IMG/VR virus record: IMGVR_UViG_3300030104_006170
Reading direction: 5' to 3' (one strand)
Source of the DNA: a virus
Taxonomy: Duplodnaviria > Caudoviricetes
Length of the DNA: 64,000 nt
The notes under the pieces are model-generated. The model did not search any database, had not been told where the DNA came from, and worked only from the letters and a program-made list of their open reading frames with translations. A program made the translations under genes and the position numbers. Within the stretch, counting starts at the first letter, position 1, and each line of letters opens with the position of its first letter. Below, in pieces: positions 1 through 64,000 of this stretch.

Positions 1-441
1 GTATTTAGCTGCTAATAATTTACATAAAACATAGTAGTCTGACAAATACACATCTATTTCAACTTCATTTCTATAGTATTTTACTAGGTTATCTGTTCCT
101 CTAACTCCCACTGAAACATATTTTTTATCTCTTGTGAATACTTTATTTGATGACGGTGTTTGCCATACTGCATTATTTATAGTATACCCATTACTTATAG
201 AGTTCTTATAATTGTTATCTTGTCCTGTTGCATCAGGTATATAACCTAATTGTGCGGAATTGTTAGCGGTGCTACTACTATCACCATGTGCTTGTGTATT
301 TCTATAATCAATGTTACCATCTGAAATAACAAATTTATCAAATAAACTTATAAAACTACCTGTTGATAGCATTAATTGACGACCTTGTTCAGTTAACTGA
401 ACTGTCAATGTTGTTGCTGTTTGTGCACTTATATAACCCAT
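1..441 (-). CDS. Partial ORF (147 codons, runs off left edge), putative baseplate/tail-collar family paralog
   Basis: Not in the ORF track. ATG at 441 opens MGYISAQTATTLTVQLTEQGRQLMLSTGSFISLFDKFVISDGNIDY with no stop to position 1. N-terminus resembles those of the two neighbouring genes 494..1276 and 1276..3684. Confidence 0.8.
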   Translation of the reverse strand, partial: MGYISAQTATTLTVQLTEQGRQLMLSTGSFISLFDKFVISDGNIDYRNTQAHGDSSSTANNSAQLGYIPDATGQDNNYKNSISNGYTINNAVWQTPSSNKVFTRDKKYVSVGVRGTDNLVKYYRNEVEIDVYLSDYYVLCKLLAAKY

Positions 442-493
442 ATTATTATTCTCTTACTATATAATTATCTCGTTAAACGATTTCTTACCATTA

Positions 494-1276
494 TTACACA
501 CATTTTAAACAATCACCATTACATGGTGATTCACCACCTAAATGTTTACATAATAAACAATAAACTTCTTTATTTTTACAATAACTTTCTATACTTCTAT
601 TATTATACCTTAAACATTCCATAAAAATCATCAAGTCTTTTTTATCTACAATACCGTCACCGTTAAAATCCCCAACTAATTCATTACCTACTTTAGCTTC
701 AGTACCTATTAAATTTAAAAAAACTATTAAATCTTTTATATCAACCATACCATCTCCGTTAAAGTCAGCACAACTCACACAATATGAGGGGTAGAATTCT
801 GTCACGTTGTGACCTACTTCCCAACATGTGTCAAAATTTCCACTGGTTGGGTTTTCTATTTCTTCCGGTTTTTCTGGTTGTTTGTATTTTGCCCAAAGTG
901 TACTAGTATTCGTGGGTCCAACACCTAGGGTTGTATCTAATAAAGATACTACACCTGATTTAATATTAGTTCTTGCTCCCCTAAAAATCGAGGGTAGTGT
1001 ACCAAAACTTTGTTTAGTACTTGTTGGTTCTCCACCTCTTGCATCTGGTAAATCATAAAAACATGAACCTGTAAAAGCACTTAACCCTGTTTGACCGCTA
1101 CAACTACCACTACCAACAAATCTACGATAATCAATATCAGAATCACCCAAGCCAAATTGTGCTATTGCGTCCATTAAACCATTTCCTGTACCAATAACGC
1201 TTCTACCATAATCGGAAAGATATAACCTAAATGTGTTACCAGATAATGTATTATTGTAAATCCCTAAATACCCCAT
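494..1276 (-). CDS. Virion-associated protein with C-terminal dockerin-like (paired EF-hand) domain
   Basis: Two copies of [AG]DFNGDG[MI]VDxKDL followed by amphipathic helices (aa 170-222); Cys-rich C-terminus; shared N-terminal module LSDYGR..FGLGDSDIDY. Confidence 0.7.
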   Translation of the reverse strand: MGYLGIYNNTLSGNTFRLYLSDYGRSVIGTGNGLMDAIAQFGLGDSDIDYRRFVGSGSCSGQTGLSAFTGSCFYDLPDARGGEPTSTKQSFGTLPSIFRGARTNIKSGVVSLLDTTLGVGPTNTSTLWAKYKQPEKPEEIENPTSGNFDTCWEVGHNVTEFYPSYCVSCADFNGDGMVDIKDLIVFLNLIGTEAKVGNELVGDFNGDGIVDKKDLMIFMECLRYNNRSIESYCKNKEVYCLLCKHLGGESPCNGDCLKCV

Positions 1277-3684
1277 TAAAAATCAATAGATATAGTAAAT
1301 TGCTGAGTACTTGTTCTTTCAACAGGTGACTGCAATTTTGCTATAGCCATTAAGTCTGGGAACCCGTTCTCATTATCATATAAACCAATTTCGGTTAACC
1401 TTGGATTGGTGTAACCATTAACGGCTGTATAATCTAACCATGTTGGGTTGGTGGAGGTAACGTATTGATTAGCACCTAACTGTACCACGTGTTTCATTTC
1501 GTATATGGTTGCCATAATATCAGTTTCTATACTACCATAAAAGAAATATTCGTCACCAAAATTCAATCCCGCTAAATCACCATTTTGTGGTATAGTGATA
1601 TAATCATTTAAACTATAATTTGTAGGTGTTGGATTACACGTTGGGTCTGTGTCATTTCCAGTTAGAAAAAATGTTTGATTTATGATGTTAGTTGCAGCTA
1701 TTTTAGTTCCTAATGTGTGTCCTGGGATGTCACCTGTAATATCTTTCATGTTCCAACCATGTGGAGAAACTTTTTGTCCGTTTGGTACTATTTGCCATAA
1801 TATATGTAATGTGTCCGCTTCCCACCCAGTACCAGTTAAAGCAAAATTATCTCTTAAATAAGGGAATTCTGCACCTAAGGTAATCCCAACATCAAATGCA
1901 GTTTCACCTGGTTCTAAAGTTTCATTAACATAATAATTACAATGTAAACCAGTACCCACTCCAGCATTACCAACTGTATTATTTTCAAATAAGTAAGTCA
2001 TATATAGTGTATCCCCCGGATTTTGTACCGCTCCAAATGTAGCACACGCACCAGTAGGACATCCTGTACCAGCTGGAACTTTTTGGGTTCTAGGTGCTGG
2101 TAAAGTCCAACTTCTATTAGATTTATAAGACATAGCTGCTAATAATTCTTCATCATCTATAACAATCATTTTATAGTCTGGGAATACTTTACCTACTCTA
2201 TTAGGTGTTGCCCCACTACCTATATTGTCATCCCACAAATGATAATATCTTAAACCATCATCATTCATGTTTATGTTTTTACTAGATAACATTAAGTGAG
2301 GGTTGACTGGAAATACATCTGGGTAAGATTGTGGGTCCACATAAAAAGTTTGACCTAATATGGTTTCATTACCAGCACCAGTTCCTACCCCTGAACCCTG
2401 CGAACTCTTTTTATGCCACATTAACCAAGGTAAATGTAATTTAAAGTTTTTAGCTTCTCCAATAGTAGTCATGGTAGTATCTTTCATGGCAAATTTTTCA
2501 CCATAAAAATCTGTAGTAGAATTATTTGTGTAGTGTATGAAACCAGCACATTTCTGGTCTTCTGGTAAAACCACTCTTGTATTATAAAAAGAATCAAAGT
2601 AAAAAGTACCACCAATAACTGAAGGGTGATAAGTATCAGTAACTTGATTCGTAAAAGATTGTCCATCGTTACTTTCTAAACCAAAGTATTCTTTGGACCC
2701 ACAATAACCACTAGAGCCATAATTGTCCACCCCTACAAAAACACCATTTGTTGGTGATGCTACTCCCGCTACTTGATGTGTCCAATTTATATTCATATTC
2801 CATATTTTAACATCTGAATTAGATGTATCACAACAATTGTTAAAAGATAATGTATCGTCACACCAACAATTAATAGTACTAGCGGTATTATATATACTAG
2901 ATAGGGTAGTAGAATTAGCAGATGATGCTGGATATACTCGTACTCTCATACAAACATCGTCCATTTGAGTGGTCACCCCACTAAAATTAGGAAGTGCCCT
3001 ATCTACGGTCAAATATAAAGCGGCGTCTGTAGATGCTGAATTATTATTACCTGCCACTACTTGATAGAATAAGGTTGTTGATGCTGCACTATAATTAAGT
3101 TGTGAACAGTTTGCTCCTGAAAATTCGTAGGTTACCGAAAGTAAATCACCTATTACTGGTGAATATTGTTGTAAAGAACACATGGTGTAAGCTGTATGTA
3201 ACAACATCTGACTTCCACCTGTCATTGCAGAGGCACAAAATAACCAATCTGATGATAATGTATAAGAACCACCAGTATTAGCAGAAAAATAAGTATAAGA
3301 ACCTTGTCCTGCAGCAGTATTATCAGTTGTTCCAGTAAAAAATCCTCTTAGAGTTGCAGTATTATAAACATCGTTTTGTTGGTGTTGGGGTATGGTTGGG
3401 CCAAAGGTATCACCACTACTTAATCCACCCACTAATGGGTATTTCACATGACCTTTATTTTTTTCAGGCATAGGGTTTAAGTTCTGTGCATTGTGTTCTG
3501 CCTGTAATATAAATAAACCTGGACTTGCTGCTGGTTGTTGTGCGTAACAATCATAGTTAACTTCACTGTCACCTATTTGGAAAAGTCCGATGTTTAATTT
3601 TCCTTCTGATAGTTTTCTTCTACCGGCATCGGTAAGACGAGCGACTATCGCTCCTTGTGTACTGTTTTTAATTATATAACTCAT
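1276..3684 (-). CDS. Baseplate wedge / tail-collar fibre-attachment-like protein
   Basis: N-terminal LTDAGRRKL..FQIGDSEVNY and C-terminal LTEIGLYD..LMAIAKLQSPV motifs typical of phage tail-collar (DUF3751-like) proteins; lies in the tail cluster. Confidence 0.55.
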   Translation of the reverse strand: MSYIIKNSTQGAIVARLTDAGRRKLSEGKLNIGLFQIGDSEVNYDCYAQQPAASPGLFILQAEHNAQNLNPMPEKNKGHVKYPLVGGLSSGDTFGPTIPQHQQNDVYNTATLRGFFTGTTDNTAAGQGSYTYFSANTGGSYTLSSDWLFCASAMTGGSQMLLHTAYTMCSLQQYSPVIGDLLSVTYEFSGANCSQLNYSAASTTLFYQVVAGNNNSASTDAALYLTVDRALPNFSGVTTQMDDVCMRVRVYPASSANSTTLSSIYNTASTINCWCDDTLSFNNCCDTSNSDVKIWNMNINWTHQVAGVASPTNGVFVGVDNYGSSGYCGSKEYFGLESNDGQSFTNQVTDTYHPSVIGGTFYFDSFYNTRVVLPEDQKCAGFIHYTNNSTTDFYGEKFAMKDTTMTTIGEAKNFKLHLPWLMWHKKSSQGSGVGTGAGNETILGQTFYVDPQSYPDVFPVNPHLMLSSKNINMNDDGLRYYHLWDDNIGSGATPNRVGKVFPDYKMIVIDDEELLAAMSYKSNRSWTLPAPRTQKVPAGTGCPTGACATFGAVQNPGDTLYMTYLFENNTVGNAGVGTGLHCNYYVNETLEPGETAFDVGITLGAEFPYLRDNFALTGTGWEADTLHILWQIVPNGQKVSPHGWNMKDITGDIPGHTLGTKIAATNIINQTFFLTGNDTDPTCNPTPTNYSLNDYITIPQNGDLAGLNFGDEYFFYGSIETDIMATIYEMKHVVQLGANQYVTSTNPTWLDYTAVNGYTNPRLTEIGLYDNENGFPDLMAIAKLQSPVERTSTQQFTISIDF

Positions 3685-3726
3685 AGTTTTTTACTTTATA
3701 CATAAATACATTTTATTTCAAAATGT

Positions 3727-6700
3727 TTAATATCCACCCCTAAATCCCTCAGCTCCACCTGGACCCGTATCATTACGTGGATTTATACCTGAAGGGGAAT
3801 AAAATACATTTCTTGTTATTTCAAATGGAACTACATCCGTTTGACTTGTAGAATATACACTTTCACCATTTAATAAAGGATATTGTCTGGTGATACTTAC
3901 TCTATATTTGTAATTACCTGGTTCTGGTGGTAATAATGTGAAAGAACAATAAACAGCACCTACTTTTTCGGCTGGTATTGTCTTACTTAATTGTTGTACT
4001 ACATTACCGTCATCATTAAATAATCTAACTCTAACAACATCAATTAATGCTTTATCTTTTAAATAATTTATAGGTATTTGTGGTTCTTTATTCATACTAA
4101 GACCCGCTAACATGTAAATAGTTTTGTAAAATAACGCAAAAGTATCACCTGATTGATATGTGTCTGTAGAAGACAATAATTGTATTCTTGTGTCACTTAC
4201 TTTAGTATAACCACTTAAACCTTCTCCTTGGGTAACACCGTTTATAGCTAATGCCACACCCCCAAATGATTGTTTTTCTAAATTAATATAGTAATAACCA
4301 TTTTCCTCAAATATCATTTCAGTATCTGTTGTACTAACAGTTGCTGGCATTGTAAAAAATTGTGCCCATGAACCTCCCGCAGAATCATAAATAAATTGTA
4401 GTTGGTCTCCGTTCTGAACTGTCTCTGGAAAGAATGTGACTGCTCTATGACCTAAAGATAATTTATAATCACCAGTAGGTAGTATGGTGTGGTAATTAGA
4501 AACATCGGTACCTCCAGCGTCAGTTAAAGAATCTATCCCTGTAACACCTGACATTCCTTCTGATACTACAATACCATTAACTGTAACTAGTGGAACACTA
4601 GGTCTAGCACTTCTAATTTCGTGTGTATATGTAGCACTACTAAATTGAGGTGTGGTTGGTGATGGCATATTAGTTACCACGGTAGTATCTATCATCATCT
4701 GTGGTACAGAAAATGGTAGTCTGAAATCGTCTAGTGATAGACTTGGTACTGGTGGGTCTTTTAGTAGAGCCATGTAAAAATCCTGACTAGTAGAAACCAA
4801 TTCTTGTGGTGGGTAAAATGCTGTGTCAATCCACACATCGTTAGGTGATGTTTTATCTTTAAATAAGTAACTTGGTCTTACGATGTATTCCCAACTACTT
4901 CCAGTACAGAAGCCTGACCATGGAATAAAAGTACTTGCACTTATTATAGTACTTTGACTGGTTTCATCATAATAACTAGGTAAAGTATCAAAAATAGCTT
5001 CATAGACTGGTGAAGTTGCGATTCTATCTTCTTCTGTTATATAAGGATATATTCTAAACTTTGGGTACATATTACCGAATAACATATCGGTATTATTACC
5101 CCCGTAATATACTTTTATTTCACCACCACCACCTTGACTTGCATTATAAACTGACAATGCTGGTTTATTACCTATTTGTGTACTTAGTTTGACATTTGGT
5201 TTACTTAAACCAACAATACTAACACTAGGTGATGGCATTGTTTGTAAAGACACATTGACTCTTGGATTAACTTTCGGGACATTGGGTTCCGTAGAAGAGT
5301 AACTACTAGTATCATTAGTTTGTATTATATTAGTGGTTGTCCCAGTAGTAGCTGTAATAGTTACTGTATTTGCGGGACCTAAACTATTTCCACAGTCTGG
5401 TGGTAGAATTTCTTGTTGTGATGGGTTACCTGTAAAAGTAATATGATAGAAACTCAAATTAGGTTGTGAAGCTTGTCCATAACCAATTCTTTTAGAACCT
5501 AAAAATTTACATAAATCATATCTTTGTAACCAATCATATTCATCATAAGCAGAAAAAGAGTTTCCAGACCATGTGGTTCTATCTAAAAGATTAAAATTAA
5601 TGTCGTACCTTGGATTATATCCGTTTGTTTGTCCTATCGCTCTAGTTGCACTCGCACCTGTACCCATTGTTTCAGTAAATTGTATATGAAAGTGTTCTCC
5701 TGTAGTACCTGAGCGATTTATTTTAACTCTTACTGCTCCCATAGCTTGCCAAGCTCCGGTTCCTGCACTAAAAGGTGTAAGATAATCATCAAAATTAGCT
5801 ATGGTTACTTTACCCGCGTTAGGATTTACACTAGTACATGCGCCTTGGAAACAATCTCTAAACTGATAACCTTCTCTTTTAAAACCGAAACCACTACTAC
5901 CCGCATTGTGACCTATACTAATTTTTCCTGATGTACCATTAGCTTGTAAATACAAACTATATGTAAACCCAGATGGTCCATATTTTGCGTCATCATCTCT
6001 AAATGCAGCCAAAAATATATAGAGACTATCATTGTCTGAAGTAGCATTAAATGTAGTTTCCCACGAATAATTATTATATGAACATAAACTTAACATACCA
6101 CCAACACTAGCATTATTAGCTGTAGAACTAGCATAAAATTTACCATTAGTTCCAGCGTCAGGATATATACCACCAAATTGTTCTACTGTACCTCCTCCTG
6201 GGTCAATTGTAACATCAATAGGTGAGACGTTAGTTATTGAAAATCCTGATGTTGCTCCTGTTAAATTAGAACTTCTAGGATTACCTGGTATCCCATAATT
6301 TTCACGTGGGTCATAAGTTATCCAACTTATGACAGCACCATATGATGGCCATAGATATTCAAATTTGTTAATTACACTATTGTAATAAAAATACCCTATG
6401 TTAGCTGCGGTCCTAGCTATAACAGGGCCTACATTATTATCACCCTCTTCTTTAGTCAATGCACTAACACCTAAATACCAATTTTTTCCTAAATCGGTTT
6501 TTCTAGTTAAAGTATCACCAGTATAAAACCAAACATAAGGGTTGTCACTATCTATAGTACCATCTGGTAATATTCCTGTTTCATAATATATTTGGGTACC
6601 TCCTGTAGCAGGACCCCAACCAGACTTAAATGATAAATGAAAAGGTGCGTTAGGAAGAAAATTTTCCCATGTATTACCAATAATGTTAGGTAGTAACCAA

Positions 6701-7275
6701 CCATACGAGGCTCCATTGTCATTAAAATTATATGCTGTACAACCACTTTGTGATGGTCTGGTATCAAAATCTATTATTTTTTCTTCCATTACTGTAACAG
6801 TATATAAGCCATTTTCTATACCACTGAAAGCATGACGTGTATTTCCTGTATTACCATAATAGATGTCTACTAATTTATTATTTTTTCTTAACTCATATGT
6901 GTACGTGGGTGTTGTGGTAGTAGAGTCGGATATTGTTATTTCCCCTTTTTTATTTGGGTCTAGTACACAATCATCGTTAGTTAAACTAGCTTCTATACTG
7001 GGTACTGTAAAAGCACTCAGTGTTATTGTGGTAGTTGCAGTAGCTCCAGTATAATCTGTTATAGTAGCTACATAATCATCAGCACATAAATTACTAATAT
7101 CAAAAGTATCTGCTGTATATAAAGTATTAGTACCTGACCAAGTTACTAAGTAAGGTGCACTATTAGTACTAGCAGATATATTGGCTCCTATAATACTTCC
7201 ATTACAAGAACCACTTAAAGTGTTGGTTATTTTATAACCATTTAATTTCATATTACCTACATACGATATTGACAT
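3727..7275 (-). CDS. Large virion/fibre protein with N-terminal SprB-like repeats
   Basis: Two repeats C.G.I......PY..TW....I.NL....Y..TITD / ..Y.YEL....FSGIENGLYTVTV; Thr/Ser/Gly-rich; context among tail genes. Confidence 0.55.
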   Translation of the reverse strand: MSISYVGNMKLNGYKITNTLSGSCNGSIIGANISASTNSAPYLVTWSGTNTLYTADTFDISNLCADDYVATITDYTGATATTTITLSAFTVPSIEASLTNDDCVLDPNKKGEITISDSTTTTPTYTYELRKNNKLVDIYYGNTGNTRHAFSGIENGLYTVTVMEEKIIDFDTRPSQSGCTAYNFNDNGASYGWLLPNIIGNTWENFLPNAPFHLSFKSGWGPATGGTQIYYETGILPDGTIDSDNPYVWFYTGDTLTRKTDLGKNWYLGVSALTKEEGDNNVGPVIARTAANIGYFYYNSVINKFEYLWPSYGAVISWITYDPRENYGIPGNPRSSNLTGATSGFSITNVSPIDVTIDPGGGTVEQFGGIYPDAGTNGKFYASSTANNASVGGMLSLCSYNNYSWETTFNATSDNDSLYIFLAAFRDDDAKYGPSGFTYSLYLQANGTSGKISIGHNAGSSGFGFKREGYQFRDCFQGACTSVNPNAGKVTIANFDDYLTPFSAGTGAWQAMGAVRVKINRSGTTGEHFHIQFTETMGTGASATRAIGQTNGYNPRYDINFNLLDRTTWSGNSFSAYDEYDWLQRYDLCKFLGSKRIGYGQASQPNLSFYHITFTGNPSQQEILPPDCGNSLGPANTVTITATTGTTTNIIQTNDTSSYSSTEPNVPKVNPRVNVSLQTMPSPSVSIVGLSKPNVKLSTQIGNKPALSVYNASQGGGGEIKVYYGGNNTDMLFGNMYPKFRIYPYITEEDRIATSPVYEAIFDTLPSYYDETSQSTIISASTFIPWSGFCTGSSWEYIVRPSYLFKDKTSPNDVWIDTAFYPPQELVSTSQDFYMALLKDPPVPSLSLDDFRLPFSVPQMMIDTTVVTNMPSPTTPQFSSATYTHEIRSARPSVPLVTVNGIVVSEGMSGVTGIDSLTDAGGTDVSNYHTILPTGDYKLSLGHRAVTFFPETVQNGDQLQFIYDSAGGSWAQFFTMPATVSTTDTEMIFEENGYYYINLEKQSFGGVALAINGVTQGEGLSGYTKVSDTRIQLLSSTDTYQSGDTFALFYKTIYMLAGLSMNKEPQIPINYLKDKALIDVVRVRLFNDDGNVVQQLSKTIPAEKVGAVYCSFTLLPPEPGNYKYRVSITRQYPLLNGESVYSTSQTDVVPFEITRNVFYSPSGINPRNDTGPGGAEGFRGGY

Positions 7276-7288
7276 TATTTATCTTTTT

Positions 7289-10200
7289 TTAACATTCTTC
7301 TTTTAATGGTATACACCCTCTTTTTTCACACCAATAATGACCTTTTTTACAAACTCCAGCTTCTTCTTTTTCCTGTATAGATTCTTTTAAAATCCTTGTT
7401 ATTTCATCTTTTGAAGTTGGTTTACCTTTTACACCTTCTTCTACTACTGCTTTACTATCTATAACCGCTTCAGTTGCTGCTTCTTCTGTTGGACTTACAG
7501 GTTCTTTTGGTTTAGATGGGTCGTTATTATTGTCTACTCTTTCACACCTAGCGATACATTCATCCAAACTACTGTAGACACCTCTTGAATCTTGTATACA
7601 TAATCCACCCTTACAAGTATAGAATATTTCCATGTCACTAATATCTCCTGGACCTTTTACGGCTGCTTTTCCTTCTATTTCTACATCATCATCTTTGTCA
7701 TCTGGTTTAGGTTTTCCACGACCAGTTGTAGTTGCGGGGTTAACAATAATAGTTCCTTTTAACTTAATTGGTATCCCTGTTTCTGTTGTAGATTGTGCAT
7801 AGTCTTTAAGTTCTGAACAGTCTTCTATTATAACTGGTTTACATTTTGCATGTATTTGACTACAATGTTTTCTAGAATTTTCTACACAATCAGTACAATT
7901 TTGTCCTTCCAAATCAGTAAATAAATCTGTTATACCATATATAGGGTCTATTTCCAAATGTTCCGCAACATCTTGTCCACAATCACAAAAGTACTTGCAT
8001 ATAGTCTGGTTGGAAAGGGTTTTGGGTTTAGGATTAGAGTGTGATTCACTACTTAATATGGTTATTTCTTTACCGTCTATTGTTATTTTTTTATCTACGT
8101 TTTGTACTTTCCACCTATCTGGTCTTGTCTTGTGTAAAATATCATAATCACTTAATAATTTAGTTCCCGAACATGGTTTATAAAAATTACATGTTGGTGT
8201 AACAACTAGATAGTGGGTTAAATCATTACCAAAAAAGTTTTTAAATTCATTAATAATAACATAGGATTGTGTTATTTGTGGGAAATTAAAATCACATTTT
8301 GCTCCGAATTCACTATTATAGGTTGGTAAGTAGAAACAGAATATTCCTTCTTTTTTCATAGCCGTTAATTTATTTTGTGGGCTATTTGTTAACTGGTAGT
8401 CTTTTATAATATTGTCTTCTAGTAAATTTTTCCAATTATTTACTGGTGTTGGTGATGTTATGTCCCAAACTAATTTATGGTTAGGTGCAGAACTATCTAA
8501 AAAGGTTTGGTTTAAAAATGATTGTGGTGTTATAGTTGGTCTTTTTATATTACCACATTTACGGTCGGATAAATATAAAGTACCATCTAACCTAACTTCT
8601 TTATCCATACCATCTGTTTTCATTAAAAATGGTTTAGACTGTTTACTTGCGTCAAAAAATAAATTTTTATATATTATAGAACTAGATAATTTAACACCTC
8701 TATACCATGGTGATGCTATTTTATTACCTAAATTATCTATTTCATGTCCTAGATTAATATCTAAATTTGTAGTACCACCACCACCAAAGTAATTACCTTT
8801 AGATATTGATTCCCAATTTAAATCATAAGCTAACTCTATTATGTCTCCCGCAGCTAAACTTATTAGTCCGGTATCTAGAACAATTGGTATTTGTTTAGAA
8901 AAAATAGTTGTTGCTGATGCACCTGTGGTTATGCAAACATTGTATGTGTTGGAGAATTTATCATTTTCACTAACGTCTAATGTTAGGTAATTATCCGCAT
9001 ACCCATCAATATTCGCTCTTTTAACACTACTACTCACTATCGTAGAAGGTGTACCAGAGGTACCTCCTGTAACAGTACCTTCTGTTGTAGAACCACTACT
9101 ATATTTTAATATAGAAGCCTCAAAATTAAATTTCATAATACCACTATTGATTGGTGTTTGGTCCCACCAACCATCACCTGGTCTCTTAAATCTATAACCT
9201 GGATGAGCTTTACCTCCAGTATCTTGTAAGGTTGTTCTAGTTTCATCTTCTCCTCCTTGAATGATGGATGTGTTTATTAGTCTTTTAGTCTGATAATCAT
9301 TTTGTGGAAAAATTCCGGTAGTTGCTGTAACCGCACTAGGACATATACGACTTACATAATCACACCATTTAGTGTCTGTGTATTTAACATTTAAAAATGC
9401 TTTATAGGTAAACCTATATACCCCACTACTCTTAACAGTATAAGTCATATAGTGTTTAGGGTTATTCTCATCTAAAGCTAAAGACCCACCAGTATTACCA
9501 CTATAAACCCCACTAAAACTATAGGGTTTATATTGTTTATTAACATCATTTATCATTGGACAGATATATTCTCTATCCATATTACTTATTGGTATGCTTG
9601 TGGTTCCTGTAGTAGCTGAATGTGCTGAGAATGAATCACCACTTATATGTAAATCATAGGTATAATTTGGTTCGTAACTAGAACTTGTAGTGGAGGTAAA
9701 TGATGAATATATGTCCACTTTTTTCATACTATAAGTAGTCAAATAAAAATCAGTCGTACTATTTGCACTAATTGGTGCATAACAATATAATTCTGTTAGT
9801 AGTTGTTGATTTGTACTATTACTATCTTTACCTGTAACAGGCCCTAACTTTGGGTTGTAGTGATAATCACCAATATATGGTTCTCCATTAAGTTGTCTTA
9901 GTAATGTACCATCGCTATACATTTCTTTTGTGACTCCAGCATTATTATTTACCTTTGTTTTTTTCCTTGGGCAAATCATTATACTCTCTATGTAAGCGTC
10001 ACTGTCATAAGTAAATCTAACATCATTGTATTCATCTAATAAAGACCTTTCAATCCACTGGGATATTTTACTGTAAGTTTTTTTAGGTCGGACTATCGTA
10101 TCCCTACTATCAGATTGTTTGTTAACTACGGGATAAGTTTCTATATTACCTATTTGTTGTTTTTTTAGTTTTTCTGAAAACGCTATAAGTTGTTCTCTAC

Positions 10201-11254
10201 TATTAAATGATAAAGAAAAACATTTATCACTTCTGGAAACAATTTTATTATCTCTAAGTTCATTAATCCAACCTAGGGGATACATTTCTTTACCGTTTTT
10301 TATTACCTTTCTACTTGTTTTTATTTTACCATATTCTACTTCTCTAGATATATTATAAGGTATTTCAATAATATTACTATCAGTTAACCCCACATTTTCT
10401 AAATTTGTATTTAAATTTTGTGGGTTTTTTATAGTGTATACTTCACTACTCATTAATGTTAGTGAAGATGCGTCAACATTTTGTTTAACTAATTCTTTAT
10501 TGTAGTCAAAAATAATTTCTCTAGAAGCTAAATCATTACTACTTAAAGGTATGTATGTCGTATCTAATTTTATGTTAGGTGTTACATTTATTATAGGTTC
10601 CGGTGAAACAATAGGTAATTCTGTACCTTGTACTATAGTTATCTCTTCTTTTTGTGTTTTAAACCCTAGAGATTTTATGAATTGACCTTCGGACTGTATG
10701 TGTATATCCAAATCAAAAGAATACATATCAGCCACACTTTTTGGCATGTACGCTCCGGGTAATAACATTTGTAGTGAGTGAAATTTACCCATAACCATAT
10801 TTTGAAATGGTAGCATTGCTCCTACACCCCTAACAGCATTTTTTGATATTTCTGTAGAAAAGTAGTTTGGGTGTGATAAAAAGGCTCCAAAACCGTTACC
10901 TTTAACACTTTCAAAACTATGTACTCCTTTATTGGTTTTGAATACCTCTAGGAACATATCTGTTTTTCTTAAGTTTATAACATTAGAGTTTTGAGTACCT
11001 CTAGGAGCATAAGAATGTTTTTTAATTTTTAAATGGTTGGCAGAAAATCTCAGGAACAACCTTTCTTCTTCACCCTGATACATACAAATAGCTTCTACTA
11101 AATTTTCAGTATTGTAAGTTATGGTCATACATTTTTTCTTATTGCAAGCCCTACTTGTAGTATTGTCTGGTGTGTTAGAGAGTAAAAGTAAAAATTTTAT
11201 CTCATCACCCAATACTCTCAAGTCTATATATGATTTATATGTTTTATTTGCCAT
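7289..11254 (-). CDS. Large modular virion-associated protein with Cys-rich C-terminal modules
   Basis: 1321-aa ORF. C-terminal YTCKGGLCIQDSRGVYSSLDECIARC and CKKGHYWCEKRGCIP modules resemble those of the 2894-aa protein. Confidence 0.6.
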   Translation of the reverse strand: MANKTYKSYIDLRVLGDEIKFLLLLSNTPDNTTSRACNKKKCMTITYNTENLVEAICMYQGEEERLFLRFSANHLKIKKHSYAPRGTQNSNVINLRKTDMFLEVFKTNKGVHSFESVKGNGFGAFLSHPNYFSTEISKNAVRGVGAMLPFQNMVMGKFHSLQMLLPGAYMPKSVADMYSFDLDIHIQSEGQFIKSLGFKTQKEEITIVQGTELPIVSPEPIINVTPNIKLDTTYIPLSSNDLASREIIFDYNKELVKQNVDASSLTLMSSEVYTIKNPQNLNTNLENVGLTDSNIIEIPYNISREVEYGKIKTSRKVIKNGKEMYPLGWINELRDNKIVSRSDKCFSLSFNSREQLIAFSEKLKKQQIGNIETYPVVNKQSDSRDTIVRPKKTYSKISQWIERSLLDEYNDVRFTYDSDAYIESIMICPRKKTKVNNNAGVTKEMYSDGTLLRQLNGEPYIGDYHYNPKLGPVTGKDSNSTNQQLLTELYCYAPISANSTTDFYLTTYSMKKVDIYSSFTSTTSSSYEPNYTYDLHISGDSFSAHSATTGTTSIPISNMDREYICPMINDVNKQYKPYSFSGVYSGNTGGSLALDENNPKHYMTYTVKSSGVYRFTYKAFLNVKYTDTKWCDYVSRICPSAVTATTGIFPQNDYQTKRLINTSIIQGGEDETRTTLQDTGGKAHPGYRFKRPGDGWWDQTPINSGIMKFNFEASILKYSSGSTTEGTVTGGTSGTPSTIVSSSVKRANIDGYADNYLTLDVSENDKFSNTYNVCITTGASATTIFSKQIPIVLDTGLISLAAGDIIELAYDLNWESISKGNYFGGGGTTNLDINLGHEIDNLGNKIASPWYRGVKLSSSIIYKNLFFDASKQSKPFLMKTDGMDKEVRLDGTLYLSDRKCGNIKRPTITPQSFLNQTFLDSSAPNHKLVWDITSPTPVNNWKNLLEDNIIKDYQLTNSPQNKLTAMKKEGIFCFYLPTYNSEFGAKCDFNFPQITQSYVIINEFKNFFGNDLTHYLVVTPTCNFYKPCSGTKLLSDYDILHKTRPDRWKVQNVDKKITIDGKEITILSSESHSNPKPKTLSNQTICKYFCDCGQDVAEHLEIDPIYGITDLFTDLEGQNCTDCVENSRKHCSQIHAKCKPVIIEDCSELKDYAQSTTETGIPIKLKGTIIVNPATTTGRGKPKPDDKDDDVEIEGKAAVKGPGDISDMEIFYTCKGGLCIQDSRGVYSSLDECIARCERVDNNNDPSKPKEPVSPTEEAATEAVIDSKAVVEEGVKGKPTSKDEITRILKESIQEKEEAGVCKKGHYWCEKRGCIPLKEEC

Positions 11255-11259
11255 AACTT

Positions 11260-14200
11260 TTAATATCCACCACCACCACTAGACATACCTCCTCCTGTTG
11301 ACATTCCTCCAGAAGGACTAGATGGTCTATTTGTGTTTATACTACTACCTACACCACTTCTAATAGTTTGTGTGTTTTCTGTAGGGGTTAAAGTGTAGTT
11401 TTCTAACCAACTTAGGTCATCAAAACCTAATTCTTTCAAACCTTTTATACATAATAAATTATCGGTACTTCCTTTTTTTGTAAAGACAGCCTTAGATGTA
11501 AATTTTGTTCTGTTGGTTTGAAAACTATTTGATAGTTTATTTGTTTCTTTACTAAGAAGTGGACTACCCGTAAATCTACCTTGATTGTTTATATTGTAAG
11601 AATTTGCATAACTAGAAAGTGGTATGGTTCCTGAACCAGAAAATAAATTATTATAGTAAGTTGTACCAGATTGTGGGGGTGTAGGCATAGACATCATTCT
11701 AGCTGAGTTACTAAATAACGGCCATGGATAACCAGTATAACCACTTGCGGAAGTAGTAAACGTCATTGAGTACACACTTTGTAGTGGGTCACCACTTACA
11801 CTAAAACATTTATAAACAAATTTATCTCTATGAAATGCAGAATTTTCTACCTTAACCCCACTAGTCCATAATGTTGTGGTAGGTACCATCTGTTCTACAA
11901 TTTTTATCCAATAGTCACCTAATGCCTGAGCGTAATCAATCATCTTTTGGTATGTGTACTGATTATTTTCACCACAATTTTTATGCAAATAATCTAAATA
12001 AATTTGTTGTAGTGTTGGGTACCCTCCTGTCTTACCGTCGTTTATAGTCATTCTATTTTTGGCGTCTATAAAAACTTTCCAAAAATTATTTTTAAATGTT
12101 TTAAAGTCTAAGGTTTTTGCGTTTATTTTTGGATTCGTAGAATCCCAAACCCCTCCTGGTCTAGGATATGGTGAAGGTAATGTACCACCACTAAAGAAAC
12201 AATCCGATTTGACCGACTGTTGCCATACATCATAAGTTAAACCTTGTCCTATATTTAATGATAAGTCAACATTTTTTACATTTAATACTAGTTTTTCATT
12301 TAATGTTTGGTAGTAAGCGTCTCTATTGTTAAAAGAATAATCTCTATCTTGTTTTCCTTCTTTATAGACCCAAGATTTTTTATCATCGTTAATTCTGGTA
12401 AGACCAAAACCAAATGACATATGTGGAAATCTTCTAAATCTATCAAGATAAGGTGCTTTAACTAAATTAGAGTATTGACCCATAGTCCAAAAACCTCCCC
12501 ATGTGAACTCAGCATACTTAGTTACCGCGTTAGGTGTACAACCAGTCAAAGTGGAAGCGCTTAGATTTAAAACTAAATCTGATTTATGTTCTTCTGTCAT
12601 TTCAAACCAACCGGCACCTCGTTGGAAAAAGTAACTTTCTGTGAGTCTTGGTTTTGTTGGGTATCCCTGTTCATCTATAGGATAGTCATCTAAGATGAAA
12701 GGATTAAAAGTAGTACCTGTAGAAATATAATATTGATTAAATGGTATACTATAATTTAGTGTTTCAGTAGTGTAGGAACCTCCTGATATTTTTTCCCACT
12801 GGTAATCAAATCTATTTTGTATTTTTTTGTAACTAGGAACTTCACCGGCTGCTGTTTGAATCCACTCAAATCTCATACCTGGATTCATGTTTATTGGAGC
12901 TCCCGCTATAACCACATATTCATTAAATTCAACTAAAGCTTCTGGTGCACCTAGTAGGGTGAGTAAAAATTCTATAGATTTTCTAGTTCCTTTTGACTTA
13001 AATAAGTAAGCTGTGTTTAACAGTATTCTTCTATACAATTCAATGTCCAGTTCTGCTGGTGTTTGAGACATACTAGTACCTGAGTATTCTGGTACACTTA
13101 CACCCAACACACTATCTAAAAATGTTGTGTTATTTAATGTACTAGGTGTTGACCATCCTAGTGTTTTTGCGAAATTTTTTATTAATTCATTAGGTATACT
13201 ATTTTTACCATCATAGGTTACATTTGTCATATAAGCTATCCCATCAACAAAAGTTTTTATATCATCAAAACTTCTACCGTAAATTTGTAAAGTTTTTTCT
13301 ACGTGTTGGTTGGTTCCGTCAAATTCTTTTAACTGAGGTGATGTTAAAAATCTAGAAACTAAATTTGTTTTTTCTTTATCAATTTCATCACCTAAATCCG
13401 CTAATTTTACTAGATAGTTAGTATACTCATCACTAATTATATCTATATTTACATTGTCTTCTAAAGGCCAAGTTTGTTTTACTTTATCATAATATTTTAC
13501 ACCGTTAGTTGTTTCTTTTACGACTTGAAATATTGATGTATATATAGGTGTGATGTCTCTATTAACTAAAAACCTTTCTACATTGTCTAAATTTTTAAAC
13601 TCTTCTTCTGTTTGGTTTTGAGTTGGTTTTATGTAGAATGTTTCTGTTGTTGAGGTTACTGCTGTACCACCTGTTAATGGTAAGTTAAATGGGTTACCTT
13701 CTACAGTAAATTCTATGTAGTCTGTGGTTGTTGTTTGTGGTTTAAATTCTTTAACAATATACTCTTTTTCACCTATTTGACCACTAAAACTCAAAGCGTA
13801 TTTTTTAAAATGTTGTGTAATATTTCTAATTGGTGCTACAGTTCCGTCAGCAATATTTAGTAGGGTATCAGCAGAAACACCAAAAGTATTAAAATTATTT
13901 AATATTTGTTCCTTACTTATTACACCATTTAATAAATCTCCATTTGTGGTAAATTCTAAACTAAATGGGTTGGATAGTGTGTTTACGTTGGTTTTAAATG
14001 TAGTTTCTTCTGTACTATAGTCATATAAAATATCGTAAGCTGTAGTGTTACCTGAAACTAGATTAATGTTGACTCCATCTATAAATAAAGCTGCGGGAAA
14101 AAAATTAACCACATTTTGTGTTGCTACAGCTAAACGTTTTTTTAGTGACCCGTATAAAACAAAACTAGATATCTCACTCATATCATTATTAACAAAAACC

Positions 14201-14451
14201 TCTAAACTATTACTTGTTAATTTTTGAGCTAAAGCTAAGCTTTCATTACTTAGGGATTCTAGGGTTATTGGATTTGAGAATGTTCCTAGATTATATTCTG
14301 GTGTATTTGGTTGATTATATGAAGGTTGGGTATAAAAATTACCTAGTGTCATTTGTTGGGACCCCATGAATTGGTTCCCCACTAAAAAATCACTGAAGGT
14401 ATCCCCTCCGTTATTAGGGGCCGGTGGATATCTAAATCGATTACTAGCCAT
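11260..14451 (-). CDS. Baseplate wedge protein (P2 gpI / T4 gp7-like segment)
   Basis: LYRRILLNTAYLFKSKGTRKSIEFLLTLLG matches the gpI-type KGT motif; tail cluster context. Confidence 0.55.
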   Translation of the reverse strand: MASNRFRYPPAPNNGGDTFSDFLVGNQFMGSQQMTLGNFYTQPSYNQPNTPEYNLGTFSNPITLESLSNESLALAQKLTSNSLEVFVNNDMSEISSFVLYGSLKKRLAVATQNVVNFFPAALFIDGVNINLVSGNTTAYDILYDYSTEETTFKTNVNTLSNPFSLEFTTNGDLLNGVISKEQILNNFNTFGVSADTLLNIADGTVAPIRNITQHFKKYALSFSGQIGEKEYIVKEFKPQTTTTDYIEFTVEGNPFNLPLTGGTAVTSTTETFYIKPTQNQTEEEFKNLDNVERFLVNRDITPIYTSIFQVVKETTNGVKYYDKVKQTWPLEDNVNIDIISDEYTNYLVKLADLGDEIDKEKTNLVSRFLTSPQLKEFDGTNQHVEKTLQIYGRSFDDIKTFVDGIAYMTNVTYDGKNSIPNELIKNFAKTLGWSTPSTLNNTTFLDSVLGVSVPEYSGTSMSQTPAELDIELYRRILLNTAYLFKSKGTRKSIEFLLTLLGAPEALVEFNEYVVIAGAPINMNPGMRFEWIQTAAGEVPSYKKIQNRFDYQWEKISGGSYTTETLNYSIPFNQYYISTGTTFNPFILDDYPIDEQGYPTKPRLTESYFFQRGAGWFEMTEEHKSDLVLNLSASTLTGCTPNAVTKYAEFTWGGFWTMGQYSNLVKAPYLDRFRRFPHMSFGFGLTRINDDKKSWVYKEGKQDRDYSFNNRDAYYQTLNEKLVLNVKNVDLSLNIGQGLTYDVWQQSVKSDCFFSGGTLPSPYPRPGGVWDSTNPKINAKTLDFKTFKNNFWKVFIDAKNRMTINDGKTGGYPTLQQIYLDYLHKNCGENNQYTYQKMIDYAQALGDYWIKIVEQMVPTTTLWTSGVKVENSAFHRDKFVYKCFSVSGDPLQSVYSMTFTTSASGYTGYPWPLFSNSARMMSMPTPPQSGTTYYNNLFSGSGTIPLSSYANSYNINNQGRFTGSPLLSKETNKLSNSFQTNRTKFTSKAVFTKKGSTDNLLCIKGLKELGFDDLSWLENYTLTPTENTQTIRSGVGSSINTNRPSSPSGGMSTGGGMSSGGGGY

Positions 14452-14456
14452 AATTA

Positions 14457-15377
14457 CTAAAAGTTAGTTATTGTACTAAACGCTTGACTAAAATCAATAT
14501 TGTTTCCTCTATTTTGTTTTACTTCATATAATTGTCCATTAAACTGGTCTCTTACTTCATATAAGTCATATTGCATGTATATGTTGTCAGCACCAGATAA
14601 ATCATAGAGAGTGTAAATTCCATTATCGATAGATTTGGCTTGATTTCCATACAGTGCGATAGCTAGTGTATCGAAATCGTGGTCTACCATTTCTATGTCG
14701 AGTACGGTTGGGTTAAAGTAAGTGTTAGTGATTATGACTGATTGTCCTGGTTGTCCTATAAAAGGAATAGCATTTGGGTTATTAGATGGTGCACTTGTAG
14801 GTGTTAGGGTACAATAAACCAAATTAGTCTTTGCATTTGTATATACGTATCTAGGTGATGTTTGACTAGGGTTGGTGTTATTTTGTTCTACTGTTGTACA
14901 ATAAAAATTAGAAGTAACTATTCTGTAAAAATTATTTATTTTTGCTCCACTATCTGCATCTAAGTATTCTATTCTATAACCTACTAAATCCATAGGTGAA
15001 AATCTATTTCTAAATTGTATAGGTATACTATTTAAATCAAATACCAGACCTTTCACATTAGGTAGTGATGATAATATACCACAATCTAATATAGTAGTTC
15101 TTATTTCTATTGGTCTTATATAAACAGTATATACACCTTTATTAGAAAATACAGCTGAAGGTAATTTTAAATCGTATAAACCACCCAATATTTCTCCTGC
15201 TGGTCCACCTGTTTGTAGTCCATTATGTACTATAGGTGTTAATACACTTGCTGCGTTTATTTCAAAAACAGAAACAGGGGAACTTGCATCTCGGTTTGCC
15301 TGTTGATGTACTAATATTTGTACGTCTTCAACTTTTACGTCCGCTGGTCTTTTAATTCCGTATGCTCCTAATGCCAT
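14457..15377 (-). CDS. Hypothetical virion structural protein
   Basis: 306-aa ORF tightly packed between structural genes; no recognisable catalytic motif. Confidence 0.7.
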   Translation of the reverse strand: MALGAYGIKRPADVKVEDVQILVHQQANRDASSPVSVFEINAASVLTPIVHNGLQTGGPAGEILGGLYDLKLPSAVFSNKGVYTVYIRPIEIRTTILDCGILSSLPNVKGLVFDLNSIPIQFRNRFSPMDLVGYRIEYLDADSGAKINNFYRIVTSNFYCTTVEQNNTNPSQTSPRYVYTNAKTNLVYCTLTPTSAPSNNPNAIPFIGQPGQSVIITNTYFNPTVLDIEMVDHDFDTLAIALYGNQAKSIDNGIYTLYDLSGADNIYMQYDLYEVRDQFNGQLYEVKQNRGNNIDFSQAFSTITNF

Positions 15378-15380
15378 AGT

Positions 15381-15602
15381 TTATGGTTGTTTTTCTATTT
15401 TATAATATCCGTACCCGTGTAGTTCTAAATCTCCAGTACTATTTATTTGTCCTAATCTTTGTGGTTTTTCAAATACGGTTATTTTACCTCTTTCAATAAA
15501 TATATTTGACCTTACTTCCGGTCTTTGACAAACATTCATTAATACCTCTAATTTTGTTAGGGGTAAAATACATCCTACTGTTTTTACTTCTGTTAATGCC
15601 AT
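15381..15602 (-). CDS. Small structural protein or detached C-terminal domain
   Basis: 73-aa ORF with its own upstream TATTTAT motif (15616-15622); abuts the 306-aa gene. Confidence 0.7.
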   Translation of the reverse strand: MALTEVKTVGCILPLTKLEVLMNVCQRPEVRSNIFIERGKITVFEKPQRLGQINSTGDLELHGYGYYKIEKQP

Positions 15603-15631
15603 TACTTATTTTATAATAAATATCATAACAC

Positions 15632-16264
15632 TTATTTCTCTACTAGTTCTGATGTAGGAAAATATTTTTTATATTCTCTTAGATAAATTTCATCGTCGTA
15701 TTTAAAACCATTATTAATTCTGGTTATTTGTTTTTGTGATGGAAATTGTAGTTTAGTAACCCACAGTCCATTAATAACTTCTTCTTCTATATTCCAATTA
15801 GAAACTATCAATCCGTTTCTTTTAACGTGTTCTGCATAGGCAAGACCTACTTTTTCAAAACTATATGGTTTACAATTTTCTATACCTCCTCTGTAACAAA
15901 TTTTATTTAGTTCTACATTTTCTCTATTTTGGTAATAAATGTCTATGTAAAAATCACAATCCTCTAATGCTATTCTAGATAAATCTATCAAAGTATCCCT
16001 AATTAGTTCTAAAGTATTCTCACCATCGTCCACTAAAATAATATCTATATCCCAACTTTGCCAAGGCAGATTCCCTTTTATATAGTTTGGGAATGAACCA
16101 GTTAGTAATAAGTCAAAATTATTAAAATATGGTTTTTCTTCTATAATACTTAACCATTTTTCAAATCTTCTTAACGTTGGTCTATATATTTTCTTATTTA
16201 CTGATATAGGCCCTACTTCAAATCTAAAAAATCTTCCAAATTCTATTTCTCTCCTTATACTCAT
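15632..16264 (-). CDS. DNA polymerase beta-superfamily nucleotidyltransferase
   Basis: LLLTGSF followed by WDIDIILV (hGS..DxD) and a later candidate third Asp (YIDIY). Confidence 0.65.
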   Translation of the reverse strand: MSIRREIEFGRFFRFEVGPISVNKKIYRPTLRRFEKWLSIIEEKPYFNNFDLLLTGSFPNYIKGNLPWQSWDIDIILVDDGENTLELIRDTLIDLSRIALEDCDFYIDIYYQNRENVELNKICYRGGIENCKPYSFEKVGLAYAEHVKRNGLIVSNWNIEEEVINGLWVTKLQFPSQKQITRINNGFKYDDEIYLREYKKYFPTSELVEK

Positions 16265-16265
16265 A

Positions 16266-19200
16266 TTAACTTAACTCTGTAGGGCCATCACTCACAGAAG
16301 GCATACATTTACATTTATTCCAATCCCAGTAATATCCCTTAGCACAACTTTCAGTTTGTATACAAGGTTCTTCTGTTGGTTCTAAATCATCATCGTGTGG
16401 ACCAATTATTATTGGGACACAACTACAATCTGCTTGTGACCAAACTTGTCCCAGAGGACATGCCCACGATGGTGGTACACAGCACTTGGATGGTGATTGT
16501 GAAGTCCAACCAATACCCAACCAAAACTCACAATCACAAGGAACAGATGAGGTATTTAAGGTTTGGTAACTCCAAGTACCATCTTTTTTAAGTTTTCCAC
16601 AACACTCTTCACATGGTTGGTCTGGTGGTGGACAAGGTGCATTTTGACATGCTTGTAAACTACTATATGCACCACCTTGTGTTGGTATACAGTCATAATT
16701 ACTTGGGTTACCTAAAAGTGGTCTATGTACACAATCGTATTTTAGAGTACCACCGTTATTACATGGGAATACCCCTGTAGATGAACAACTAACCCAACCA
16801 GTCCATTTTCCGGTAAATGTAGAATACATTCCATAATATTCTAATATTCCATCACCATTCATATCGTATATACTACAAGCTTGAGATTGGGAATGAGGGT
16901 CAGATGCCCACGCCTCACCAAAATCATCTACGTCTGATGATTCCATACAACAATAACAACAACCGTCAGTTGGGTCTACGACACACTGGTTATGTGTAAA
17001 ATGTTGATGTCCTACGGTTTTCCACTGTAAAGGTAAAGTTGCTCCCCAGTTAGTAGCCATGTAAGTGTCACAATTATCACAATCTACTGTTGTCCCGGTA
17101 GTTGAGTTGCAAGGACCTCCGTCAGTTGTGATTTTACAACCCATCCACATTCCCCCACCTATATTTACACCTACATGTAATGATGGTTGATGTTGGGATT
17201 TACAGATTGGTTTTGATGGTGTAGGTCCTGAATTTCCTGGACCTGAACCTCCTGGACCTGAACCTCCTGGACCTGAGTGAGATATAGTACCATCATTCCT
17301 TGTAATTGCATGGTCGTCATCATGTGGGTCTGGTCCGGTAAAAGCTCTAACACAACAATAACAACAACCGTCAGTTGGGTCTGTCACACAATCATTCTCT
17401 ACATAGTGTGGGTTGAATGTGGAGTACCATATACCTTCATAATCTATAGGTCCTGATAAATAACCAGATAAGGTTTGTGCACAATCTTCACAACCTGATT
17501 TACAATCTGCTACACATAGTGATAAAGCGTTTGGTCCTTGGTATTGAGCTGTACCTGTATTATTTTGAACACAATTACACGTACCAGGACAATTAACACA
17601 ATCGTAACCTATATCTGGTGGTGTTGTTGGACATAGTGGGTCACAAGGCCACCATATTGGTCCTCTATTTTGAGCATTTTGTTCTTGGGTTGTTGCTGGT
17701 GTTGTTGTACCATTATAAAATAATCCTAATAAGTGGTTTTGGTAGATTTGACTAGGTGAATAATTCATAATATCACTACCAGTAAAATGACAACTATCAC
17801 AAACTAAGACATAACAACAATCATCATATGGGTCTTGGACTATATCAAATGCATTATATATGGTTGCTGTAAACCAAAGACCCACAATATTTGTTGAGGC
17901 TAGTGGAAGAGTTTGTGTAAAACCTATACTATATGTACCATTATGTTTGATGTAAGTAGGTGTTATAAAAGAAGACGGTGGACACTCTTTAGCACAGTCA
18001 TCTGATTGTATTTCACAACAATTTGATATTGGTATTCCGTTTTGACAATCAGATAGGGAAGAATATGTACCAAACAGAGGATTGGCTACACATTTACATA
18101 AACCATTATTACCCACAACACAGTCCCATCTTGTTTTTCCTGTATAACAACACTCATTAACTTGAGCTTCACAATCTGCTTGACTTGCGTATCCACCACC
18201 AGGAGAAGCTGTTTGTACACATTTACACCCTGTTGGTGTACCGAAGTCTATACATTCCCATTCTTTAGTTACTCCAGTATAACAACAATTATGGTTTACA
18301 GCTGTCTGACAATCGTGTAAAGTTGCATATTGGTCAAAAGGCCCACCTAGAACACAATTACAATCAGGTGTGCATTTCCATCTATCTGGCATTGTGTTAC
18401 CTGAACAACATGTAGTTGGGTCATTTTCACAATCAAATAAAGCGTTTGGTCCGGTATAACTACCCATCCCTGCTGGTACAACAACACATTCACATTTAAA
18501 ATTATGTGCACCTACAGGACCTATAACTGGAATTTGTCTACACTCATACTCATCATACCTTACCGTACAACAATTTTGAGAATTATAACACTCTGTTTGA
18601 GAACTAAATCCTGTTATATCATTTGGAATGAATACACAGTCACAAATTTTTGGGTCGCATTTCCAACTACCACAACAAGGGTCATTATTTAAAGTAGCTT
18701 GACAATCGGGTAGATTATTAAAAGCTCCTGTAGGACCAGTAATCATAACACAAGTACATGGACTTTGTCTACACTCACATGGGTCTAGTGTTATAGTCAT
18801 ACATTTGTCTCTAGTTTTAGAACCCCATACAAGATTTATCCCTAAACACACATCATCAAAACTACTTGATAAACTCAATAGTGTACCGGTTGGTGATGTT
18901 ACACCAGCACCTGCTAAACTAGTAATCATGGAACTCCATGTGTTATAAGTTTGAGGTATCCCTAAGCTCATTCCAGCACTGATATGTATACCTATTGGTC
19001 CACCTGGAGTAACTAATGGTAATCCATTGTCTAAACATGGATTAGTTGGACTAAATGGGAATCCCCCATAAGGAAATTTAATATTGTATATATTAGTAGT
19101 TTGTAAGTAGGGTACCCCACTAGGATTTCCTATCATTTGTAGTACGTCATGTTGGTCTAAGAGTGTGGTTGTTGGTGTAATTTTTGTTAGGTTAGAACAA

Positions 19201-22200
19201 CTATCAGTACTAACACCTGGTATACAATCATAAGTGTTTTGTATAACACCTGGCACACATTTAGGGTCACACGGTACCCACTGTAAACTTCCTGTTCCAC
19301 CTCCTGGCCAAACAGGTGTATTTGTACTTAAATCATTAATGTATGCTTGATAATAGAAATAAGGTGGTATTGTCCAGTCTTGAGAGTTTTCAGAAACATT
19401 CACATAACAACATCTAGTATTATCAAAATTAAATGTCACAACATCACCTGGATTATACGCTTGTCCTGAAACCCACGCTGGAGCTCCAGTAATCATATTA
19501 ACTGGTGTAGAACCAAGTACCCAACTAGCAGTACCTACGTCCCACATTTGATAAGTTATTGGACTATTTGTAGTACATTCATAACATTCACAACAAGTAC
19601 CATCATCACCTAATAAAGTTAATCCTTGAACGTAGATATCACAATCAGCCATATTAGAAAATGGGTAAGGTGCACATGAAGGTGAAATTGGTGCAAGTAC
19701 AAAAGTACATTGACATTGTGGTACTGGTTGTACACAGTCCCCACAAACAAAATTACATTCGTTAGTACATGCTGCAGCATTAGTACCATAGAAAGACACA
19801 CATGGATTACCATCACTTCCTGTTGGTGCTGCACCTATATAAGATATACATCCGTCAATTGCGTGACAACAATATTCTGTTTGTGGTTCAAAACAAGTTT
19901 TACTACCAGTTATTGTAAATTGTTGTTGTCCACAATCACCTGGTGATAATGAACTTGGTAATCCTGTCCCACAAGATGCAGTTCCACCACTACAGAATTG
20001 GTCACCCCATGAACATGCTACAACCGCTGGGTCACCACATAAATCACAGAAACCAGTACCTGGAGGTGCACAATCACAACAAAATCTACAAAATTCTTGA
20101 CATTGTGCTTGTGATGGGAATCCCTGACCTACAGGTAAATTACCTAAAGCTACTGCCCAATTATAGTTATTGTTTGGGTCTGAAGGTCCACCAGCTCCTT
20201 GACCATAAGCTTGTGATTGATATGATGATGATTGTGATGCGAAATATGAACTAGGTTGACATGGTTGAGACCCTGGGGTATTGTAAAGTCCGGCATCCGC
20301 ACCCGCATGGTCACACCACCATTCTTCAACTTGGTTTTGACATAAACAATCGGTATTTGCCAATTCACAAGCCGCAGCTGAAGGATAAGTAACTGCCGCT
20401 AAAGACATCGGTATGAATTGACAAGTTTGTGCACCTTGGGTATTACACTCCCAGGTACACCATTCTTGACACCCACTTAAACTAGAGAATGTACCTCCGG
20501 TACCATAGACTGGATAACAACCTACACCCCCCACACAAGGATTACCATTTACAGTTGGACAGTTACAACTATGGTCACATTCCCAAGTGGTTATACCAGT
20601 TGTAGAACCAGTACAACAATCAAATAATCCTGTGGACAATTGTGTTTGACATGTATCTAAAGAATCGTAAGGCCAAAAATATGAACTTGTAACCTGGAAA
20701 ACTATACCTGGTTGTACAGGTGGATAAGTAAATGGAAATGGTGAATACCCATTAAAATAAATCCCTAAATCACCTGTTCCTGGTGAATATATATCATTTA
20801 AATAATCTTGTAAAACTGTGCAGTTTGAAATTTCTGCTGGTCCTCCTGTTGGTGGTCCAGGGTCTGCACAATAACAATCAGCTCTACATTGGTCATTGGA
20901 AACACCAATTAATGGTGTACCACAAGTAGACGCGGTATAACAATTATTTTGTGTTTGCCATATAGAGATGTTCATGGCAGCTGGTGGGTTAAACACACAA
21001 TTAGAAGTTACACAACCAGAAGTTGTACATTGATATGTTTGTGCTGAAGTAGGTCCTTCACAAGGACCGCAAGGGTCTCCAATAACCGGTGTTGGTGTAG
21101 ATGGGTCATAGGATGGTAACCTTTCACATGTTTGCCAACAATTTGGTGTTCCGTCAGGGTAATCTCCATCATCTGGTGGACTAGAGTCACAATCATAACC
21201 TGTTCCCGTTGTATCAGGAGGACACATACATATCCAACAACATTCAGCTGTATTTGCGTCACCATAACTTACCGTTTCAAACATACTATAAGTGTTGGCG
21301 TTAGACCATGGTCCTGACCAAGTAAAAGCTGTGGTTATTGGTATTCCATTAATTGTTAACCAATCTTGACATGCACAATTACAAGTTTCTTCTAGTGGTG
21401 CACAACAAGTCATACCTGTTGTACTTAGTGGGTCTGGACATAATGAGTTAACACAATCTACCATATCACAATAAGGTAAACCTGGATGGTCCGCAAAACA
21501 CTGTACAATACCAGTTAGTCCATTCATTGTATTTACGTAAGCTGGAGAACAACAGTTAACGAAACCAGGACCAGTTGTATCATCTAAATCAGTTTGTGAT
21601 ATCCAATAACATGGGGTTTGTCCACCTCCACCACCTTGTAGTGCAGGTCCAGTAGTTGTAAAAGATGTGTAACCCAGGTATCCAGCTTGTAGTGGGTCAT
21701 CCTCACATACCGCCCTACAACATTCTGTTGCATTACAACATTCTTCAAAAGAAGTATAACCTGTAGGATTACCAGCTGGGTCTGTTGGTGAACCTGGAGA
21801 CCAAGTAACACCAACTTGTGTCATTAAGTATAGACTAGCATAATACATACACCCACCAACTTGTTGTCCTATTTGTGCGGGTGGATTGGTGTCATCATAA
21901 ACAAAACAATCATATCCACCAGGACATGTACAAGCACTTTGACATTGTTGTGCGGAGAGGAAGGTTGGTACGTTTGTCCACGCTGCTGGAACCCAAGGGT
22001 CAGTACCTGTATTAGATACTGGCCAGTAAGGACAATCTAGAGCATTTGTAACTGGGTCTTGATATGGGTAACATGGTACGTTTGAACCGTTTATAACATT
22101 TAAACAGTCACAAACATAACATTCTGTCGCACAAGAACATACCATTTCACAGTCTTGTAATCCTTGTGGTGTATATGGGTAACCACAATTTAATGTATAA

Positions 22201-24950
22201 CAAGGTTGACAGGGGTCACAAATTGGGTCACACTTGTATCCACAAGGGGTGTTACCTACACCTAACCATTGTGGGTTAGCAGCGTAACAGTCAGCTTCAG
22301 TTGTATAACCTGTACCAACAAATACCGGTACACATCCTTCTTCACAATTATAAACCCACATAGTATAATCACAACAACCTGTATAGGTTCCTGCTGAGTT
22401 TGTAAATCCAGCGTTACAATCATTTATATTATAAGGGTCAAAAAATAATTCAAAGGTAAATGCCGCATAGTCTATAAAGTTTAAAAAAGGTGCTGGTGTA
22501 GGTGGTAAAGTTTGCATTACAGTAAACACATTATCTACATAAAATGTTGTACCATTTATAAGGTCATCAGTACATGAAAGTAAACCACAACAATTATTAG
22601 AACTTGCTGGGGTACTAGTAACACAAGAATACGCTGGTGGTTCACACCACGCTAAACAATCAAGTTCATTATCAAAAACCGGACCTTGTGTTGGGTCTAA
22701 TGCACTAGGGTCATTGTATAGTGGGTGTGCTGATGTCATAGCTGAACATCCTTGACAGGAATATTGGTCGATACAAATATATCTATCTTCACAACAATTA
22801 CCTAAGTAAAAAGTATCCATACAATCTTCAAATGCGGCAAAACCTACACTTGTACAAGGTCCCGTACTAGTTGACCCCGTACCAGGTACTAGTTGACATG
22901 AAAGACTAGATGCTGTTAAAGCTGATACTGGTGGACACACCCAACTAGAACATCCAATATAGTCCCAGTATTGATTGTTGGTTAACCCAGATGGTGGTGG
23001 TAAAGTACCACCCGACAAAGCTCTATAACAATTACCCCATTGACCTAAGGTAAATTGTCCTGTAGTATATACATTACCATTACTATATACTCCAGCTGGA
23101 CCTACTGGTGAGATAGTTGGATAAGCGTTCCAAGTGTTGGTTGGGTCATAACAAGGTATGGATGTAAACTCTGGACATGCTTCACATTCTGGGGTACAAG
23201 CCTCCCAAATATGTTCCGTAGGTTGTCCATTATTCCACCAAACTCCTTGTACTAAGTCTGTTGGTTTTATACCAGCCCAAGGGTCTATAGTACCACCTGT
23301 CTGATTTATATCTTGTACTGCCATATAACAACAACATTCACCCCACGTTGAGTCAAATACTATATCTCCTTTAACATAATTTGTTGTTGCAGACCATTCA
23401 CCCCAATTAGTATTAATCATTGGGTTAAAACTTATTGGTTGTGGTAGGTTTGTTACCCTATCTATATATTCATCTTTTGTTTCACAGTAAGTACAATCAC
23501 CTATTTCACATTTTACACAATCAAAAGCACCAAAAGCAAAAGCATCTAAACCACAACTTGTAGCTTCGTATAAAGTAACACCATTACTAAAATCATAAAA
23601 TGTTATTGGTGTGTTAGTACCTATACTAATTGTGTAAGCGGTATATTGTGTATTTTCCACAGTAATCCTACCCATAACTCCCTGTTCTATTTGATTAGTT
23701 ATTGGATTTATTACTTCACCCATTAATGGTACATCTACATTTATCTGGTAACCAGGTGGTAAATTACCGGTTTGTAATGATGTATATGACTGAAATGCCC
23801 CTAGCAAACTTTGTGTATTACCTGTAACCTCAAAACAGTTACTATTATTTCCACCACCAAATATAGGGGACATACCACTATATTGTAAGATGTCAGTACC
23901 AGAATCTAGAGGTGAAAAAGGATAAGCTCCAAAATATGTATTAGTACCTATTGGTCCACTAGGACCTACTACAGGTACATTACTAGGTGGTATACCACCA
24001 GAAGCTTGTAATGTATTATAAGGCATAAAGGGTACTGTTATAGCCTGAGATACTGATGTTGGTCCCCACTCATTTTCATGTGTTATGGTAATTCTTCGTG
24101 TACCTACACCCGCATAAGTGTGTGGTACAGGATTTGTTAGATTAGGGAATTGTAAAGTTTCACAACAAGGGTCACCAAATGCGTTGGTACATGGTGGAAC
24201 TGGACAATCACAAGGACAGTCTCCCCAATTTATAGTATAAGGAGAATTCTGATAACTCTTATAGTAACCAAAATCTGTGGTATTATAAATTTGTATCTGG
24301 TTACCCATAGCTGTAGTAGCGGTAACTACAAAATTAGAAAAAATATCTTTTTGTCCCAAATTTCCGTCCCAAATATCGTAATGCCCTATATCATTAAAAT
24401 CTTGGTCTAAAAAAACTGGAACTTGATGTAAATCATTAAAAACAGGTGGTGGGCAAAAACAAGATATTGTATTTGGTGTTAGGTGTGCATTAGTTTGGGA
24501 ATTTAATGGTTGTGAGAGTGTAGAATTTGTTAAAGAAAACACACTTATTAAATCGTCGTAACTTTCACCGGTAAATGTCATTACCCCAGATTGGTATAAA
24601 TTTAACCCAGCAAATATAACATAAGGATGAGACTCCACATCTAAACAAAATGGTTGATTTAATGTTGGTACATTACCATATGGTGGTGGTGCACCCATTA
24701 CTGGCATAGTAGTAGTATCATTTAATAGGATACATGGATTTGTTGACGAACATCCAGTTAGTTCTGTTGGGAAGTTATTCATGTCACCTTGTAAAGCGTC
24801 CTGTACTTGACTAAATGTAGAGTTGTACATTGTTAATCCTGAACAGTTAGGACTTGTATTAATAGGGTAGAAATTGGTTCCACCAGTACAAGGTACTGTG
24901 TAGTAAACACTAGGATTACTTCTTTTTATTCTATATTTGTATACTTCCAT
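16266..24950 (-). CDS. Giant (2894 aa) Cys/Pro-rich modular fibre/adhesin-like virion protein
   Basis: N-terminal PKD-like segment (YTINWGD..HTY), about 7 CBM5/12-like W..Y..GD.V motifs, roughly twenty [YW]xC..G-[YF]-S..C repeats counted by eye, and CxC-type C-terminal repeats. Confidence 0.75.
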   Translation of the reverse strand: MEVYKYRIKRSNPSVYYTVPCTGGTNFYPINTSPNCSGLTMYNSTFSQVQDALQGDMNNFPTELTGCSSTNPCILLNDTTTMPVMGAPPPYGNVPTLNQPFCLDVESHPYVIFAGLNLYQSGVMTFTGESYDDLISVFSLTNSTLSQPLNSQTNAHLTPNTISCFCPPPVFNDLHQVPVFLDQDFNDIGHYDIWDGNLGQKDIFSNFVVTATTAMGNQIQIYNTTDFGYYKSYQNSPYTINWGDCPCDCPVPPCTNAFGDPCCETLQFPNLTNPVPHTYAGVGTRRITITHENEWGPTSVSQAITVPFMPYNTLQASGGIPPSNVPVVGPSGPIGTNTYFGAYPFSPLDSGTDILQYSGMSPIFGGGNNSNCFEVTGNTQSLLGAFQSYTSLQTGNLPPGYQINVDVPLMGEVINPITNQIEQGVMGRITVENTQYTAYTISIGTNTPITFYDFSNGVTLYEATSCGLDAFAFGAFDCVKCEIGDCTYCETKDEYIDRVTNLPQPISFNPMINTNWGEWSATTNYVKGDIVFDSTWGECCCYMAVQDINQTGGTIDPWAGIKPTDLVQGVWWNNGQPTEHIWEACTPECEACPEFTSIPCYDPTNTWNAYPTISPVGPAGVYSNGNVYTTGQFTLGQWGNCYRALSGGTLPPPSGLTNNQYWDYIGCSSWVCPPVSALTASSLSCQLVPGTGSTSTGPCTSVGFAAFEDCMDTFYLGNCCEDRYICIDQYSCQGCSAMTSAHPLYNDPSALDPTQGPVFDNELDCLAWCEPPAYSCVTSTPASSNNCCGLLSCTDDLINGTTFYVDNVFTVMQTLPPTPAPFLNFIDYAAFTFELFFDPYNINDCNAGFTNSAGTYTGCCDYTMWVYNCEEGCVPVFVGTGYTTEADCYAANPQWLGVGNTPCGYKCDPICDPCQPCYTLNCGYPYTPQGLQDCEMVCSCATECYVCDCLNVINGSNVPCYPYQDPVTNALDCPYWPVSNTGTDPWVPAAWTNVPTFLSAQQCQSACTCPGGYDCFVYDDTNPPAQIGQQVGGCMYYASLYLMTQVGVTWSPGSPTDPAGNPTGYTSFEECCNATECCRAVCEDDPLQAGYLGYTSFTTTGPALQGGGGGQTPCYWISQTDLDDTTGPGFVNCCSPAYVNTMNGLTGIVQCFADHPGLPYCDMVDCVNSLCPDPLSTTGMTCCAPLEETCNCACQDWLTINGIPITTAFTWSGPWSNANTYSMFETVSYGDANTAECCWICMCPPDTTGTGYDCDSSPPDDGDYPDGTPNCWQTCERLPSYDPSTPTPVIGDPCGPCEGPTSAQTYQCTTSGCVTSNCVFNPPAAMNISIWQTQNNCYTASTCGTPLIGVSNDQCRADCYCADPGPPTGGPAEISNCTVLQDYLNDIYSPGTGDLGIYFNGYSPFPFTYPPVQPGIVFQVTSSYFWPYDSLDTCQTQLSTGLFDCCTGSTTGITTWECDHSCNCPTVNGNPCVGGVGCYPVYGTGGTFSSLSGCQEWCTWECNTQGAQTCQFIPMSLAAVTYPSAAACELANTDCLCQNQVEEWWCDHAGADAGLYNTPGSQPCQPSSYFASQSSSYQSQAYGQGAGGPSDPNNNYNWAVALGNLPVGQGFPSQAQCQEFCRFCCDCAPPGTGFCDLCGDPAVVACSWGDQFCSGGTASCGTGLPSSLSPGDCGQQQFTITGSKTCFEPQTEYCCHAIDGCISYIGAAPTGSDGNPCVSFYGTNAAACTNECNFVCGDCVQPVPQCQCTFVLAPISPSCAPYPFSNMADCDIYVQGLTLLGDDGTCCECYECTTNSPITYQMWDVGTASWVLGSTPVNMITGAPAWVSGQAYNPGDVVTFNFDNTRCCYVNVSENSQDWTIPPYFYYQAYINDLSTNTPVWPGGGTGSLQWVPCDPKCVPGVIQNTYDCIPGVSTDSCSNLTKITPTTTLLDQHDVLQMIGNPSGVPYLQTTNIYNIKFPYGGFPFSPTNPCLDNGLPLVTPGGPIGIHISAGMSLGIPQTYNTWSSMITSLAGAGVTSPTGTLLSLSSSFDDVCLGINLVWGSKTRDKCMTITLDPCECRQSPCTCVMITGPTGAFNNLPDCQATLNNDPCCGSWKCDPKICDCVFIPNDITGFSSQTECYNSQNCCTVRYDEYECRQIPVIGPVGAHNFKCECVVVPAGMGSYTGPNALFDCENDPTTCCSGNTMPDRWKCTPDCNCVLGGPFDQYATLHDCQTAVNHNCCYTGVTKEWECIDFGTPTGCKCVQTASPGGGYASQADCEAQVNECCYTGKTRWDCVVGNNGLCKCVANPLFGTYSSLSDCQNGIPISNCCEIQSDDCAKECPPSSFITPTYIKHNGTYSIGFTQTLPLASTNIVGLWFTATIYNAFDIVQDPYDDCCYVLVCDSCHFTGSDIMNYSPSQIYQNHLLGLFYNGTTTPATTQEQNAQNRGPIWWPCDPLCPTTPPDIGYDCVNCPGTCNCVQNNTGTAQYQGPNALSLCVADCKSGCEDCAQTLSGYLSGPIDYEGIWYSTFNPHYVENDCVTDPTDGCCYCCVRAFTGPDPHDDDHAITRNDGTISHSGPGGSGPGGSGPGNSGPTPSKPICKSQHQPSLHVGVNIGGGMWMGCKITTDGGPCNSTTGTTVDCDNCDTYMATNWGATLPLQWKTVGHQHFTHNQCVVDPTDGCCYCCMESSDVDDFGEAWASDPHSQSQACSIYDMNGDGILEYYGMYSTFTGKWTGWVSCSSTGVFPCNNGGTLKYDCVHRPLLGNPSNYDCIPTQGGAYSSLQACQNAPCPPPDQPCEECCGKLKKDGTWSYQTLNTSSVPCDCEFWLGIGWTSQSPSKCCVPPSWACPLGQVWSQADCSCVPIIIGPHDDDLEPTEEPCIQTESCAKGYYWDWNKCKCMPSVSDGPTELS
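16947..17382. repeat. Two identical 31-bp direct repeats (16947-16977 and 17352-17382)
   Basis: acaacaataacaacaaccgtcagttgggtct occurs twice and encodes DPTDGCCYCC on the minus strand. Confidence 0.9.
17236..17276. repeat. 15-bp tandem repeat encoding a Gly-Pro-Ser linker
   Basis: cctggacctgaacct x2 plus a partial copy; protein SGPGGSGPGGSGPGNSGP. Confidence 0.9.
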
Positions 24951-24953
24951 ATA

Positions 24954-25898
24954 TTAAGGATTTACATATTCAAAAAATTTTATTGGTGTTCCATTGGGTA
25001 CTTGTAGCGTACCTGGTACTGCTCCACTTGGAGTTTGACCTGGTAAACCAGTCCCTTTTACTCCACCACCACCCCCCATAGCCATAATTGCTTCATTAAA
25101 TTCAGTCACCACATAACGATATTTTGGGTCGGTTGTAGATGCATTACTGGGATTTATATATAATTTAACTTTATAATAGAACCATTCTGGGTAACTTAAT
25201 ATTTCACCGTTTACAATTTCACTTAGAGTTGGTTGTTGGTTTATCATATTGGTTACTTTACCAGTTTTTGCGTTAAAAAATTTACAACTCATATAAAACT
25301 CATTAATTTCTGTTAGTTCCCTATCTTTTAACCATTGTATATAATAATTTTCACTTCTACCATGTAGGGGACCCAATAAAGCAATAGGAACATACACCCC
25401 ATACATTGGTATTGGAATGTTGTCTGCTATTTGTGAGTAATATTCTGTGGGGTCTTGTAATGGGTCTACTGCTGTTTCTACCTTTATACAATTATTTAAA
25501 GACATTATATTGGTGAACATTATTTTTTGTTCTTTTCTTAATGGTGAATCATAAAAATCAAACTTAAAAAAACTTCTAGTAAATGCTTTTTTAGGTTTTG
25601 CTAATTCTTTATCTGCAAAACCTAAAACGTTAAAGTTTGGTGTGGGTATTGGGTATTCTTGATTTGCATAATCCCAAAAATTAAATTCATAAGATATGGT
25701 ATTACCACTAATATTATTTTTATAAGCATATCTAGTTGTTTCATAATCTTGTATAACATTTATATTATCTTGTAACTCGACTTCTTCCCAAGTTCTAACT
25801 AATTGTTCGTTACCTATTTCATCAAAAGTTTGACCTATAGGTATAGTTATAGACTTATCTTTAGTAGAAGCTTTTATGTTTAATCTATTGACAGCCAT
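24954..25898 (-). CDS. Hypothetical virion structural protein
   Basis: 314-aa ORF overlapping the upstream gene's end; Gly/Pro-rich C-terminal loop; structural cluster. Confidence 0.7.
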   Translation of the reverse strand: MAVNRLNIKASTKDKSITIPIGQTFDEIGNEQLVRTWEEVELQDNINVIQDYETTRYAYKNNISGNTISYEFNFWDYANQEYPIPTPNFNVLGFADKELAKPKKAFTRSFFKFDFYDSPLRKEQKIMFTNIMSLNNCIKVETAVDPLQDPTEYYSQIADNIPIPMYGVYVPIALLGPLHGRSENYYIQWLKDRELTEINEFYMSCKFFNAKTGKVTNMINQQPTLSEIVNGEILSYPEWFYYKVKLYINPSNASTTDPKYRYVVTEFNEAIMAMGGGGGVKGTGLPGQTPSGAVPGTLQVPNGTPIKFFEYVNP

Positions 25899-27669
25899 CT
25901 GTGTATTCAGTTAATATACTTATTGTTCCTGAGGTTAGTGGGATTAATGCTGGTCCTACAGCCTCTATTTTAAATTCTAAATTATGGTATGGGTAGTGTG
26001 CATCATTTAAATAAGGATAACTCACACCATTATCCCCATCCTCATAAGCTTCTACCGGTAAAATTTCTCTCCACCTAAATGTTTCCTCTGATAAAGAATA
26101 AACAGCATACTGGGGTGATGTAAACAGACTATCATTATAACTTATATAATTTGAGAATTTTCTTATAGGAATTTTGTGGTGTGGGTTGTATTTAAATATA
26201 GATTCTACAAAATCATACCCTGGTGTACCTCCTACTTCATACATAGTATCCCTATTAAATTTTAGTGAATGCCCTATTTCAGAAATTACCCTTTCTTTTA
26301 ATTCAAATGGGTTATACTCAGCAAAAGCACCCCTAAATGTAGAACCACTAAGTGGTAGTGGATTAACTCCTTGATTTCCAGTTTGTGTTAAATTAACTGG
26401 TGATGTCCCATTATCCACAAATGGGTCCACAACACCATTCTTTTTAAAATTCCAACCCCAACCATAACCTGCTGGAGAATTGACTCCCGGATTCCAATCC
26501 CATATGAGATTTCTATTTGTAGTTAAAATTGTTAAATAAAATTCAGTTAATGGTCTATTAAATTGGTCATAGTAGTCATCACTATTAATATTATAATTAC
26601 AATTCCATAAAAATGAATCGTAGGCTTGGGTTAGTACAGATTTTTGTATGTAATCTGGTGTTCTTTTTCTAGGAAATACCCTACCTTTTTTATTATATAT
26701 TCCTCTTTCAAACCCTGTTTTATCTACTGTAAGGTCATTTGGGTTTGTTATTAGCTTATGTATTTGGCAATAATATTCAGATTTTGTTTCCAACATATTT
26801 TCTGGATTAATTACTCTTTTAAGTGTACCCACTGGATTTGCTGGTATTGATGTTACGTCTAGACCAACTGTTGTAATATTCATCACGTAGTCCTCTGAAT
26901 TTTCCAAACCGTTACCCAAATAATCTACTTTAAATATAGTTTGTGGACCTGCTGGGCTTGGGAAGGTTACTGGAATAGTAACATTAGTCATTAGATTTGC
27001 ACTACCCATTGTAGTAGCTCCTGACTGTATTTCTATATATTCTCCTGGTAATACCCCGTGTCTTACTGGTGTGATTATTTGTAAAACTTCCTTACCATCT
27101 GTATTGGTTGTTATAGGTATAAAAGGTATACCATCTCCCGATACAAACTGCATACCAGAATTCGTAGAATAGTCGGTATAGTACATCATTCTTTGATTGG
27201 AGTCTGCATCGTTAACATAAGATATATATTGTACCCAATTATCTTGATGTGCTAAAAGTGGTTCCCAACCTGCTTGACTTGCAAAAATACCATATCTTTT
27301 AGGTGGTATTATTGTAAATGTACTATCCGGTGGTAAACCAGAACAAGTGGTTGGTGGTACACCTGCTATTTGTGGACAACCCAAAAAATCTGGAATAAAG
27401 TACATTGACCTCATAAATGTAGTATCCTGAGTACTCCCACTAATTATATTATTGTAAAGTATATCTATTTTTCCATATAACCTATATTGTGTTGAATAGG
27501 CCCTTTCAAAATCAAATTGGTCTCTAAGGTTCAAAACTAAATTTCTATCCCCCTCATGTATTTGTTTTTGTGTAGATTCTAAAAATGGTTGTAACTGCAC
27601 GTCGTTATTTGGTGAACCAGCAAATCTAGCTTCACCTCTTACAATTCTTATGTTTTTTTCGTTACTCAT
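25885..27669 (-). CDS. Hypothetical virion structural protein
   Basis: 594-aa ORF with overlapping start/stop junctions to both neighbours. Confidence 0.7.
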   Translation of the reverse strand: MSNEKNIRIVRGEARFAGSPNNDVQLQPFLESTQKQIHEGDRNLVLNLRDQFDFERAYSTQYRLYGKIDILYNNIISGSTQDTTFMRSMYFIPDFLGCPQIAGVPPTTCSGLPPDSTFTIIPPKRYGIFASQAGWEPLLAHQDNWVQYISYVNDADSNQRMMYYTDYSTNSGMQFVSGDGIPFIPITTNTDGKEVLQIITPVRHGVLPGEYIEIQSGATTMGSANLMTNVTIPVTFPSPAGPQTIFKVDYLGNGLENSEDYVMNITTVGLDVTSIPANPVGTLKRVINPENMLETKSEYYCQIHKLITNPNDLTVDKTGFERGIYNKKGRVFPRKRTPDYIQKSVLTQAYDSFLWNCNYNINSDDYYDQFNRPLTEFYLTILTTNRNLIWDWNPGVNSPAGYGWGWNFKKNGVVDPFVDNGTSPVNLTQTGNQGVNPLPLSGSTFRGAFAEYNPFELKERVISEIGHSLKFNRDTMYEVGGTPGYDFVESIFKYNPHHKIPIRKFSNYISYNDSLFTSPQYAVYSLSEETFRWREILPVEAYEDGDNGVSYPYLNDAHYPYHNLEFKIEAVGPALIPLTSGTISILTEYTDGCQ

Positions 27670-30600
27670 TATATTACTGTATCAGCTAATTCTTCATCAA
27701 CATATTTTCTCACAAAGGTGTTAAATGATGTAGCACCTGGTCTTAATCCAAAATAATAAAATAGTGGTTGGGAGAACACATAGGACCTACTGTCTGGAAT
27801 AGTACCATTCATGACAGGATAATTATTGCCGGCAAATGTAAATGGTGGGTTACCCATATAGTGTTGGAAGTTTCCGTCACTCACATATGGTGCAGATGCC
27901 GGTGCTGGATGTAGTACCGAACCGTCTTCTTCATCAAATGATATTGCTGGTAGTATAGACATTGCTGGTCCTGGTATACCAAATGCATATCTATATTCTC
28001 CAGTAGTACCTAACCAGTCATTCCAAACTGTACCCCAACCTCCGTATGGTTGACCACCTACGGTAGCAGTTGAACTGACATTATCCAAATGCCATGGATA
28101 AAATGGAACATTCTGACTGGATGCGGATAATTCCATTGTTAAACAATCTATCAAATCTTGACCATTCATAATCACTTGAGTGGAAGCCGTAAATAATAGT
28201 GGCTCCCATAAAAGAGTGTGTGTAAAGTTTCCTGGGTCATTTATGTCATTTACATTAAGTGCATTTGGCACATATGTACCCCCAACAAAATTTGGTGATG
28301 GGTATGTTAATCCACTATTTGGTGCTACATTTGATGGTGTTGTAGATATATTAAGTTGGTAATCACATTCACAAGCTGTCGTACCTACATTAGCTTCATA
28401 TCCTACCACACCCAACATACAGTTTTGCATAAGTGCTTGTGCGACATCACCACCAATTTCGTATTCTGGACGTGGGAAGAAAGTAGACATTGAAGCTAGT
28501 GGTTGTTGCATTTTAAGGTTATAGGTGTCAGAAACAAGTTCTGTAATGTCTTGGAATGTTGTACTGCCTATCTGGTCAGTAACTGAACATTCATTAACGT
28601 AATTAGGGTCCATACAGATTTGTTGTATACATTGATTTCTGGAACCCATATCTACCATTGTCGTTGGGAATAGTATGTGTCTATCCATATCACCTTTACC
28701 GTGCATATCACTTGTGTTGTTACCACCCCAGAACTGATACCATGGTTTATAAACTCCGTCAGTATCACCAATATAATTACCTTGATTTACACCGATACCA
28801 CTAACTTGGAAAGGGGTTGACCTATAATAGAAAGCATGTTCTGTTGGGTGTAGATAGGTTAATTTTTTACACCACGATGAATTGGTGGCATAGGTATCAT
28901 TTGCTGGGTCATACTCTACTTTAGCTCTAAACTGGAATTGGTATAAGAATCCACTTACCCAACTATTTTCCCAAAAATAATTCATAACACCATTACACAA
29001 TGCTTGTGCTATTTTTTCCCTTCTAGTCCATTCTATTAAAACTTTAAGATTGTAGTTTGGTCCGATACAAGCTGGGCTAAAACATATTAATTTTACATAA
29101 CACCCACCACCAGCAACCCCATCATTTTGTGTGCCTGATGTTTGGGGGTCATTGACATCATCCGACCTAAAACCATAATGGTCTGGACAACAAACTCTTG
29201 TTTCGTCACTTTCGGAACAACAATCGTGTTCCCATTTACCACCAAAGTCATCACCAGTAGCACCATTACCTGGTGGACATTGTGGAGCTGCTGGACAATC
29301 TGGAGGACCAGATGCTGTGGTATTACCGGATGCTCCCCATGGTAATGAACCAGGGCAAGGCCATTGTGAGGCTAGGTATATAAGAGAATCTGTTACTGCC
29401 ATATCACCCATAGTCCTACATAAACATTTTTCACATTCAGGATATTTTGTTTGTCTTAAAGTAAACAATACAAATCCCATTCTTAAACCAAAATATCTAC
29501 AATCAGTACCACAACCAAAACAATTACCACCACTAATACAAATTTGTCCACATTCTTCTGGTGGTGCACCATTAGGTCCAATTAGGGAAGCCATATCTAA
29601 TATTGTAAAACCCCAAAGAGTGATATGAATACAATATATTGCACACCAAAGCCAACATAATAACCACATAATAAATAATATAACCCCCAGTATTAAGCTT
29701 AAGAATACAGCTAGCGTTGATATTAGTATTGTTAAGAACATGTAAATCATCCCTAGAAAATCTATAAGGAACATCCAAAGGAATACCATTAAACTAGGAG
29801 CTCTTACCGCACTATTTATTGGGAAAAACATTGCTGTGGTAGCACATTGTTGGTCCGCTTCAGGTAATATATTTTTTATACCCACAAATTCTCTTCTACC
29901 TCCATGTTTAATATGGTCATGAAATTGTGAAAAAGTATATACCCTGTTAAATGTCATGTCATAAAAAACATCTTTTGCTGCAGGCATTAAATTTCTTTGT
30001 GCCCAAGGATTGTAGTCACTATAATTTACAGAAAAAGCGTAAGAAGAAGGGTCTATACCTGGCCAATCCCCATTATCGTCACCTGCCCATGGGTCATAAA
30101 ATTCCCTGATGTTAGGTACTAGGTAACTAGCTATTCTTCTTTGTCTTGCTCCTCCCGTTGCTTGTTCAGGTCTTATTCTAAATCTACATCTCGCTCTAGT
30201 AGGTACCCCTATACTTGGGTCATCTGAAAGTACCATTTCCCCAAATTCATTAGTTGTCATATAATCTAAATTCATTGGTATGTGGACTAAGAAAGAACCT
30301 GTATCGTCAATTACCCTACCCCCATTAGGTAAGTAAAATCTTTCAAGTATTGGGACTTCTCCACCTAGAGGTGCACCCCACCCTCCTGCTGTATAAGCGG
30401 GGTAAGCGTTTGGGTCATCTTGGAAAAATGGGGTATACCTTATACAATCTATTATCCCTGGTTTGGATATTAAACTACATAGTTCACCCATTGCTGCTTT
30501 TGGTCTACAGTTTTTATTTACAGAATCTTTGTCAGTATCAGATGCGGTACTACCCATAAACACAGCATTAGGTTCTAATTTAAACCCTGTTTGTCCTAAA

Positions 30601-31331
30601 TCAAAATCAACCCTAGTTATTGCCGCTCTACAAAATTCTTCGTCACCCCAAAAAGGTCTAACATCTATAGATTTTTGTTGACTTAGTACTTGAGGTAGAC
30701 TGTCTATAACCACATCATCTCTAAATTTTGCTCCATCAAAATCAGAGTCTGGAAATCCTTTTATCTTAAAATCTTCTGGTAATAAAGAAAAACAACCTAT
30801 GTCACTTACATCAACATCCATTATGATAGTTTGGTCCCCTACTGGAACACCATATATCATAAAGTCACCTGACTCATTAGTTTTAACCGTATACTTATAG
30901 TACTTATCGTACACGTGTTTTACCTCTTGTTTGTTTAAAACATCATTTAATGTAGGAAAACTACCAACTGTAACATGACAGTCAAAGTTTGGTTCACTAC
31001 TTAATAGATTATATCTTTTACCATCTTCAGTTACGTCAAAGGGTTCTTTGAAGGGATAAAGTTCTTTTATTACGAGGTTTTGTTCATCTTCTTCGGTTAG
31101 TGGGATAAATATAGATACTTTGGCGTTTGGTATTCCAAATCCTCCGTTAGTTATAACCCTACCGACAACTACACCAAAATCTGCACACATACGTGTATAA
31201 ACATCTTGTTGTGTTAATGAAAGACTAAGAATTTCAAGTAAGTCAAAGTTTTGGCTGAGTTCAAAAGTTACATTCTTGTCTTTTGCTCCACCAACTCTAA
31301 CATCTGTCCTTACTCTAAATGATTTACCCAT
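27669..31331 (-). CDS. Large virion protein with prealbumin/carboxypeptidase-regulatory-like N-domain, central hydrophobic segment and Cys-rich region
   Basis: VVVGRVITNGGFGIPNAKVSIF and YTVKTNESGDFMIYGVPVG motifs; a ~70-aa hydrophobic stretch at 29580-29792. Confidence 0.6.
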   Translation of the reverse strand: MGKSFRVRTDVRVGGAKDKNVTFELSQNFDLLEILSLSLTQQDVYTRMCADFGVVVGRVITNGGFGIPNAKVSIFIPLTEEDEQNLVIKELYPFKEPFDVTEDGKRYNLLSSEPNFDCHVTVGSFPTLNDVLNKQEVKHVYDKYYKYTVKTNESGDFMIYGVPVGDQTIIMDVDVSDIGCFSLLPEDFKIKGFPDSDFDGAKFRDDVVIDSLPQVLSQQKSIDVRPFWGDEEFCRAAITRVDFDLGQTGFKLEPNAVFMGSTASDTDKDSVNKNCRPKAAMGELCSLISKPGIIDCIRYTPFFQDDPNAYPAYTAGGWGAPLGGEVPILERFYLPNGGRVIDDTGSFLVHIPMNLDYMTTNEFGEMVLSDDPSIGVPTRARCRFRIRPEQATGGARQRRIASYLVPNIREFYDPWAGDDNGDWPGIDPSSYAFSVNYSDYNPWAQRNLMPAAKDVFYDMTFNRVYTFSQFHDHIKHGGRREFVGIKNILPEADQQCATTAMFFPINSAVRAPSLMVFLWMFLIDFLGMIYMFLTILISTLAVFLSLILGVILFIMWLLCWLWCAIYCIHITLWGFTILDMASLIGPNGAPPEECGQICISGGNCFGCGTDCRYFGLRMGFVLFTLRQTKYPECEKCLCRTMGDMAVTDSLIYLASQWPCPGSLPWGASGNTTASGPPDCPAAPQCPPGNGATGDDFGGKWEHDCCSESDETRVCCPDHYGFRSDDVNDPQTSGTQNDGVAGGGCYVKLICFSPACIGPNYNLKVLIEWTRREKIAQALCNGVMNYFWENSWVSGFLYQFQFRAKVEYDPANDTYATNSSWCKKLTYLHPTEHAFYYRSTPFQVSGIGVNQGNYIGDTDGVYKPWYQFWGGNNTSDMHGKGDMDRHILFPTTMVDMGSRNQCIQQICMDPNYVNECSVTDQIGSTTFQDITELVSDTYNLKMQQPLASMSTFFPRPEYEIGGDVAQALMQNCMLGVVGYEANVGTTACECDYQLNISTTPSNVAPNSGLTYPSPNFVGGTYVPNALNVNDINDPGNFTHTLLWEPLLFTASTQVIMNGQDLIDCLTMELSASSQNVPFYPWHLDNVSSTATVGGQPYGGWGTVWNDWLGTTGEYRYAFGIPGPAMSILPAISFDEEDGSVLHPAPASAPYVSDGNFQHYMGNPPFTFAGNNYPVMNGTIPDSRSYVFSQPLFYYFGLRPGATSFNTFVRKYVDEELADTVI

Positions 31332-31444
31332 AGTTTATATTATTACACCCCCTAAAATAATTTATTGCATTTATGGTGCTTATAACATAAATAGTTCCAC
31401 CATTAAAACTAAAAGTACTTAACATGGGGTTATAGTAAAGATTA

Positions 31445-33283
31445 TTAAAGTACTGGTTTAGATGGTTTCTTGTATCTAATTGCGATGTCTTGGTTTGGAA
31501 AACGTATTTGAAGTACTTCGTTTGGTTGAGCGTAGATAGTATCGTCAATTAACCCTATTTGTTTTGTAGTCGCGTTAACATAAGGTTGTGTTGTTACTGA
31601 TTGTGAATAATTACCCCCTACTTTATTAAAAACTAAAATATCAGTTAGATTTAAGACTCCCGGTTGGTTCATGATAAAAGCTCTTAGGTTACCTAAAGCT
31701 AAGTCTTCACCTAATTCCATTTTGTCAACAGCAAAATAATCACTTATTTTGGTTATAACATTAGTCACTATTTCACCTTCATTTGCATCTTTTTCTAAAA
31801 TTAAGTCAATAGAAAAAGCTAAATCTATCACTCTAGCGGCACCAACAACAACATAGTCGTTTAACATCCTATAATTAGATAAATAATTTGCTATATTATT
31901 TTTAAGAGTCTCACTAACTAATGAAGTTAGTTTACCATCTGGGGTGTATGAAAGTACATTAACGTTAACTTTATTTTCTATTTCTGTCACACCAACTTTT
32001 GCGGGTGCACCAAATGTAGCCGGCATAGTTCTTAATTTAGAAACATAATCATTAATTGTCACCCCTCTATTTTGAGCTGCAAAATTAAAAGATATATAAT
32101 TTCTTATTTCATCTGGTGTCATTTGGTTTGCTCCCCCGATAGCAGCGGTAGTATTAGTCACAGCTAAACTACTTACGACAGTTTGGTTTATTTGTTGGCT
32201 AGGACCACCGACCACAAAATCTATAGTACCCACCGTATTAACTGCACCAGCTCCAATATTTGCGGCTTTACCACCCCCAACTCTATATTGTATGAAAAGT
32301 GTGGTATTTGCTTTAACTGAATTACCTAAAGCTATATTATTTAAAAATTTAGACATATTTAATTTAACACCTTTAGATGCAAAATTATCTAATAGGTCTT
32401 GGGAGGTTTGGTTACCACTACCAAATGTTAAATGAAAAAATCCTTCCGGTGTAAATTCTGTTATAAATCTTTGTGGTACTGTTATATATTTACCGACTTT
32501 AATTCCTGGCATATCAGCAGGTATAGATGGGTCTAAAACAAAAACTTCATTTTGTGCTAATGCTTCAACTTCATACCATTTATTAGAAGTAGTCGATAGG
32601 AATTCACTATTTGCTGGTATAGTTTGGTATCCTAGTCCTGGTTTTTGTATTACGGATGTTACACCAATTACATTTTTTTCAGGTAAAAATATTTTATAGA
32701 ACGGTTTGGAGTCCGCATCTGTAATTTCTTTTTTAAATACTTTAGTTATCCCATTAACAACGACCTCTCTCTTTACTATTGTGTAATTTTGGGTTATCCC
32801 ATTTGCGTCTTTATTAGGTATTTTAGTTTGGTTGGGTACTCCTTCTGCATTGTATTGAGATGAAAAATCACAATCTTCAACCAACTCAAATACTTGACCC
32901 GCACCTCTAAATTGTGAACCAGCTCTTAATCTACCCAAATATTTAAAATCTTCTTTATCACCTAATACTGGTACTATGATAGACAAATCTACAACCGTAA
33001 CAGAAGGTCTATTACCAGGTATTTTTAACCCATAAGTTTTTGCTATATTATATAAAGAACTTCTTTCTTGTGCGTATTGTAAAACTGTCTCTTGGAATGT
33101 CCTGTCTATCTGGAAGTTTAAATTGTCTGCTACCGCAGCATTAAGGTCTAAAAATACAGAATATATAGAAGCGTCATTCGCGTTTTTAATTAAATCTGGA
33201 TAGTAAGTATTAGTTAATCTTAATAACTCATTTCTTACTCCTAGAAAATCTCTTTCTGTATATGCTATTTTTTTCTCTGCCAT
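31445..33283 (-). CDS. Baseplate wedge protein (T4 gp6 / Baseplate J-like)
   Basis: YTERDFLGVRNEL N-terminus, QYRVGGG..NIGAG, AAIGGAN..EIR..FAAQNRGVTINDY motifs; follows the gp25-like gene. Confidence 0.85.
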   Translation of the reverse strand: MAEKKIAYTERDFLGVRNELLRLTNTYYPDLIKNANDASIYSVFLDLNAAVADNLNFQIDRTFQETVLQYAQERSSLYNIAKTYGLKIPGNRPSVTVVDLSIIVPVLGDKEDFKYLGRLRAGSQFRGAGQVFELVEDCDFSSQYNAEGVPNQTKIPNKDANGITQNYTIVKREVVVNGITKVFKKEITDADSKPFYKIFLPEKNVIGVTSVIQKPGLGYQTIPANSEFLSTTSNKWYEVEALAQNEVFVLDPSIPADMPGIKVGKYITVPQRFITEFTPEGFFHLTFGSGNQTSQDLLDNFASKGVKLNMSKFLNNIALGNSVKANTTLFIQYRVGGGKAANIGAGAVNTVGTIDFVVGGPSQQINQTVVSSLAVTNTTAAIGGANQMTPDEIRNYISFNFAAQNRGVTINDYVSKLRTMPATFGAPAKVGVTEIENKVNVNVLSYTPDGKLTSLVSETLKNNIANYLSNYRMLNDYVVVGAARVIDLAFSIDLILEKDANEGEIVTNVITKISDYFAVDKMELGEDLALGNLRAFIMNQPGVLNLTDILVFNKVGGNYSQSVTTQPYVNATTKQIGLIDDTIYAQPNEVLQIRFPNQDIAIRYKKPSKPVL

Positions 33284-33284
33284 A

Positions 33285-33752
33285 CTATAAATCTATTATA
33301 ACAAAATCTTTAGTTTCAAACACACCATCTCCTGATGTGTAATCAATTCTAACTCTCATGGAGTAATTTCTTTGTGCTTCACCAACAAAACTCATATTAC
33401 CATCATCCATCGATAAATCTGTAGTTTGTTCATTTAATTTTTCTTCAGCTTTTAAATCTTCTAAAGTTTTTACCTCAACACTATTTATGGTTAATCCCGG
33501 TATATACTTATTGACCGCTTCCCTTATTTCTCTCTCAATAGATATTTTAGTGGTGGTATCCATTAATTCAAAAACATATTTATTTAAATTAGTACCAAAA
33601 TCAGGTAAAAAATACCTAGACCCTTTTGGGGTAAGTACTAAATGAATTAGGTTAGACCTCACTTCACTATCCGTATCTGTGTTTAGTCCTAAAAAAAATC
33701 CTTCTGGACTATCTACAAATGGAAATGTTATACCGTATCTTTGTGTTGGCAT
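33285..33752 (-). CDS. Baseplate wedge protein, T4 gp25 / P2 gpW-like
   Basis: VRSNLIHLVLTPKGSRYFLPDFGTNL..FE motif; directly precedes the gp6-like gene. Confidence 0.9.
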   Translation of the reverse strand: MPTQRYGITFPFVDSPEGFFLGLNTDTDSEVRSNLIHLVLTPKGSRYFLPDFGTNLNKYVFELMDTTTKISIEREIREAVNKYIPGLTINSVEVKTLEDLKAEEKLNEQTTDLSMDDGNMSFVGEAQRNYSMRVRIDYTSGDGVFETKDFVIIDL

Positions 33753-33803
33753 TTCTTTTTTATAATAAATACTTCAAAGATTGGTTTATTATAGTGTTGG
33801 TTG

Positions 33804-34010
33804 TTATGCTAATACTTTATTGTTTTGTTGATGGATTGGTTGGTATGGACAGTGTCTACAGTTGTTACCGCAACAATAGCCTCTTTTTTTGTGGTACTCT
33901 TCTGTCATCACCATTCTACCTTCTTCCCAGTAAAAATCTTTTGGTTGTAATTTAGGTTTTATAAATTCTCTATAATATAATTCTTCAATCCAGTCGTCTT
34001 TTATTTTCAT
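33804..34010 (-). CDS. Small Cys-rich protein (DUF5522-like)
   Basis: GRMVMTEEYHKKRGYCCGNNCRHCPY motif. Confidence 0.75.
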   Translation of the reverse strand: MKIKDDWIEELYYREFIKPKLQPKDFYWEEGRMVMTEEYHKKRGYCCGNNCRHCPYQPIHQQNNKVLA

Positions 34011-34025
34011 TTTAATTTATATTAG

Positions 34026-34063
34026 ATAATAAATGGTGACTCAAAAGAATCACCATTTATTAT
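34026..34063 (-). terminator. Long hairpin downstream of RNR, probable intrinsic terminator
   Basis: Perfect 14-bp arms ataataaatggtga / tcaccatttattat, extendable to 17 bp with a G-U pair on the minus-strand RNA. Confidence 0.7.
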
Positions 34064-34083
34064 AATTTATTTTAAATCTTAGT

Positions 34084-35988
34084 TTAACTTAATTCAACTT
34101 CTTTTTCTTTATCAAGAGATTTAACATCTACATCTATTTCACAACTTCCTCCCGCACATGCTAATTCACCAGTTAAATTTGTATTGTCATCTAATTCAAC
34201 TACCTTACTTAAATCAACATCTTTTAAAGATTTCATCATTTCATTATACTGTTCTTCAGTGATATCTTCGAATGGTGCTTGTGTATAGGTACCACCATTG
34301 TATGGTAATACTGATAGACCATTATATGATTTTCTATTTTCCCACATCCATTCTCCAGCTTTATCCCAGTCATTTTCTTTTAAACTAATTGTTGCTGACA
34401 CGTTATGTGAGTTTGAGCCGTTTCTATGTCCAGATTTTACCCACTCTGTAGCTACCTTTTTAACTCTTTCTAACAAATCAAAAGGTGACTCTGTTCTTAA
34501 AATAGAACCTTTCGGTGCTTTTTGTGGTATACTAATAACAGCTGTATCATGTGGTCTGAAGTATTCATCTTCAACTAATTCTGGGTGATTAATATTTAAA
34601 TAGGTATAAATTGCCTCATTTTTACCAACTCTAACTCTTCTAATATAATAATCATTATGCCATGCATGAATACCTGAAGATGTTCCTAATGTTAATGATG
34701 TTGTTCCTGCAGGTTTTACTGTCGTACATCTCGCTGAAGGATTTATGTCTATAAGTTTAGAAACTCTTGTATTTTCTCTTTTTACTAGACTAGCAGCTTT
34801 TTTCATGTCATATTTTAGTACTTTTCCAGAACCAATACCTGTCATTGACACACCTATAAGAGCGTCTTTTTCTGTTGTCTCTTGCCATATTTCTCTTAGA
34901 TAGTGGAAGGAAGTATATCCTGCTTGTAATGTACCTATAAATGCTGCTGCCTTAACTCTGTCATTTAAATCTTCTTGTGATTCAATATTTGAGACATTTA
35001 CTTCACATAAGTTACAGAATTGATTTGGTCTTAAAGCAATTTCACAACAAGGATTGGTTCCCCAATCTTTATCGTTGTTTAAATAAATTCCAGGTTCTCC
35101 CGCTCCAGATAATTCAACCCTTTTCCATAAATCCATAAAAAATTCTTTAGTAATTTTATGTCTCATTAAACATGCTGAATTATTTGCTCTACCTCTCTGT
35201 GGGTTTAGTTCCCACCAATTACCTGATTTACATCCAATCATAGCATCGTCATCAGCACTAAACAAACTAATAAGAGCTGCTCTACGTATTCCACCTGCCA
35301 ATACCGCGTCTGCAATATGACATACGATATCATGTACTTCAATAGTTGTAAGTTGTTCTCCATTTTCTTTTTGATTTAATAAACCTTCAATTTTCACTAA
35401 ACATTCTTTTAGTGGTTGAGGTCCTGGTGCTTTACCACCTGATGTTATTAATCTAGCTCCTTTTGGTCTAATATCAGAATAATCAAATTCTACTCTACTA
35501 CCACCACCATTCATATATGTTTTCATAAGAACTTTAATTGCGTCTGCCCATCCTTCAATACTATCACCAATTAAGAATCTTTTCTTTCTTTTTGGATATG
35601 GTTGTTGGATTACGGGTAATTTTTTTACATGGTGTTTTTGTACCGAATATCCAACACCTGTACCTCCTAGTAATAAAAACATTGTCTCACTAAAAGAGTC
35701 AATATGGTCAATAGGTACATAAGCACAGTTATAGATTCTATTAGGACTAATCTCAATAGGTTTACCACCAAATTGCATACTTCTCATTGAGGGTAAGACT
35801 TTTTTATCATAAACAAATTTGTATTTTTGTTCTATTTCTTCTTTTAAATGCGGATATTTCTTTATATGCATTTTTTTATTTCGGGTAACTAATTCATCCC
35901 ACGTTTCTCTTCTATTTAGTTCCGGAATATACTTAGCGTACTTCATGTAGACAGTAATATCCGACAGAATCTTATTTGATACTTCCAT
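34084..35988 (-). CDS. nrdJ: Class II (adenosylcobalamin-dependent) ribonucleotide reductase, monomeric RTPR type
   Basis: KVLPSMRSMQFGG, NCAY, GGTGVGYSVQ, TNPCCEI (N-C-E), TVKPAGTTS and C-terminal CAGGSC; no small-subunit gene adjacent. Confidence 0.92.
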   Translation of the reverse strand: MEVSNKILSDITVYMKYAKYIPELNRRETWDELVTRNKKMHIKKYPHLKEEIEQKYKFVYDKKVLPSMRSMQFGGKPIEISPNRIYNCAYVPIDHIDSFSETMFLLLGGTGVGYSVQKHHVKKLPVIQQPYPKRKKRFLIGDSIEGWADAIKVLMKTYMNGGGSRVEFDYSDIRPKGARLITSGGKAPGPQPLKECLVKIEGLLNQKENGEQLTTIEVHDIVCHIADAVLAGGIRRAALISLFSADDDAMIGCKSGNWWELNPQRGRANNSACLMRHKITKEFFMDLWKRVELSGAGEPGIYLNNDKDWGTNPCCEIALRPNQFCNLCEVNVSNIESQEDLNDRVKAAAFIGTLQAGYTSFHYLREIWQETTEKDALIGVSMTGIGSGKVLKYDMKKAASLVKRENTRVSKLIDINPSARCTTVKPAGTTSLTLGTSSGIHAWHNDYYIRRVRVGKNEAIYTYLNINHPELVEDEYFRPHDTAVISIPQKAPKGSILRTESPFDLLERVKKVATEWVKSGHRNGSNSHNVSATISLKENDWDKAGEWMWENRKSYNGLSVLPYNGGTYTQAPFEDITEEQYNEMMKSLKDVDLSKVVELDDNTNLTGELACAGGSCEIDVDVKSLDKEKEVELS

Positions 35989-36001
35989 ATTTTACTTTTT
36001 A

Positions 36002-37381
36002 TTAATTATTTTTGTTTATTATTTGTTCTCTTCTTTGGAGAGCTCGAGCTACTCTTTCTCTATTTCTATTTGTTTTTTCTTCCTCAAAACCAAGGAATGT
36101 TTGTGTAGTTTCAGTGTCTATTTCTAAAGTTCCATTATCAAATTTACAATTTTCAAATATGACACCATCTCTTCCTAGTCTTGATTTTACAATAGCTATA
36201 GTTGCTAATCCCATTTCTTTTTGTTGTAAAGTCTTTGCGACTGAAATAATTACGTGTCCCACTTGTGCTTTCTTAATAGAACCTCCCATTTGGTCTGTGG
36301 TTACAACATCTGAAGAAATAGAACTTCTATTACCTTGTGTTGCTGTCCAACCTGCTATATTTAATTCGTGACACATGCCCTCAAATTTTCTCATAACAGA
36401 ACCTTCACCTTTCCATTCGTCATTAAATGAACGGTCTGGTAATATACAGTCAATGTAATCAATTAATACTATATCTATTTTAGTTCCTTCAGATATAATT
36501 TTTCTTACTTGATTTTTAATCTGTAACATTGTCATTTCATCCGAAGGTAATTTTTTTAATATTAATTTACCTCCAGTTTTTTTCATTTCATCTGCTTTAT
36601 CTAATACAGTTTCTTTATGATTACTTAACTCATCGTTAGGTATTCCTGTCCAACAGGTAAAATGTTTTCTTTGTATAATTTTAGGGTTATCTTCAAAAAA
36701 TATTTGTAATACATTATAACCCATATTAAATGCTGTGTTAGCAAATCTAGTTAACATAGTTGTCTTACCAACACCTGTGGGTGCTAAAACCACACCTATT
36801 TCCCCTTTAGCCAAACCACCATTTAATATATTATCTAGTCCGTCAACCCCTGTTGGTAGTGGATGTCTATAGTCATCCTCCAATAGTTTTTCTAATTCTG
36901 TAAAAATTTCAAAACTACCCATATCACCATCACCAATTTTAATAGCGTCACGTATATATTCTTCACACTTATCATAACTTTCAAAGTCACCTTTTTCCAT
37001 TATATTTTCAACTTTTCTGATAGCTTTTTTAAGTTCTTGTTGTTTACAGAACTTAATGGACTTTTCTTTGATAAATAAGTGGTCTTCAAATGAAACTTCT
37101 TTAATCTCTTTTAACATGTCAAAAATATTTTTTCTTGCCATTTCAGAAGAAATTTCTATCCTTGTTAGTTGGTCTAAAGCGTCAAATGAAGGTGCTGTTT
37201 GGTATTTCTCATAATACTCCTTAATTAATTGCATAATCAATCTGAAGTACTGGTTGTCAAAATATTTGGCGATAATCGCATCAATTATTGACTGGAAAAA
37301 AGTATTATCTGTTACTATTAGGTTAATTAATTTTAACTGAAAGTTATAACCTAAATAACCAAAATTTTTATTGTCTGTCAT
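36002..37381 (-). CDS. dnaB: Replicative DNA helicase (DnaB / T4 gp41-like)
   Basis: Walker A APTGVGKT, IDYID Walker B, WTATQGNR and KSRLG motifs. Confidence 0.92.
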   Translation of the reverse strand: MTDNKNFGYLGYNFQLKLINLIVTDNTFFQSIIDAIIAKYFDNQYFRLIMQLIKEYYEKYQTAPSFDALDQLTRIEISSEMARKNIFDMLKEIKEVSFEDHLFIKEKSIKFCKQQELKKAIRKVENIMEKGDFESYDKCEEYIRDAIKIGDGDMGSFEIFTELEKLLEDDYRHPLPTGVDGLDNILNGGLAKGEIGVVLAPTGVGKTTMLTRFANTAFNMGYNVLQIFFEDNPKIIQRKHFTCWTGIPNDELSNHKETVLDKADEMKKTGGKLILKKLPSDEMTMLQIKNQVRKIISEGTKIDIVLIDYIDCILPDRSFNDEWKGEGSVMRKFEGMCHELNIAGWTATQGNRSSISSDVVTTDQMGGSIKKAQVGHVIISVAKTLQQKEMGLATIAIVKSRLGRDGVIFENCKFDNGTLEIDTETTQTFLGFEEEKTNRNRERVARALQRREQIINKNN

Positions 37382-37410
37382 ATTTTTTTATTCTTTTAAT
37401 AAATACTAGA

Positions 37411-37860
37411 TTAGTTGACCATTAGGTCATAATCTTGGTAGTTGGTTGTAACTTTTCTTTGTGATAGTACTCCGGTCAATTCTCTTAATATATAAGATAT
37501 TTGTGGTCTTATATCTACCGTGTATCTAACTTTTGGGGGATAGATGTTGGCAGGTGTAATTGTGTCGTAAATTACCTTGTTTCCTTTTTTTATAGTTATC
37601 GTAAAATACTCATCTTCTGAACCTTCATCTAAAACATTTTCTCTGAAGTTACTTTCTAATAAATATAAAGTTTTAAGCTTTAAGTCATCCACAATATCAT
37701 TAACTACACCTTGTACAGCATAATGTAAGTCTATTGAGTTAGTTGCTCTATTGTTAAAGTTCCTAACTGAAAAGAATCTCTGACAAACTATATTATTACC
37801 TAATTTTAATACGAATTCACACTTTTGTGTATTTTCTCCTTTTTGTTTAATTTTACTCAT
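37411..37860 (-). CDS. Hypothetical protein in replication block
   Basis: 149-aa ORF whose ATG overlaps the exonuclease stop (ATGA). Confidence 0.75.
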   Translation of the reverse strand: MSKIKQKGENTQKCEFVLKLGNNIVCQRFFSVRNFNNRATNSIDLHYAVQGVVNDIVDDLKLKTLYLLESNFRENVLDEGSEDEYFTITIKKGNKVIYDTITPANIYPPKVRYTVDIRPQISYILRELTGVLSQRKVTTNYQDYDLMVN

Positions 37861-38858
37861 CTTTTTTTATTTTTATAAAAATCTTTTTCTATTCTTGTTA
37901 ATCTTAAAAATGGTCTCACAAAATCTACCCAAGAGTCATCTTTCTTTGGTAAAATATTAAGAATTCCATCTGACATCATCAAGTCCAAAGCATTTTTCCA
38001 GTGTCTTCCTTCTGGGTCTATAGCTTCTTTTGATAGGTCTTTTATTCCGTTTACGGCATCTTTAGTTAGAAATTGTTCCCCAACACCAATAATTTTATAA
38101 TTTGTTTCTAATATAGAACTATCTGGTTTTTTTTGTGTCACACCTTCTAATATATTTTTTTCTTTTTTATTTATTTTCTTTTTAGATTGTATTGTTTTTA
38201 ATATATCCTCTAGACTTACTTTTTCCTCTAAAATTTCTGGTTTTATTTTTACTAATGATTTTACCCCAACCATTTTTATCCCATATATATTATCAGAAGA
38301 ATCTCCACATATGGTTTTTACAACTCTAACATTAGATGATGGTATGTTAACACCATTTAAAGGCACTTTCTCACCATATTTAAATAATTTGTTTAAAGAA
38401 ATTATATGTACAGAAACATTTTCACCAATTAACTGTAATAAATCTCTATCTGAAGTTAATATAATAATGCTTTCTTTTTGGGTTTTTTTGATGTAGTGTG
38501 CTATACAATCATCGGCTTCACACCATTTGAAGGTTGCTTGTCGCACATAAAGTTCTTCTAGGTATTCTTGTACTCTTAACTTTTGTTTAGCGTATGATTG
38601 TAGGTCATCTTGTGGTTTGGGTTTTAACCTCCTATTTAGTTTATAATCTGGGTATAGTTCAAGTCTGGGCTTTGTATTATCTTCCCCATCCCAAAAAACG
38701 ACAATTTTAGTTAATAGATAGGTGTCTATTAGTTTTCTTAAGGTATTAAGAAAATGGTATAGACCACCTATATGGTCAGTACCATTATACATATTTTTTA
38801 TACCATGAAAACCTGTATTTAGTAAGGAATTTCCGTCAACTAATAATGTTCTTGTCAA
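37857..38858 (-). CDS. 5'-3' exonuclease (PolA N-domain / T4 RNase H-like)
   Basis: LLVDGNSL, VFWDG, CEADDCI, TSDRDLLQL, GDSSDNIYGI motifs; TTG start. Confidence 0.92.
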   Translation of the reverse strand: MTRTLLVDGNSLLNTGFHGIKNMYNGTDHIGGLYHFLNTLRKLIDTYLLTKIVVFWDGEDNTKPRLELYPDYKLNRRLKPKPQDDLQSYAKQKLRVQEYLEELYVRQATFKWCEADDCIAHYIKKTQKESIIILTSDRDLLQLIGENVSVHIISLNKLFKYGEKVPLNGVNIPSSNVRVVKTICGDSSDNIYGIKMVGVKSLVKIKPEILEEKVSLEDILKTIQSKKKINKKEKNILEGVTQKKPDSSILETNYKIIGVGEQFLTKDAVNGIKDLSKEAIDPEGRHWKNALDLMMSDGILNILPKKDDSWVDFVRPFLRLTRIEKDFYKNKKR

Positions 38859-38888
38859 AACACATTCTTAAAGGGTTAAACAATTTTT

Positions 38889-39323
38889 TTACTTTACTAC
38901 TTCTAATAATTCAATTTCGAAACTCAAATCTTCACCAGCTAATGGGTGATTCATATCTAATTCTACAGTTTCCTCATTAATTTTTACTACTTGTCCTTGG
39001 ACAGGTCTACCGTTCTGGTCTTGTCCTTGGATAAATCCATTCAATTCATACTTTAGTGATTCTGGGAATTCACTTTTATTAACTGATATGATTGCCTCGT
39101 TAATATATTCACCGTAAGCTTCTTTAGCTTTAATATCTACTTTAGCGGTACCACCAACCTCTAAGTCTTTAACAGCATCATTAAAACCTTTTAGTAATTG
39201 ACCGTCATCAATTACAAACTCTAACCCTTCTCCTCTGTCTCTTGAGTTATCAAATTTAGAACCATCTTTTAGGGTACCTATATAGTGTACTTTTACTTTG
39301 TCTCCTGTTTTTATTTTAGTCAT
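38889..39323 (-). CDS. slyD: FKBP-type peptidyl-prolyl cis-trans isomerase, SlyD-like without His-rich tail
   Basis: VKVHYIGTLKDGSKFDNS, LLKGF, AYGEY and LDMNHPLAGEDLSFEIELLEV motifs. Confidence 0.92.
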   Translation of the reverse strand: MTKIKTGDKVKVHYIGTLKDGSKFDNSRDRGEGLEFVIDDGQLLKGFNDAVKDLEVGGTAKVDIKAKEAYGEYINEAIISVNKSEFPESLKYELNGFIQGQDQNGRPVQGQVVKINEETVELDMNHPLAGEDLSFEIELLEVVK

Positions 39324-40320
39324 TTTCTTTTTCTATTTTTAAATCGAAATCACCACCAACCCCTAATTGTTCAGACCAGAAGGTAGCATTTTCTTGTTTA
39401 TATTTTTCTATTGATTTCTTTTCTTCACTAGCTTCTCTTCCAGCAATGAATCCATGTGGTGTTATAAGGATTTTACCATCTTCATAACCCAAACCATTAA
39501 CATGATTTTTCATAATGGTTATTTTTGTTCTAGTAGCAAATTTTACTTTTCGTTTTTCTTTAACCGCGGTAATATTTGTTGTGCCACCATTTTTTTGGTT
39601 TCCAAATCTAAACACTAAAGTAGAATTTAACCACAAAGATTCTCCACCTTTTGCTTTAATTTTAGGTTGCCCAAATGGATTGTCTGGTAATTCCACCCAA
39701 GGTTGGTTGACGACAACTAATGTATTAGTGTATTTGGAATCTTGTCTTCTTGATTTACCGATTCTTTGGTTGAGTCCCATACCTATTTTATCCGCTAGAG
39801 TTGCTGCATTATGCATTTTTCCACCTTTACCTTCAAAAGTCATTTTACAAGGTACAGAACCAACAGAATCCCACAAAAATAATAAATCATATTCTAATTC
39901 ACCCTTATCTTGTGCGTCAAGTAGTGTATTAATATAATCTGTAATTTCTTCTATGTATTGGAAATCGTTATTAAAAAGGAAGAATCCGTCCCAATCTATT
40001 TCTCCTGTTGTTTTGTCCACAACTTCTTCACAATCAAAACCTAAAAGTTTTGCGTGTTCAAAACCCCATTTTTGTTCAGTAATAATTAAAACAGGTAGAA
40101 TTCCTTTTTTTTGTGCATCTACCGCTGCTTTTATTAAAGCAGTTGTTTTACCTGTATCCGAATGTCCTAAAAACATTTGTAAATGTCCCATCGCTGGTCC
40201 TGGTAAACCAGTAGCATCAAGGAAAGCTTTCCCTAAATCAAAAAATCTTTCTGGTTTAAAGTTAGCTTTCTTTGAGAATTTATTTTTCAAATCTGAAAAT
40301 GTTCTTTTTTTCAATGCCAT
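39316..40320 (-). CDS. recA: RecA/UvsX-like recombinase
   Basis: Walker A GHSDTGKT, WDSVGS, VNQPW and KGG..L..NS motifs. Confidence 0.88.
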   Translation of the reverse strand: MALKKRTFSDLKNKFSKKANFKPERFFDLGKAFLDATGLPGPAMGHLQMFLGHSDTGKTTALIKAAVDAQKKGILPVLIITEQKWGFEHAKLLGFDCEEVVDKTTGEIDWDGFFLFNNDFQYIEEITDYINTLLDAQDKGELEYDLLFLWDSVGSVPCKMTFEGKGGKMHNAATLADKIGMGLNQRIGKSRRQDSKYTNTLVVVNQPWVELPDNPFGQPKIKAKGGESLWLNSTLVFRFGNQKNGGTTNITAVKEKRKVKFATRTKITIMKNHVNGLGYEDGKILITPHGFIAGREASEEKKSIEKYKQENATFWSEQLGVGGDFDLKIEKEND

Positions 40321-40329
40321 ATCCCCTAG

Positions 40330-41199
40330 TTAAAATGGTAAATCTTCATCTTGTGGGTCGTTTGCCTGTGGGTCTGTGGTACTACCTAATGTTGTTGTAT
40401 TAGTAGTATTTTTAGTAGCGTTTGGGTCGTCATAAACATATTTTTTAAGTTCAGAATCCCATACCGGGTCTAGTCCTTTAGAAATTGCTTCCAAGTACTC
40501 AACAGGTTTTTGTGAATACACATCTTTCCAAGTTCTTTCATCCCCTACCCACTCTTTAGATTGTGCTTCATCTGTAGATAATGGAGCTGGGTCTTCGTAC
40601 ATAACCGCAGAAACTGTAGTGTATTCCCCTCTACCTCCTGGTAAAGGTACTGATTGTAAAACTAATATAAGGTCTCTACCTTCTTTAGCGTCGGTAACAT
40701 CTCCCTTATTTCTCCAAATAGGGATGATTTTATCAATAGGCCCATCTCCTTTCCAGTTATGTTTAAATCTCCAAAACTTAACACCATCTTCTTCGTTATC
40801 TCTATCTACTACTTTAACAATGTAGAATTTTTGTGAACGATAAGAACGTGCTAATTCTTTAGATTGTGCGTCTCCTGCTAATCTTAAAGCCTCTTCAACT
40901 TCATTTAATGGACTTCTTTCACCAGATGGTCTTCCGTCTGAATTTTTTCCTGGGTCATAAAGTTTTTGCCATCTTCCTTGTACTTGTACATTATGGAAGA
41001 ATACTTCTTTAAATGGTGATGAACCGTCTGTTGTTGGTACGATTCTAATTCTTTTTTCTCCTTGTTTTGTTCCTTTTGGTAACATAATAGAAAGATATTG
41101 TTTCATTCTTTCTTCTGATGTCATTTGTGGTTTCGTGGAACCACCACTTTGTTTGTTTTTCTCGTATTGAGCTAAAACTGCATCTAAACTATTACTCAT
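40330..41199 (-). CDS. Single-stranded DNA-binding protein (gp32-like phage family)
   Basis: IRIVPT..SPFKEVFFH, YIVKVVDR..GVKFWRF, DPVWD motifs; acidic C-terminus DEDLPF; precedes the recombinase. Confidence 0.8.
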   Translation of the reverse strand: MSNSLDAVLAQYEKNKQSGGSTKPQMTSEERMKQYLSIMLPKGTKQGEKRIRIVPTTDGSSPFKEVFFHNVQVQGRWQKLYDPGKNSDGRPSGERSPLNEVEEALRLAGDAQSKELARSYRSQKFYIVKVVDRDNEEDGVKFWRFKHNWKGDGPIDKIIPIWRNKGDVTDAKEGRDLILVLQSVPLPGGRGEYTTVSAVMYEDPAPLSTDEAQSKEWVGDERTWKDVYSQKPVEYLEAISKGLDPVWDSELKKYVYDDPNATKNTTNTTTLGSTTDPQANDPQDEDLPF

Positions 41200-41240
41200 A
41201 AATTTTTTTTTTAAATATTATTAATTAATAAACATATGTA

Positions 41241-41272
41241 TAAATGTACACATATATTATTGTTATGTCAAA
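41241..41272 (-). promoter_or_regulatory. Host-type promoter for the replication operon
   Basis: Minus strand TTTG-N20-TACATTTA (Bacteroidota -33/-7 consensus, one mismatch); also reads as TTGACA-N17-TACATT. Confidence 0.6.
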
Positions 41273-41289
41273 TAAATATGGGGGAAAGT

Positions 41290-42045
41290 TTAGTCTTCGT
41301 CTTCCGCGTCTGGGTCTCCGAAACTTTTTTGGATATCAACAGCACTATAGTCTTCTACATCGTCTTTAGTTAAAACATATTGTTTTTTACCAGTTTTATC
41401 AAATACTTCTTCTTTGTCAGTAAAAAAATCACTTAGTGTCTTATTATAAGGACCACTATCATGTTTTCTTAAACCTAATTTTTCTTCTGGTGTTCTTGGT
41501 CTATATTCTTCTAATTTATCTTCTAGACTACTAATTTTAGTAGCGACCTCTTCCATTGAAGAGAGTTGGTTCTCTAGGTCTGAAAGTTTTGTCATTAAAT
41601 CATCTAGACTTTGTGTATTTTTAGATAATATATCTTTTTGGTCGGATAGTTCTGTATTTACCTCATCTTGTTTACTCACCAAATCAGTAACATCAAGTTC
41701 TGTAGTGTCTTCTTCAGTACCCATATCAGTATCTATATCAGTATCTAAATCCATTTCATCTTCAACAGCCACATCCTCTTCACCACCTTCATCTTCAACC
41801 GGTACTTCTTCAGTATCAACTTCTAATTCTTCATCTTCTAATTCTGGGGCTTCTTGTTCAGCCATTTCCATACCAAATTTTTTCGCTAATCTTTCGACAT
41901 GACTTCCCATACCAAGATTGCTAAGACCACCAATATTATCACCAATAGCACTAATTCTTTGTTCATTCAAATTATCACTATTGTGACTGATTTGATTAAA
42001 TCTTTTAAGTTCTTCTAGGATAGATTTTTCTACTTCTTTAGCCAT
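41290..42045 (-). CDS. Acidic coiled-coil protein, possible scaffold or internal head protein
   Basis: Very Asp/Glu-rich centre, predicted coiled coil, N-terminal ILEELKRFNQI..LNEQ. Confidence 0.6.
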   Translation of the reverse strand: MAKEVEKSILEELKRFNQISHNSDNLNEQRISAIGDNIGGLSNLGMGSHVERLAKKFGMEMAEQEAPELEDEELEVDTEEVPVEDEGGEEDVAVEDEMDLDTDIDTDMGTEEDTTELDVTDLVSKQDEVNTELSDQKDILSKNTQSLDDLMTKLSDLENQLSSMEEVATKISSLEDKLEEYRPRTPEEKLGLRKHDSGPYNKTLSDFFTDKEEVFDKTGKKQYVLTKDDVEDYSAVDIQKSFGDPDAEDED

Positions 42046-42277
42046 TTAATAATTGTTTTACTTGTCCGGATGGAGATTCTACTTGTACTTTTCTATTAAC
42101 TCTAATACTATTTTCTACTCTTTCTATTAAACCATCTCTACTTCTAATAGTATAACAAATACCAGTATCTAAATCACAAACTTGTTGTCCTTCGGGTGTT
42201 TGTCCGTTTTCAACAATATTATCTGTTTTTTTACATAAAAAATTTCCTAATTTTTGTCTAAGTTGTTCTGTTATCAT
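42038..42277 (-). CDS. Small hypothetical protein (start revised to MITEQL)
   Basis: The TATTTAT motif at 42296-42302 lies inside the tracked 5' extension, favouring the ATG at 42277; CxxxxxxC (VCDLDTGIC). Confidence 0.65.
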   Translation of the reverse strand: MITEQLRQKLGNFLCKKTDNIVENGQTPEGQQVCDLDTGICYTIRSRDGLIERVENSIRVNRKVQVESPSGQVKQLLNG

Positions 42278-42334
42278 AATATGTTTAGTATACCTATAAA
42301 TATACGTAAATTCATTAATAGTCAATATTATCTA

Positions 42335-45300
42335 TTATTGACGTGTTCTAGGTAAGAATTCAGCTGGATTTAAATAGTGTTCTACTATTTTACCTTCTTG
42401 TTTTACCCCTCTTTTTATTTCAAAATGTAGATGAGTGCTTTTAGATAATCCACTATTACCCATTATACCAATTACTTTGTTTCCTCCACCAGGACCAACT
42501 TCTCCTCTTTGTATTGAGTCGTCCACATTTACTGTTATACCTTCTCTTAAAAATGCATATCTAGTTAAATAATATGATGTTCCTTCTTCTGGTGGGTCAG
42601 TGTTTAAAATGGTTTTAATTTCAACATGATTTCCATATTTAGAACAACTTTCACTTTCTTGTAATGGCTTACAACCATCAACAACTTTAGTCACTATACC
42701 ATAAACTGAAGGATAAATTTCAATACCACCATTTTCATCATTCGCAAAATCTATATTATCCGAAGTAGGACAAATATCAACACCTAAATGTTGTTTTTCT
42801 GGGTCTTCGTTTGGTGTGACGATAAATGTACCAGCACTTAAAGTAACGTCATTCCACCTAACATTGTCAAGGTCTAATGGTGGGGTTTCGTAGGTTACCC
42901 CAGTCGCTATATAATTATTTTGATTTGGGTTTAGTTTTTTCTGACTTTCTGTCGCACTGAGTCCATCATAGTATAAATCTATAGGTATTTTTTCTAGTCT
43001 GTCCTCTGCCTTTTCATACAACTTAACATTAACTCTTTGTACTAAATCACTTATAGCTGGTAGAGTTGGTTTTGGAACTCTAACACCTTCAAAAGTTGTT
43101 TCTATACTATTTGGTCTAATTTCATGTTCAACATTAATAATTAAATAAGGTCCATTAAACATAGGTAAGTATCTTAGTTGGAAGTATTGTGTCGGTTGTA
43201 TCGTTACATTTCCAACACATGTTACTCTTGCGGTATAGGACCTACTAGCATATACATTAAATAAAGAGACTGATGCTGGTGATGTAGAATTTCCTCCACC
43301 TGAATCTGCCATACTTTGTAGTATCTTAAAACTCTCGGAGGTATTTTGAAATTGTGATTGGTCTAGTGTTATTGATTCAAAAATGTTTTGGTTAGGTATA
43401 CCAAAGTCTACATTGAATCCCATCACTTTATTTGATTGTTCTTTATTACCACACTCTTGTGTTATTAAAGGTGAGTTAGGTGAGTTATAATTAAAAGAGT
43501 CATTATTATACCCATTATTTGGTGTTTTTGCGTTTAGTTGTGATGAAGGTTTACCAACATACTGACATAGAAAAGCTGGTGCTGAGTCTATAAAATCTAC
43601 TGTTTTAAATGTCCCAAACATAGCATTTCCTTGAGCTTGTGTGTCTGTACCTTTTTTTTCTACATTAAAGAAATTTATATAAGAAGGTAACGGTATAAAA
43701 TTAAAATAGTTATTAGCTAATATAATACTTAAATAACTTGAGACACTTTGTGTTAGGGTTTTGGAATTGGTGTCCGTAAATGGTGAATCTAATTGTAGTA
43801 TGTCCCAAATATTAATTATGGCTTCATCTCCTATGTCCTGATTTGCTCTATCTAAAAATAAAAACTTTTCAAAAAGTGTCTGGTCGGTTAAATTAGTTCC
43901 AGAAACCCACCTATCGTTTATTGTTTTAAATTGATTATATAGTTCTAATTTTATTTCATCTGATTTAAGTTCTGGTCTATCATCAGTAACAACATCTATT
44001 GTAACATCATCAGTTTCTAAGTTTTGTTTTATACTTTTTTGTAATTCAGTTAATAGATTATTAATATAAATTGATTGGGTTTGTTGTGAACTAATTACGT
44101 CATTCATAAAAATATTTAAGAATGTACTAGCTGGAGTGGCCCCATTTAAACTAACGTAACTTGCATACAACTTAATAAAAGGAGCAAACAATTTAATATT
44201 ATTAGTGTTAAATTCCATCCCATCTGGGGTTATATTATTAATAGTTTGGAAAAAATTATACATGGGGTTTGACTGGTCAGCTGGGATTAACATAGCGAAT
44301 TGATTTGAGTTGTCTGGATAAAATTCACCCACTTCAAGTCTCATTGTTTGGTGTTCTATATTACCCGCTGGAAAAAATCCACCAGCTAATGGGATTGCTT
44401 GTCCATTACTGTAACTACCATATATTTCAGTTATGTTATTATAATCATCAGAATCATTATTATTGATGTCATGGATTTGATGGATTCTTTGTAGTAATGT
44501 TTCATTATTTATTACTAGGTCTAGGTTTGTTGTACTTCTGTGGATATATTCTACTTTCTTATTTAAAAACTGAAACATAGAATTATTAAATTTTAGAAGT
44601 TGTGCTTCGGCTAATATTTTACTGGTTGGGGTGACTGGACTGTTTGTTACCATATTAACCCAGGTGTTTTCAACAACAACTAATTCTTTAACTATACTCT
44701 TTAAAGAACCACCTAAATCTGTAGAACTTCCTGGTCTAGAAAAAACTAAAAATTTTTGTTCAAACTCATCCAATTGTTCTTTATTAAATACACCTCTAAG
44801 AACTTCAATTGTTTCATATATAGATTGTTCATTAAAACTCCAAGCTTCTTGTTCGTTTTTTGTATTATCAATCATTTTAAAATATTCTCCCGGTCCAGAC
44901 TGGTATGATGCTTGATGTTCAAAGTACCCATAATTGGATGCTCCCCATAAAATTCTAGTAGCTCCATTGTGTAAAGCTGGATTACCATAGGTTGGTACGT
45001 CGTATGTACTTGCATCAGTTTGGTTTAACCCACCGGATGAGGGGAATAGTATAGTATATCTATTTGCTTGAGGTGCGTTAGGTGTGTCTATTCCAAATGC
45101 TGGGTCTGTTATGTTAGATGAACTTAGGTAAACACTATAAAATTTTACATCAACACCATCAGATGATGTGTAATTAATATTACTATTAGGTTCTATAGTT
45201 AGTGCAGCGTTACCTCCTGGGTCTATCAAATTATTTAGTTGTTGTCCCACACCAATATTGGTATAACTATTATTATTACTAGCTATAAATTGTATAGCGT

Positions 45301-48300
45301 TAATTAATGCTGGATAAACACCTACTTGCATAATAGTATTAGAAACGTTACTTTCTTGACTTACGTAAGGGTATGGTCCTGATGTGGTCATACCACCATC
45401 ATTACTGGTTAAAAATGTGTAGTAGTTTGGTGCGTTTAAAGCTGTTTCATAAATACTACTTGGTCCGGTATAACCTAGAGGTGGTACAAAACCAACATTA
45501 CCCCAAATAGAATTTAGTGGGTCTACTTGTGTTTGTACTTCTGTTTTGTATCTCCACCAAACTGAACCTATTCTTAATATTAAAGAAATTGGTAAATTAT
45601 GGATAGCAGGCATTTGGTTAAACATTTGTGATATGTAGTTACCAAATTCATAGTTATCACCATCTTTATATAAAACTTTTTCTCTTAGTGTAGGTAGGGG
45701 TAATGAATTTAAAAATAGGTATGCCGCTTGTGTGTAAGGTTCTGCAATACCTACTTTATCAGCTTCTGTACCCGCAATCAAAGCATTTATAAAGTAAGGT
45801 GTGTTTAACATCGATGTTAATCTTACGGGTGGTGTTTGTGTATTTGTTCCCCCAGTAGGTGGGATTGTTGATACTGTTGGAAACCCGTGTACTTCCCCTT
45901 CAGTTATAAATTTATGTTCAGTAAAAGATTCATATGCTTGGTTTGCGGTAGTAAGGGTGTTTAAAGCATTAGAATTGTTTTTTCTTTCTATTAGTTTTTC
46001 TTGGTCTTCATCAATAAACTTAGACTTTGTATACTTTTCTCTTATTAAATAAAGGGTACTCCATGTGTCAGCCAATACATTTTTTTCATTTATATCATAC
46101 TGTACATTTTTATTTATGTCGAAAAAATCGTTACTACCTAATGTATCACCATTCGCAAAATTATTTCTAACCCAATTACCAAAAATACAAGGTGCTAAAT
46201 CATATAACCCATTACTTTTTCCTTGTTTTAAAGCTTCAGTGTTAGTTTCGAAATTTTGATTTTTAACTGTAAATCTAGATTTATTAAAATTTAAAGTATA
46301 GGTTGGTTTTATGTTATATGGGGTAATCACTCCGTACTTAGCATATATTTCAAATCTAAATGGGTCTGCCTCTTGTAGAATGTTTAGTATTTGGACGTAC
46401 CCGGAGTTTATACCGGTACCACCACCTAAGTCCATAAAAACTTGTTTTTGTGTACTATAATTTTTAATTCTCTGGTATAGATTTAATGCATCATACTTTG
46501 CTAATTCAACTATCGAGTCACCTATTAAACTATTTGTTGGTGTACCTACTTGTCCAGCATATCTAGATGATAGTCCACCATTTAAAACCACTCTTTGAGC
46601 TCTATCTAATAGTTCAAACCATATATCCAAATCTTCTAAACTAAAATATGGTGTTTCTAGTGGTGGCCAATCATACACGGTTATTGGTGTCCAGTCTTTA
46701 TCGACACTTTCATTAGCTACTGTTGGGTTAAATAAACTAAATTTATAATTAGTTGCTTTAGTATATTCTTCTACAAATTCTACTTCAGGCCATATCTTTG
46801 GATTATTAGCTAATGTTTGAGCTATTACGTCTGAAGAACCAGGATATGTTAAAACAGAATTAGTTGTAGTACAGTTACCACCTTTTTCTTGTTCTTCAAT
46901 TTTATAATATTGGGGCCACGGATATACTATTTGGTTGGTTGCGTTGGAGTCGTCTGATGAAACTGCTGCTGCTAATCTTTGTTCGTTTTGTCTTTGTGCA
47001 AAAGCATCTGTATGTACGTCATCAAGTAGTTTTAAAAAAGTATCTGCTCCCGCTAATATTATAGCAAAAACATTTCTTATTGTTGGTTTAAATCCTATCG
47101 CTTTTTGTAATCTACCATTAAGTTTTTTACTTAAGTCTTCAGCCATGGACTTTGCTTTGGTCTCAAACATTCTTTTAGTTGTAGTCCATATAAATAAAAA
47201 ACTATCTGTATCACCTTCAAACATAAACCAAGGTGCTTGTCCTGGTGGTAATTGAGTTGTTATCCCACCTATTTGTACGCTACCTTTAATTTGTGAGTTT
47301 TCAAAAATATCATACGTTGGGTCACTAAATCTAGTGGCGACAGAATATTTACCACCTTCTATGTTACTTCTTGCTTTAAAAGTTGGGTTTTGTTGTAATA
47401 ATTTAACGTATTTTTTTACTACTGCTTCTAAGGCATTTTTAGCTTCTTCTATTAACTTGTCTTGTTTTTCTTTTCTAGTTGCAGGGTCAGTTTCTGATGT
47501 AGCCGCAGACATTCCTTTTAAGGGATAGGCTTGTGTTATTATAGTTCTTCCTGTATTTGGTGTGGTTGGAGTTGGTTGTCCTGGTGTTGGTGGAAATGGT
47601 GGTTCGTTCACGGTGACATTTCTTCTACCATTAGGGGACGTATCTAAGTATTTTCCAACCCATCCTTTTTTACCAATTACAGCTTTTTTAAATTTTTCTA
47701 AAGTTTCTTCGTATTCTAATTTATGGGTTGTACTCTCTAAACTCGCTTGTCCGAAAACCTGTGCCATATCATTATCAATAGATTGTATTTTTTCTATTAA
47801 TTCAACTGTAGTATATTGGTTATTAAATATATTTTCATTAATTAGTCCTTTGGAATAATATTCTCTATATACCTCACCCAATATTTGTCTACCTTTGGTC
47901 ATCTGTATATTACCACTTTTTGGGTCTTGTCTAGTTGGGTATAGGTAAGGTGCAGTCACTGCTTCATGCATATTTATATCCCTTAACATCGCTATATGAT
48001 TACCTTTAAAATCACATGTTACCAAGTAATCACCAGATGCTGGGTCAAAACGAGATATAAATTTTTCTAATGTTAACTGATATTGTACCGCTTTCCCGTA
48101 GTAACCTTTAAGTGTTAGAAAAAATGTTGGGTATGGTAGATGAAAAAATGCGGTATAGGGTGTGTTGACTTTAGCTTGTTCAAATAAAGTTTTTCCCCTA
48201 ACATCGGTAAAGTTTATAGTTACCTGTGGTATATAAGATGCATTAATTTTAATACTTATAGAAGTTATACCAAAACCCTGAAAGTCGTTTTGGTTACTTA

Positions 48301-48661
48301 TACTGGTAGATGTTGTAACACCTTCTTTTGTTTTAGTTTTTATTTTTTGATTTACATCTGGATTAGTGAAAGCTTCTGTCCAGTCAGAGTCAAAAGAATC
48401 CTTACCTTTTGGTTTTAAAAAATTTAGTTCTCCATCTGCTATTTCTACACGAATTTCATCACCCGCTGCTGCTCCAACCAATAATTTACTCCTAGGAAAT
48501 ATCTTTGCTGTAAGATTAGCATACATCACAAAATCTTCTTGATTTACTAATCTATCTTTTATAATACCGTCGGACCCAACTATTTTATTAGGGTCAATCG
48601 ATACAACATTACCACCTATTTGTGTGGTTAATATATTACCTGAATTTAAACTATCTGCCAT
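42335..48661 (-). CDS. Baseplate hub-like protein with C-terminal M23 peptidase
   Basis: N-terminal FGITSISIKINASYIPQVTINFTDVRG hub-like region; C-terminal HLGVD, YGNHVEIK, GNSG..THLHFE..NP M23 motifs. Confidence 0.75.
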   Translation of the reverse strand: MADSLNSGNILTTQIGGNVVSIDPNKIVGSDGIIKDRLVNQEDFVMYANLTAKIFPRSKLLVGAAAGDEIRVEIADGELNFLKPKGKDSFDSDWTEAFTNPDVNQKIKTKTKEGVTTSTSISNQNDFQGFGITSISIKINASYIPQVTINFTDVRGKTLFEQAKVNTPYTAFFHLPYPTFFLTLKGYYGKAVQYQLTLEKFISRFDPASGDYLVTCDFKGNHIAMLRDINMHEAVTAPYLYPTRQDPKSGNIQMTKGRQILGEVYREYYSKGLINENIFNNQYTTVELIEKIQSIDNDMAQVFGQASLESTTHKLEYEETLEKFKKAVIGKKGWVGKYLDTSPNGRRNVTVNEPPFPPTPGQPTPTTPNTGRTIITQAYPLKGMSAATSETDPATRKEKQDKLIEEAKNALEAVVKKYVKLLQQNPTFKARSNIEGGKYSVATRFSDPTYDIFENSQIKGSVQIGGITTQLPPGQAPWFMFEGDTDSFLFIWTTTKRMFETKAKSMAEDLSKKLNGRLQKAIGFKPTIRNVFAIILAGADTFLKLLDDVHTDAFAQRQNEQRLAAAVSSDDSNATNQIVYPWPQYYKIEEQEKGGNCTTTNSVLTYPGSSDVIAQTLANNPKIWPEVEFVEEYTKATNYKFSLFNPTVANESVDKDWTPITVYDWPPLETPYFSLEDLDIWFELLDRAQRVVLNGGLSSRYAGQVGTPTNSLIGDSIVELAKYDALNLYQRIKNYSTQKQVFMDLGGGTGINSGYVQILNILQEADPFRFEIYAKYGVITPYNIKPTYTLNFNKSRFTVKNQNFETNTEALKQGKSNGLYDLAPCIFGNWVRNNFANGDTLGSNDFFDINKNVQYDINEKNVLADTWSTLYLIREKYTKSKFIDEDQEKLIERKNNSNALNTLTTANQAYESFTEHKFITEGEVHGFPTVSTIPPTGGTNTQTPPVRLTSMLNTPYFINALIAGTEADKVGIAEPYTQAAYLFLNSLPLPTLREKVLYKDGDNYEFGNYISQMFNQMPAIHNLPISLILRIGSVWWRYKTEVQTQVDPLNSIWGNVGFVPPLGYTGPSSIYETALNAPNYYTFLTSNDGGMTTSGPYPYVSQESNVSNTIMQVGVYPALINAIQFIASNNNSYTNIGVGQQLNNLIDPGGNAALTIEPNSNINYTSSDGVDVKFYSVYLSSSNITDPAFGIDTPNAPQANRYTILFPSSGGLNQTDASTYDVPTYGNPALHNGATRILWGASNYGYFEHQASYQSGPGEYFKMIDNTKNEQEAWSFNEQSIYETIEVLRGVFNKEQLDEFEQKFLVFSRPGSSTDLGGSLKSIVKELVVVENTWVNMVTNSPVTPTSKILAEAQLLKFNNSMFQFLNKKVEYIHRSTTNLDLVINNETLLQRIHQIHDINNNDSDDYNNITEIYGSYSNGQAIPLAGGFFPAGNIEHQTMRLEVGEFYPDNSNQFAMLIPADQSNPMYNFFQTINNITPDGMEFNTNNIKLFAPFIKLYASYVSLNGATPASTFLNIFMNDVISSQQTQSIYINNLLTELQKSIKQNLETDDVTIDVVTDDRPELKSDEIKLELYNQFKTINDRWVSGTNLTDQTLFEKFLFLDRANQDIGDEAIINIWDILQLDSPFTDTNSKTLTQSVSSYLSIILANNYFNFIPLPSYINFFNVEKKGTDTQAQGNAMFGTFKTVDFIDSAPAFLCQYVGKPSSQLNAKTPNNGYNNDSFNYNSPNSPLITQECGNKEQSNKVMGFNVDFGIPNQNIFESITLDQSQFQNTSESFKILQSMADSGGGNSTSPASVSLFNVYASRSYTARVTCVGNVTIQPTQYFQLRYLPMFNGPYLIINVEHEIRPNSIETTFEGVRVPKPTLPAISDLVQRVNVKLYEKAEDRLEKIPIDLYYDGLSATESQKKLNPNQNNYIATGVTYETPPLDLDNVRWNDVTLSAGTFIVTPNEDPEKQHLGVDICPTSDNIDFANDENGGIEIYPSVYGIVTKVVDGCKPLQESESCSKYGNHVEIKTILNTDPPEEGTSYYLTRYAFLREGITVNVDDSIQRGEVGPGGGNKVIGIMGNSGLSKSTHLHFEIKRGVKQEGKIVEHYLNPAEFLPRTRQ

Positions 48662-48968
48662 AATAGAGGAAGTGTTGGTCTAATTTAGATTTATAGTCCT
48701 CTAGTGATTGCATTAATGGGAATGGTACTGTTATAATGGTACCGTCAGGTATGTTCCACTCTTGCCCACCATATGTTGTATTTGCTTGCATGATAAGCCA
48801 CCCATAAAATGGTGAACCATAAAATTGGTCTGATAATTTGTCTAACCTAGTTTTTCCCACTTTGTAAACTATTTTTCTATCACTGGATTTTGGTGTAAGG
48901 GTTATACTCGGGACCATTACATAATCTCCATTAATAATAAATTCGTTATATCTATTGTAGTAACTCAT
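48651..48968 (-). CDS. LysM-like / tail protein X (gp53-like) baseplate protein
   Basis: RLDKLSDQFYGSPFYGWLIMQAN..IPDGTIITVP pattern; overlaps the hub gene start. Confidence 0.8.
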   Translation of the reverse strand: MSYYNRYNEFIINGDYVMVPSITLTPKSSDRKIVYKVGKTRLDKLSDQFYGSPFYGWLIMQANTTYGGQEWNIPDGTIITVPFPLMQSLEDYKSKLDQHFLYYGR

Positions 48969-48973
48969 ATCCC

Positions 48974-50074
48974 TTAACTAATATATAGTTGATTTAGTAA
49001 TTTATAGTTGAATTTACTGTCACTAATTCCCATGTTTTTATCTCTTAAATTAACTCTAACTATATTTTCTGCGGTTGCTCCCGTATTAATTTTATATCCC
49101 ACGTTAAAATCAGAATAATATCTATTTATAACACCCTTAAATGTTTCATAACCACCATCTAAATTACTTGTAAATCTAGAAATCATTAAACTTGTATCAT
49201 AATCTATCCATTCTTTTACCGCATTATTTAATTGTGGTTTAAATACTCGTATTGTAACTGGTGTGATACCAGTAATACCTAGTGGGTCAATATTGGTTAA
49301 ATCATCATACAGTGTACTTTTTCTATAACTAAGTAACTTTTGTAATTCTGGTCTATTATCAAATGTAAAAGAAATAGCTTCATTTGTGTATATTACTGGA
49401 CTAAAGAAAATATATTCACCACCACTAGGATAATTTTTAGTGAATGCAGAATTAACATGGTTAAGTATAAAAGTATTTAAATACCCATTAGTTGTGTTAT
49501 AGTTAATTGTTATTCTGTTTAAAGCAGTAGTAGCTGTTAATTCGAATGCGATTACTCTACCACCATTTGGGTTTAGGTATTGTCCGTCAAAATAACCAAC
49601 ATCTCCGTTGGGGTTTGTAATAAAGTTAAGTTTATCCGCTGTGGTAGTTAATTTATGTTGTGAATCTCTAAGATTATTAACTAAAGTCATAACTTCTGTT
49701 ACCGTATTATTTAGTTGGGTTTCTAATGTATTATATAAAACATTTTTTACATATTGTTTTTCGGGTTCTGTAGGATTGGCTAAATTTAATTTACTTTGTA
49801 TTGTAGTAGTTTCTGCACTTATATTAGTTTTAACTGTTTCATAATAAGTGGTTATTCTACTTATTATTTTATTAGGTATACCCATTAAATTACCGTTGGA
49901 GTTTGTCCCAAAAGTGCCTGTTTTATAGTTTCTTGAAAACATAGACTCCTCAACAAGACCCATACTATGATATAGAAAAACATCGTATAACCTATTTTTT
50001 ACATCCAAAGAATACGCACTACTTTCGTCAACGAAAGCATTTAAAAGATTTTTATAATTTATTGTATAATCCAT
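48974..50074 (-). CDS. Hypothetical virion protein
   Basis: 366-aa ORF in the baseplate operon with a helical central region. Confidence 0.65.
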   Translation of the reverse strand: MDYTINYKNLLNAFVDESSAYSLDVKNRLYDVFLYHSMGLVEESMFSRNYKTGTFGTNSNGNLMGIPNKIISRITTYYETVKTNISAETTTIQSKLNLANPTEPEKQYVKNVLYNTLETQLNNTVTEVMTLVNNLRDSQHKLTTTADKLNFITNPNGDVGYFDGQYLNPNGGRVIAFELTATTALNRITINYNTTNGYLNTFILNHVNSAFTKNYPSGGEYIFFSPVIYTNEAISFTFDNRPELQKLLSYRKSTLYDDLTNIDPLGITGITPVTIRVFKPQLNNAVKEWIDYDTSLMISRFTSNLDGGYETFKGVINRYYSDFNVGYKINTGATAENIVRVNLRDKNMGISDSKFNYKLLNQLYIS

Positions 50075-50084
50075 TTCTTATATT

Positions 50085-53000
50085 TTATGGTCCAGTACCC
50101 CAAAAGTTTTGCCAAGCATTTCCACTCTGGTCACCATCCGTACTAGTACCTTCAGTATTATTACCTTGTGCTTCTCCTTGTGCTGCTGCTGCCTGTTGAG
50201 CTTCTAGTTCAAGTATTATTTCTTGTTCATCTGCCAATGGTTTTTGTTCGTCAGTTGTGGTTTTTATACTTCTATTATTATACATCTCAGTGTTAGCAAA
50301 GAAGTTGTTTGATAACGCGTTTTGTAATTCTGATACAGGAGCTTCTAATCCTTGTCCCCCAATATATTTAAAGTTCATAGAAACATTTGCTATCATAGGT
50401 TGTACCCCAATACCTTCTGGATTTAAATCATATATCAAAGGGTCGTAACTAAAACTTACAGAATCAATAGCTATTTTTGTGTGGTAAAAATCACCTATTC
50501 TTAAAACACATATAGGTGGGGCACCAAAAGCTGTGTTATCAACGTCTCTTTCACTATCTAGACTACCGTCCGCATTGACTGTTGGTATGGTATTTCCCGG
50601 TCTAGTGCACTGAAGTAAAAAACTTAGTCGGTTATTTAGTCCTTCTGGAGTCATCGAGTGAAATGCTGGGTGAAAGTGTTTTAATTGTCGTTTTAATGAA
50701 TTGTATATAAATTCATCGTCTTGTTTTAATGCGTTAAAATAATTTTCTTCACCAAGTAGTTTTGCTAATATTTTTGCTGTATCTAATTTTTTTTCTTTTC
50801 CCGCACCTGATTGGTTATTAGCTGTGGCTTGAACTTCGCCAGGTGGATTTTCTCCTTGGTTCTGACTTTGTCCCCAAAAATCATCAAAAGAACCAGCCAT
50901 CCCTGTATTTTGTACGTTGTTTGGTATGCCGTTATTTGCATTTGCATTATTACTGGAACCACTGTCTAGGTCTATTACACCTTCATTTGCGGGGTCAGTA
51001 GCGTCTAGGTCTATTACACCTTCTTGTCCGTTAGGGTTGTCTGGTGTGTTAACACCACTTGTATTGTTATTCATTGTACCTTGTGGGTCAGCATTATACT
51101 CATCCGTAACATCATTTTGTATACTAATAATATCATCTACTGATAGGTTGGGGAATATGGAAGCTAATTCATATATATCATATTCTTTACATCCAGCAAA
51201 AAATGCTTCTAGAGCTTGGTCTGCCACATAGTCTGGCACTCCTTTTAGTGTGTTTTCTGTTATTGTGTTTAGTATCGATGGGTGGTCAACAACTATTTTC
51301 CAGTTTAATGTACCAATTCTTTCGGTGTAATTATACGTGTATATGGGTTCTGGTCTTCCTAGGAAGTTAACTGAATTCCATTGTGCCGAATTAGTATCAC
51401 CCACTTGTAAATCGTAAGGTGGGAACCACATTATTCTACCACCTTGTGGACCTCTTTCGGATTTAGGTAATTTTAATAATTCTGATGTACCTCTCCAAGC
51501 AAGGTTTTCTATAGAAAACATGTACTTACTTACATTTTTTTCTGTTTTTTCTGTATCCACATTAACACCAAAAATAGGTGCTATATTTAAATTAAATGTA
51601 TTAGTTAATACTGAACCCGCTTTACCTAGATGATTTCCTTTATGTCTTTGTAGGTTTTCCATTTTCCAATAAGGGTCATCTTTTGTCCAGGTTCTACAAA
51701 ATTCTCTAGCCACTAAACCACCACCAATACCGAATACACCTGAAGATTCGTCTACAAATCTAACACCAGAACCTTTAGAAATTTCTTTATAACCATCAGA
51801 AAATACTTTAGATGTTTGGTCAATTGCATGTCCTGCATGTTTTCTTCTAGCTCCACCCATAAGAGGTGCTGAGTCTATAAGTTTTTGTGTTTCATCTAAT
51901 ATACCTCCTTTTCTTTTTGGTTTTTGGAAAGACCTTGTAGCTAATAAGTCATAAGGTGCGTTTGTAGATGCGAATGACTGAGTACCCATCCAGGTCCAAC
52001 CACCAGCTAAACTTCCTCCATCATTATAGGTATAACCTTGTACCCCAAACATGTAGAAAGGCCATAAAGGTTGTCCATCTACTGTTTCTAATTGTTTAGC
52101 TAATGTAGATGGGCCGTAAACTAAAGCATTTATAGGTCTACCAAACTCATCACTTGGTACTGCACCCATAGGGGACTGAACCTTTGATGGTTCGTTATTT
52201 TTAGAACCTAAGTAATAGTATGGTGTTATATTAGTTACACCATCTCTTAATTGTACTCTAGAATAATCCGGTCTGTATTTGTTAAAATCTAAAGACGTAA
52301 ATAATGATTTTTGTTGTTCTGGACCCATATAACTTATGAATCTATCACTAGGTACTGGATTAGATACTGTGTTGGTTGGTATGTTATCACCACCACTTAA
52401 TATATTTACTATAGCATTAGCGGTAGCTTGTACATTACCGAAAACACCTGTAAAACTTATTCCGTTTTTAGCTAAAAAGTTGATGTCGGGTTTAAAGATA
52501 CCTTGAAAATAGTTACCTGGTATATTAGAGTAACCATAATATAAGTTTGTTATTCTGGATAAAAAGTCTGTACCGTCCAACTCTTTTTCTCCTGGGTTGG
52601 CACTTACGTTAAACATAAATGAACCTTTATCACTTAAATCTAAGTCATTCCATCCTTGGTTATAACCTAATTGTTCTCTTAAATTACCACTAGATTTTTG
52701 TAATAACTCACTATCATTTAAAATTTTACTATTTAAAGTATTAACAATACCATTAGTTATATTAACTGTTTCTAATATTTCAGCCGACGTATACTCTGAA
52801 GAAACAAATGATTTTGGTTGGAGTGTGTTGGGTGTTACATAGTCTAACCCTCTTCTTGGTAATACTTTTTTAACATTTATAGTTTGTACATCTGTAAATC
52901 CACCTTCTGGACCATAACTATTATCTAAGAATAGACTGGTTAAGTTTGGTGGTGCTAATTCTTCTACTGTTTTTTGGTCTACTACGGGACGTTCGTATAT

Positions 53001-53192
53001 ACTAGTATTTTGTTTTCCCGGAGGTTGGATGCCGAAGGGTGGTGAAACAGGATTACCGTCAGCAAGATACGAACTTTGTAGATTTTTACCTAATAAAAAA
53101 ACACGTAACTTTTCGGTAGACGCTACATTGGGTCTATAAGGACCCTGCATCCCAAAAGCTTTTACACCACCTGTATTTAGACCTACTGACAT
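50085..53192 (-). CDS. Tail tube initiator / baseplate junction protein (gp48/gp54-like domains)
   Basis: FPPY..NSAQWNSVNFLGRPEPIYTY..TER and PPICVLRIGDFY..SVSFSY..PM.ANVSMNF motifs; follows the tape measure gene. Confidence 0.65.
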   Translation of the reverse strand: MSVGLNTGGVKAFGMQGPYRPNVASTEKLRVFLLGKNLQSSYLADGNPVSPPFGIQPPGKQNTSIYERPVVDQKTVEELAPPNLTSLFLDNSYGPEGGFTDVQTINVKKVLPRRGLDYVTPNTLQPKSFVSSEYTSAEILETVNITNGIVNTLNSKILNDSELLQKSSGNLREQLGYNQGWNDLDLSDKGSFMFNVSANPGEKELDGTDFLSRITNLYYGYSNIPGNYFQGIFKPDINFLAKNGISFTGVFGNVQATANAIVNILSGGDNIPTNTVSNPVPSDRFISYMGPEQQKSLFTSLDFNKYRPDYSRVQLRDGVTNITPYYYLGSKNNEPSKVQSPMGAVPSDEFGRPINALVYGPSTLAKQLETVDGQPLWPFYMFGVQGYTYNDGGSLAGGWTWMGTQSFASTNAPYDLLATRSFQKPKRKGGILDETQKLIDSAPLMGGARRKHAGHAIDQTSKVFSDGYKEISKGSGVRFVDESSGVFGIGGGLVAREFCRTWTKDDPYWKMENLQRHKGNHLGKAGSVLTNTFNLNIAPIFGVNVDTEKTEKNVSKYMFSIENLAWRGTSELLKLPKSERGPQGGRIMWFPPYDLQVGDTNSAQWNSVNFLGRPEPIYTYNYTERIGTLNWKIVVDHPSILNTITENTLKGVPDYVADQALEAFFAGCKEYDIYELASIFPNLSVDDIISIQNDVTDEYNADPQGTMNNNTSGVNTPDNPNGQEGVIDLDATDPANEGVIDLDSGSSNNANANNGIPNNVQNTGMAGSFDDFWGQSQNQGENPPGEVQATANNQSGAGKEKKLDTAKILAKLLGEENYFNALKQDDEFIYNSLKRQLKHFHPAFHSMTPEGLNNRLSFLLQCTRPGNTIPTVNADGSLDSERDVDNTAFGAPPICVLRIGDFYHTKIAIDSVSFSYDPLIYDLNPEGIGVQPMIANVSMNFKYIGGQGLEAPVSELQNALSNNFFANTEMYNNRSIKTTTDEQKPLADEQEIILELEAQQAAAAQGEAQGNNTEGTSTDGDQSGNAWQNFWGTGP

Positions 53193-53256
53193 ATATTATT
53201 CTTTTATAATAAATAGATTGTAACGTAATTTCGTTAGGGTAATTGGACAAATAAGA

Positions 53257-55206
53257 TTATGCCCCTAATGACATAGCGTCATTTAGTAGTTTACCAGTTT
53301 CTAAAGCTACACCTCTATCCATTTGTAATAGTCTTAGGAAGTCTTGTCCATTCATCCTAGCTTCACCATTATTAACATCAATATTACCCTCTAACTTTAA
53401 ACTAAGAGGTCTCATTGTTGTGGTGTTAGTTGTATTATTTGTATTTTCTACTATACTTTTATTTAAAGTTTCTGTTCTACTTGCTATAGACGCATCAAGG
53501 TCTTCTCCTAATTTTACATTTCCTGCTTGTGCTGCTACTAAAATATCCCCTTTATCAAAAGTTGTGATACCTTCTTTAGTTATTATTGCGTCCTGTGCTT
53601 GCATTTTTTTTAACTGTTCTAGAGCTTGTTTGGCTCCTTCTGAACCAGCCTTTTCAATGTCTTGTGCAACACTTTCAATATCACCCCTACTCAAAGCGTC
53701 TAATTGTTCTTGGGAAAGAGAAGGCATTTCATTTGCTATCTTTTGGGTTAGGGTTTCTGTTCTTATAGCTTTATCCGCACCAAAACCCATTTCTTCTTTA
53801 ACTAAAAGTCTAATACCCGCGTCCATCGCTGCAAGATATTGGTTTGCTTTTTCTGCAACTGTAAGTTGTTGTTTATAGACATCAGAATCTGACATACCTT
53901 CTTTTCTTAACAACTCCATTTGTTCTTCGGTAACATTAGAAACATCAACCATTTCTTCAATACCTGGAATTTTTACTTGTGCAACTCCTCCCTCACCAAT
54001 CTTTGCCATAGAAGCTAATAACTCTTTATCAGTTTCTGTCATATCACTAAAGTCACCTATTTGATTGAAAACTTCGGCTCTCCTAGCTGACCTCACAGCT
54101 GTATCTGCTAAATCCTGGTAACTCATACCCATTTGTTCTGCCATAGCTTTTAACTGTCGTCTTTGTTCAGGTGATATTGAAAACTTGTTTTTCTCTTTGT
54201 CGAAGTAAACGGCAGAGGCTGCTGTATCTGCAATTGCCTCTTGTAGACCTTCTAGGTCATTAGTAGCCATGTACATTAATTTAAATGGGTCTGCTAAATC
54301 TCCAACAGCTCCTCCAATTACACTCATTTGTGCAGCAAAATCAATTGCACCTTCTGGGTCGAAGAATTTGTCCGCAAGACTAGTAACGGTACTCATTTCA
54401 ATACCTAATGCTTGTCCTCTCGCTACCATTCTAGCGAGTCCTTCTACACCTCTTTCAAAACCATAGGTATTAATTAATTTTAATTCGTCCCCAATATTAG
54501 CTAGGAATTTTTCCATTACTACCCCAAATTGTCTACCTGTTTGTAGAATTTCAGACATAGCATTATTTGTTTCATCTACTTTACCCATAGCAGTATCTAA
54601 ACTAAAACCAATAGTATCAAAACCTTCAGCAAATTTTCCAGCATCAAAACCTTCTAAAGTTTTAGTTAATAGTGCAGCTCTTTCTGTAACTTCGGGGGGT
54701 ATAAAAAGATTTCTTGAGATTTCTTGGGTCATTCCTTTGAATGTCTCAAATAAATCGTGTACGGTCATACCGAATTTAGAAGCCGACATTCCAGCTTCAG
54801 TCAGACCATCTACTGTGTCCATTAATTGTTCGTTGGACATTCCCAGGGTTTTAGATATATCTACCCTAAGTGTGTCTTCTAAAGCTAACATGTTTAAAAT
54901 TGCATCCATATTACCTTCAACGTCCATAGTTCCTTTCCTTATAGATTTGATAGCATTAGCCATAGCTTCTAAATCTCCCGCAGTTGTTTCTGTTTTGGGC
55001 ATCCTATCTTGAGCTAATTTATCAAGTTTTTGAAATAGTGTTCCTTGGGGTGGTGGTGAAGTATTACCTTGTGGTTGTTGTTGAGGTCCTATTTGTGCTG
55101 TCCAACTAGCTCTATTATAACCCGCGTCTTCAGCCGCTTGTCTATCTGCACTGGAGAGTGAGTTCCAAGGTGTTTTACTAGCTAAATTATCTGCAACACT
55201 TGCCAT
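53257..55206 (-). CDS. Tape measure protein
   Basis: Ala/Glu/Met/Leu-rich helical protein directly downstream of tube and chaperone genes. Confidence 0.8.
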   Translation of the reverse strand: MASVADNLASKTPWNSLSSADRQAAEDAGYNRASWTAQIGPQQQPQGNTSPPPQGTLFQKLDKLAQDRMPKTETTAGDLEAMANAIKSIRKGTMDVEGNMDAILNMLALEDTLRVDISKTLGMSNEQLMDTVDGLTEAGMSASKFGMTVHDLFETFKGMTQEISRNLFIPPEVTERAALLTKTLEGFDAGKFAEGFDTIGFSLDTAMGKVDETNNAMSEILQTGRQFGVVMEKFLANIGDELKLINTYGFERGVEGLARMVARGQALGIEMSTVTSLADKFFDPEGAIDFAAQMSVIGGAVGDLADPFKLMYMATNDLEGLQEAIADTAASAVYFDKEKNKFSISPEQRRQLKAMAEQMGMSYQDLADTAVRSARRAEVFNQIGDFSDMTETDKELLASMAKIGEGGVAQVKIPGIEEMVDVSNVTEEQMELLRKEGMSDSDVYKQQLTVAEKANQYLAAMDAGIRLLVKEEMGFGADKAIRTETLTQKIANEMPSLSQEQLDALSRGDIESVAQDIEKAGSEGAKQALEQLKKMQAQDAIITKEGITTFDKGDILVAAQAGNVKLGEDLDASIASRTETLNKSIVENTNNTTNTTTMRPLSLKLEGNIDVNNGEARMNGQDFLRLLQMDRGVALETGKLLNDAMSLGA

Positions 55207-55234
55207 ATTATAATAATTGTTTTATTATAAATAT

Positions 55235-55444
55235 TTAGAATCTGTTTTTACTCTTGTTTTTAGCTTGTTCCATAGCTTCATTCTTTTTTTGAAATTCTTC
55301 TGTTAAGAAGTTAACGTAAAATCTACGTTCGAATGTAGGCATTTGTAAGAGGTCGGACCACGCGATGTGGAGGTGTTTCATTAGATAATAGAATTCTTGC
55401 AATAGGGCATTCCTATATGCCGTAGAAAGGACGAAAAAACTCAA
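55235..55444 (-). CDS. Tail assembly chaperone C-terminal ORF (gp51/gpT-like), likely made by frameshift
   Basis: No ATG at the 5' overlap (TTG); overlaps the upstream ORF in the +1 frame across TTT TTT C; motif FYYLMKH..WSDLLQMPTFERRFY. Confidence 0.75.
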   Translation of the reverse strand: MSFFVLSTAYRNALLQEFYYLMKHLHIAWSDLLQMPTFERRFYVNFLTEEFQKKNEAMEQAKNKSKNRF

Positions 55445-56171
55445 CCCCGAATGTAATTCTCGCGTTTATCTCTTCATTCGATGGAGTTAACACAGGGATA
55501 GTTAAATCTAGTGAAGGCGAGTTTTCTCTAATTACTTTTCTGATGTTTTGAGAATCTCGAATTGGCATTGTTTGAATAAATTGTGCGATAGTCATTGGGT
55601 CTCTTACTCCGTCTATTTCTTTAATTAACATTTCTAATTGTTTGGTCATGTAATTATTTACCGCAGCGTTTTTATTTTGTTCTTCTATTTGTTTTAGTGT
55701 TCTTTCGTGGTGTGGTGTTAAAAAAGATAATTTTACTTTTTTCTTGGATACTTCTAAGTAATGGTCAAATTCATTATTTTTGTCTAGTTCAACACCTACT
55801 TCATTAGTTTTTAACACGGATAAATCTATTGTTGTTTCAAAGGACTCTTTTGTTTTTGGGTCCGTTAAAGTAACTGTATAGTCAGCACCAAAAGCTGTAT
55901 TCCTTAAAAATACAAGTACAGCTTCTTTATCACATTCTGGCATATCCATAATATCTATATCTTTATCTAAAATTTTTCTAGATATTAACATATTGATTAA
56001 TTCACCATTAGCTTGTAATGATGGTGTTGCCAATAAATTTTCGTCTGAAGCATTTAAGTAGGTTACCTTTACAGATTTCTTTTTATTTTTATAAAAAACA
56101 CCCTGAGAAGGTAAACTTACCATGTCATAAGGTAAGATTGTTTCTGGTTGTTGGCCTAATTGTTCTTGCAT
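55413..56171 (-). CDS. Tail/baseplate assembly chaperone (T4 gp26-like)
   Basis: VSLPSQG.FY, YLNASDENLL, D..AVLVFLRNTAFG.DY motifs, ending GVEFFRPF; between tube and tape measure. Confidence 0.8.
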   Translation of the reverse strand: MQEQLGQQPETILPYDMVSLPSQGVFYKNKKKSVKVTYLNASDENLLATPSLQANGELINMLISRKILDKDIDIMDMPECDKEAVLVFLRNTAFGADYTVTLTDPKTKESFETTIDLSVLKTNEVGVELDKNNEFDHYLEVSKKKVKLSFLTPHHERTLKQIEEQNKNAAVNNYMTKQLEMLIKEIDGVRDPMTIAQFIQTMPIRDSQNIRKVIRENSPSLDLTIPVLTPSNEEINARITFGVEFFRPFYGI

Positions 56172-56288
56172 AGCTTATAATTTAATTAATATATTATAAT
56201 AGTAAATACATATATTTAAGTTTTATTAATTTAAATAGATTGCGCTATAAGCATCTTAAAATATATAATTAAAGTCAAGTAATTTGCA

Positions 56289-56320
56289 ATAAAAAAGCCC
56301 TAACTAAAGGGCTTTTATAA
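56289..56320 (-). terminator. Intrinsic terminator after tail tube gene
   Basis: Minus strand AAAAGCCC-TTTAGTTA-GGGCTTTTTT. Confidence 0.85.
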
Positions 56321-56337
56321 AATCTATTTAATTTGGT

Positions 56338-56826
56338 TTAGTAAACTAAGATACATCTATCTGGTCTTAAAGTGGCTGAAATATTTGCAAGACCGTCATC
56401 ACTATAACTTAAATCATTAAAGTTAACATCCGTTAAGAATGTTCCTTGTAGAATCCATTTTTCCACTACCACACCTGTTGGGTCTAGTAGTTCTAGGTCG
56501 ATGTTTTTCTTATAACCTGCAGCGTAACCCATTCTACCAGTTACAGATTCTGCGTGTGTTCTAACCCACTCCATAAGAGCTTGTGCTGCTGATGGTCCGA
56601 TTGGGTCTCTAAATGTTACGTTTATTGTGTTCCATACAAATCTACCTGCTACATAAGTAGAGGTGTTTAAGAACGGTACTTCTACAGAGTTAATTGTAAC
56701 TTGTGGTCTAGAAGTACTCTCTACATACCATTCATTAATTCCCAAAGAAGAGTCAAATCTCATGATAAACCTATTCTTTTTCTTTGGTTCATAAGGTATA
56801 GGCATTTTCATTAATAAGTCAGCCAT
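56338..56826 (-). CDS. Tail tube protein (T4 gp19-like)
   Basis: YEPKKKNRF, V.STSRP, YVAGRFVW.TI.VTFRDP, L.EWV, LDPTGVVVEKWIL motifs; 162 aa. Confidence 0.9.
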   Translation of the reverse strand: MADLLMKMPIPYEPKKKNRFIMRFDSSLGINEWYVESTSRPQVTINSVEVPFLNTSTYVAGRFVWNTINVTFRDPIGPSAAQALMEWVRTHAESVTGRMGYAAGYKKNIDLELLDPTGVVVEKWILQGTFLTDVNFNDLSYSDDGLANISATLRPDRCILVY

Positions 56827-56895
56827 ATCTTTTTAATTTTTTGTTTTTACTTTTTTATTATATACTATAAATATATCGGGAATGAAAAAAATGTC

Positions 56896-57750
56896 TTAAT
56901 TGACTTGTTTTAATACTATTTTGTTCATTCCACCCTCAGATGTGTCATAAACTATAAAATCTACATCTGGAAATTCTACTTGTAACACCTCTTTTATAAA
57001 AGGAATTATAGCGTTTATATTACCCAAATCATCATCACTAAACCCAACCGATAGTTTTTCATTACCCATACTTACCATTTGAGAGGCTTTAGATACTATA
57101 TTTGTTACGTAATCTCTAAGTGCTATTTTTTTATTTTCTTCTGGATTTGCTGCGGAGCCACCCTCTAACCCAAATTTATCTGTAAATGTTTTGGATGTTA
57201 CTGGATGATATTCGTGTGAATCCAAATAAGTTTTTAATATTATTTCTGGGTTTTGACCATCTAATTCTGGATAAGTTTGTTGAATATTATCAATCATTCT
57301 ACCTAATTCTTCCTCATTAAATGTGTGGGCTATAACTAAATCCATACCTTTTCTTAAAACTATGGGGTCGTGTCCTCTAGCTGTTATAATTGATATTGGG
57401 TTTGCATATATTAAGGCCTCTTTAAATTTATCGAATGAAGGTGCGAATGAACCCATACCTAAAGCCTTTTCTAAATCCATTAGGAAAGCGTCTTCATCTA
57501 TAAAATTATCAAAAGCTCCTTCATCTAACTTATAATCATCACTATCCCTAACCAAAGCAAATTCTTCTGTCCCCACATTAACACCTACCCAACCATCATC
57601 GGTCTTCCTTAACATTTTAATAGTAGTGGGCATTTTAAGAATGTTATCATCCCAGTCAAAACTATATGCTCTAATACCATTAGACTGTTCCTCGATTAGT
57701 CCACCAATCCTTTTTAGTTGTTCTTTAGTTATTATTATCTGTTGTGACAT
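56896..57750 (-). CDS. HAD-superfamily phosphatase with N-terminal helical leader (start revised to MSQQ)
   Basis: Motif I YSFDWDDNIL, motif II SIITARG, motif IV GFSDDD; TATTTAT at 57756-57762 favours the ATG at 57750. Confidence 0.75.
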   Translation of the reverse strand: MSQQIIITKEQLKRIGGLIEEQSNGIRAYSFDWDDNILKMPTTIKMLRKTDDGWVGVNVGTEEFALVRDSDDYKLDEGAFDNFIDEDAFLMDLEKALGMGSFAPSFDKFKEALIYANPISIITARGHDPIVLRKGMDLVIAHTFNEEELGRMIDNIQQTYPELDGQNPEIILKTYLDSHEYHPVTSKTFTDKFGLEGGSAANPEENKKIALRDYVTNIVSKASQMVSMGNEKLSVGFSDDDLGNINAIIPFIKEVLQVEFPDVDFIVYDTSEGGMNKIVLKQVN

Positions 57751-57770
57751 ATAATATAAATACAAATTAA

Positions 57771-57802
57771 TTTGGTTTAATCGACTTTTTTTATTATCTT
57801 TG
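57771..57802 (+). promoter_or_regulatory. Bacteroidota-type primary sigma promoter
   Basis: TTTG (57771-57774) - N20 - TATCTTTG (57795-57802), 4 nt before the ATG at 57807. Confidence 0.75.
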
Positions 57803-57806
57803 TAGT

Positions 57807-58385
57807 ATGAAAAATCTAATAAAAATATTATCTTTATTTCTACTATTAAGTTCTTGTATTAAAGAACCAATATACCCACCATGTACTACTACATACCCAA
57901 CAACACAGAATAATGGTGATTATGTAGAAAAAAATTTCCTAGATGGGTGTTGGGTTTTAAAAAGTGGTACAATGTATGTACAAAATTTAGATACTGAAGA
58001 AAATACCGAAATATTTTTATTTGATGGTGGATTAAATAGTAGTTTACGTTATGATGGAATATCTTTATTTTCTTTTGAAAATATTACTAGACATCAGACG
58101 ACTTGGTGTTTTAACTTTCCGGAAAATATTCCTGGTAATGGTAGTTTCACCATAGATGGAGATTCTATATATCCTTATGGTTTAAATGTAACAAATAACA
58201 ATATAACTGTTACTGAGGATGTTTCTGGTAATTACCAATTACTAGGTGGGTCGTCTAGACCAATTCACTATGAAGTAGTAAGTATGGAGAATAAAGTCAT
58301 TAATATTTATGTACAAGAAACTTATGAGAATATTTATGGATATAACTACTACTATTTTTCAAAACTAAGATTTAAAAAACTGTAA
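57807..58385 (+). CDS. Lipoprotein with lipocalin-like beta-barrel motif
   Basis: Signal MKNLIKILSLFLLLSSC (lipobox) and LDGCWVL (L-x-G-x-W) motif; opposite strand to its neighbours. Confidence 0.75.
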   Translation: MKNLIKILSLFLLLSSCIKEPIYPPCTTTYPTTQNNGDYVEKNFLDGCWVLKSGTMYVQNLDTEENTEIFLFDGGLNSSLRYDGISLFSFENITRHQTTWCFNFPENIPGNGSFTIDGDSIYPYGLNVTNNNITVTEDVSGNYQLLGGSSRPIHYEVVSMENKVINIYVQETYENIYGYNYYYFSKLRFKKL

Positions 58386-58443
58386 CTTATAGTTAAAAAA
58401 ATCGTATATATTAATAGAAGTTTAACCCTTTAAAATAAAAATT

Positions 58444-58680
58444 ATGTTAGAATATATTATACCTTATCTAATTGTGTCACAAATACTAATGTTTGTATTT
58501 TTGTTAATCAACGAAAAAGACATTTATAGTGGTTATCTATCGTTTGAGTCTAAACGAGGTGATAAACCTACAAACAAATGGTATGTGTTCTACATTATCA
58601 CACACATACTTAAAGCCCCTATATTGGCTCCGATGATATTAATTTTAATATTATTAAATGGTGGTAAGTTAGTTGAATAA
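58444..58680 (+). CDS. Small membrane protein
   Basis: Two hydrophobic segments; A-rich leader; ends at a terminator. Confidence 0.65.
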   Translation: MLEYIIPYLIVSQILMFVFLLINEKDIYSGYLSFESKRGDKPTNKWYVFYIITHILKAPILAPMILILILLNGGKLVE

Positions 58681-58710
58681 AATAAAAGGTCCTTTCGGAC
58701 CTTTTTTATT
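58681..58710. terminator. Bidirectional intrinsic terminator
   Basis: aaaaggtcc-tttc-ggacctttttt (GAAA loop on the minus strand) between convergent genes. Confidence 0.9.
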
Positions 58711-59107
58711 ATTTTCTTCTAGACCTTTTTACTTTTCTAGATTCTGCCATTCTTCTTTTTGGTTTTCTAGATTCCATAAAGTCAGTACCTTTTTCATCAC
58801 GGTCTTCACGGTCTTCATCATACCCCATATCCTTTTTTAGATAACTTAAATGGTCCTCAATAGCCTTAACGTGGTCTTCCATAGACATTTCTTCTTTTTT
58901 ATCATGTCCTTCATCCTCTCCATAGTTATAAGTTTCTTCACCTTCACTGTCTTCTTCTAGATTTTCAGTTTCAAACATTTCTTTATATTTTGCGGTTGGT
59001 GTTCCCATTATACCGAAATTTTGTCCGTTTCCAGCTCCGAGGTTTTCTTTAACTAATTTTTCTATTAAGTTAACTAATTCTGCCTCTTTTAATTTAATCT
59101 TTTTCAT
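58709..59107 (-). CDS. Acidic low-complexity protein, putative internal head protein
   Basis: N-terminal KIKLKEAELVNLIEKLVKE leader, acidic centre, basic tail. Confidence 0.6.
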   Translation of the reverse strand: MKKIKLKEAELVNLIEKLVKENLGAGNGQNFGIMGTPTAKYKEMFETENLEEDSEGEETYNYGEDEGHDKKEEMSMEDHVKAIEDHLSYLKKDMGYDEDREDRDEKGTDFMESRKPKRRMAESRKVKRSRRK

Positions 59108-59111
59108 ATTT

Positions 59112-59870
59112 TTAGATTTTTGATATAGGTTTTATTATTTGTTTCATCTTTTTTATATCCTCTTGGATTAATTTTTGTTTTTCTTTTTCAGATTCATTTT
59201 TCATAGATTTCTTAATAGCTTTATCTCTAGCCATTAAATAATCATCAGAGTCTATGTCTCCATCACCATCATGGTCTTTTTTCTTACCTTCATCCATTTC
59301 GTGGTGTCCCTCTTCCATATCATCCATTTCATATACATCACCATCTTGTCCATCATAACCTTCATCTAATTCTGGGTAAGGAAGTGGGTCTTTTAGTGAC
59401 TCAGGGTCTGCCATTGCTCTTTGGTCTCTACCAGATGCAATTGCGTCAGCCGTAATAGTCATAAAATTACCTAATTTAGTAATAGAGTTAGCTAATCTTT
59501 TTCTAGTATCACTATCTTTAATCATGTCATAAGCTTTCTTAACACCATTAATGATATTCTCAATACCATTAGCAGCAGCTACACCACGATTATATCCACC
59601 ACTATCAAACCCTTCTCCTAATAAATCATAAGAATAATCTTCAACACTTAAATCTAAATTTTCGTTTTTGATGGATTCTCTAATTAACTGGTGACATTCT
59701 TTAATAATTTGATTAATAGAATTTTGTTTTGATTCTTCTAACCTCATTAACAACCTATCTAATTGTTCTTCACTCAAAATAACATCCTGTCTTTTACCTT
59801 CCGTAAAAACTTTTTTATTAGTTTTAGGTTGTTTTAGACTTTCGTTTAATGTTTTTTTACTAAATTTCAT
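59112..59870 (-). CDS. Acidic protein with DxDxDG loop, putative internal head protein
   Basis: VILSEEQLDRLL, DHDGDGDIDSDD and LIQEDIKKMKQI segments. Confidence 0.6.
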   Translation of the reverse strand: MKFSKKTLNESLKQPKTNKKVFTEGKRQDVILSEEQLDRLLMRLEESKQNSINQIIKECHQLIRESIKNENLDLSVEDYSYDLLGEGFDSGGYNRGVAAANGIENIINGVKKAYDMIKDSDTRKRLANSITKLGNFMTITADAIASGRDQRAMADPESLKDPLPYPELDEGYDGQDGDVYEMDDMEEGHHEMDEGKKKDHDGDGDIDSDDYLMARDKAIKKSMKNESEKEKQKLIQEDIKKMKQIIKPISKI

Positions 59871-59891
59871 ATCTCTGTTTTGTTATAAATA

Positions 59892-62800
59892 TTATATATC
59901 TTCAAAAGACGCCCCTGTAGGAGTTATTAAGAACTCAACAAATATATATTCTAACGCTCTGGTAGGTTTAATATAAATCTTACCATTCATTTCATTTCTA
60001 TCTATTTCTTCAGGGTCATTAGAAAGTACTACTCTAAAGTCTGTTAAACCTCTATCTCTTCTTATAGAGTCTAGAATTGGGTTAACTAGGTCTAAGAATT
60101 GTTGTCTCACTATGTCATCATTCTGTTCAAATATTAATCTCACTGAAACAGCCGAAATTAATTTTCTAGTTTGTAATAGTAATCTTCTAACATTAATTCT
60201 ATCTAAAGCAGATTCTCTAATCTGTAAAGTTTTATTACCCCAGATAATTGGACCTACATCACTGAATGTCGCGATAGGGTTAAGTCTACCTACATATAAT
60301 GTATCTCTTTCATCTAAAGTCAGTTTCTTTCTCGCTTTAACCGCGTCAACTAAACCTCTTGTATATCCTGCCGAAGCGAACCATGGGAATGAAATATTAT
60401 CTGTTAATGCGATATTTCTCATTACCTCTGCTGTTGGTGGGATGTAAATTTGTTTATTGTTGGCTGTGTCTCTTACTTGTATCCAAGGATAATAAGTAGC
60501 TGTGTAGTTAGAATCGATTAATGAATCTTCTAAATTATCTACAGCTTCTTCTGGAGTAACTTGGTTTGTTGTGTCTGTTGTGTCAGCTACAAACATATTA
60601 TAGTCTGGTGTTGTTACAACATATAAAGAGTCAGCTCTTTGTGTTTCTACCATATCTATAGCTTCATTTACTAAACCTAAGTTATCTACATAATCTAGAC
60701 CTGGTGTGGTAAACACATTAATATCTACCGATTCTGGGTTATTAAATGTTTCTATACCTCTTAAGAATGCAAAATAATCTGTATTTGCCTCTACAGAACT
60801 TAGTTTCTTAAATGTTCCCAGTCCTGTACCTAATGGGAAATCACTACTAGTACATGCTCCAGCTAAGAATCCACTTAAGCCCATTCTGTAGTCATCACTA
60901 TTAGACCTAGTTTTTCTGTAAATATCCCAACCATCGAAACCACCATGTGGTGCGACAGTAAACTTACGACTTCTAAGTTTTTTATATGGTTCAGTACTTA
61001 AAGTTGGTTCAGTGTTAAACTGACCTGCTCCACAATCAAATACTGGTAAACCATTTAATGTTGTTCCTGTCCAGTCAGTGTAAGCTCCACTACCACCAAT
61101 TACTACAGTAGCTCCAGAATCCATGTGGAATCCTTTTGTTATTACATTCCAATCACCACCGTCCGCTGCTGTACATAATGTAGTCGGTACTTGTTTTCCT
61201 TTGTAGTTAAAGAAATCTGGGTCGTAAGCTGCTCCAGAACTGTTAGATACCCCTAGATAAACTTTACTTACCTTATCACCACCACTAACTGTTTGGTTAT
61301 TTACTGTACCACTACCGAAAGGTGGGTCAAAAATTGTTTCACCTGGTTTGTAGTATTTTGTTTTATAAACTAATTTAGGGTTTGTAGGACATGTTCCATA
61401 AGCTCTAAATCTATACCCCTCAAATCCTGCTGGTACTGAATTAGCAAATGTTCCATCTAATAAACCTTCACCTAAATACAACATAGTGTACTTAGACTTT
61501 AATTCAAACTCACCCGTAGATGTACCTATTTTTCTACCAATAAAAGAGACTTTTGTTGGGTCTAAACTACATCTTGTATACTTTTCAAGTACATTTGGAT
61601 TGGCATCTGTATCATAGAAATCTCTTACTAGAATATCGAACTCACCTCTCTCAAACGACATATTAATCAATGAAATTTTAATTTCTTTGTTTGCTGCTGT
61701 ACCATCCGATATAGAAACAAATTTAAATAATCTATATACATCAGTACCTTGTAACTCAGAAACAATCCATGGTGTTTCAGGTGTTGTCCATTGGTGCATG
61801 TACCAAGCTATAGTATTTGTGTTTGTTGTATTTCTCGCGGAAGGTAAGTATTGTAAACAACACTGTAACCCTCTTACTTTTCCTTTTTTCCAAGCATCTG
61901 TTAACAAAGCTGGATAAGTTTCCTCTACGAATAAAGGAACCTCTTCTTTTTTCTTATCAAAAGGACTTCTACCAAATACTCTAGAAACGTAGTCTTGTGA
62001 GGTATTACTCATAGAAGTTTTAAATGTATAAGATGTACCATTGACAGTTCCAGCACTTATACCAAACGAAGCGAATGGATTTTCCATAACTTTATAGTAA
62101 TCTCCACTACACTGCATGTTAACAGTATTTGCACTAATAGAATATACTGGACCACCCGAGGCTTTATCACTTAATCCTCTAGACCTTAAAGTTAATACTA
62201 CCATACCATCATATTCTGTTTCAGCTGATAAATTTGTATAACTAACGTAGTCCATATATACTGTACCAGAATATACTACTGTACCAGCTGTTGTTGTTCC
62301 TGTTGCTGCTGTATAAGTTGTTGCTGTTGTTGCCGGTGTACCACTAACATATATCTGGTATGAAACACCACTATATGTAGAACCTGTACAACAAGTAGTA
62401 CTATTGTCATTATCAAATAAAGCGTAGTACCAAGCATCATTTTTGTATGATTCCCAATCACTACATTCACTACCCAAGACGTTAGTCACTGTTACTGCTG
62501 ATGAATTAGCTGATAATGAAGTGAAAGTTGCTGCTGTAGCTGTATTAGTTGTTGCACTTGGTATACAACCATATTGATAAACTATTGGACATGGCCAAGC
62601 AGTTGCTCCGGTTACAGTAGAAGATGACATTGACGTACCTGTAAAACATAAAGTATTGGCTGCTGTTTTAACTGATAAACTCGCAGAGAAGAAATCAAGG
62701 AATGATTGTTTTAACGTTGGTAGTGTAGTTCCGTTCGTTAATGTTACTGTTTCACCTAAATCGGTATCAGTATCAGATTTTCTAAAGTGATTTAATACCA

Positions 62801-63320
62801 CACCTGGAATTTGTGTAAAGAAGTCACTGTTCATAGCAGAGTTGATGAATGCAGTTTCACCCACAGTAGTGTTAGTACCGGTTAGTGGGACTACGAAAGT
62901 CATAGAAGCTGATGTTGTAGAAGAAGCTACACTACTCCCAGAAACACCACTAGCTCTAAAACTTTTAGGGTCTAATTCCCCTAAAGTTAATACACTAAAT
63001 GATGGTCCCGCATCATAACCACTAAGACCTAATACTCTAGTCACAAATAATTGATTTGATTGACTTAAGTAAGACTTAGCTATATATCCTAACTCATATT
63101 TAGGAATCTGTGAATCCACGTATGTTGTTGGTGACGTACCACCAAACCTTGTTGTAAAGTCATCATACGATTGTATAAAAATAGGTTCAAAAGCTGGTCC
63201 CTTTAAAGTTTCACCAACCACACCTAATGTCGTAACACCTACACTTTGTGCTACAAATGTTAAATCTTTCTCAGAAGTATATACCCCTGGAGAAACAAAT
63301 ACCTTATTACCGTCTGCCAT
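59892..63320 (-). CDS. Tail sheath protein with large Ser/Thr-rich insertion (start revised to MADGNKVF)
   Basis: FVSPGVYTSEKDL, FGGT..YF, YYPW, PWFASAGYTRG, NPIATF..WGNKTL..LDRINVRRLL, IYIKPTRALEYI; ATG at 63320. Confidence 0.95.
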   Translation of the reverse strand: MADGNKVFVSPGVYTSEKDLTFVAQSVGVTTLGVVGETLKGPAFEPIFIQSYDDFTTRFGGTSPTTYVDSQIPKYELGYIAKSYLSQSNQLFVTRVLGLSGYDAGPSFSVLTLGELDPKSFRASGVSGSSVASSTTSASMTFVVPLTGTNTTVGETAFINSAMNSDFFTQIPGVVLNHFRKSDTDTDLGETVTLTNGTTLPTLKQSFLDFFSASLSVKTAANTLCFTGTSMSSSTVTGATAWPCPIVYQYGCIPSATTNTATAATFTSLSANSSAVTVTNVLGSECSDWESYKNDAWYYALFDNDNSTTCCTGSTYSGVSYQIYVSGTPATTATTYTAATGTTTAGTVVYSGTVYMDYVSYTNLSAETEYDGMVVLTLRSRGLSDKASGGPVYSISANTVNMQCSGDYYKVMENPFASFGISAGTVNGTSYTFKTSMSNTSQDYVSRVFGRSPFDKKKEEVPLFVEETYPALLTDAWKKGKVRGLQCCLQYLPSARNTTNTNTIAWYMHQWTTPETPWIVSELQGTDVYRLFKFVSISDGTAANKEIKISLINMSFERGEFDILVRDFYDTDANPNVLEKYTRCSLDPTKVSFIGRKIGTSTGEFELKSKYTMLYLGEGLLDGTFANSVPAGFEGYRFRAYGTCPTNPKLVYKTKYYKPGETIFDPPFGSGTVNNQTVSGGDKVSKVYLGVSNSSGAAYDPDFFNYKGKQVPTTLCTAADGGDWNVITKGFHMDSGATVVIGGSGAYTDWTGTTLNGLPVFDCGAGQFNTEPTLSTEPYKKLRSRKFTVAPHGGFDGWDIYRKTRSNSDDYRMGLSGFLAGACTSSDFPLGTGLGTFKKLSSVEANTDYFAFLRGIETFNNPESVDINVFTTPGLDYVDNLGLVNEAIDMVETQRADSLYVVTTPDYNMFVADTTDTTNQVTPEEAVDNLEDSLIDSNYTATYYPWIQVRDTANNKQIYIPPTAEVMRNIALTDNISFPWFASAGYTRGLVDAVKARKKLTLDERDTLYVGRLNPIATFSDVGPIIWGNKTLQIRESALDRINVRRLLLQTRKLISAVSVRLIFEQNDDIVRQQFLDLVNPILDSIRRDRGLTDFRVVLSNDPEEIDRNEMNGKIYIKPTRALEYIFVEFLITPTGASFEDI

Positions 63321-63423
63321 GTTTTTATAATTTTTAAAATATTTTATTTTCTTTATTATAAATACAAGGGGTATTATCAAAAGTTACGTAGTAAATCACT
63401 ATATTTCCCCCTTAGTAGGTAAA

Positions 63424-63452
63424 TTTTCATACTTTTTTCATACTATATAGTA
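63424..63452. promoter_or_regulatory. Candidate operator: phased direct repeat plus palindrome
   Basis: ttttcatact at 63424 and 63435 (11-bp period), overlapping the palindrome TACTATATAGTA (63441-63452) in the divergent sheath/RHH spacer. Confidence 0.5.
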
Positions 63453-63476
63453 GTTATAGCAAAAATATCCTCTATA

Positions 63477-63644
63477 ATGGCCAATAAAGACAAAAAACCA
63501 AAAATAAAAAATTTAAAGATAAGTGAAGAGGTTCATTTTACCCTAAAAGAGTACTGTAAGAAAAACGGACTTAAGATGTTTGCTTTTGTCGAACAATTGA
63601 TAAGGATAAATTGTAAATCTAAAAGAGATATTTACGGGGAATAA
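63477..63644 (+). CDS. Small ribbon-helix-helix-like DNA-binding protein (55 aa)
   Basis: Below the ORF-track cutoff: MANKDKKPKIKNLKISEEVHFTLKEYCKKNGLKMFAFVEQLIRINCKSKRDIYGE; alternating beta-strand then helix-G-helix. Confidence 0.75.
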   Translation: MANKDKKPKIKNLKISEEVHFTLKEYCKKNGLKMFAFVEQLIRINCKSKRDIYGE

Positions 63645-64000
63645 TTAGTATATTAATTTCTCTTGTAGTGTTAAGGTAGCGGGTGCATTACTATTATCCT
63701 TATCAACCCAAATTGTCAACTTATCACCAGGATTTATCATTAACACCTCATTAATGTTATGCTGTACATCATTTATATAAAATTCGTAAGCAATAACATT
63801 CTTAATTCTTAAAGCTGAAATATTAACTTTATAGTCGTAGTTAAGTACTAACTCATCATTACCAGCGTCAAAAGTTAACTTAGTATTTATTTTATCTGGA
63901 TTTTTTGGAGTTCCTTTTGGTTCTTTTTGTCTTTCTTTGGAGTCAAACCCAAACATTACCAACTCACGACTAATAGCCGGTTTAACCTCAAACTCTTCCT
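63645..64000 (-). CDS. 3' end of a gene entering from the right edge; possibly a tail completion/terminator protein
   Basis: Frame is open past the tracked start to the window end (EEFEVKPAISRELVMFGFD...); function inferred only from position upstream of the sheath. Confidence 0.5.
   Translation of the reverse strand, partial: EEFEVKPAISRELVMFGFDSKERQKEPKGTPKNPDKINTKLTFDAGNDELVLNYDYKVNISALRIKNVIAYEFYINDVQHNINEVLMINPGDKLTIWVDKDNSNAPATLTLQEKLIY

What the first reader, a model, noticed from the sequence alone, without database searches (positions are those of the whole stretch)
16266..24950. 2894-aa Cys/Pro-rich, eukaryote-extracellular-like modular virion protein
Seen: very high Cys density (CC, CxC, CxxC); roughly twenty [YW]xC...G-[YF]-x-S-xxx-C units reminiscent of the Kunitz C-terminal F.S.eeC...C pattern, including a tandem run near 18030-18760; CxC-W repeats at the end; a DMNGDG loop; PHDDD twice. 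Established: phage virions assemble in a reducing cytoplasm and most fibres are Cys-poor. Inference: a beads-on-a-string filament stabilised by metal binding or by disulfides formed at lysis, representing an uncharacterised class of long adhesive or decoy appendage.
Basis: partly seen in the sequence, partly recalled or inferred. Interest (0 to 1): 0.78.

Follow-up and report, generated by a model that had tools for sequence, protein, structure and literature searches.

The report
Giant cysteine-rich phage baseplate fibre protein
A widespread, uncultured marine jumbo phage encodes, among its baseplate genes, a 2,894-residue protein with 246 highly conserved cysteines, built partly from a small cysteine-stapled module that no curated library describes and that also occurs in secreted bacterial proteins; it is most likely a long tail appendage held together by disulfide bonds.

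Summary
The ORF is real: 16266-24950 on the minus strand, 2,894 aa, with 8.5% Cys, 8.9% Pro and 2.1% Lys+Arg. Neighbouring genes have 0-3% Cys.

- **Family:** at least 45 metagenomic homologues of 1.65-3.0 kaa are all Cys-rich. Cys is the best-conserved residue (94.5%), and some Cys are lost in pairs.
- **Context:** the window is a T4-like marine jumbo myovirus of about 0.3 Mb. The gene always sits in the same block: gp25, gp6, 1220 aa, 594 aa, 314 aa, giant, 73 aa, 306 aa, then further large ORFs.
- **Gradient:** conservation falls from the N terminus to the C terminus, and this is the fastest-evolving gene of the block, as for tail fibres.
- **Repeat:** HMMs find 15 copies of a hairpin-helix unit (0-1 in shuffles). 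Six are in tandem at aa 2056-2315, each with six invariant Cys.
- **Relatives of the unit:** it is homologous (hhalign 97.5%) to a 4-Cys module in T9SS-secreted bacterial proteins and in other phage-like contigs. Pfam, NCBIfam, PHROGs and PDB sequences have no model for it.
- **Fold:** the nearest named fold is Kunitz/BPTI, weakly (Z up to 3.2, TM 0.58). Kunitz membership fails on sequence and Cys spacing.
- **Other modules:** six CBM5/12-like modules score below Pfam's threshold.

Disulfide stabilisation is favoured over metal binding but is not shown. Virion association rests on gene order only. Earlier scan notes cover this same stretch, not other DNA.

The parts
16266..24950 (-). Giant Cys/Pro-rich ORF, 2,894 aa (P0001), 246 Cys
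   Evidence: 45 homologues
22851..24950 (-). N-terminal conserved region, aa 1-700. Lower Cys content. Presumed baseplate-attachment part (inference). A possible PKD-like segment at about aa 215-306 is an unverified lead.
   Evidence: 40-53% identity to distant homologues; 41-44% over aa 1-673 or so (up to 705) in P0029-P0038; Atlas feature lead 0.83, no Pfam PKD hit
19251..22850 (-). Central Cys-rich core, aa 701-1900, colinear through most of the family (a few distant members align only to about aa 1100-1450)
   Evidence: 30-41% identity to distant homologues
16269..19250 (-). Variable C-terminal third, aa 1901-2894. Presumed ligand- or host-binding part (inference).
   Evidence: 16-32% identity and 12-65% coverage in distant homologues
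18006..18785 (-). Six tandem six-Cys hairpin-helix units, aa 2056-2315
   Evidence: HMM scores 31-49 bits; alignment A3; AF2 unit model pLDDT 76
20346..20537 (-). Two dispersed units, aa 1472-1535. The first is a canonical 4-Cys module.
   Evidence: 19.2 and 6.5 bits
22278..22352 (-). Dispersed degenerate unit, aa 867-891
17490..17606 (-). Dispersed unit, aa 2449-2487
16596..16739 (-). Dispersed unit, aa 2738-2785 (24 bits)
19341..19487 (-). CBM5/12-like module with a vicinal CC, aa 1822-1870 (the best of six)
   Evidence: PF02839 E 1.3e-4, 22.4 bits against a cut-off of 26.2
23271..23417 (-). CBM5/12-like module, aa 512-560
21201..21332 (-). CBM5/12-like module, aa 1207-1250
17751..17888 (-). 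CBM5/12-like module, aa 2355-2400
17316..17441 (-). CBM5/12-like module with CCYCC, aa 2504-2545
   Evidence: E 7e-13 to the next copy
16911..17036 (-). CBM5/12-like module with CCYCC, aa 2639-2680
33285..33752 (-). gp25-like baseplate wedge gene (context)
   Evidence: PF04965 E 1.3e-11
31445..33283 (-). gp6-like Baseplate_J gene (context)
   Evidence: PF04865 E 3e-10
24954..31331 (-). Three syntenic upstream ORFs of 1220, 594 and 314 aa with no known family
14457..16264 (-). Downstream ORFs: 210 aa (optional), 73 aa (15381-15602, always present), 306 aa

Best explanation
The gene encodes a giant, surface-exposed structural protein of the tail baseplate periphery, that is, a fibre or adhesin. 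The phage is an uncultured, cosmopolitan marine T4-like jumbo myovirus of about 0.3 Mb.

Proposed layout (inference):
- The conserved N-terminal 700 aa or so anchors the protein to the baseplate.
- The Cys-rich middle forms a shaft of many small domains.
- The fast-diverging C-terminal third contacts the host or another ligand. It carries six tandem six-Cys hairpin-helix units and several CBM5/12-like aromatic modules.

The cysteines are structural. Most likely they form intradomain disulfides, up to about 120 in all, that staple 30-45-residue microdomains too small to have a hydrophobic core.

The protein has no signal peptide and must be made in the cytoplasm. The disulfides would therefore form at or after lysis in oxic seawater, or through an oxidase not yet identified.

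Shown: the gene is real and conserved; the Cys are under strong constraint; the repeat and its relatives exist; the gene order is conserved. Inferred: virion location, disulfide chemistry, shape and binding role.
For: Cysteine constraint:
- Cys is 94.5% conserved across 14 homologues of 36-99% identity. Other residues are 39-74% conserved.
- All 45 homologues carry 6.2-8.8% Cys.
- Cys are lost in pairs. C917 and C922 are lost together in P0006, P0009, P0011 and P0012. C1318 and C1337 are lost only in P0012. The pairs 699/720 and 2773/2780 behave the same way.
- All six Cys are invariant in 71 units.

The unit and its relatives:
- The AF2 unit model is a beta-hairpin plus helix, pLDDT 76.
- The unit is homologous to a 4-Cys module: hhalign probability 97.5%, E 8.6e-12.
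- That module occurs in tandem in a protein with a signal-peptide-like N-terminus (read by eye) and a Por_Secre_tail (T9SS) sorting domain, so it is exported.
- It also occurs in a Por_Secre_tail Atlas cluster (TM 0.67) and a Uroviricota Atlas cluster (TM 0.66).
- It occurs in a 1,486-aa protein a few genes downstream of an adaptor-like gene (a faint hit) in a phage-like contig.

Against classic zinc sites: CxxC is not enriched and His is only 1.1%.

Context:
- The window carries T4-type genes: sheath, tube, gp25, gp6, a T4 baseplate protein, gp32 and DnaB.
- The same gene order holds in homologue contigs at only 30-33% identity.
- Conservation falls from N to C.
- It evolves fastest in the block: 33% identity, against 43-74% for its neighbours in the same comparison.

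Precedent: disulfide-linked baseplate and fibres in cyanophage Pam3 (PMC9942802). Tail-tube disulfides in a siphovirus (PMC13576161, abstract seen).
Against: - There is no virion proteomics and no cultured relative. tblastn against 50,697 phage records found nothing.
- No sequence match to any known fibre or baseplate family was found in Pfam, PHROGs or the PDB.
- The three upstream neighbours also have no identifiable family, so the T4 gp7/gp8/gp10 analogies rest on gene order alone.
- The tools did not return model coordinates, so no Cys-Cys distances or connectivity could be read.
- The total Cys count is odd in 22 of 46 family members, so not every Cys can be in an intrachain disulfide.
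- No thioredoxin or DsbA gene was found on the three partial relatives' contigs searched, which are 19-34% complete. The Erv/ALR search gave nothing, but its control did not ring either.
- The tandem-region model is poor, mean pLDDT 57.
Confidence: 0.55

Rival explanations
1. Same structural role, but the microdomains are held by bound metal (Zn or Fe-S type Cys clusters). This would suit folding in a reducing cytoplasm, with no disulfides needed.
For: The protein has no signal peptide and is made in the cytoplasm (sequence). No thiol oxidase was found in the available contigs. Six invariant Cys per unit could in principle form a binuclear site. The odd Cys totals in half of the family do not fit all-paired chemistry.
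Against: CxxC knuckles are not enriched and His is rare and poorly conserved. Cys losses come in twos, not in threes or fours. No zinc-finger or zinc-ribbon family is hit by more than one of the 71 units. The homologous 4-Cys module lives in exported T9SS cargo. The nearest named fold is a disulfide-rich one.
Confidence: 0.15
2. It is not a tail fibre. It could be a different virion component, such as a baseplate-internal scaffold or a head or neck decoration. It could also be a non-virion protein released at lysis, acting for example as a particle-binding or decoy matrix protein.
For: Virion location is inferred from gene order only. No similarity to any fibre family was found. The CBM5/12-like modules could bind environmental chitin rather than a host receptor.
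Against: The position between gp6-side wedge genes and further large structural ORFs is strictly conserved over deep divergence. The conserved N terminus, variable C terminus and fastest evolutionary rate fit a receptor-binding appendage. The extracellular-type composition argues against an internal protein.
Confidence: 0.2
3. The units are true Kunitz/BPTI domains, and the protein is a multi-headed protease inhibitor that protects the virion.
For: 19 of the 20 PDB chains with Z of 2 or more are Kunitz domains. A Kunitz_BPTI Atlas cluster matches at TM 0.58. The [YF]-x-S-x-x-[DE]-C helix-start motif is shared (sequence).
Against: Z is only 2.0-3.2. No PF00014 hit was found in 71 units or in the whole protein. 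The A3 profile finds no PDB sequence at E up to 10. The Cys spacing differs: C-x(2-17)-C-x-C-x(14-17)-C-x(3-10)-CC. The structural matches cover only the hairpin and C-terminal helix, so the N-terminal segment and protease-binding loop of Kunitz domains are missing.
Confidence: 0.03

Closest known systems
Tandem 4-Cys [WYF]xCxxGxC...Gx[YF]x[ST]LxxCQxxC modules of T9SS-secreted and phage-like metagenomic proteins (no curated family)
   Same: Homologous core of hairpin, G-x-Y-x-S motif and helix Cys: hhalign probability 97.5%, E 8.6e-12 over 28 columns. Both occur in tandem arrays. Atlas shape matches at TM 0.66-0.67.
   Different: The phage unit has six Cys, with CxC in strand 2 and a terminal CC instead of C-x3-C. 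It is 37-50 aa long rather than 26-32 aa. It sits in a cytoplasmically made protein that has no signal peptide.
Kunitz/BPTI domain (PF00014)
   Same: Beta-hairpin followed by a C-terminal helix that starts at [YF]-x-S-x-x-[DE]-C. Three presumed disulfides. It is the best named structural match.
   Different: No sequence-profile match. Different Cys spacing. Lacks the N-terminal segment and inhibitory loop. Z is only 2.0-3.2.
CBM5/12 chitin-binding modules (PF02839; for example the ChiA1 chitin-binding domain, PDB 1ed7)
   Same: The W-x(5-9)-Y-x-x-GD-x-V pattern occurs in six modules. Six of 46 instances hit PF02839 (best E 1.3e-4). Most of the weak PDB profile hits are chitinase or chitin-deacetylase chains, at positions that fit their binding modules.
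   Different: All hits are below the gathering score (22.4 against 26.2 bits). Every module carries an invariant vicinal CC, and two carry CCYCC, which is absent from canonical CBM5/12. Carbohydrate binding is untested.
T4-type baseplate-peripheral and fibre proteins (gp7-gp12, gp34-37)
   Same: Encoded after the gp25/gp6 wedge genes in a T4-like myovirus. Conserved N terminus and variable C terminus. Fastest-evolving gene of the block.
   Different: No detectable sequence similarity. 8.5% Cys, where its neighbours in the window have 0-3%. About three to five times longer than individual T4 fibre subunits (from general knowledge).
Disulfide-linked baseplate and tail fibres of cyanophage Pam3 (PMC9942802)
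   Same: An aquatic myophage whose wedge and fibres are held by disulfides, shown by cryo-EM, mass spectrometry and DTT treatment. This shows that phage tail disulfides exist even though assembly is cytoplasmic.
   Different: Pam3 uses a handful of inter- and intra-subunit disulfides in ordinary-sized proteins. Here there would be about a hundred intradomain disulfides in one chain. No homology between the two was tested or claimed.

Membership tests
Kunitz/BPTI (PF00014) | Match to the family profile | tested here: not met
   No PF00014 hit in the whole protein at E up to 1. None in 71 units at E up to 10.
Kunitz/BPTI (PF00014) | Six Cys with spacing C-x8-C-x15-C-x7-C-x12-C-x3-C (spacing quoted from general knowledge) | tested here: not met
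   Unit spacing is C-x(2-17)-C-x-C-x(14-17)-C-x(3-10)-CC.
Kunitz/BPTI (PF00014) | Fold: hairpin plus C-terminal helix, with the N-terminal segment and binding loop | tested here: inconclusive
   Z 2.0-3.2, rmsd 2.1-2.9 A over 32-40 residues, covering only the hairpin and helix part of Kunitz chains. TM 0.58.
CBM5/12 (PF02839) | Profile score above the gathering cut-off | tested here: not met
   Best 22.4 bits against a cut-off of 26.2. Six of 46 module instances hit below threshold.
CBM5/12 (PF02839) | Binding of chitin or cellulose through exposed aromatic residues | not testable with these tools
   The aromatic W/Y positions are conserved.
Phage tail fibre / baseplate-peripheral protein (functional class) | Gene lies in the baseplate/fibre module, with conserved gene order | tested here: met
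   The order gp25, gp6, 1220, 594, 314, giant, 73, 306, 1063, 1321 aa holds in the window and in L008-L010.
Phage tail fibre / baseplate-peripheral protein (functional class) | Conserved N-terminal anchor and variable C-terminal tip | tested here: met
   Identity to distant homologues is 40-53% at aa 1-700 and 16-32% after aa 1900, with low coverage there.
Phage tail fibre / baseplate-peripheral protein (functional class) | Sequence similarity to a described fibre family | tested here: not met
   No hit in PHROGs, Pfam, PDB sequences or tblastn against 50,697 phage records.
Phage tail fibre / baseplate-peripheral protein (functional class) | Physical presence in the virion | not testable with these tools
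   No isolate and no proteome.
Zinc-finger / zinc-ribbon modules | Paired CxxC (or C/H) knuckles | tested here: not met
   CxxC count is 24 against 20.7 (SD 4.1) in shuffles. His is 1.1% and the least conserved residue. Only one of 71 units gives a weak hit to any zinc-finger model (zf-RING_6, E 0.075), so none recurs.
Uncurated WxC-GxC-GxYxS-C Cys-hairpin-helix module | Profile-profile homology to the 4-Cys tandem modules | tested here: met
   hhalign A3 against A8: probability 97.5%, E 8.6e-12. 63 representative proteins at E up to 1e-3 among 1.84 billion.
PKD domain | Profile match | tested here: not met
   There is only an Atlas feature lead at 0.83. No PKD hit in 26 N-terminal regions.

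The most novel reading that the evidence does not exclude
This is a redox-matured phage appendage. A chain of about 2,900 residues would be made reduced in the cytoplasm and become a rigid fibre of about a hundred disulfide-stapled microdomains only on release into oxic seawater, or through a still unknown phage-encoded cytoplasmic oxidation route. Its CBM5/12-like modules might tether virions to chitinous marine particles where the hosts live. It would define a new disulfide-rich microdomain family shared between phages and bacterial T9SS cargo.
Probability: 0.2. Interest if true: 0.8.

Novelty: new variant of a known kind. Interest (0 to 1): 0.56.

Why it matters
Phage tail appendages are normally Cys-poor, beta-rich trimers. 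This family would show a different way to build one: very many small cystine-stapled domains of the kind usual in secreted proteins, made by a virus that assembles in a reducing cytoplasm.

That raises a concrete, testable question of where and when about a hundred disulfides form.

It also yields a compact 30-45-residue hairpin-helix module that Pfam, NCBIfam, PHROGs and the PDB do not describe. The module is shared with T9SS cargo, which hints at a Bacteroidota host and at module exchange between phage and host.

The phage is widespread. Near-identical DNA occurs in runs of marine, seawater, sponge and riverine metagenomes from 14 studies.

Tried and rejected
**Searches that found nothing**
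- Pfam on the whole protein gave only CBM_5_12 at E 0.052. PHROGs gave nothing for it or for six neighbours.
- tblastn against INPHARED phages: no match. phmmer against the PDB: none.
- N-terminal profile A2 against the PDB: none. A3 profile against the PDB: none at E up to 10.
- Profiles of the 1220-, 594- and 314-aa neighbours against the PDB gave nothing meaningful. Their T4 counterparts could therefore not be named.

**Structure searches**
- Foldseek against the PDB gave nothing with E below 0.5, for both the tandem model (pLDDT 57) and the unit model. BFVD gave nothing significant.

**Leads that stayed weak**
- The A8 profile gave only a weak hit (E 1.5) to the N terminus of insect hexosaminidase OfHex1. 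The same entries appear low in the Foldseek list. This is suggestive and unproven.
- The PKD-like lead from the Atlas was not confirmed by Pfam.

**Oxidase hunt, on contigs that are only 19-34% complete**
- The Erv/ALR search gave nothing, but its control failed to ring.
- Thioredoxin and DsbA were absent.
- Only sub-threshold glutaredoxin-like ORFs were found in two relatives.
- No whole genome is held for this window.

**Other**
- Cys parity is 24 even and 22 odd, which is uninformative.
- The 'gene fission' idea for the 73-aa ORF has no significant similarity to the giant family behind it, E 0.59 or worse.
- No RNA holder was listed among the sequencing runs.
- The window has no tRNA genes.
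Full report
**Observation.** The minus-strand ORF 16266-24950 is open for 2,894 codons. It starts 3 nt after the stop of the upstream gene, and its stop lies 1 nt from the next ATG. It has 246 Cys (8.5%), 8.9% Pro, 10% Thr and 9.5% Gly, but only 1.35% Lys and 0.8% Arg. The 31 other ORFs of the window have 0-4.6% Cys, most below 2%. The local rise in G+C (0.38-0.42 against 0.31-0.33) fits this amino-acid bias. CC, CxC and CxxC counts are at most about 2 SD above composition-preserving shuffles, and CxxC is not enriched. DMNGDG and PHDDD exist but are not kept beyond a few relatives, mostly the closest.

**A real, conserved family.** A word-indexed search of 5.8 billion proteins returned 45 homologues of 1,652-2,997 aa. 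They come from ENA, JGI, Tara and Logan assemblies, on contigs of up to 298 kb, and none is named. All have 6.2-8.8% Cys and 1-2.8% Lys+Arg. In an alignment of 15 members at 36-99% identity, Cys is 94.5% conserved, against 74% for Trp and 39-70% for the rest. 173 of the 246 Cys columns are invariant.

Where Cys are substituted, they tend to go in twos:
- C917 and C922 are lost together in P0006, P0009, P0011 and P0012.
- C1318 and C1337 are lost only in P0012.
- The pairs 699/720 and 2773/2780 behave the same way.

Total Cys parity is uninformative, at 24 even and 22 odd.

**Genomic setting.** The window is a T4-like myovirus. It carries:
- a sheath gene (PF04984/PF17482), a weak gp19 tube hit, gp25, gp6/Baseplate_J and a T4 baseplate protein;
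- gp32, a DnaB-like helicase, a weak RecA-like hit, a 5'-3' exonuclease and a class II ribonucleotide reductase;
- a 2,108-aa protein with a C-terminal M23 peptidase domain (weak, below Pfam's cut-off).

The sheath's nearest records are an uncultured 484-kb phage, Microcystis phage Mel-JY01 and Flavobacterium phages, at 30-37% identity. CheckV completeness of three related IMG/VR contigs is 19% for 61 kb, 32% for 102 kb and 34% for 128 kb. This implies a genome of about 320-380 kb. Near-identical DNA is present in runs from 14 studies, of marine, seawater, sponge and riverine metagenomes.

The giant gene always occupies the same slot. The order is ribonucleotide reductase, gp25, gp6 (612 aa), about 1,150-1,220 aa, about 590 aa, about 290-314 aa, giant, an optional 210-aa gene, 73 aa, 306 aa, about 1,100 aa and about 1,300 aa. 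This order holds even in contigs whose giant protein is only 30-33% identical.

In the comparison of the window with L009, the identities are:

| Gene | Identity |
|---|---|
| gp6 | 74% |
| 306-aa ORF | 71% |
| 1063-aa ORF (N-terminal 695 aa only) | 61% |
| 594-aa ORF | 58% |
| 1220-aa ORF | 55% |
| 314-aa ORF | 48% |
| 1321-aa ORF | 43% |
| giant | 33% |

The giant is therefore the fastest-evolving gene of the block. Along its length, identity to distant homologues falls from 40-53% (aa 1-700) to 30-41% (aa 700-1900), and then to 16-32% with 12-65% coverage (aa 1900-2894). This conserved-anchor, variable-tip pattern is the usual signature of tail fibres and receptor-binding proteins (established knowledge). 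Virion location itself is not shown.

**The repeat.** Six tandem units lie at aa 2056-2315. An iterated HMM on the family collected 138 units. An alignment of 71 non-redundant units has all six Cys invariant at a mean column identity of 26%. The pattern is [WY]-x-C, x(2-17), C-x-C-[VI], x(4-9), G-x-[YF]-x-[ST]-x-x-[DE]-C, x(3-10), CC. Three HMMs together find 15 units in P0001, against 0-1 in 30 shuffles. No other ORF of the window carries the unit.

AlphaFold2 gave a poor model for the whole array (pLDDT 57), but every unit in it repeats the pattern strand-strand-helix. A single unit folded with the 71-unit alignment gave pLDDT 76, with strands at residues 2-7 and 14-19 and a helix at 29-33.

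**Relatives of the unit.** A full HMMER scan of 1.84 billion representative proteins with the unit profile found only 63 proteins at E up to 1e-3. About a dozen are family members or fragments. The others are unrelated proteins with tandem 26-32-aa modules of the form [WYF]-x-C-x-x-G-x-C-[VI]...G-x-[YF]-x-[ST]-L-x-x-C-Q-x-x-C.
- One, P0080, has an N-terminal signal-peptide-like stretch (read by eye) and a Por_Secre_tail/TIGR04183 sorting domain, so it is T9SS cargo.
- Another, P0077 (1,486 aa, 19 matched stretches), lies a few genes downstream of a gene with a faint SU10-adaptor hit in a phage-like contig.

Profile-profile comparison of the six-Cys and four-Cys alignments gives probability 97.5% and E 8.6e-12 over 28 columns. 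Neither form is covered by Pfam, NCBIfam or PHROGs.

By shape, the Atlas returns three top matches: a Uroviricota cluster (TM 0.66), a Por_Secre_tail cluster (TM 0.67) and a Kunitz_BPTI cluster (TM 0.58). An exhaustive alignment to 48,161 PDB representatives gave only 20 chains with Z of 2 or more. 19 of these are Kunitz domains, at Z 2.0-3.2 and rmsd 2.1-2.9 A over 32-40 residues, and the match covers the Kunitz hairpin and C-terminal helix.

Membership fails on the profile and on Cys spacing, and the Z values are too low to claim homology.

**Second module type.** There are six modules of the form W-x(5-9)-[YF]-x-x-[GD][DE]-x-V...CC-[YW], at aa 512, 1207, 1822, 2355, 2504 and 2639. They are mutually similar, at E down to 7e-13. 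Six of 46 instances from eight family members hit PF02839 (CBM_5_12), the best at E 1.3e-4 and 22.4 bits against a cut-off of 26.2. The module profile's weak PDB hits (E 0.17-1.4) are a cyanobacterial protein (All3316, PDB 7b5h), the ChiA1 chitin-binding domain and chitin deacetylases. I call these modules CBM5/12-like, not members.

**Mechanism.** Domains of 30-45 residues cannot fold stably without cross-links (established knowledge). The following points favour disulfides over metal sites:
- the invariant Cys;
- the pairwise losses;
- the absence of CxxC and His signatures;
- the exported bacterial relatives;
- a disulfide-rich nearest fold.

The protein has no signal peptide, so oxidation would have to occur at or after lysis, or through an unknown oxidase. 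None was found on the partial contigs available.

Disulfides in phage tails are documented. In Pam3, the wedge and fibres are disulfide-linked, and DTT detaches the fibres (PMC9942802). The abstract of PMC13576161 reports that a siphovirus tail tube is cross-linked by cysteines. I therefore read the protein as a long baseplate-attached fibre or adhesin made of cystine-stapled beads, with confidence about 0.55. Metal stabilisation (0.15), another location or role (0.2) and a true Kunitz inhibitor array (0.03) remain as rivals.

**Novelty.** The kind of object, a modular phage appendage, is known. The construction is not described in the libraries or the literature searched: 8.5% Cys and a new microdomain shared with T9SS cargo. 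Earlier scan notes are first-reader notes on this same stretch read in another window, not on other DNA.

Noticed in passing
window 38889-39323 (-): The phage encodes an FKBP-type peptidyl-prolyl isomerase (PF00254, E 6e-21). It could help fold the Pro-rich (8.9%) giant protein. That link is speculation.
   Followed up: no
window 494-1276 (-): A 260-aa ORF with 4.6% Cys and dockerin / EF-hand / FG-GAP-like Ca-binding loops (Dockerin_1, E 7e-7). It lies at the far end of the same structural gene run.
   Followed up: no
window 27669-31331 (-): The 1,220-aa upstream neighbour has 3.2% Cys, and many of its Cys are invariant in six orthologues. It has no Pfam, PHROG or PDB match, and it does not carry the hairpin-helix unit.
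   Followed up: partly
window 15381-15602 (-): A 73-aa ORF is present in every related locus, at 67-93% identity. It has no significant similarity to the giant family (E 0.59 or worse), so BLAST does not support a 'detached C-terminus' origin. It might be a fibre chaperone or a small partner protein.
   Followed up: partly
window 15632-16264 (-): The 210-aa ORF directly after the giant gene is optional. It is absent from L008 and only 30% identical in L009/L010. It gave no Pfam hit at E up to 0.01, so a nucleotidyltransferase assignment is not supported by Pfam.
   Followed up: partly
window 42335-48661 (-): A 2,108-aa ORF with a weak C-terminal M23 peptidase hit (E 2.6e-5, 24.8 bits against a cut-off of 28.7). 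It is probably a tape-measure or tail-lysin fusion.
   Followed up: no
L010:1500-7400: In the 248-kb contig the gp25, gp6 and 1,134-aa genes are split into many short ORFs, while the near-identical L009 has them intact. This looks like assembly indel errors rather than biology.
   Followed up: no
P0124, P0111, P0108, P0112, P0129: A set of small and medium metagenomic proteins begin with a conserved helix motif (..EEKNRIR.LHE..) and are followed by one or more six-Cys or four-Cys units. Their context in L014 is a run of unannotated genes, all on one strand.
   Followed up: partly
PDB 3vtr/3s6t, N terminus: The N terminus of insect beta-N-acetylhexosaminidase OfHex1 reads W-S-C-D-N-G-K-C-V ... 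S-L-E-A-C-K-M-F-C. This is the four-Cys module pattern, and it was picked up weakly by both the profile search and Foldseek. It may be a solved example of the module.
   Followed up: partly
L008 (record name ends in _c, 289,928 bp): Contig names ending in _c and _l may mark circular and linear assemblies. If so, a complete genome of about 290 kb of a related phage exists in ENA.
   Followed up: no
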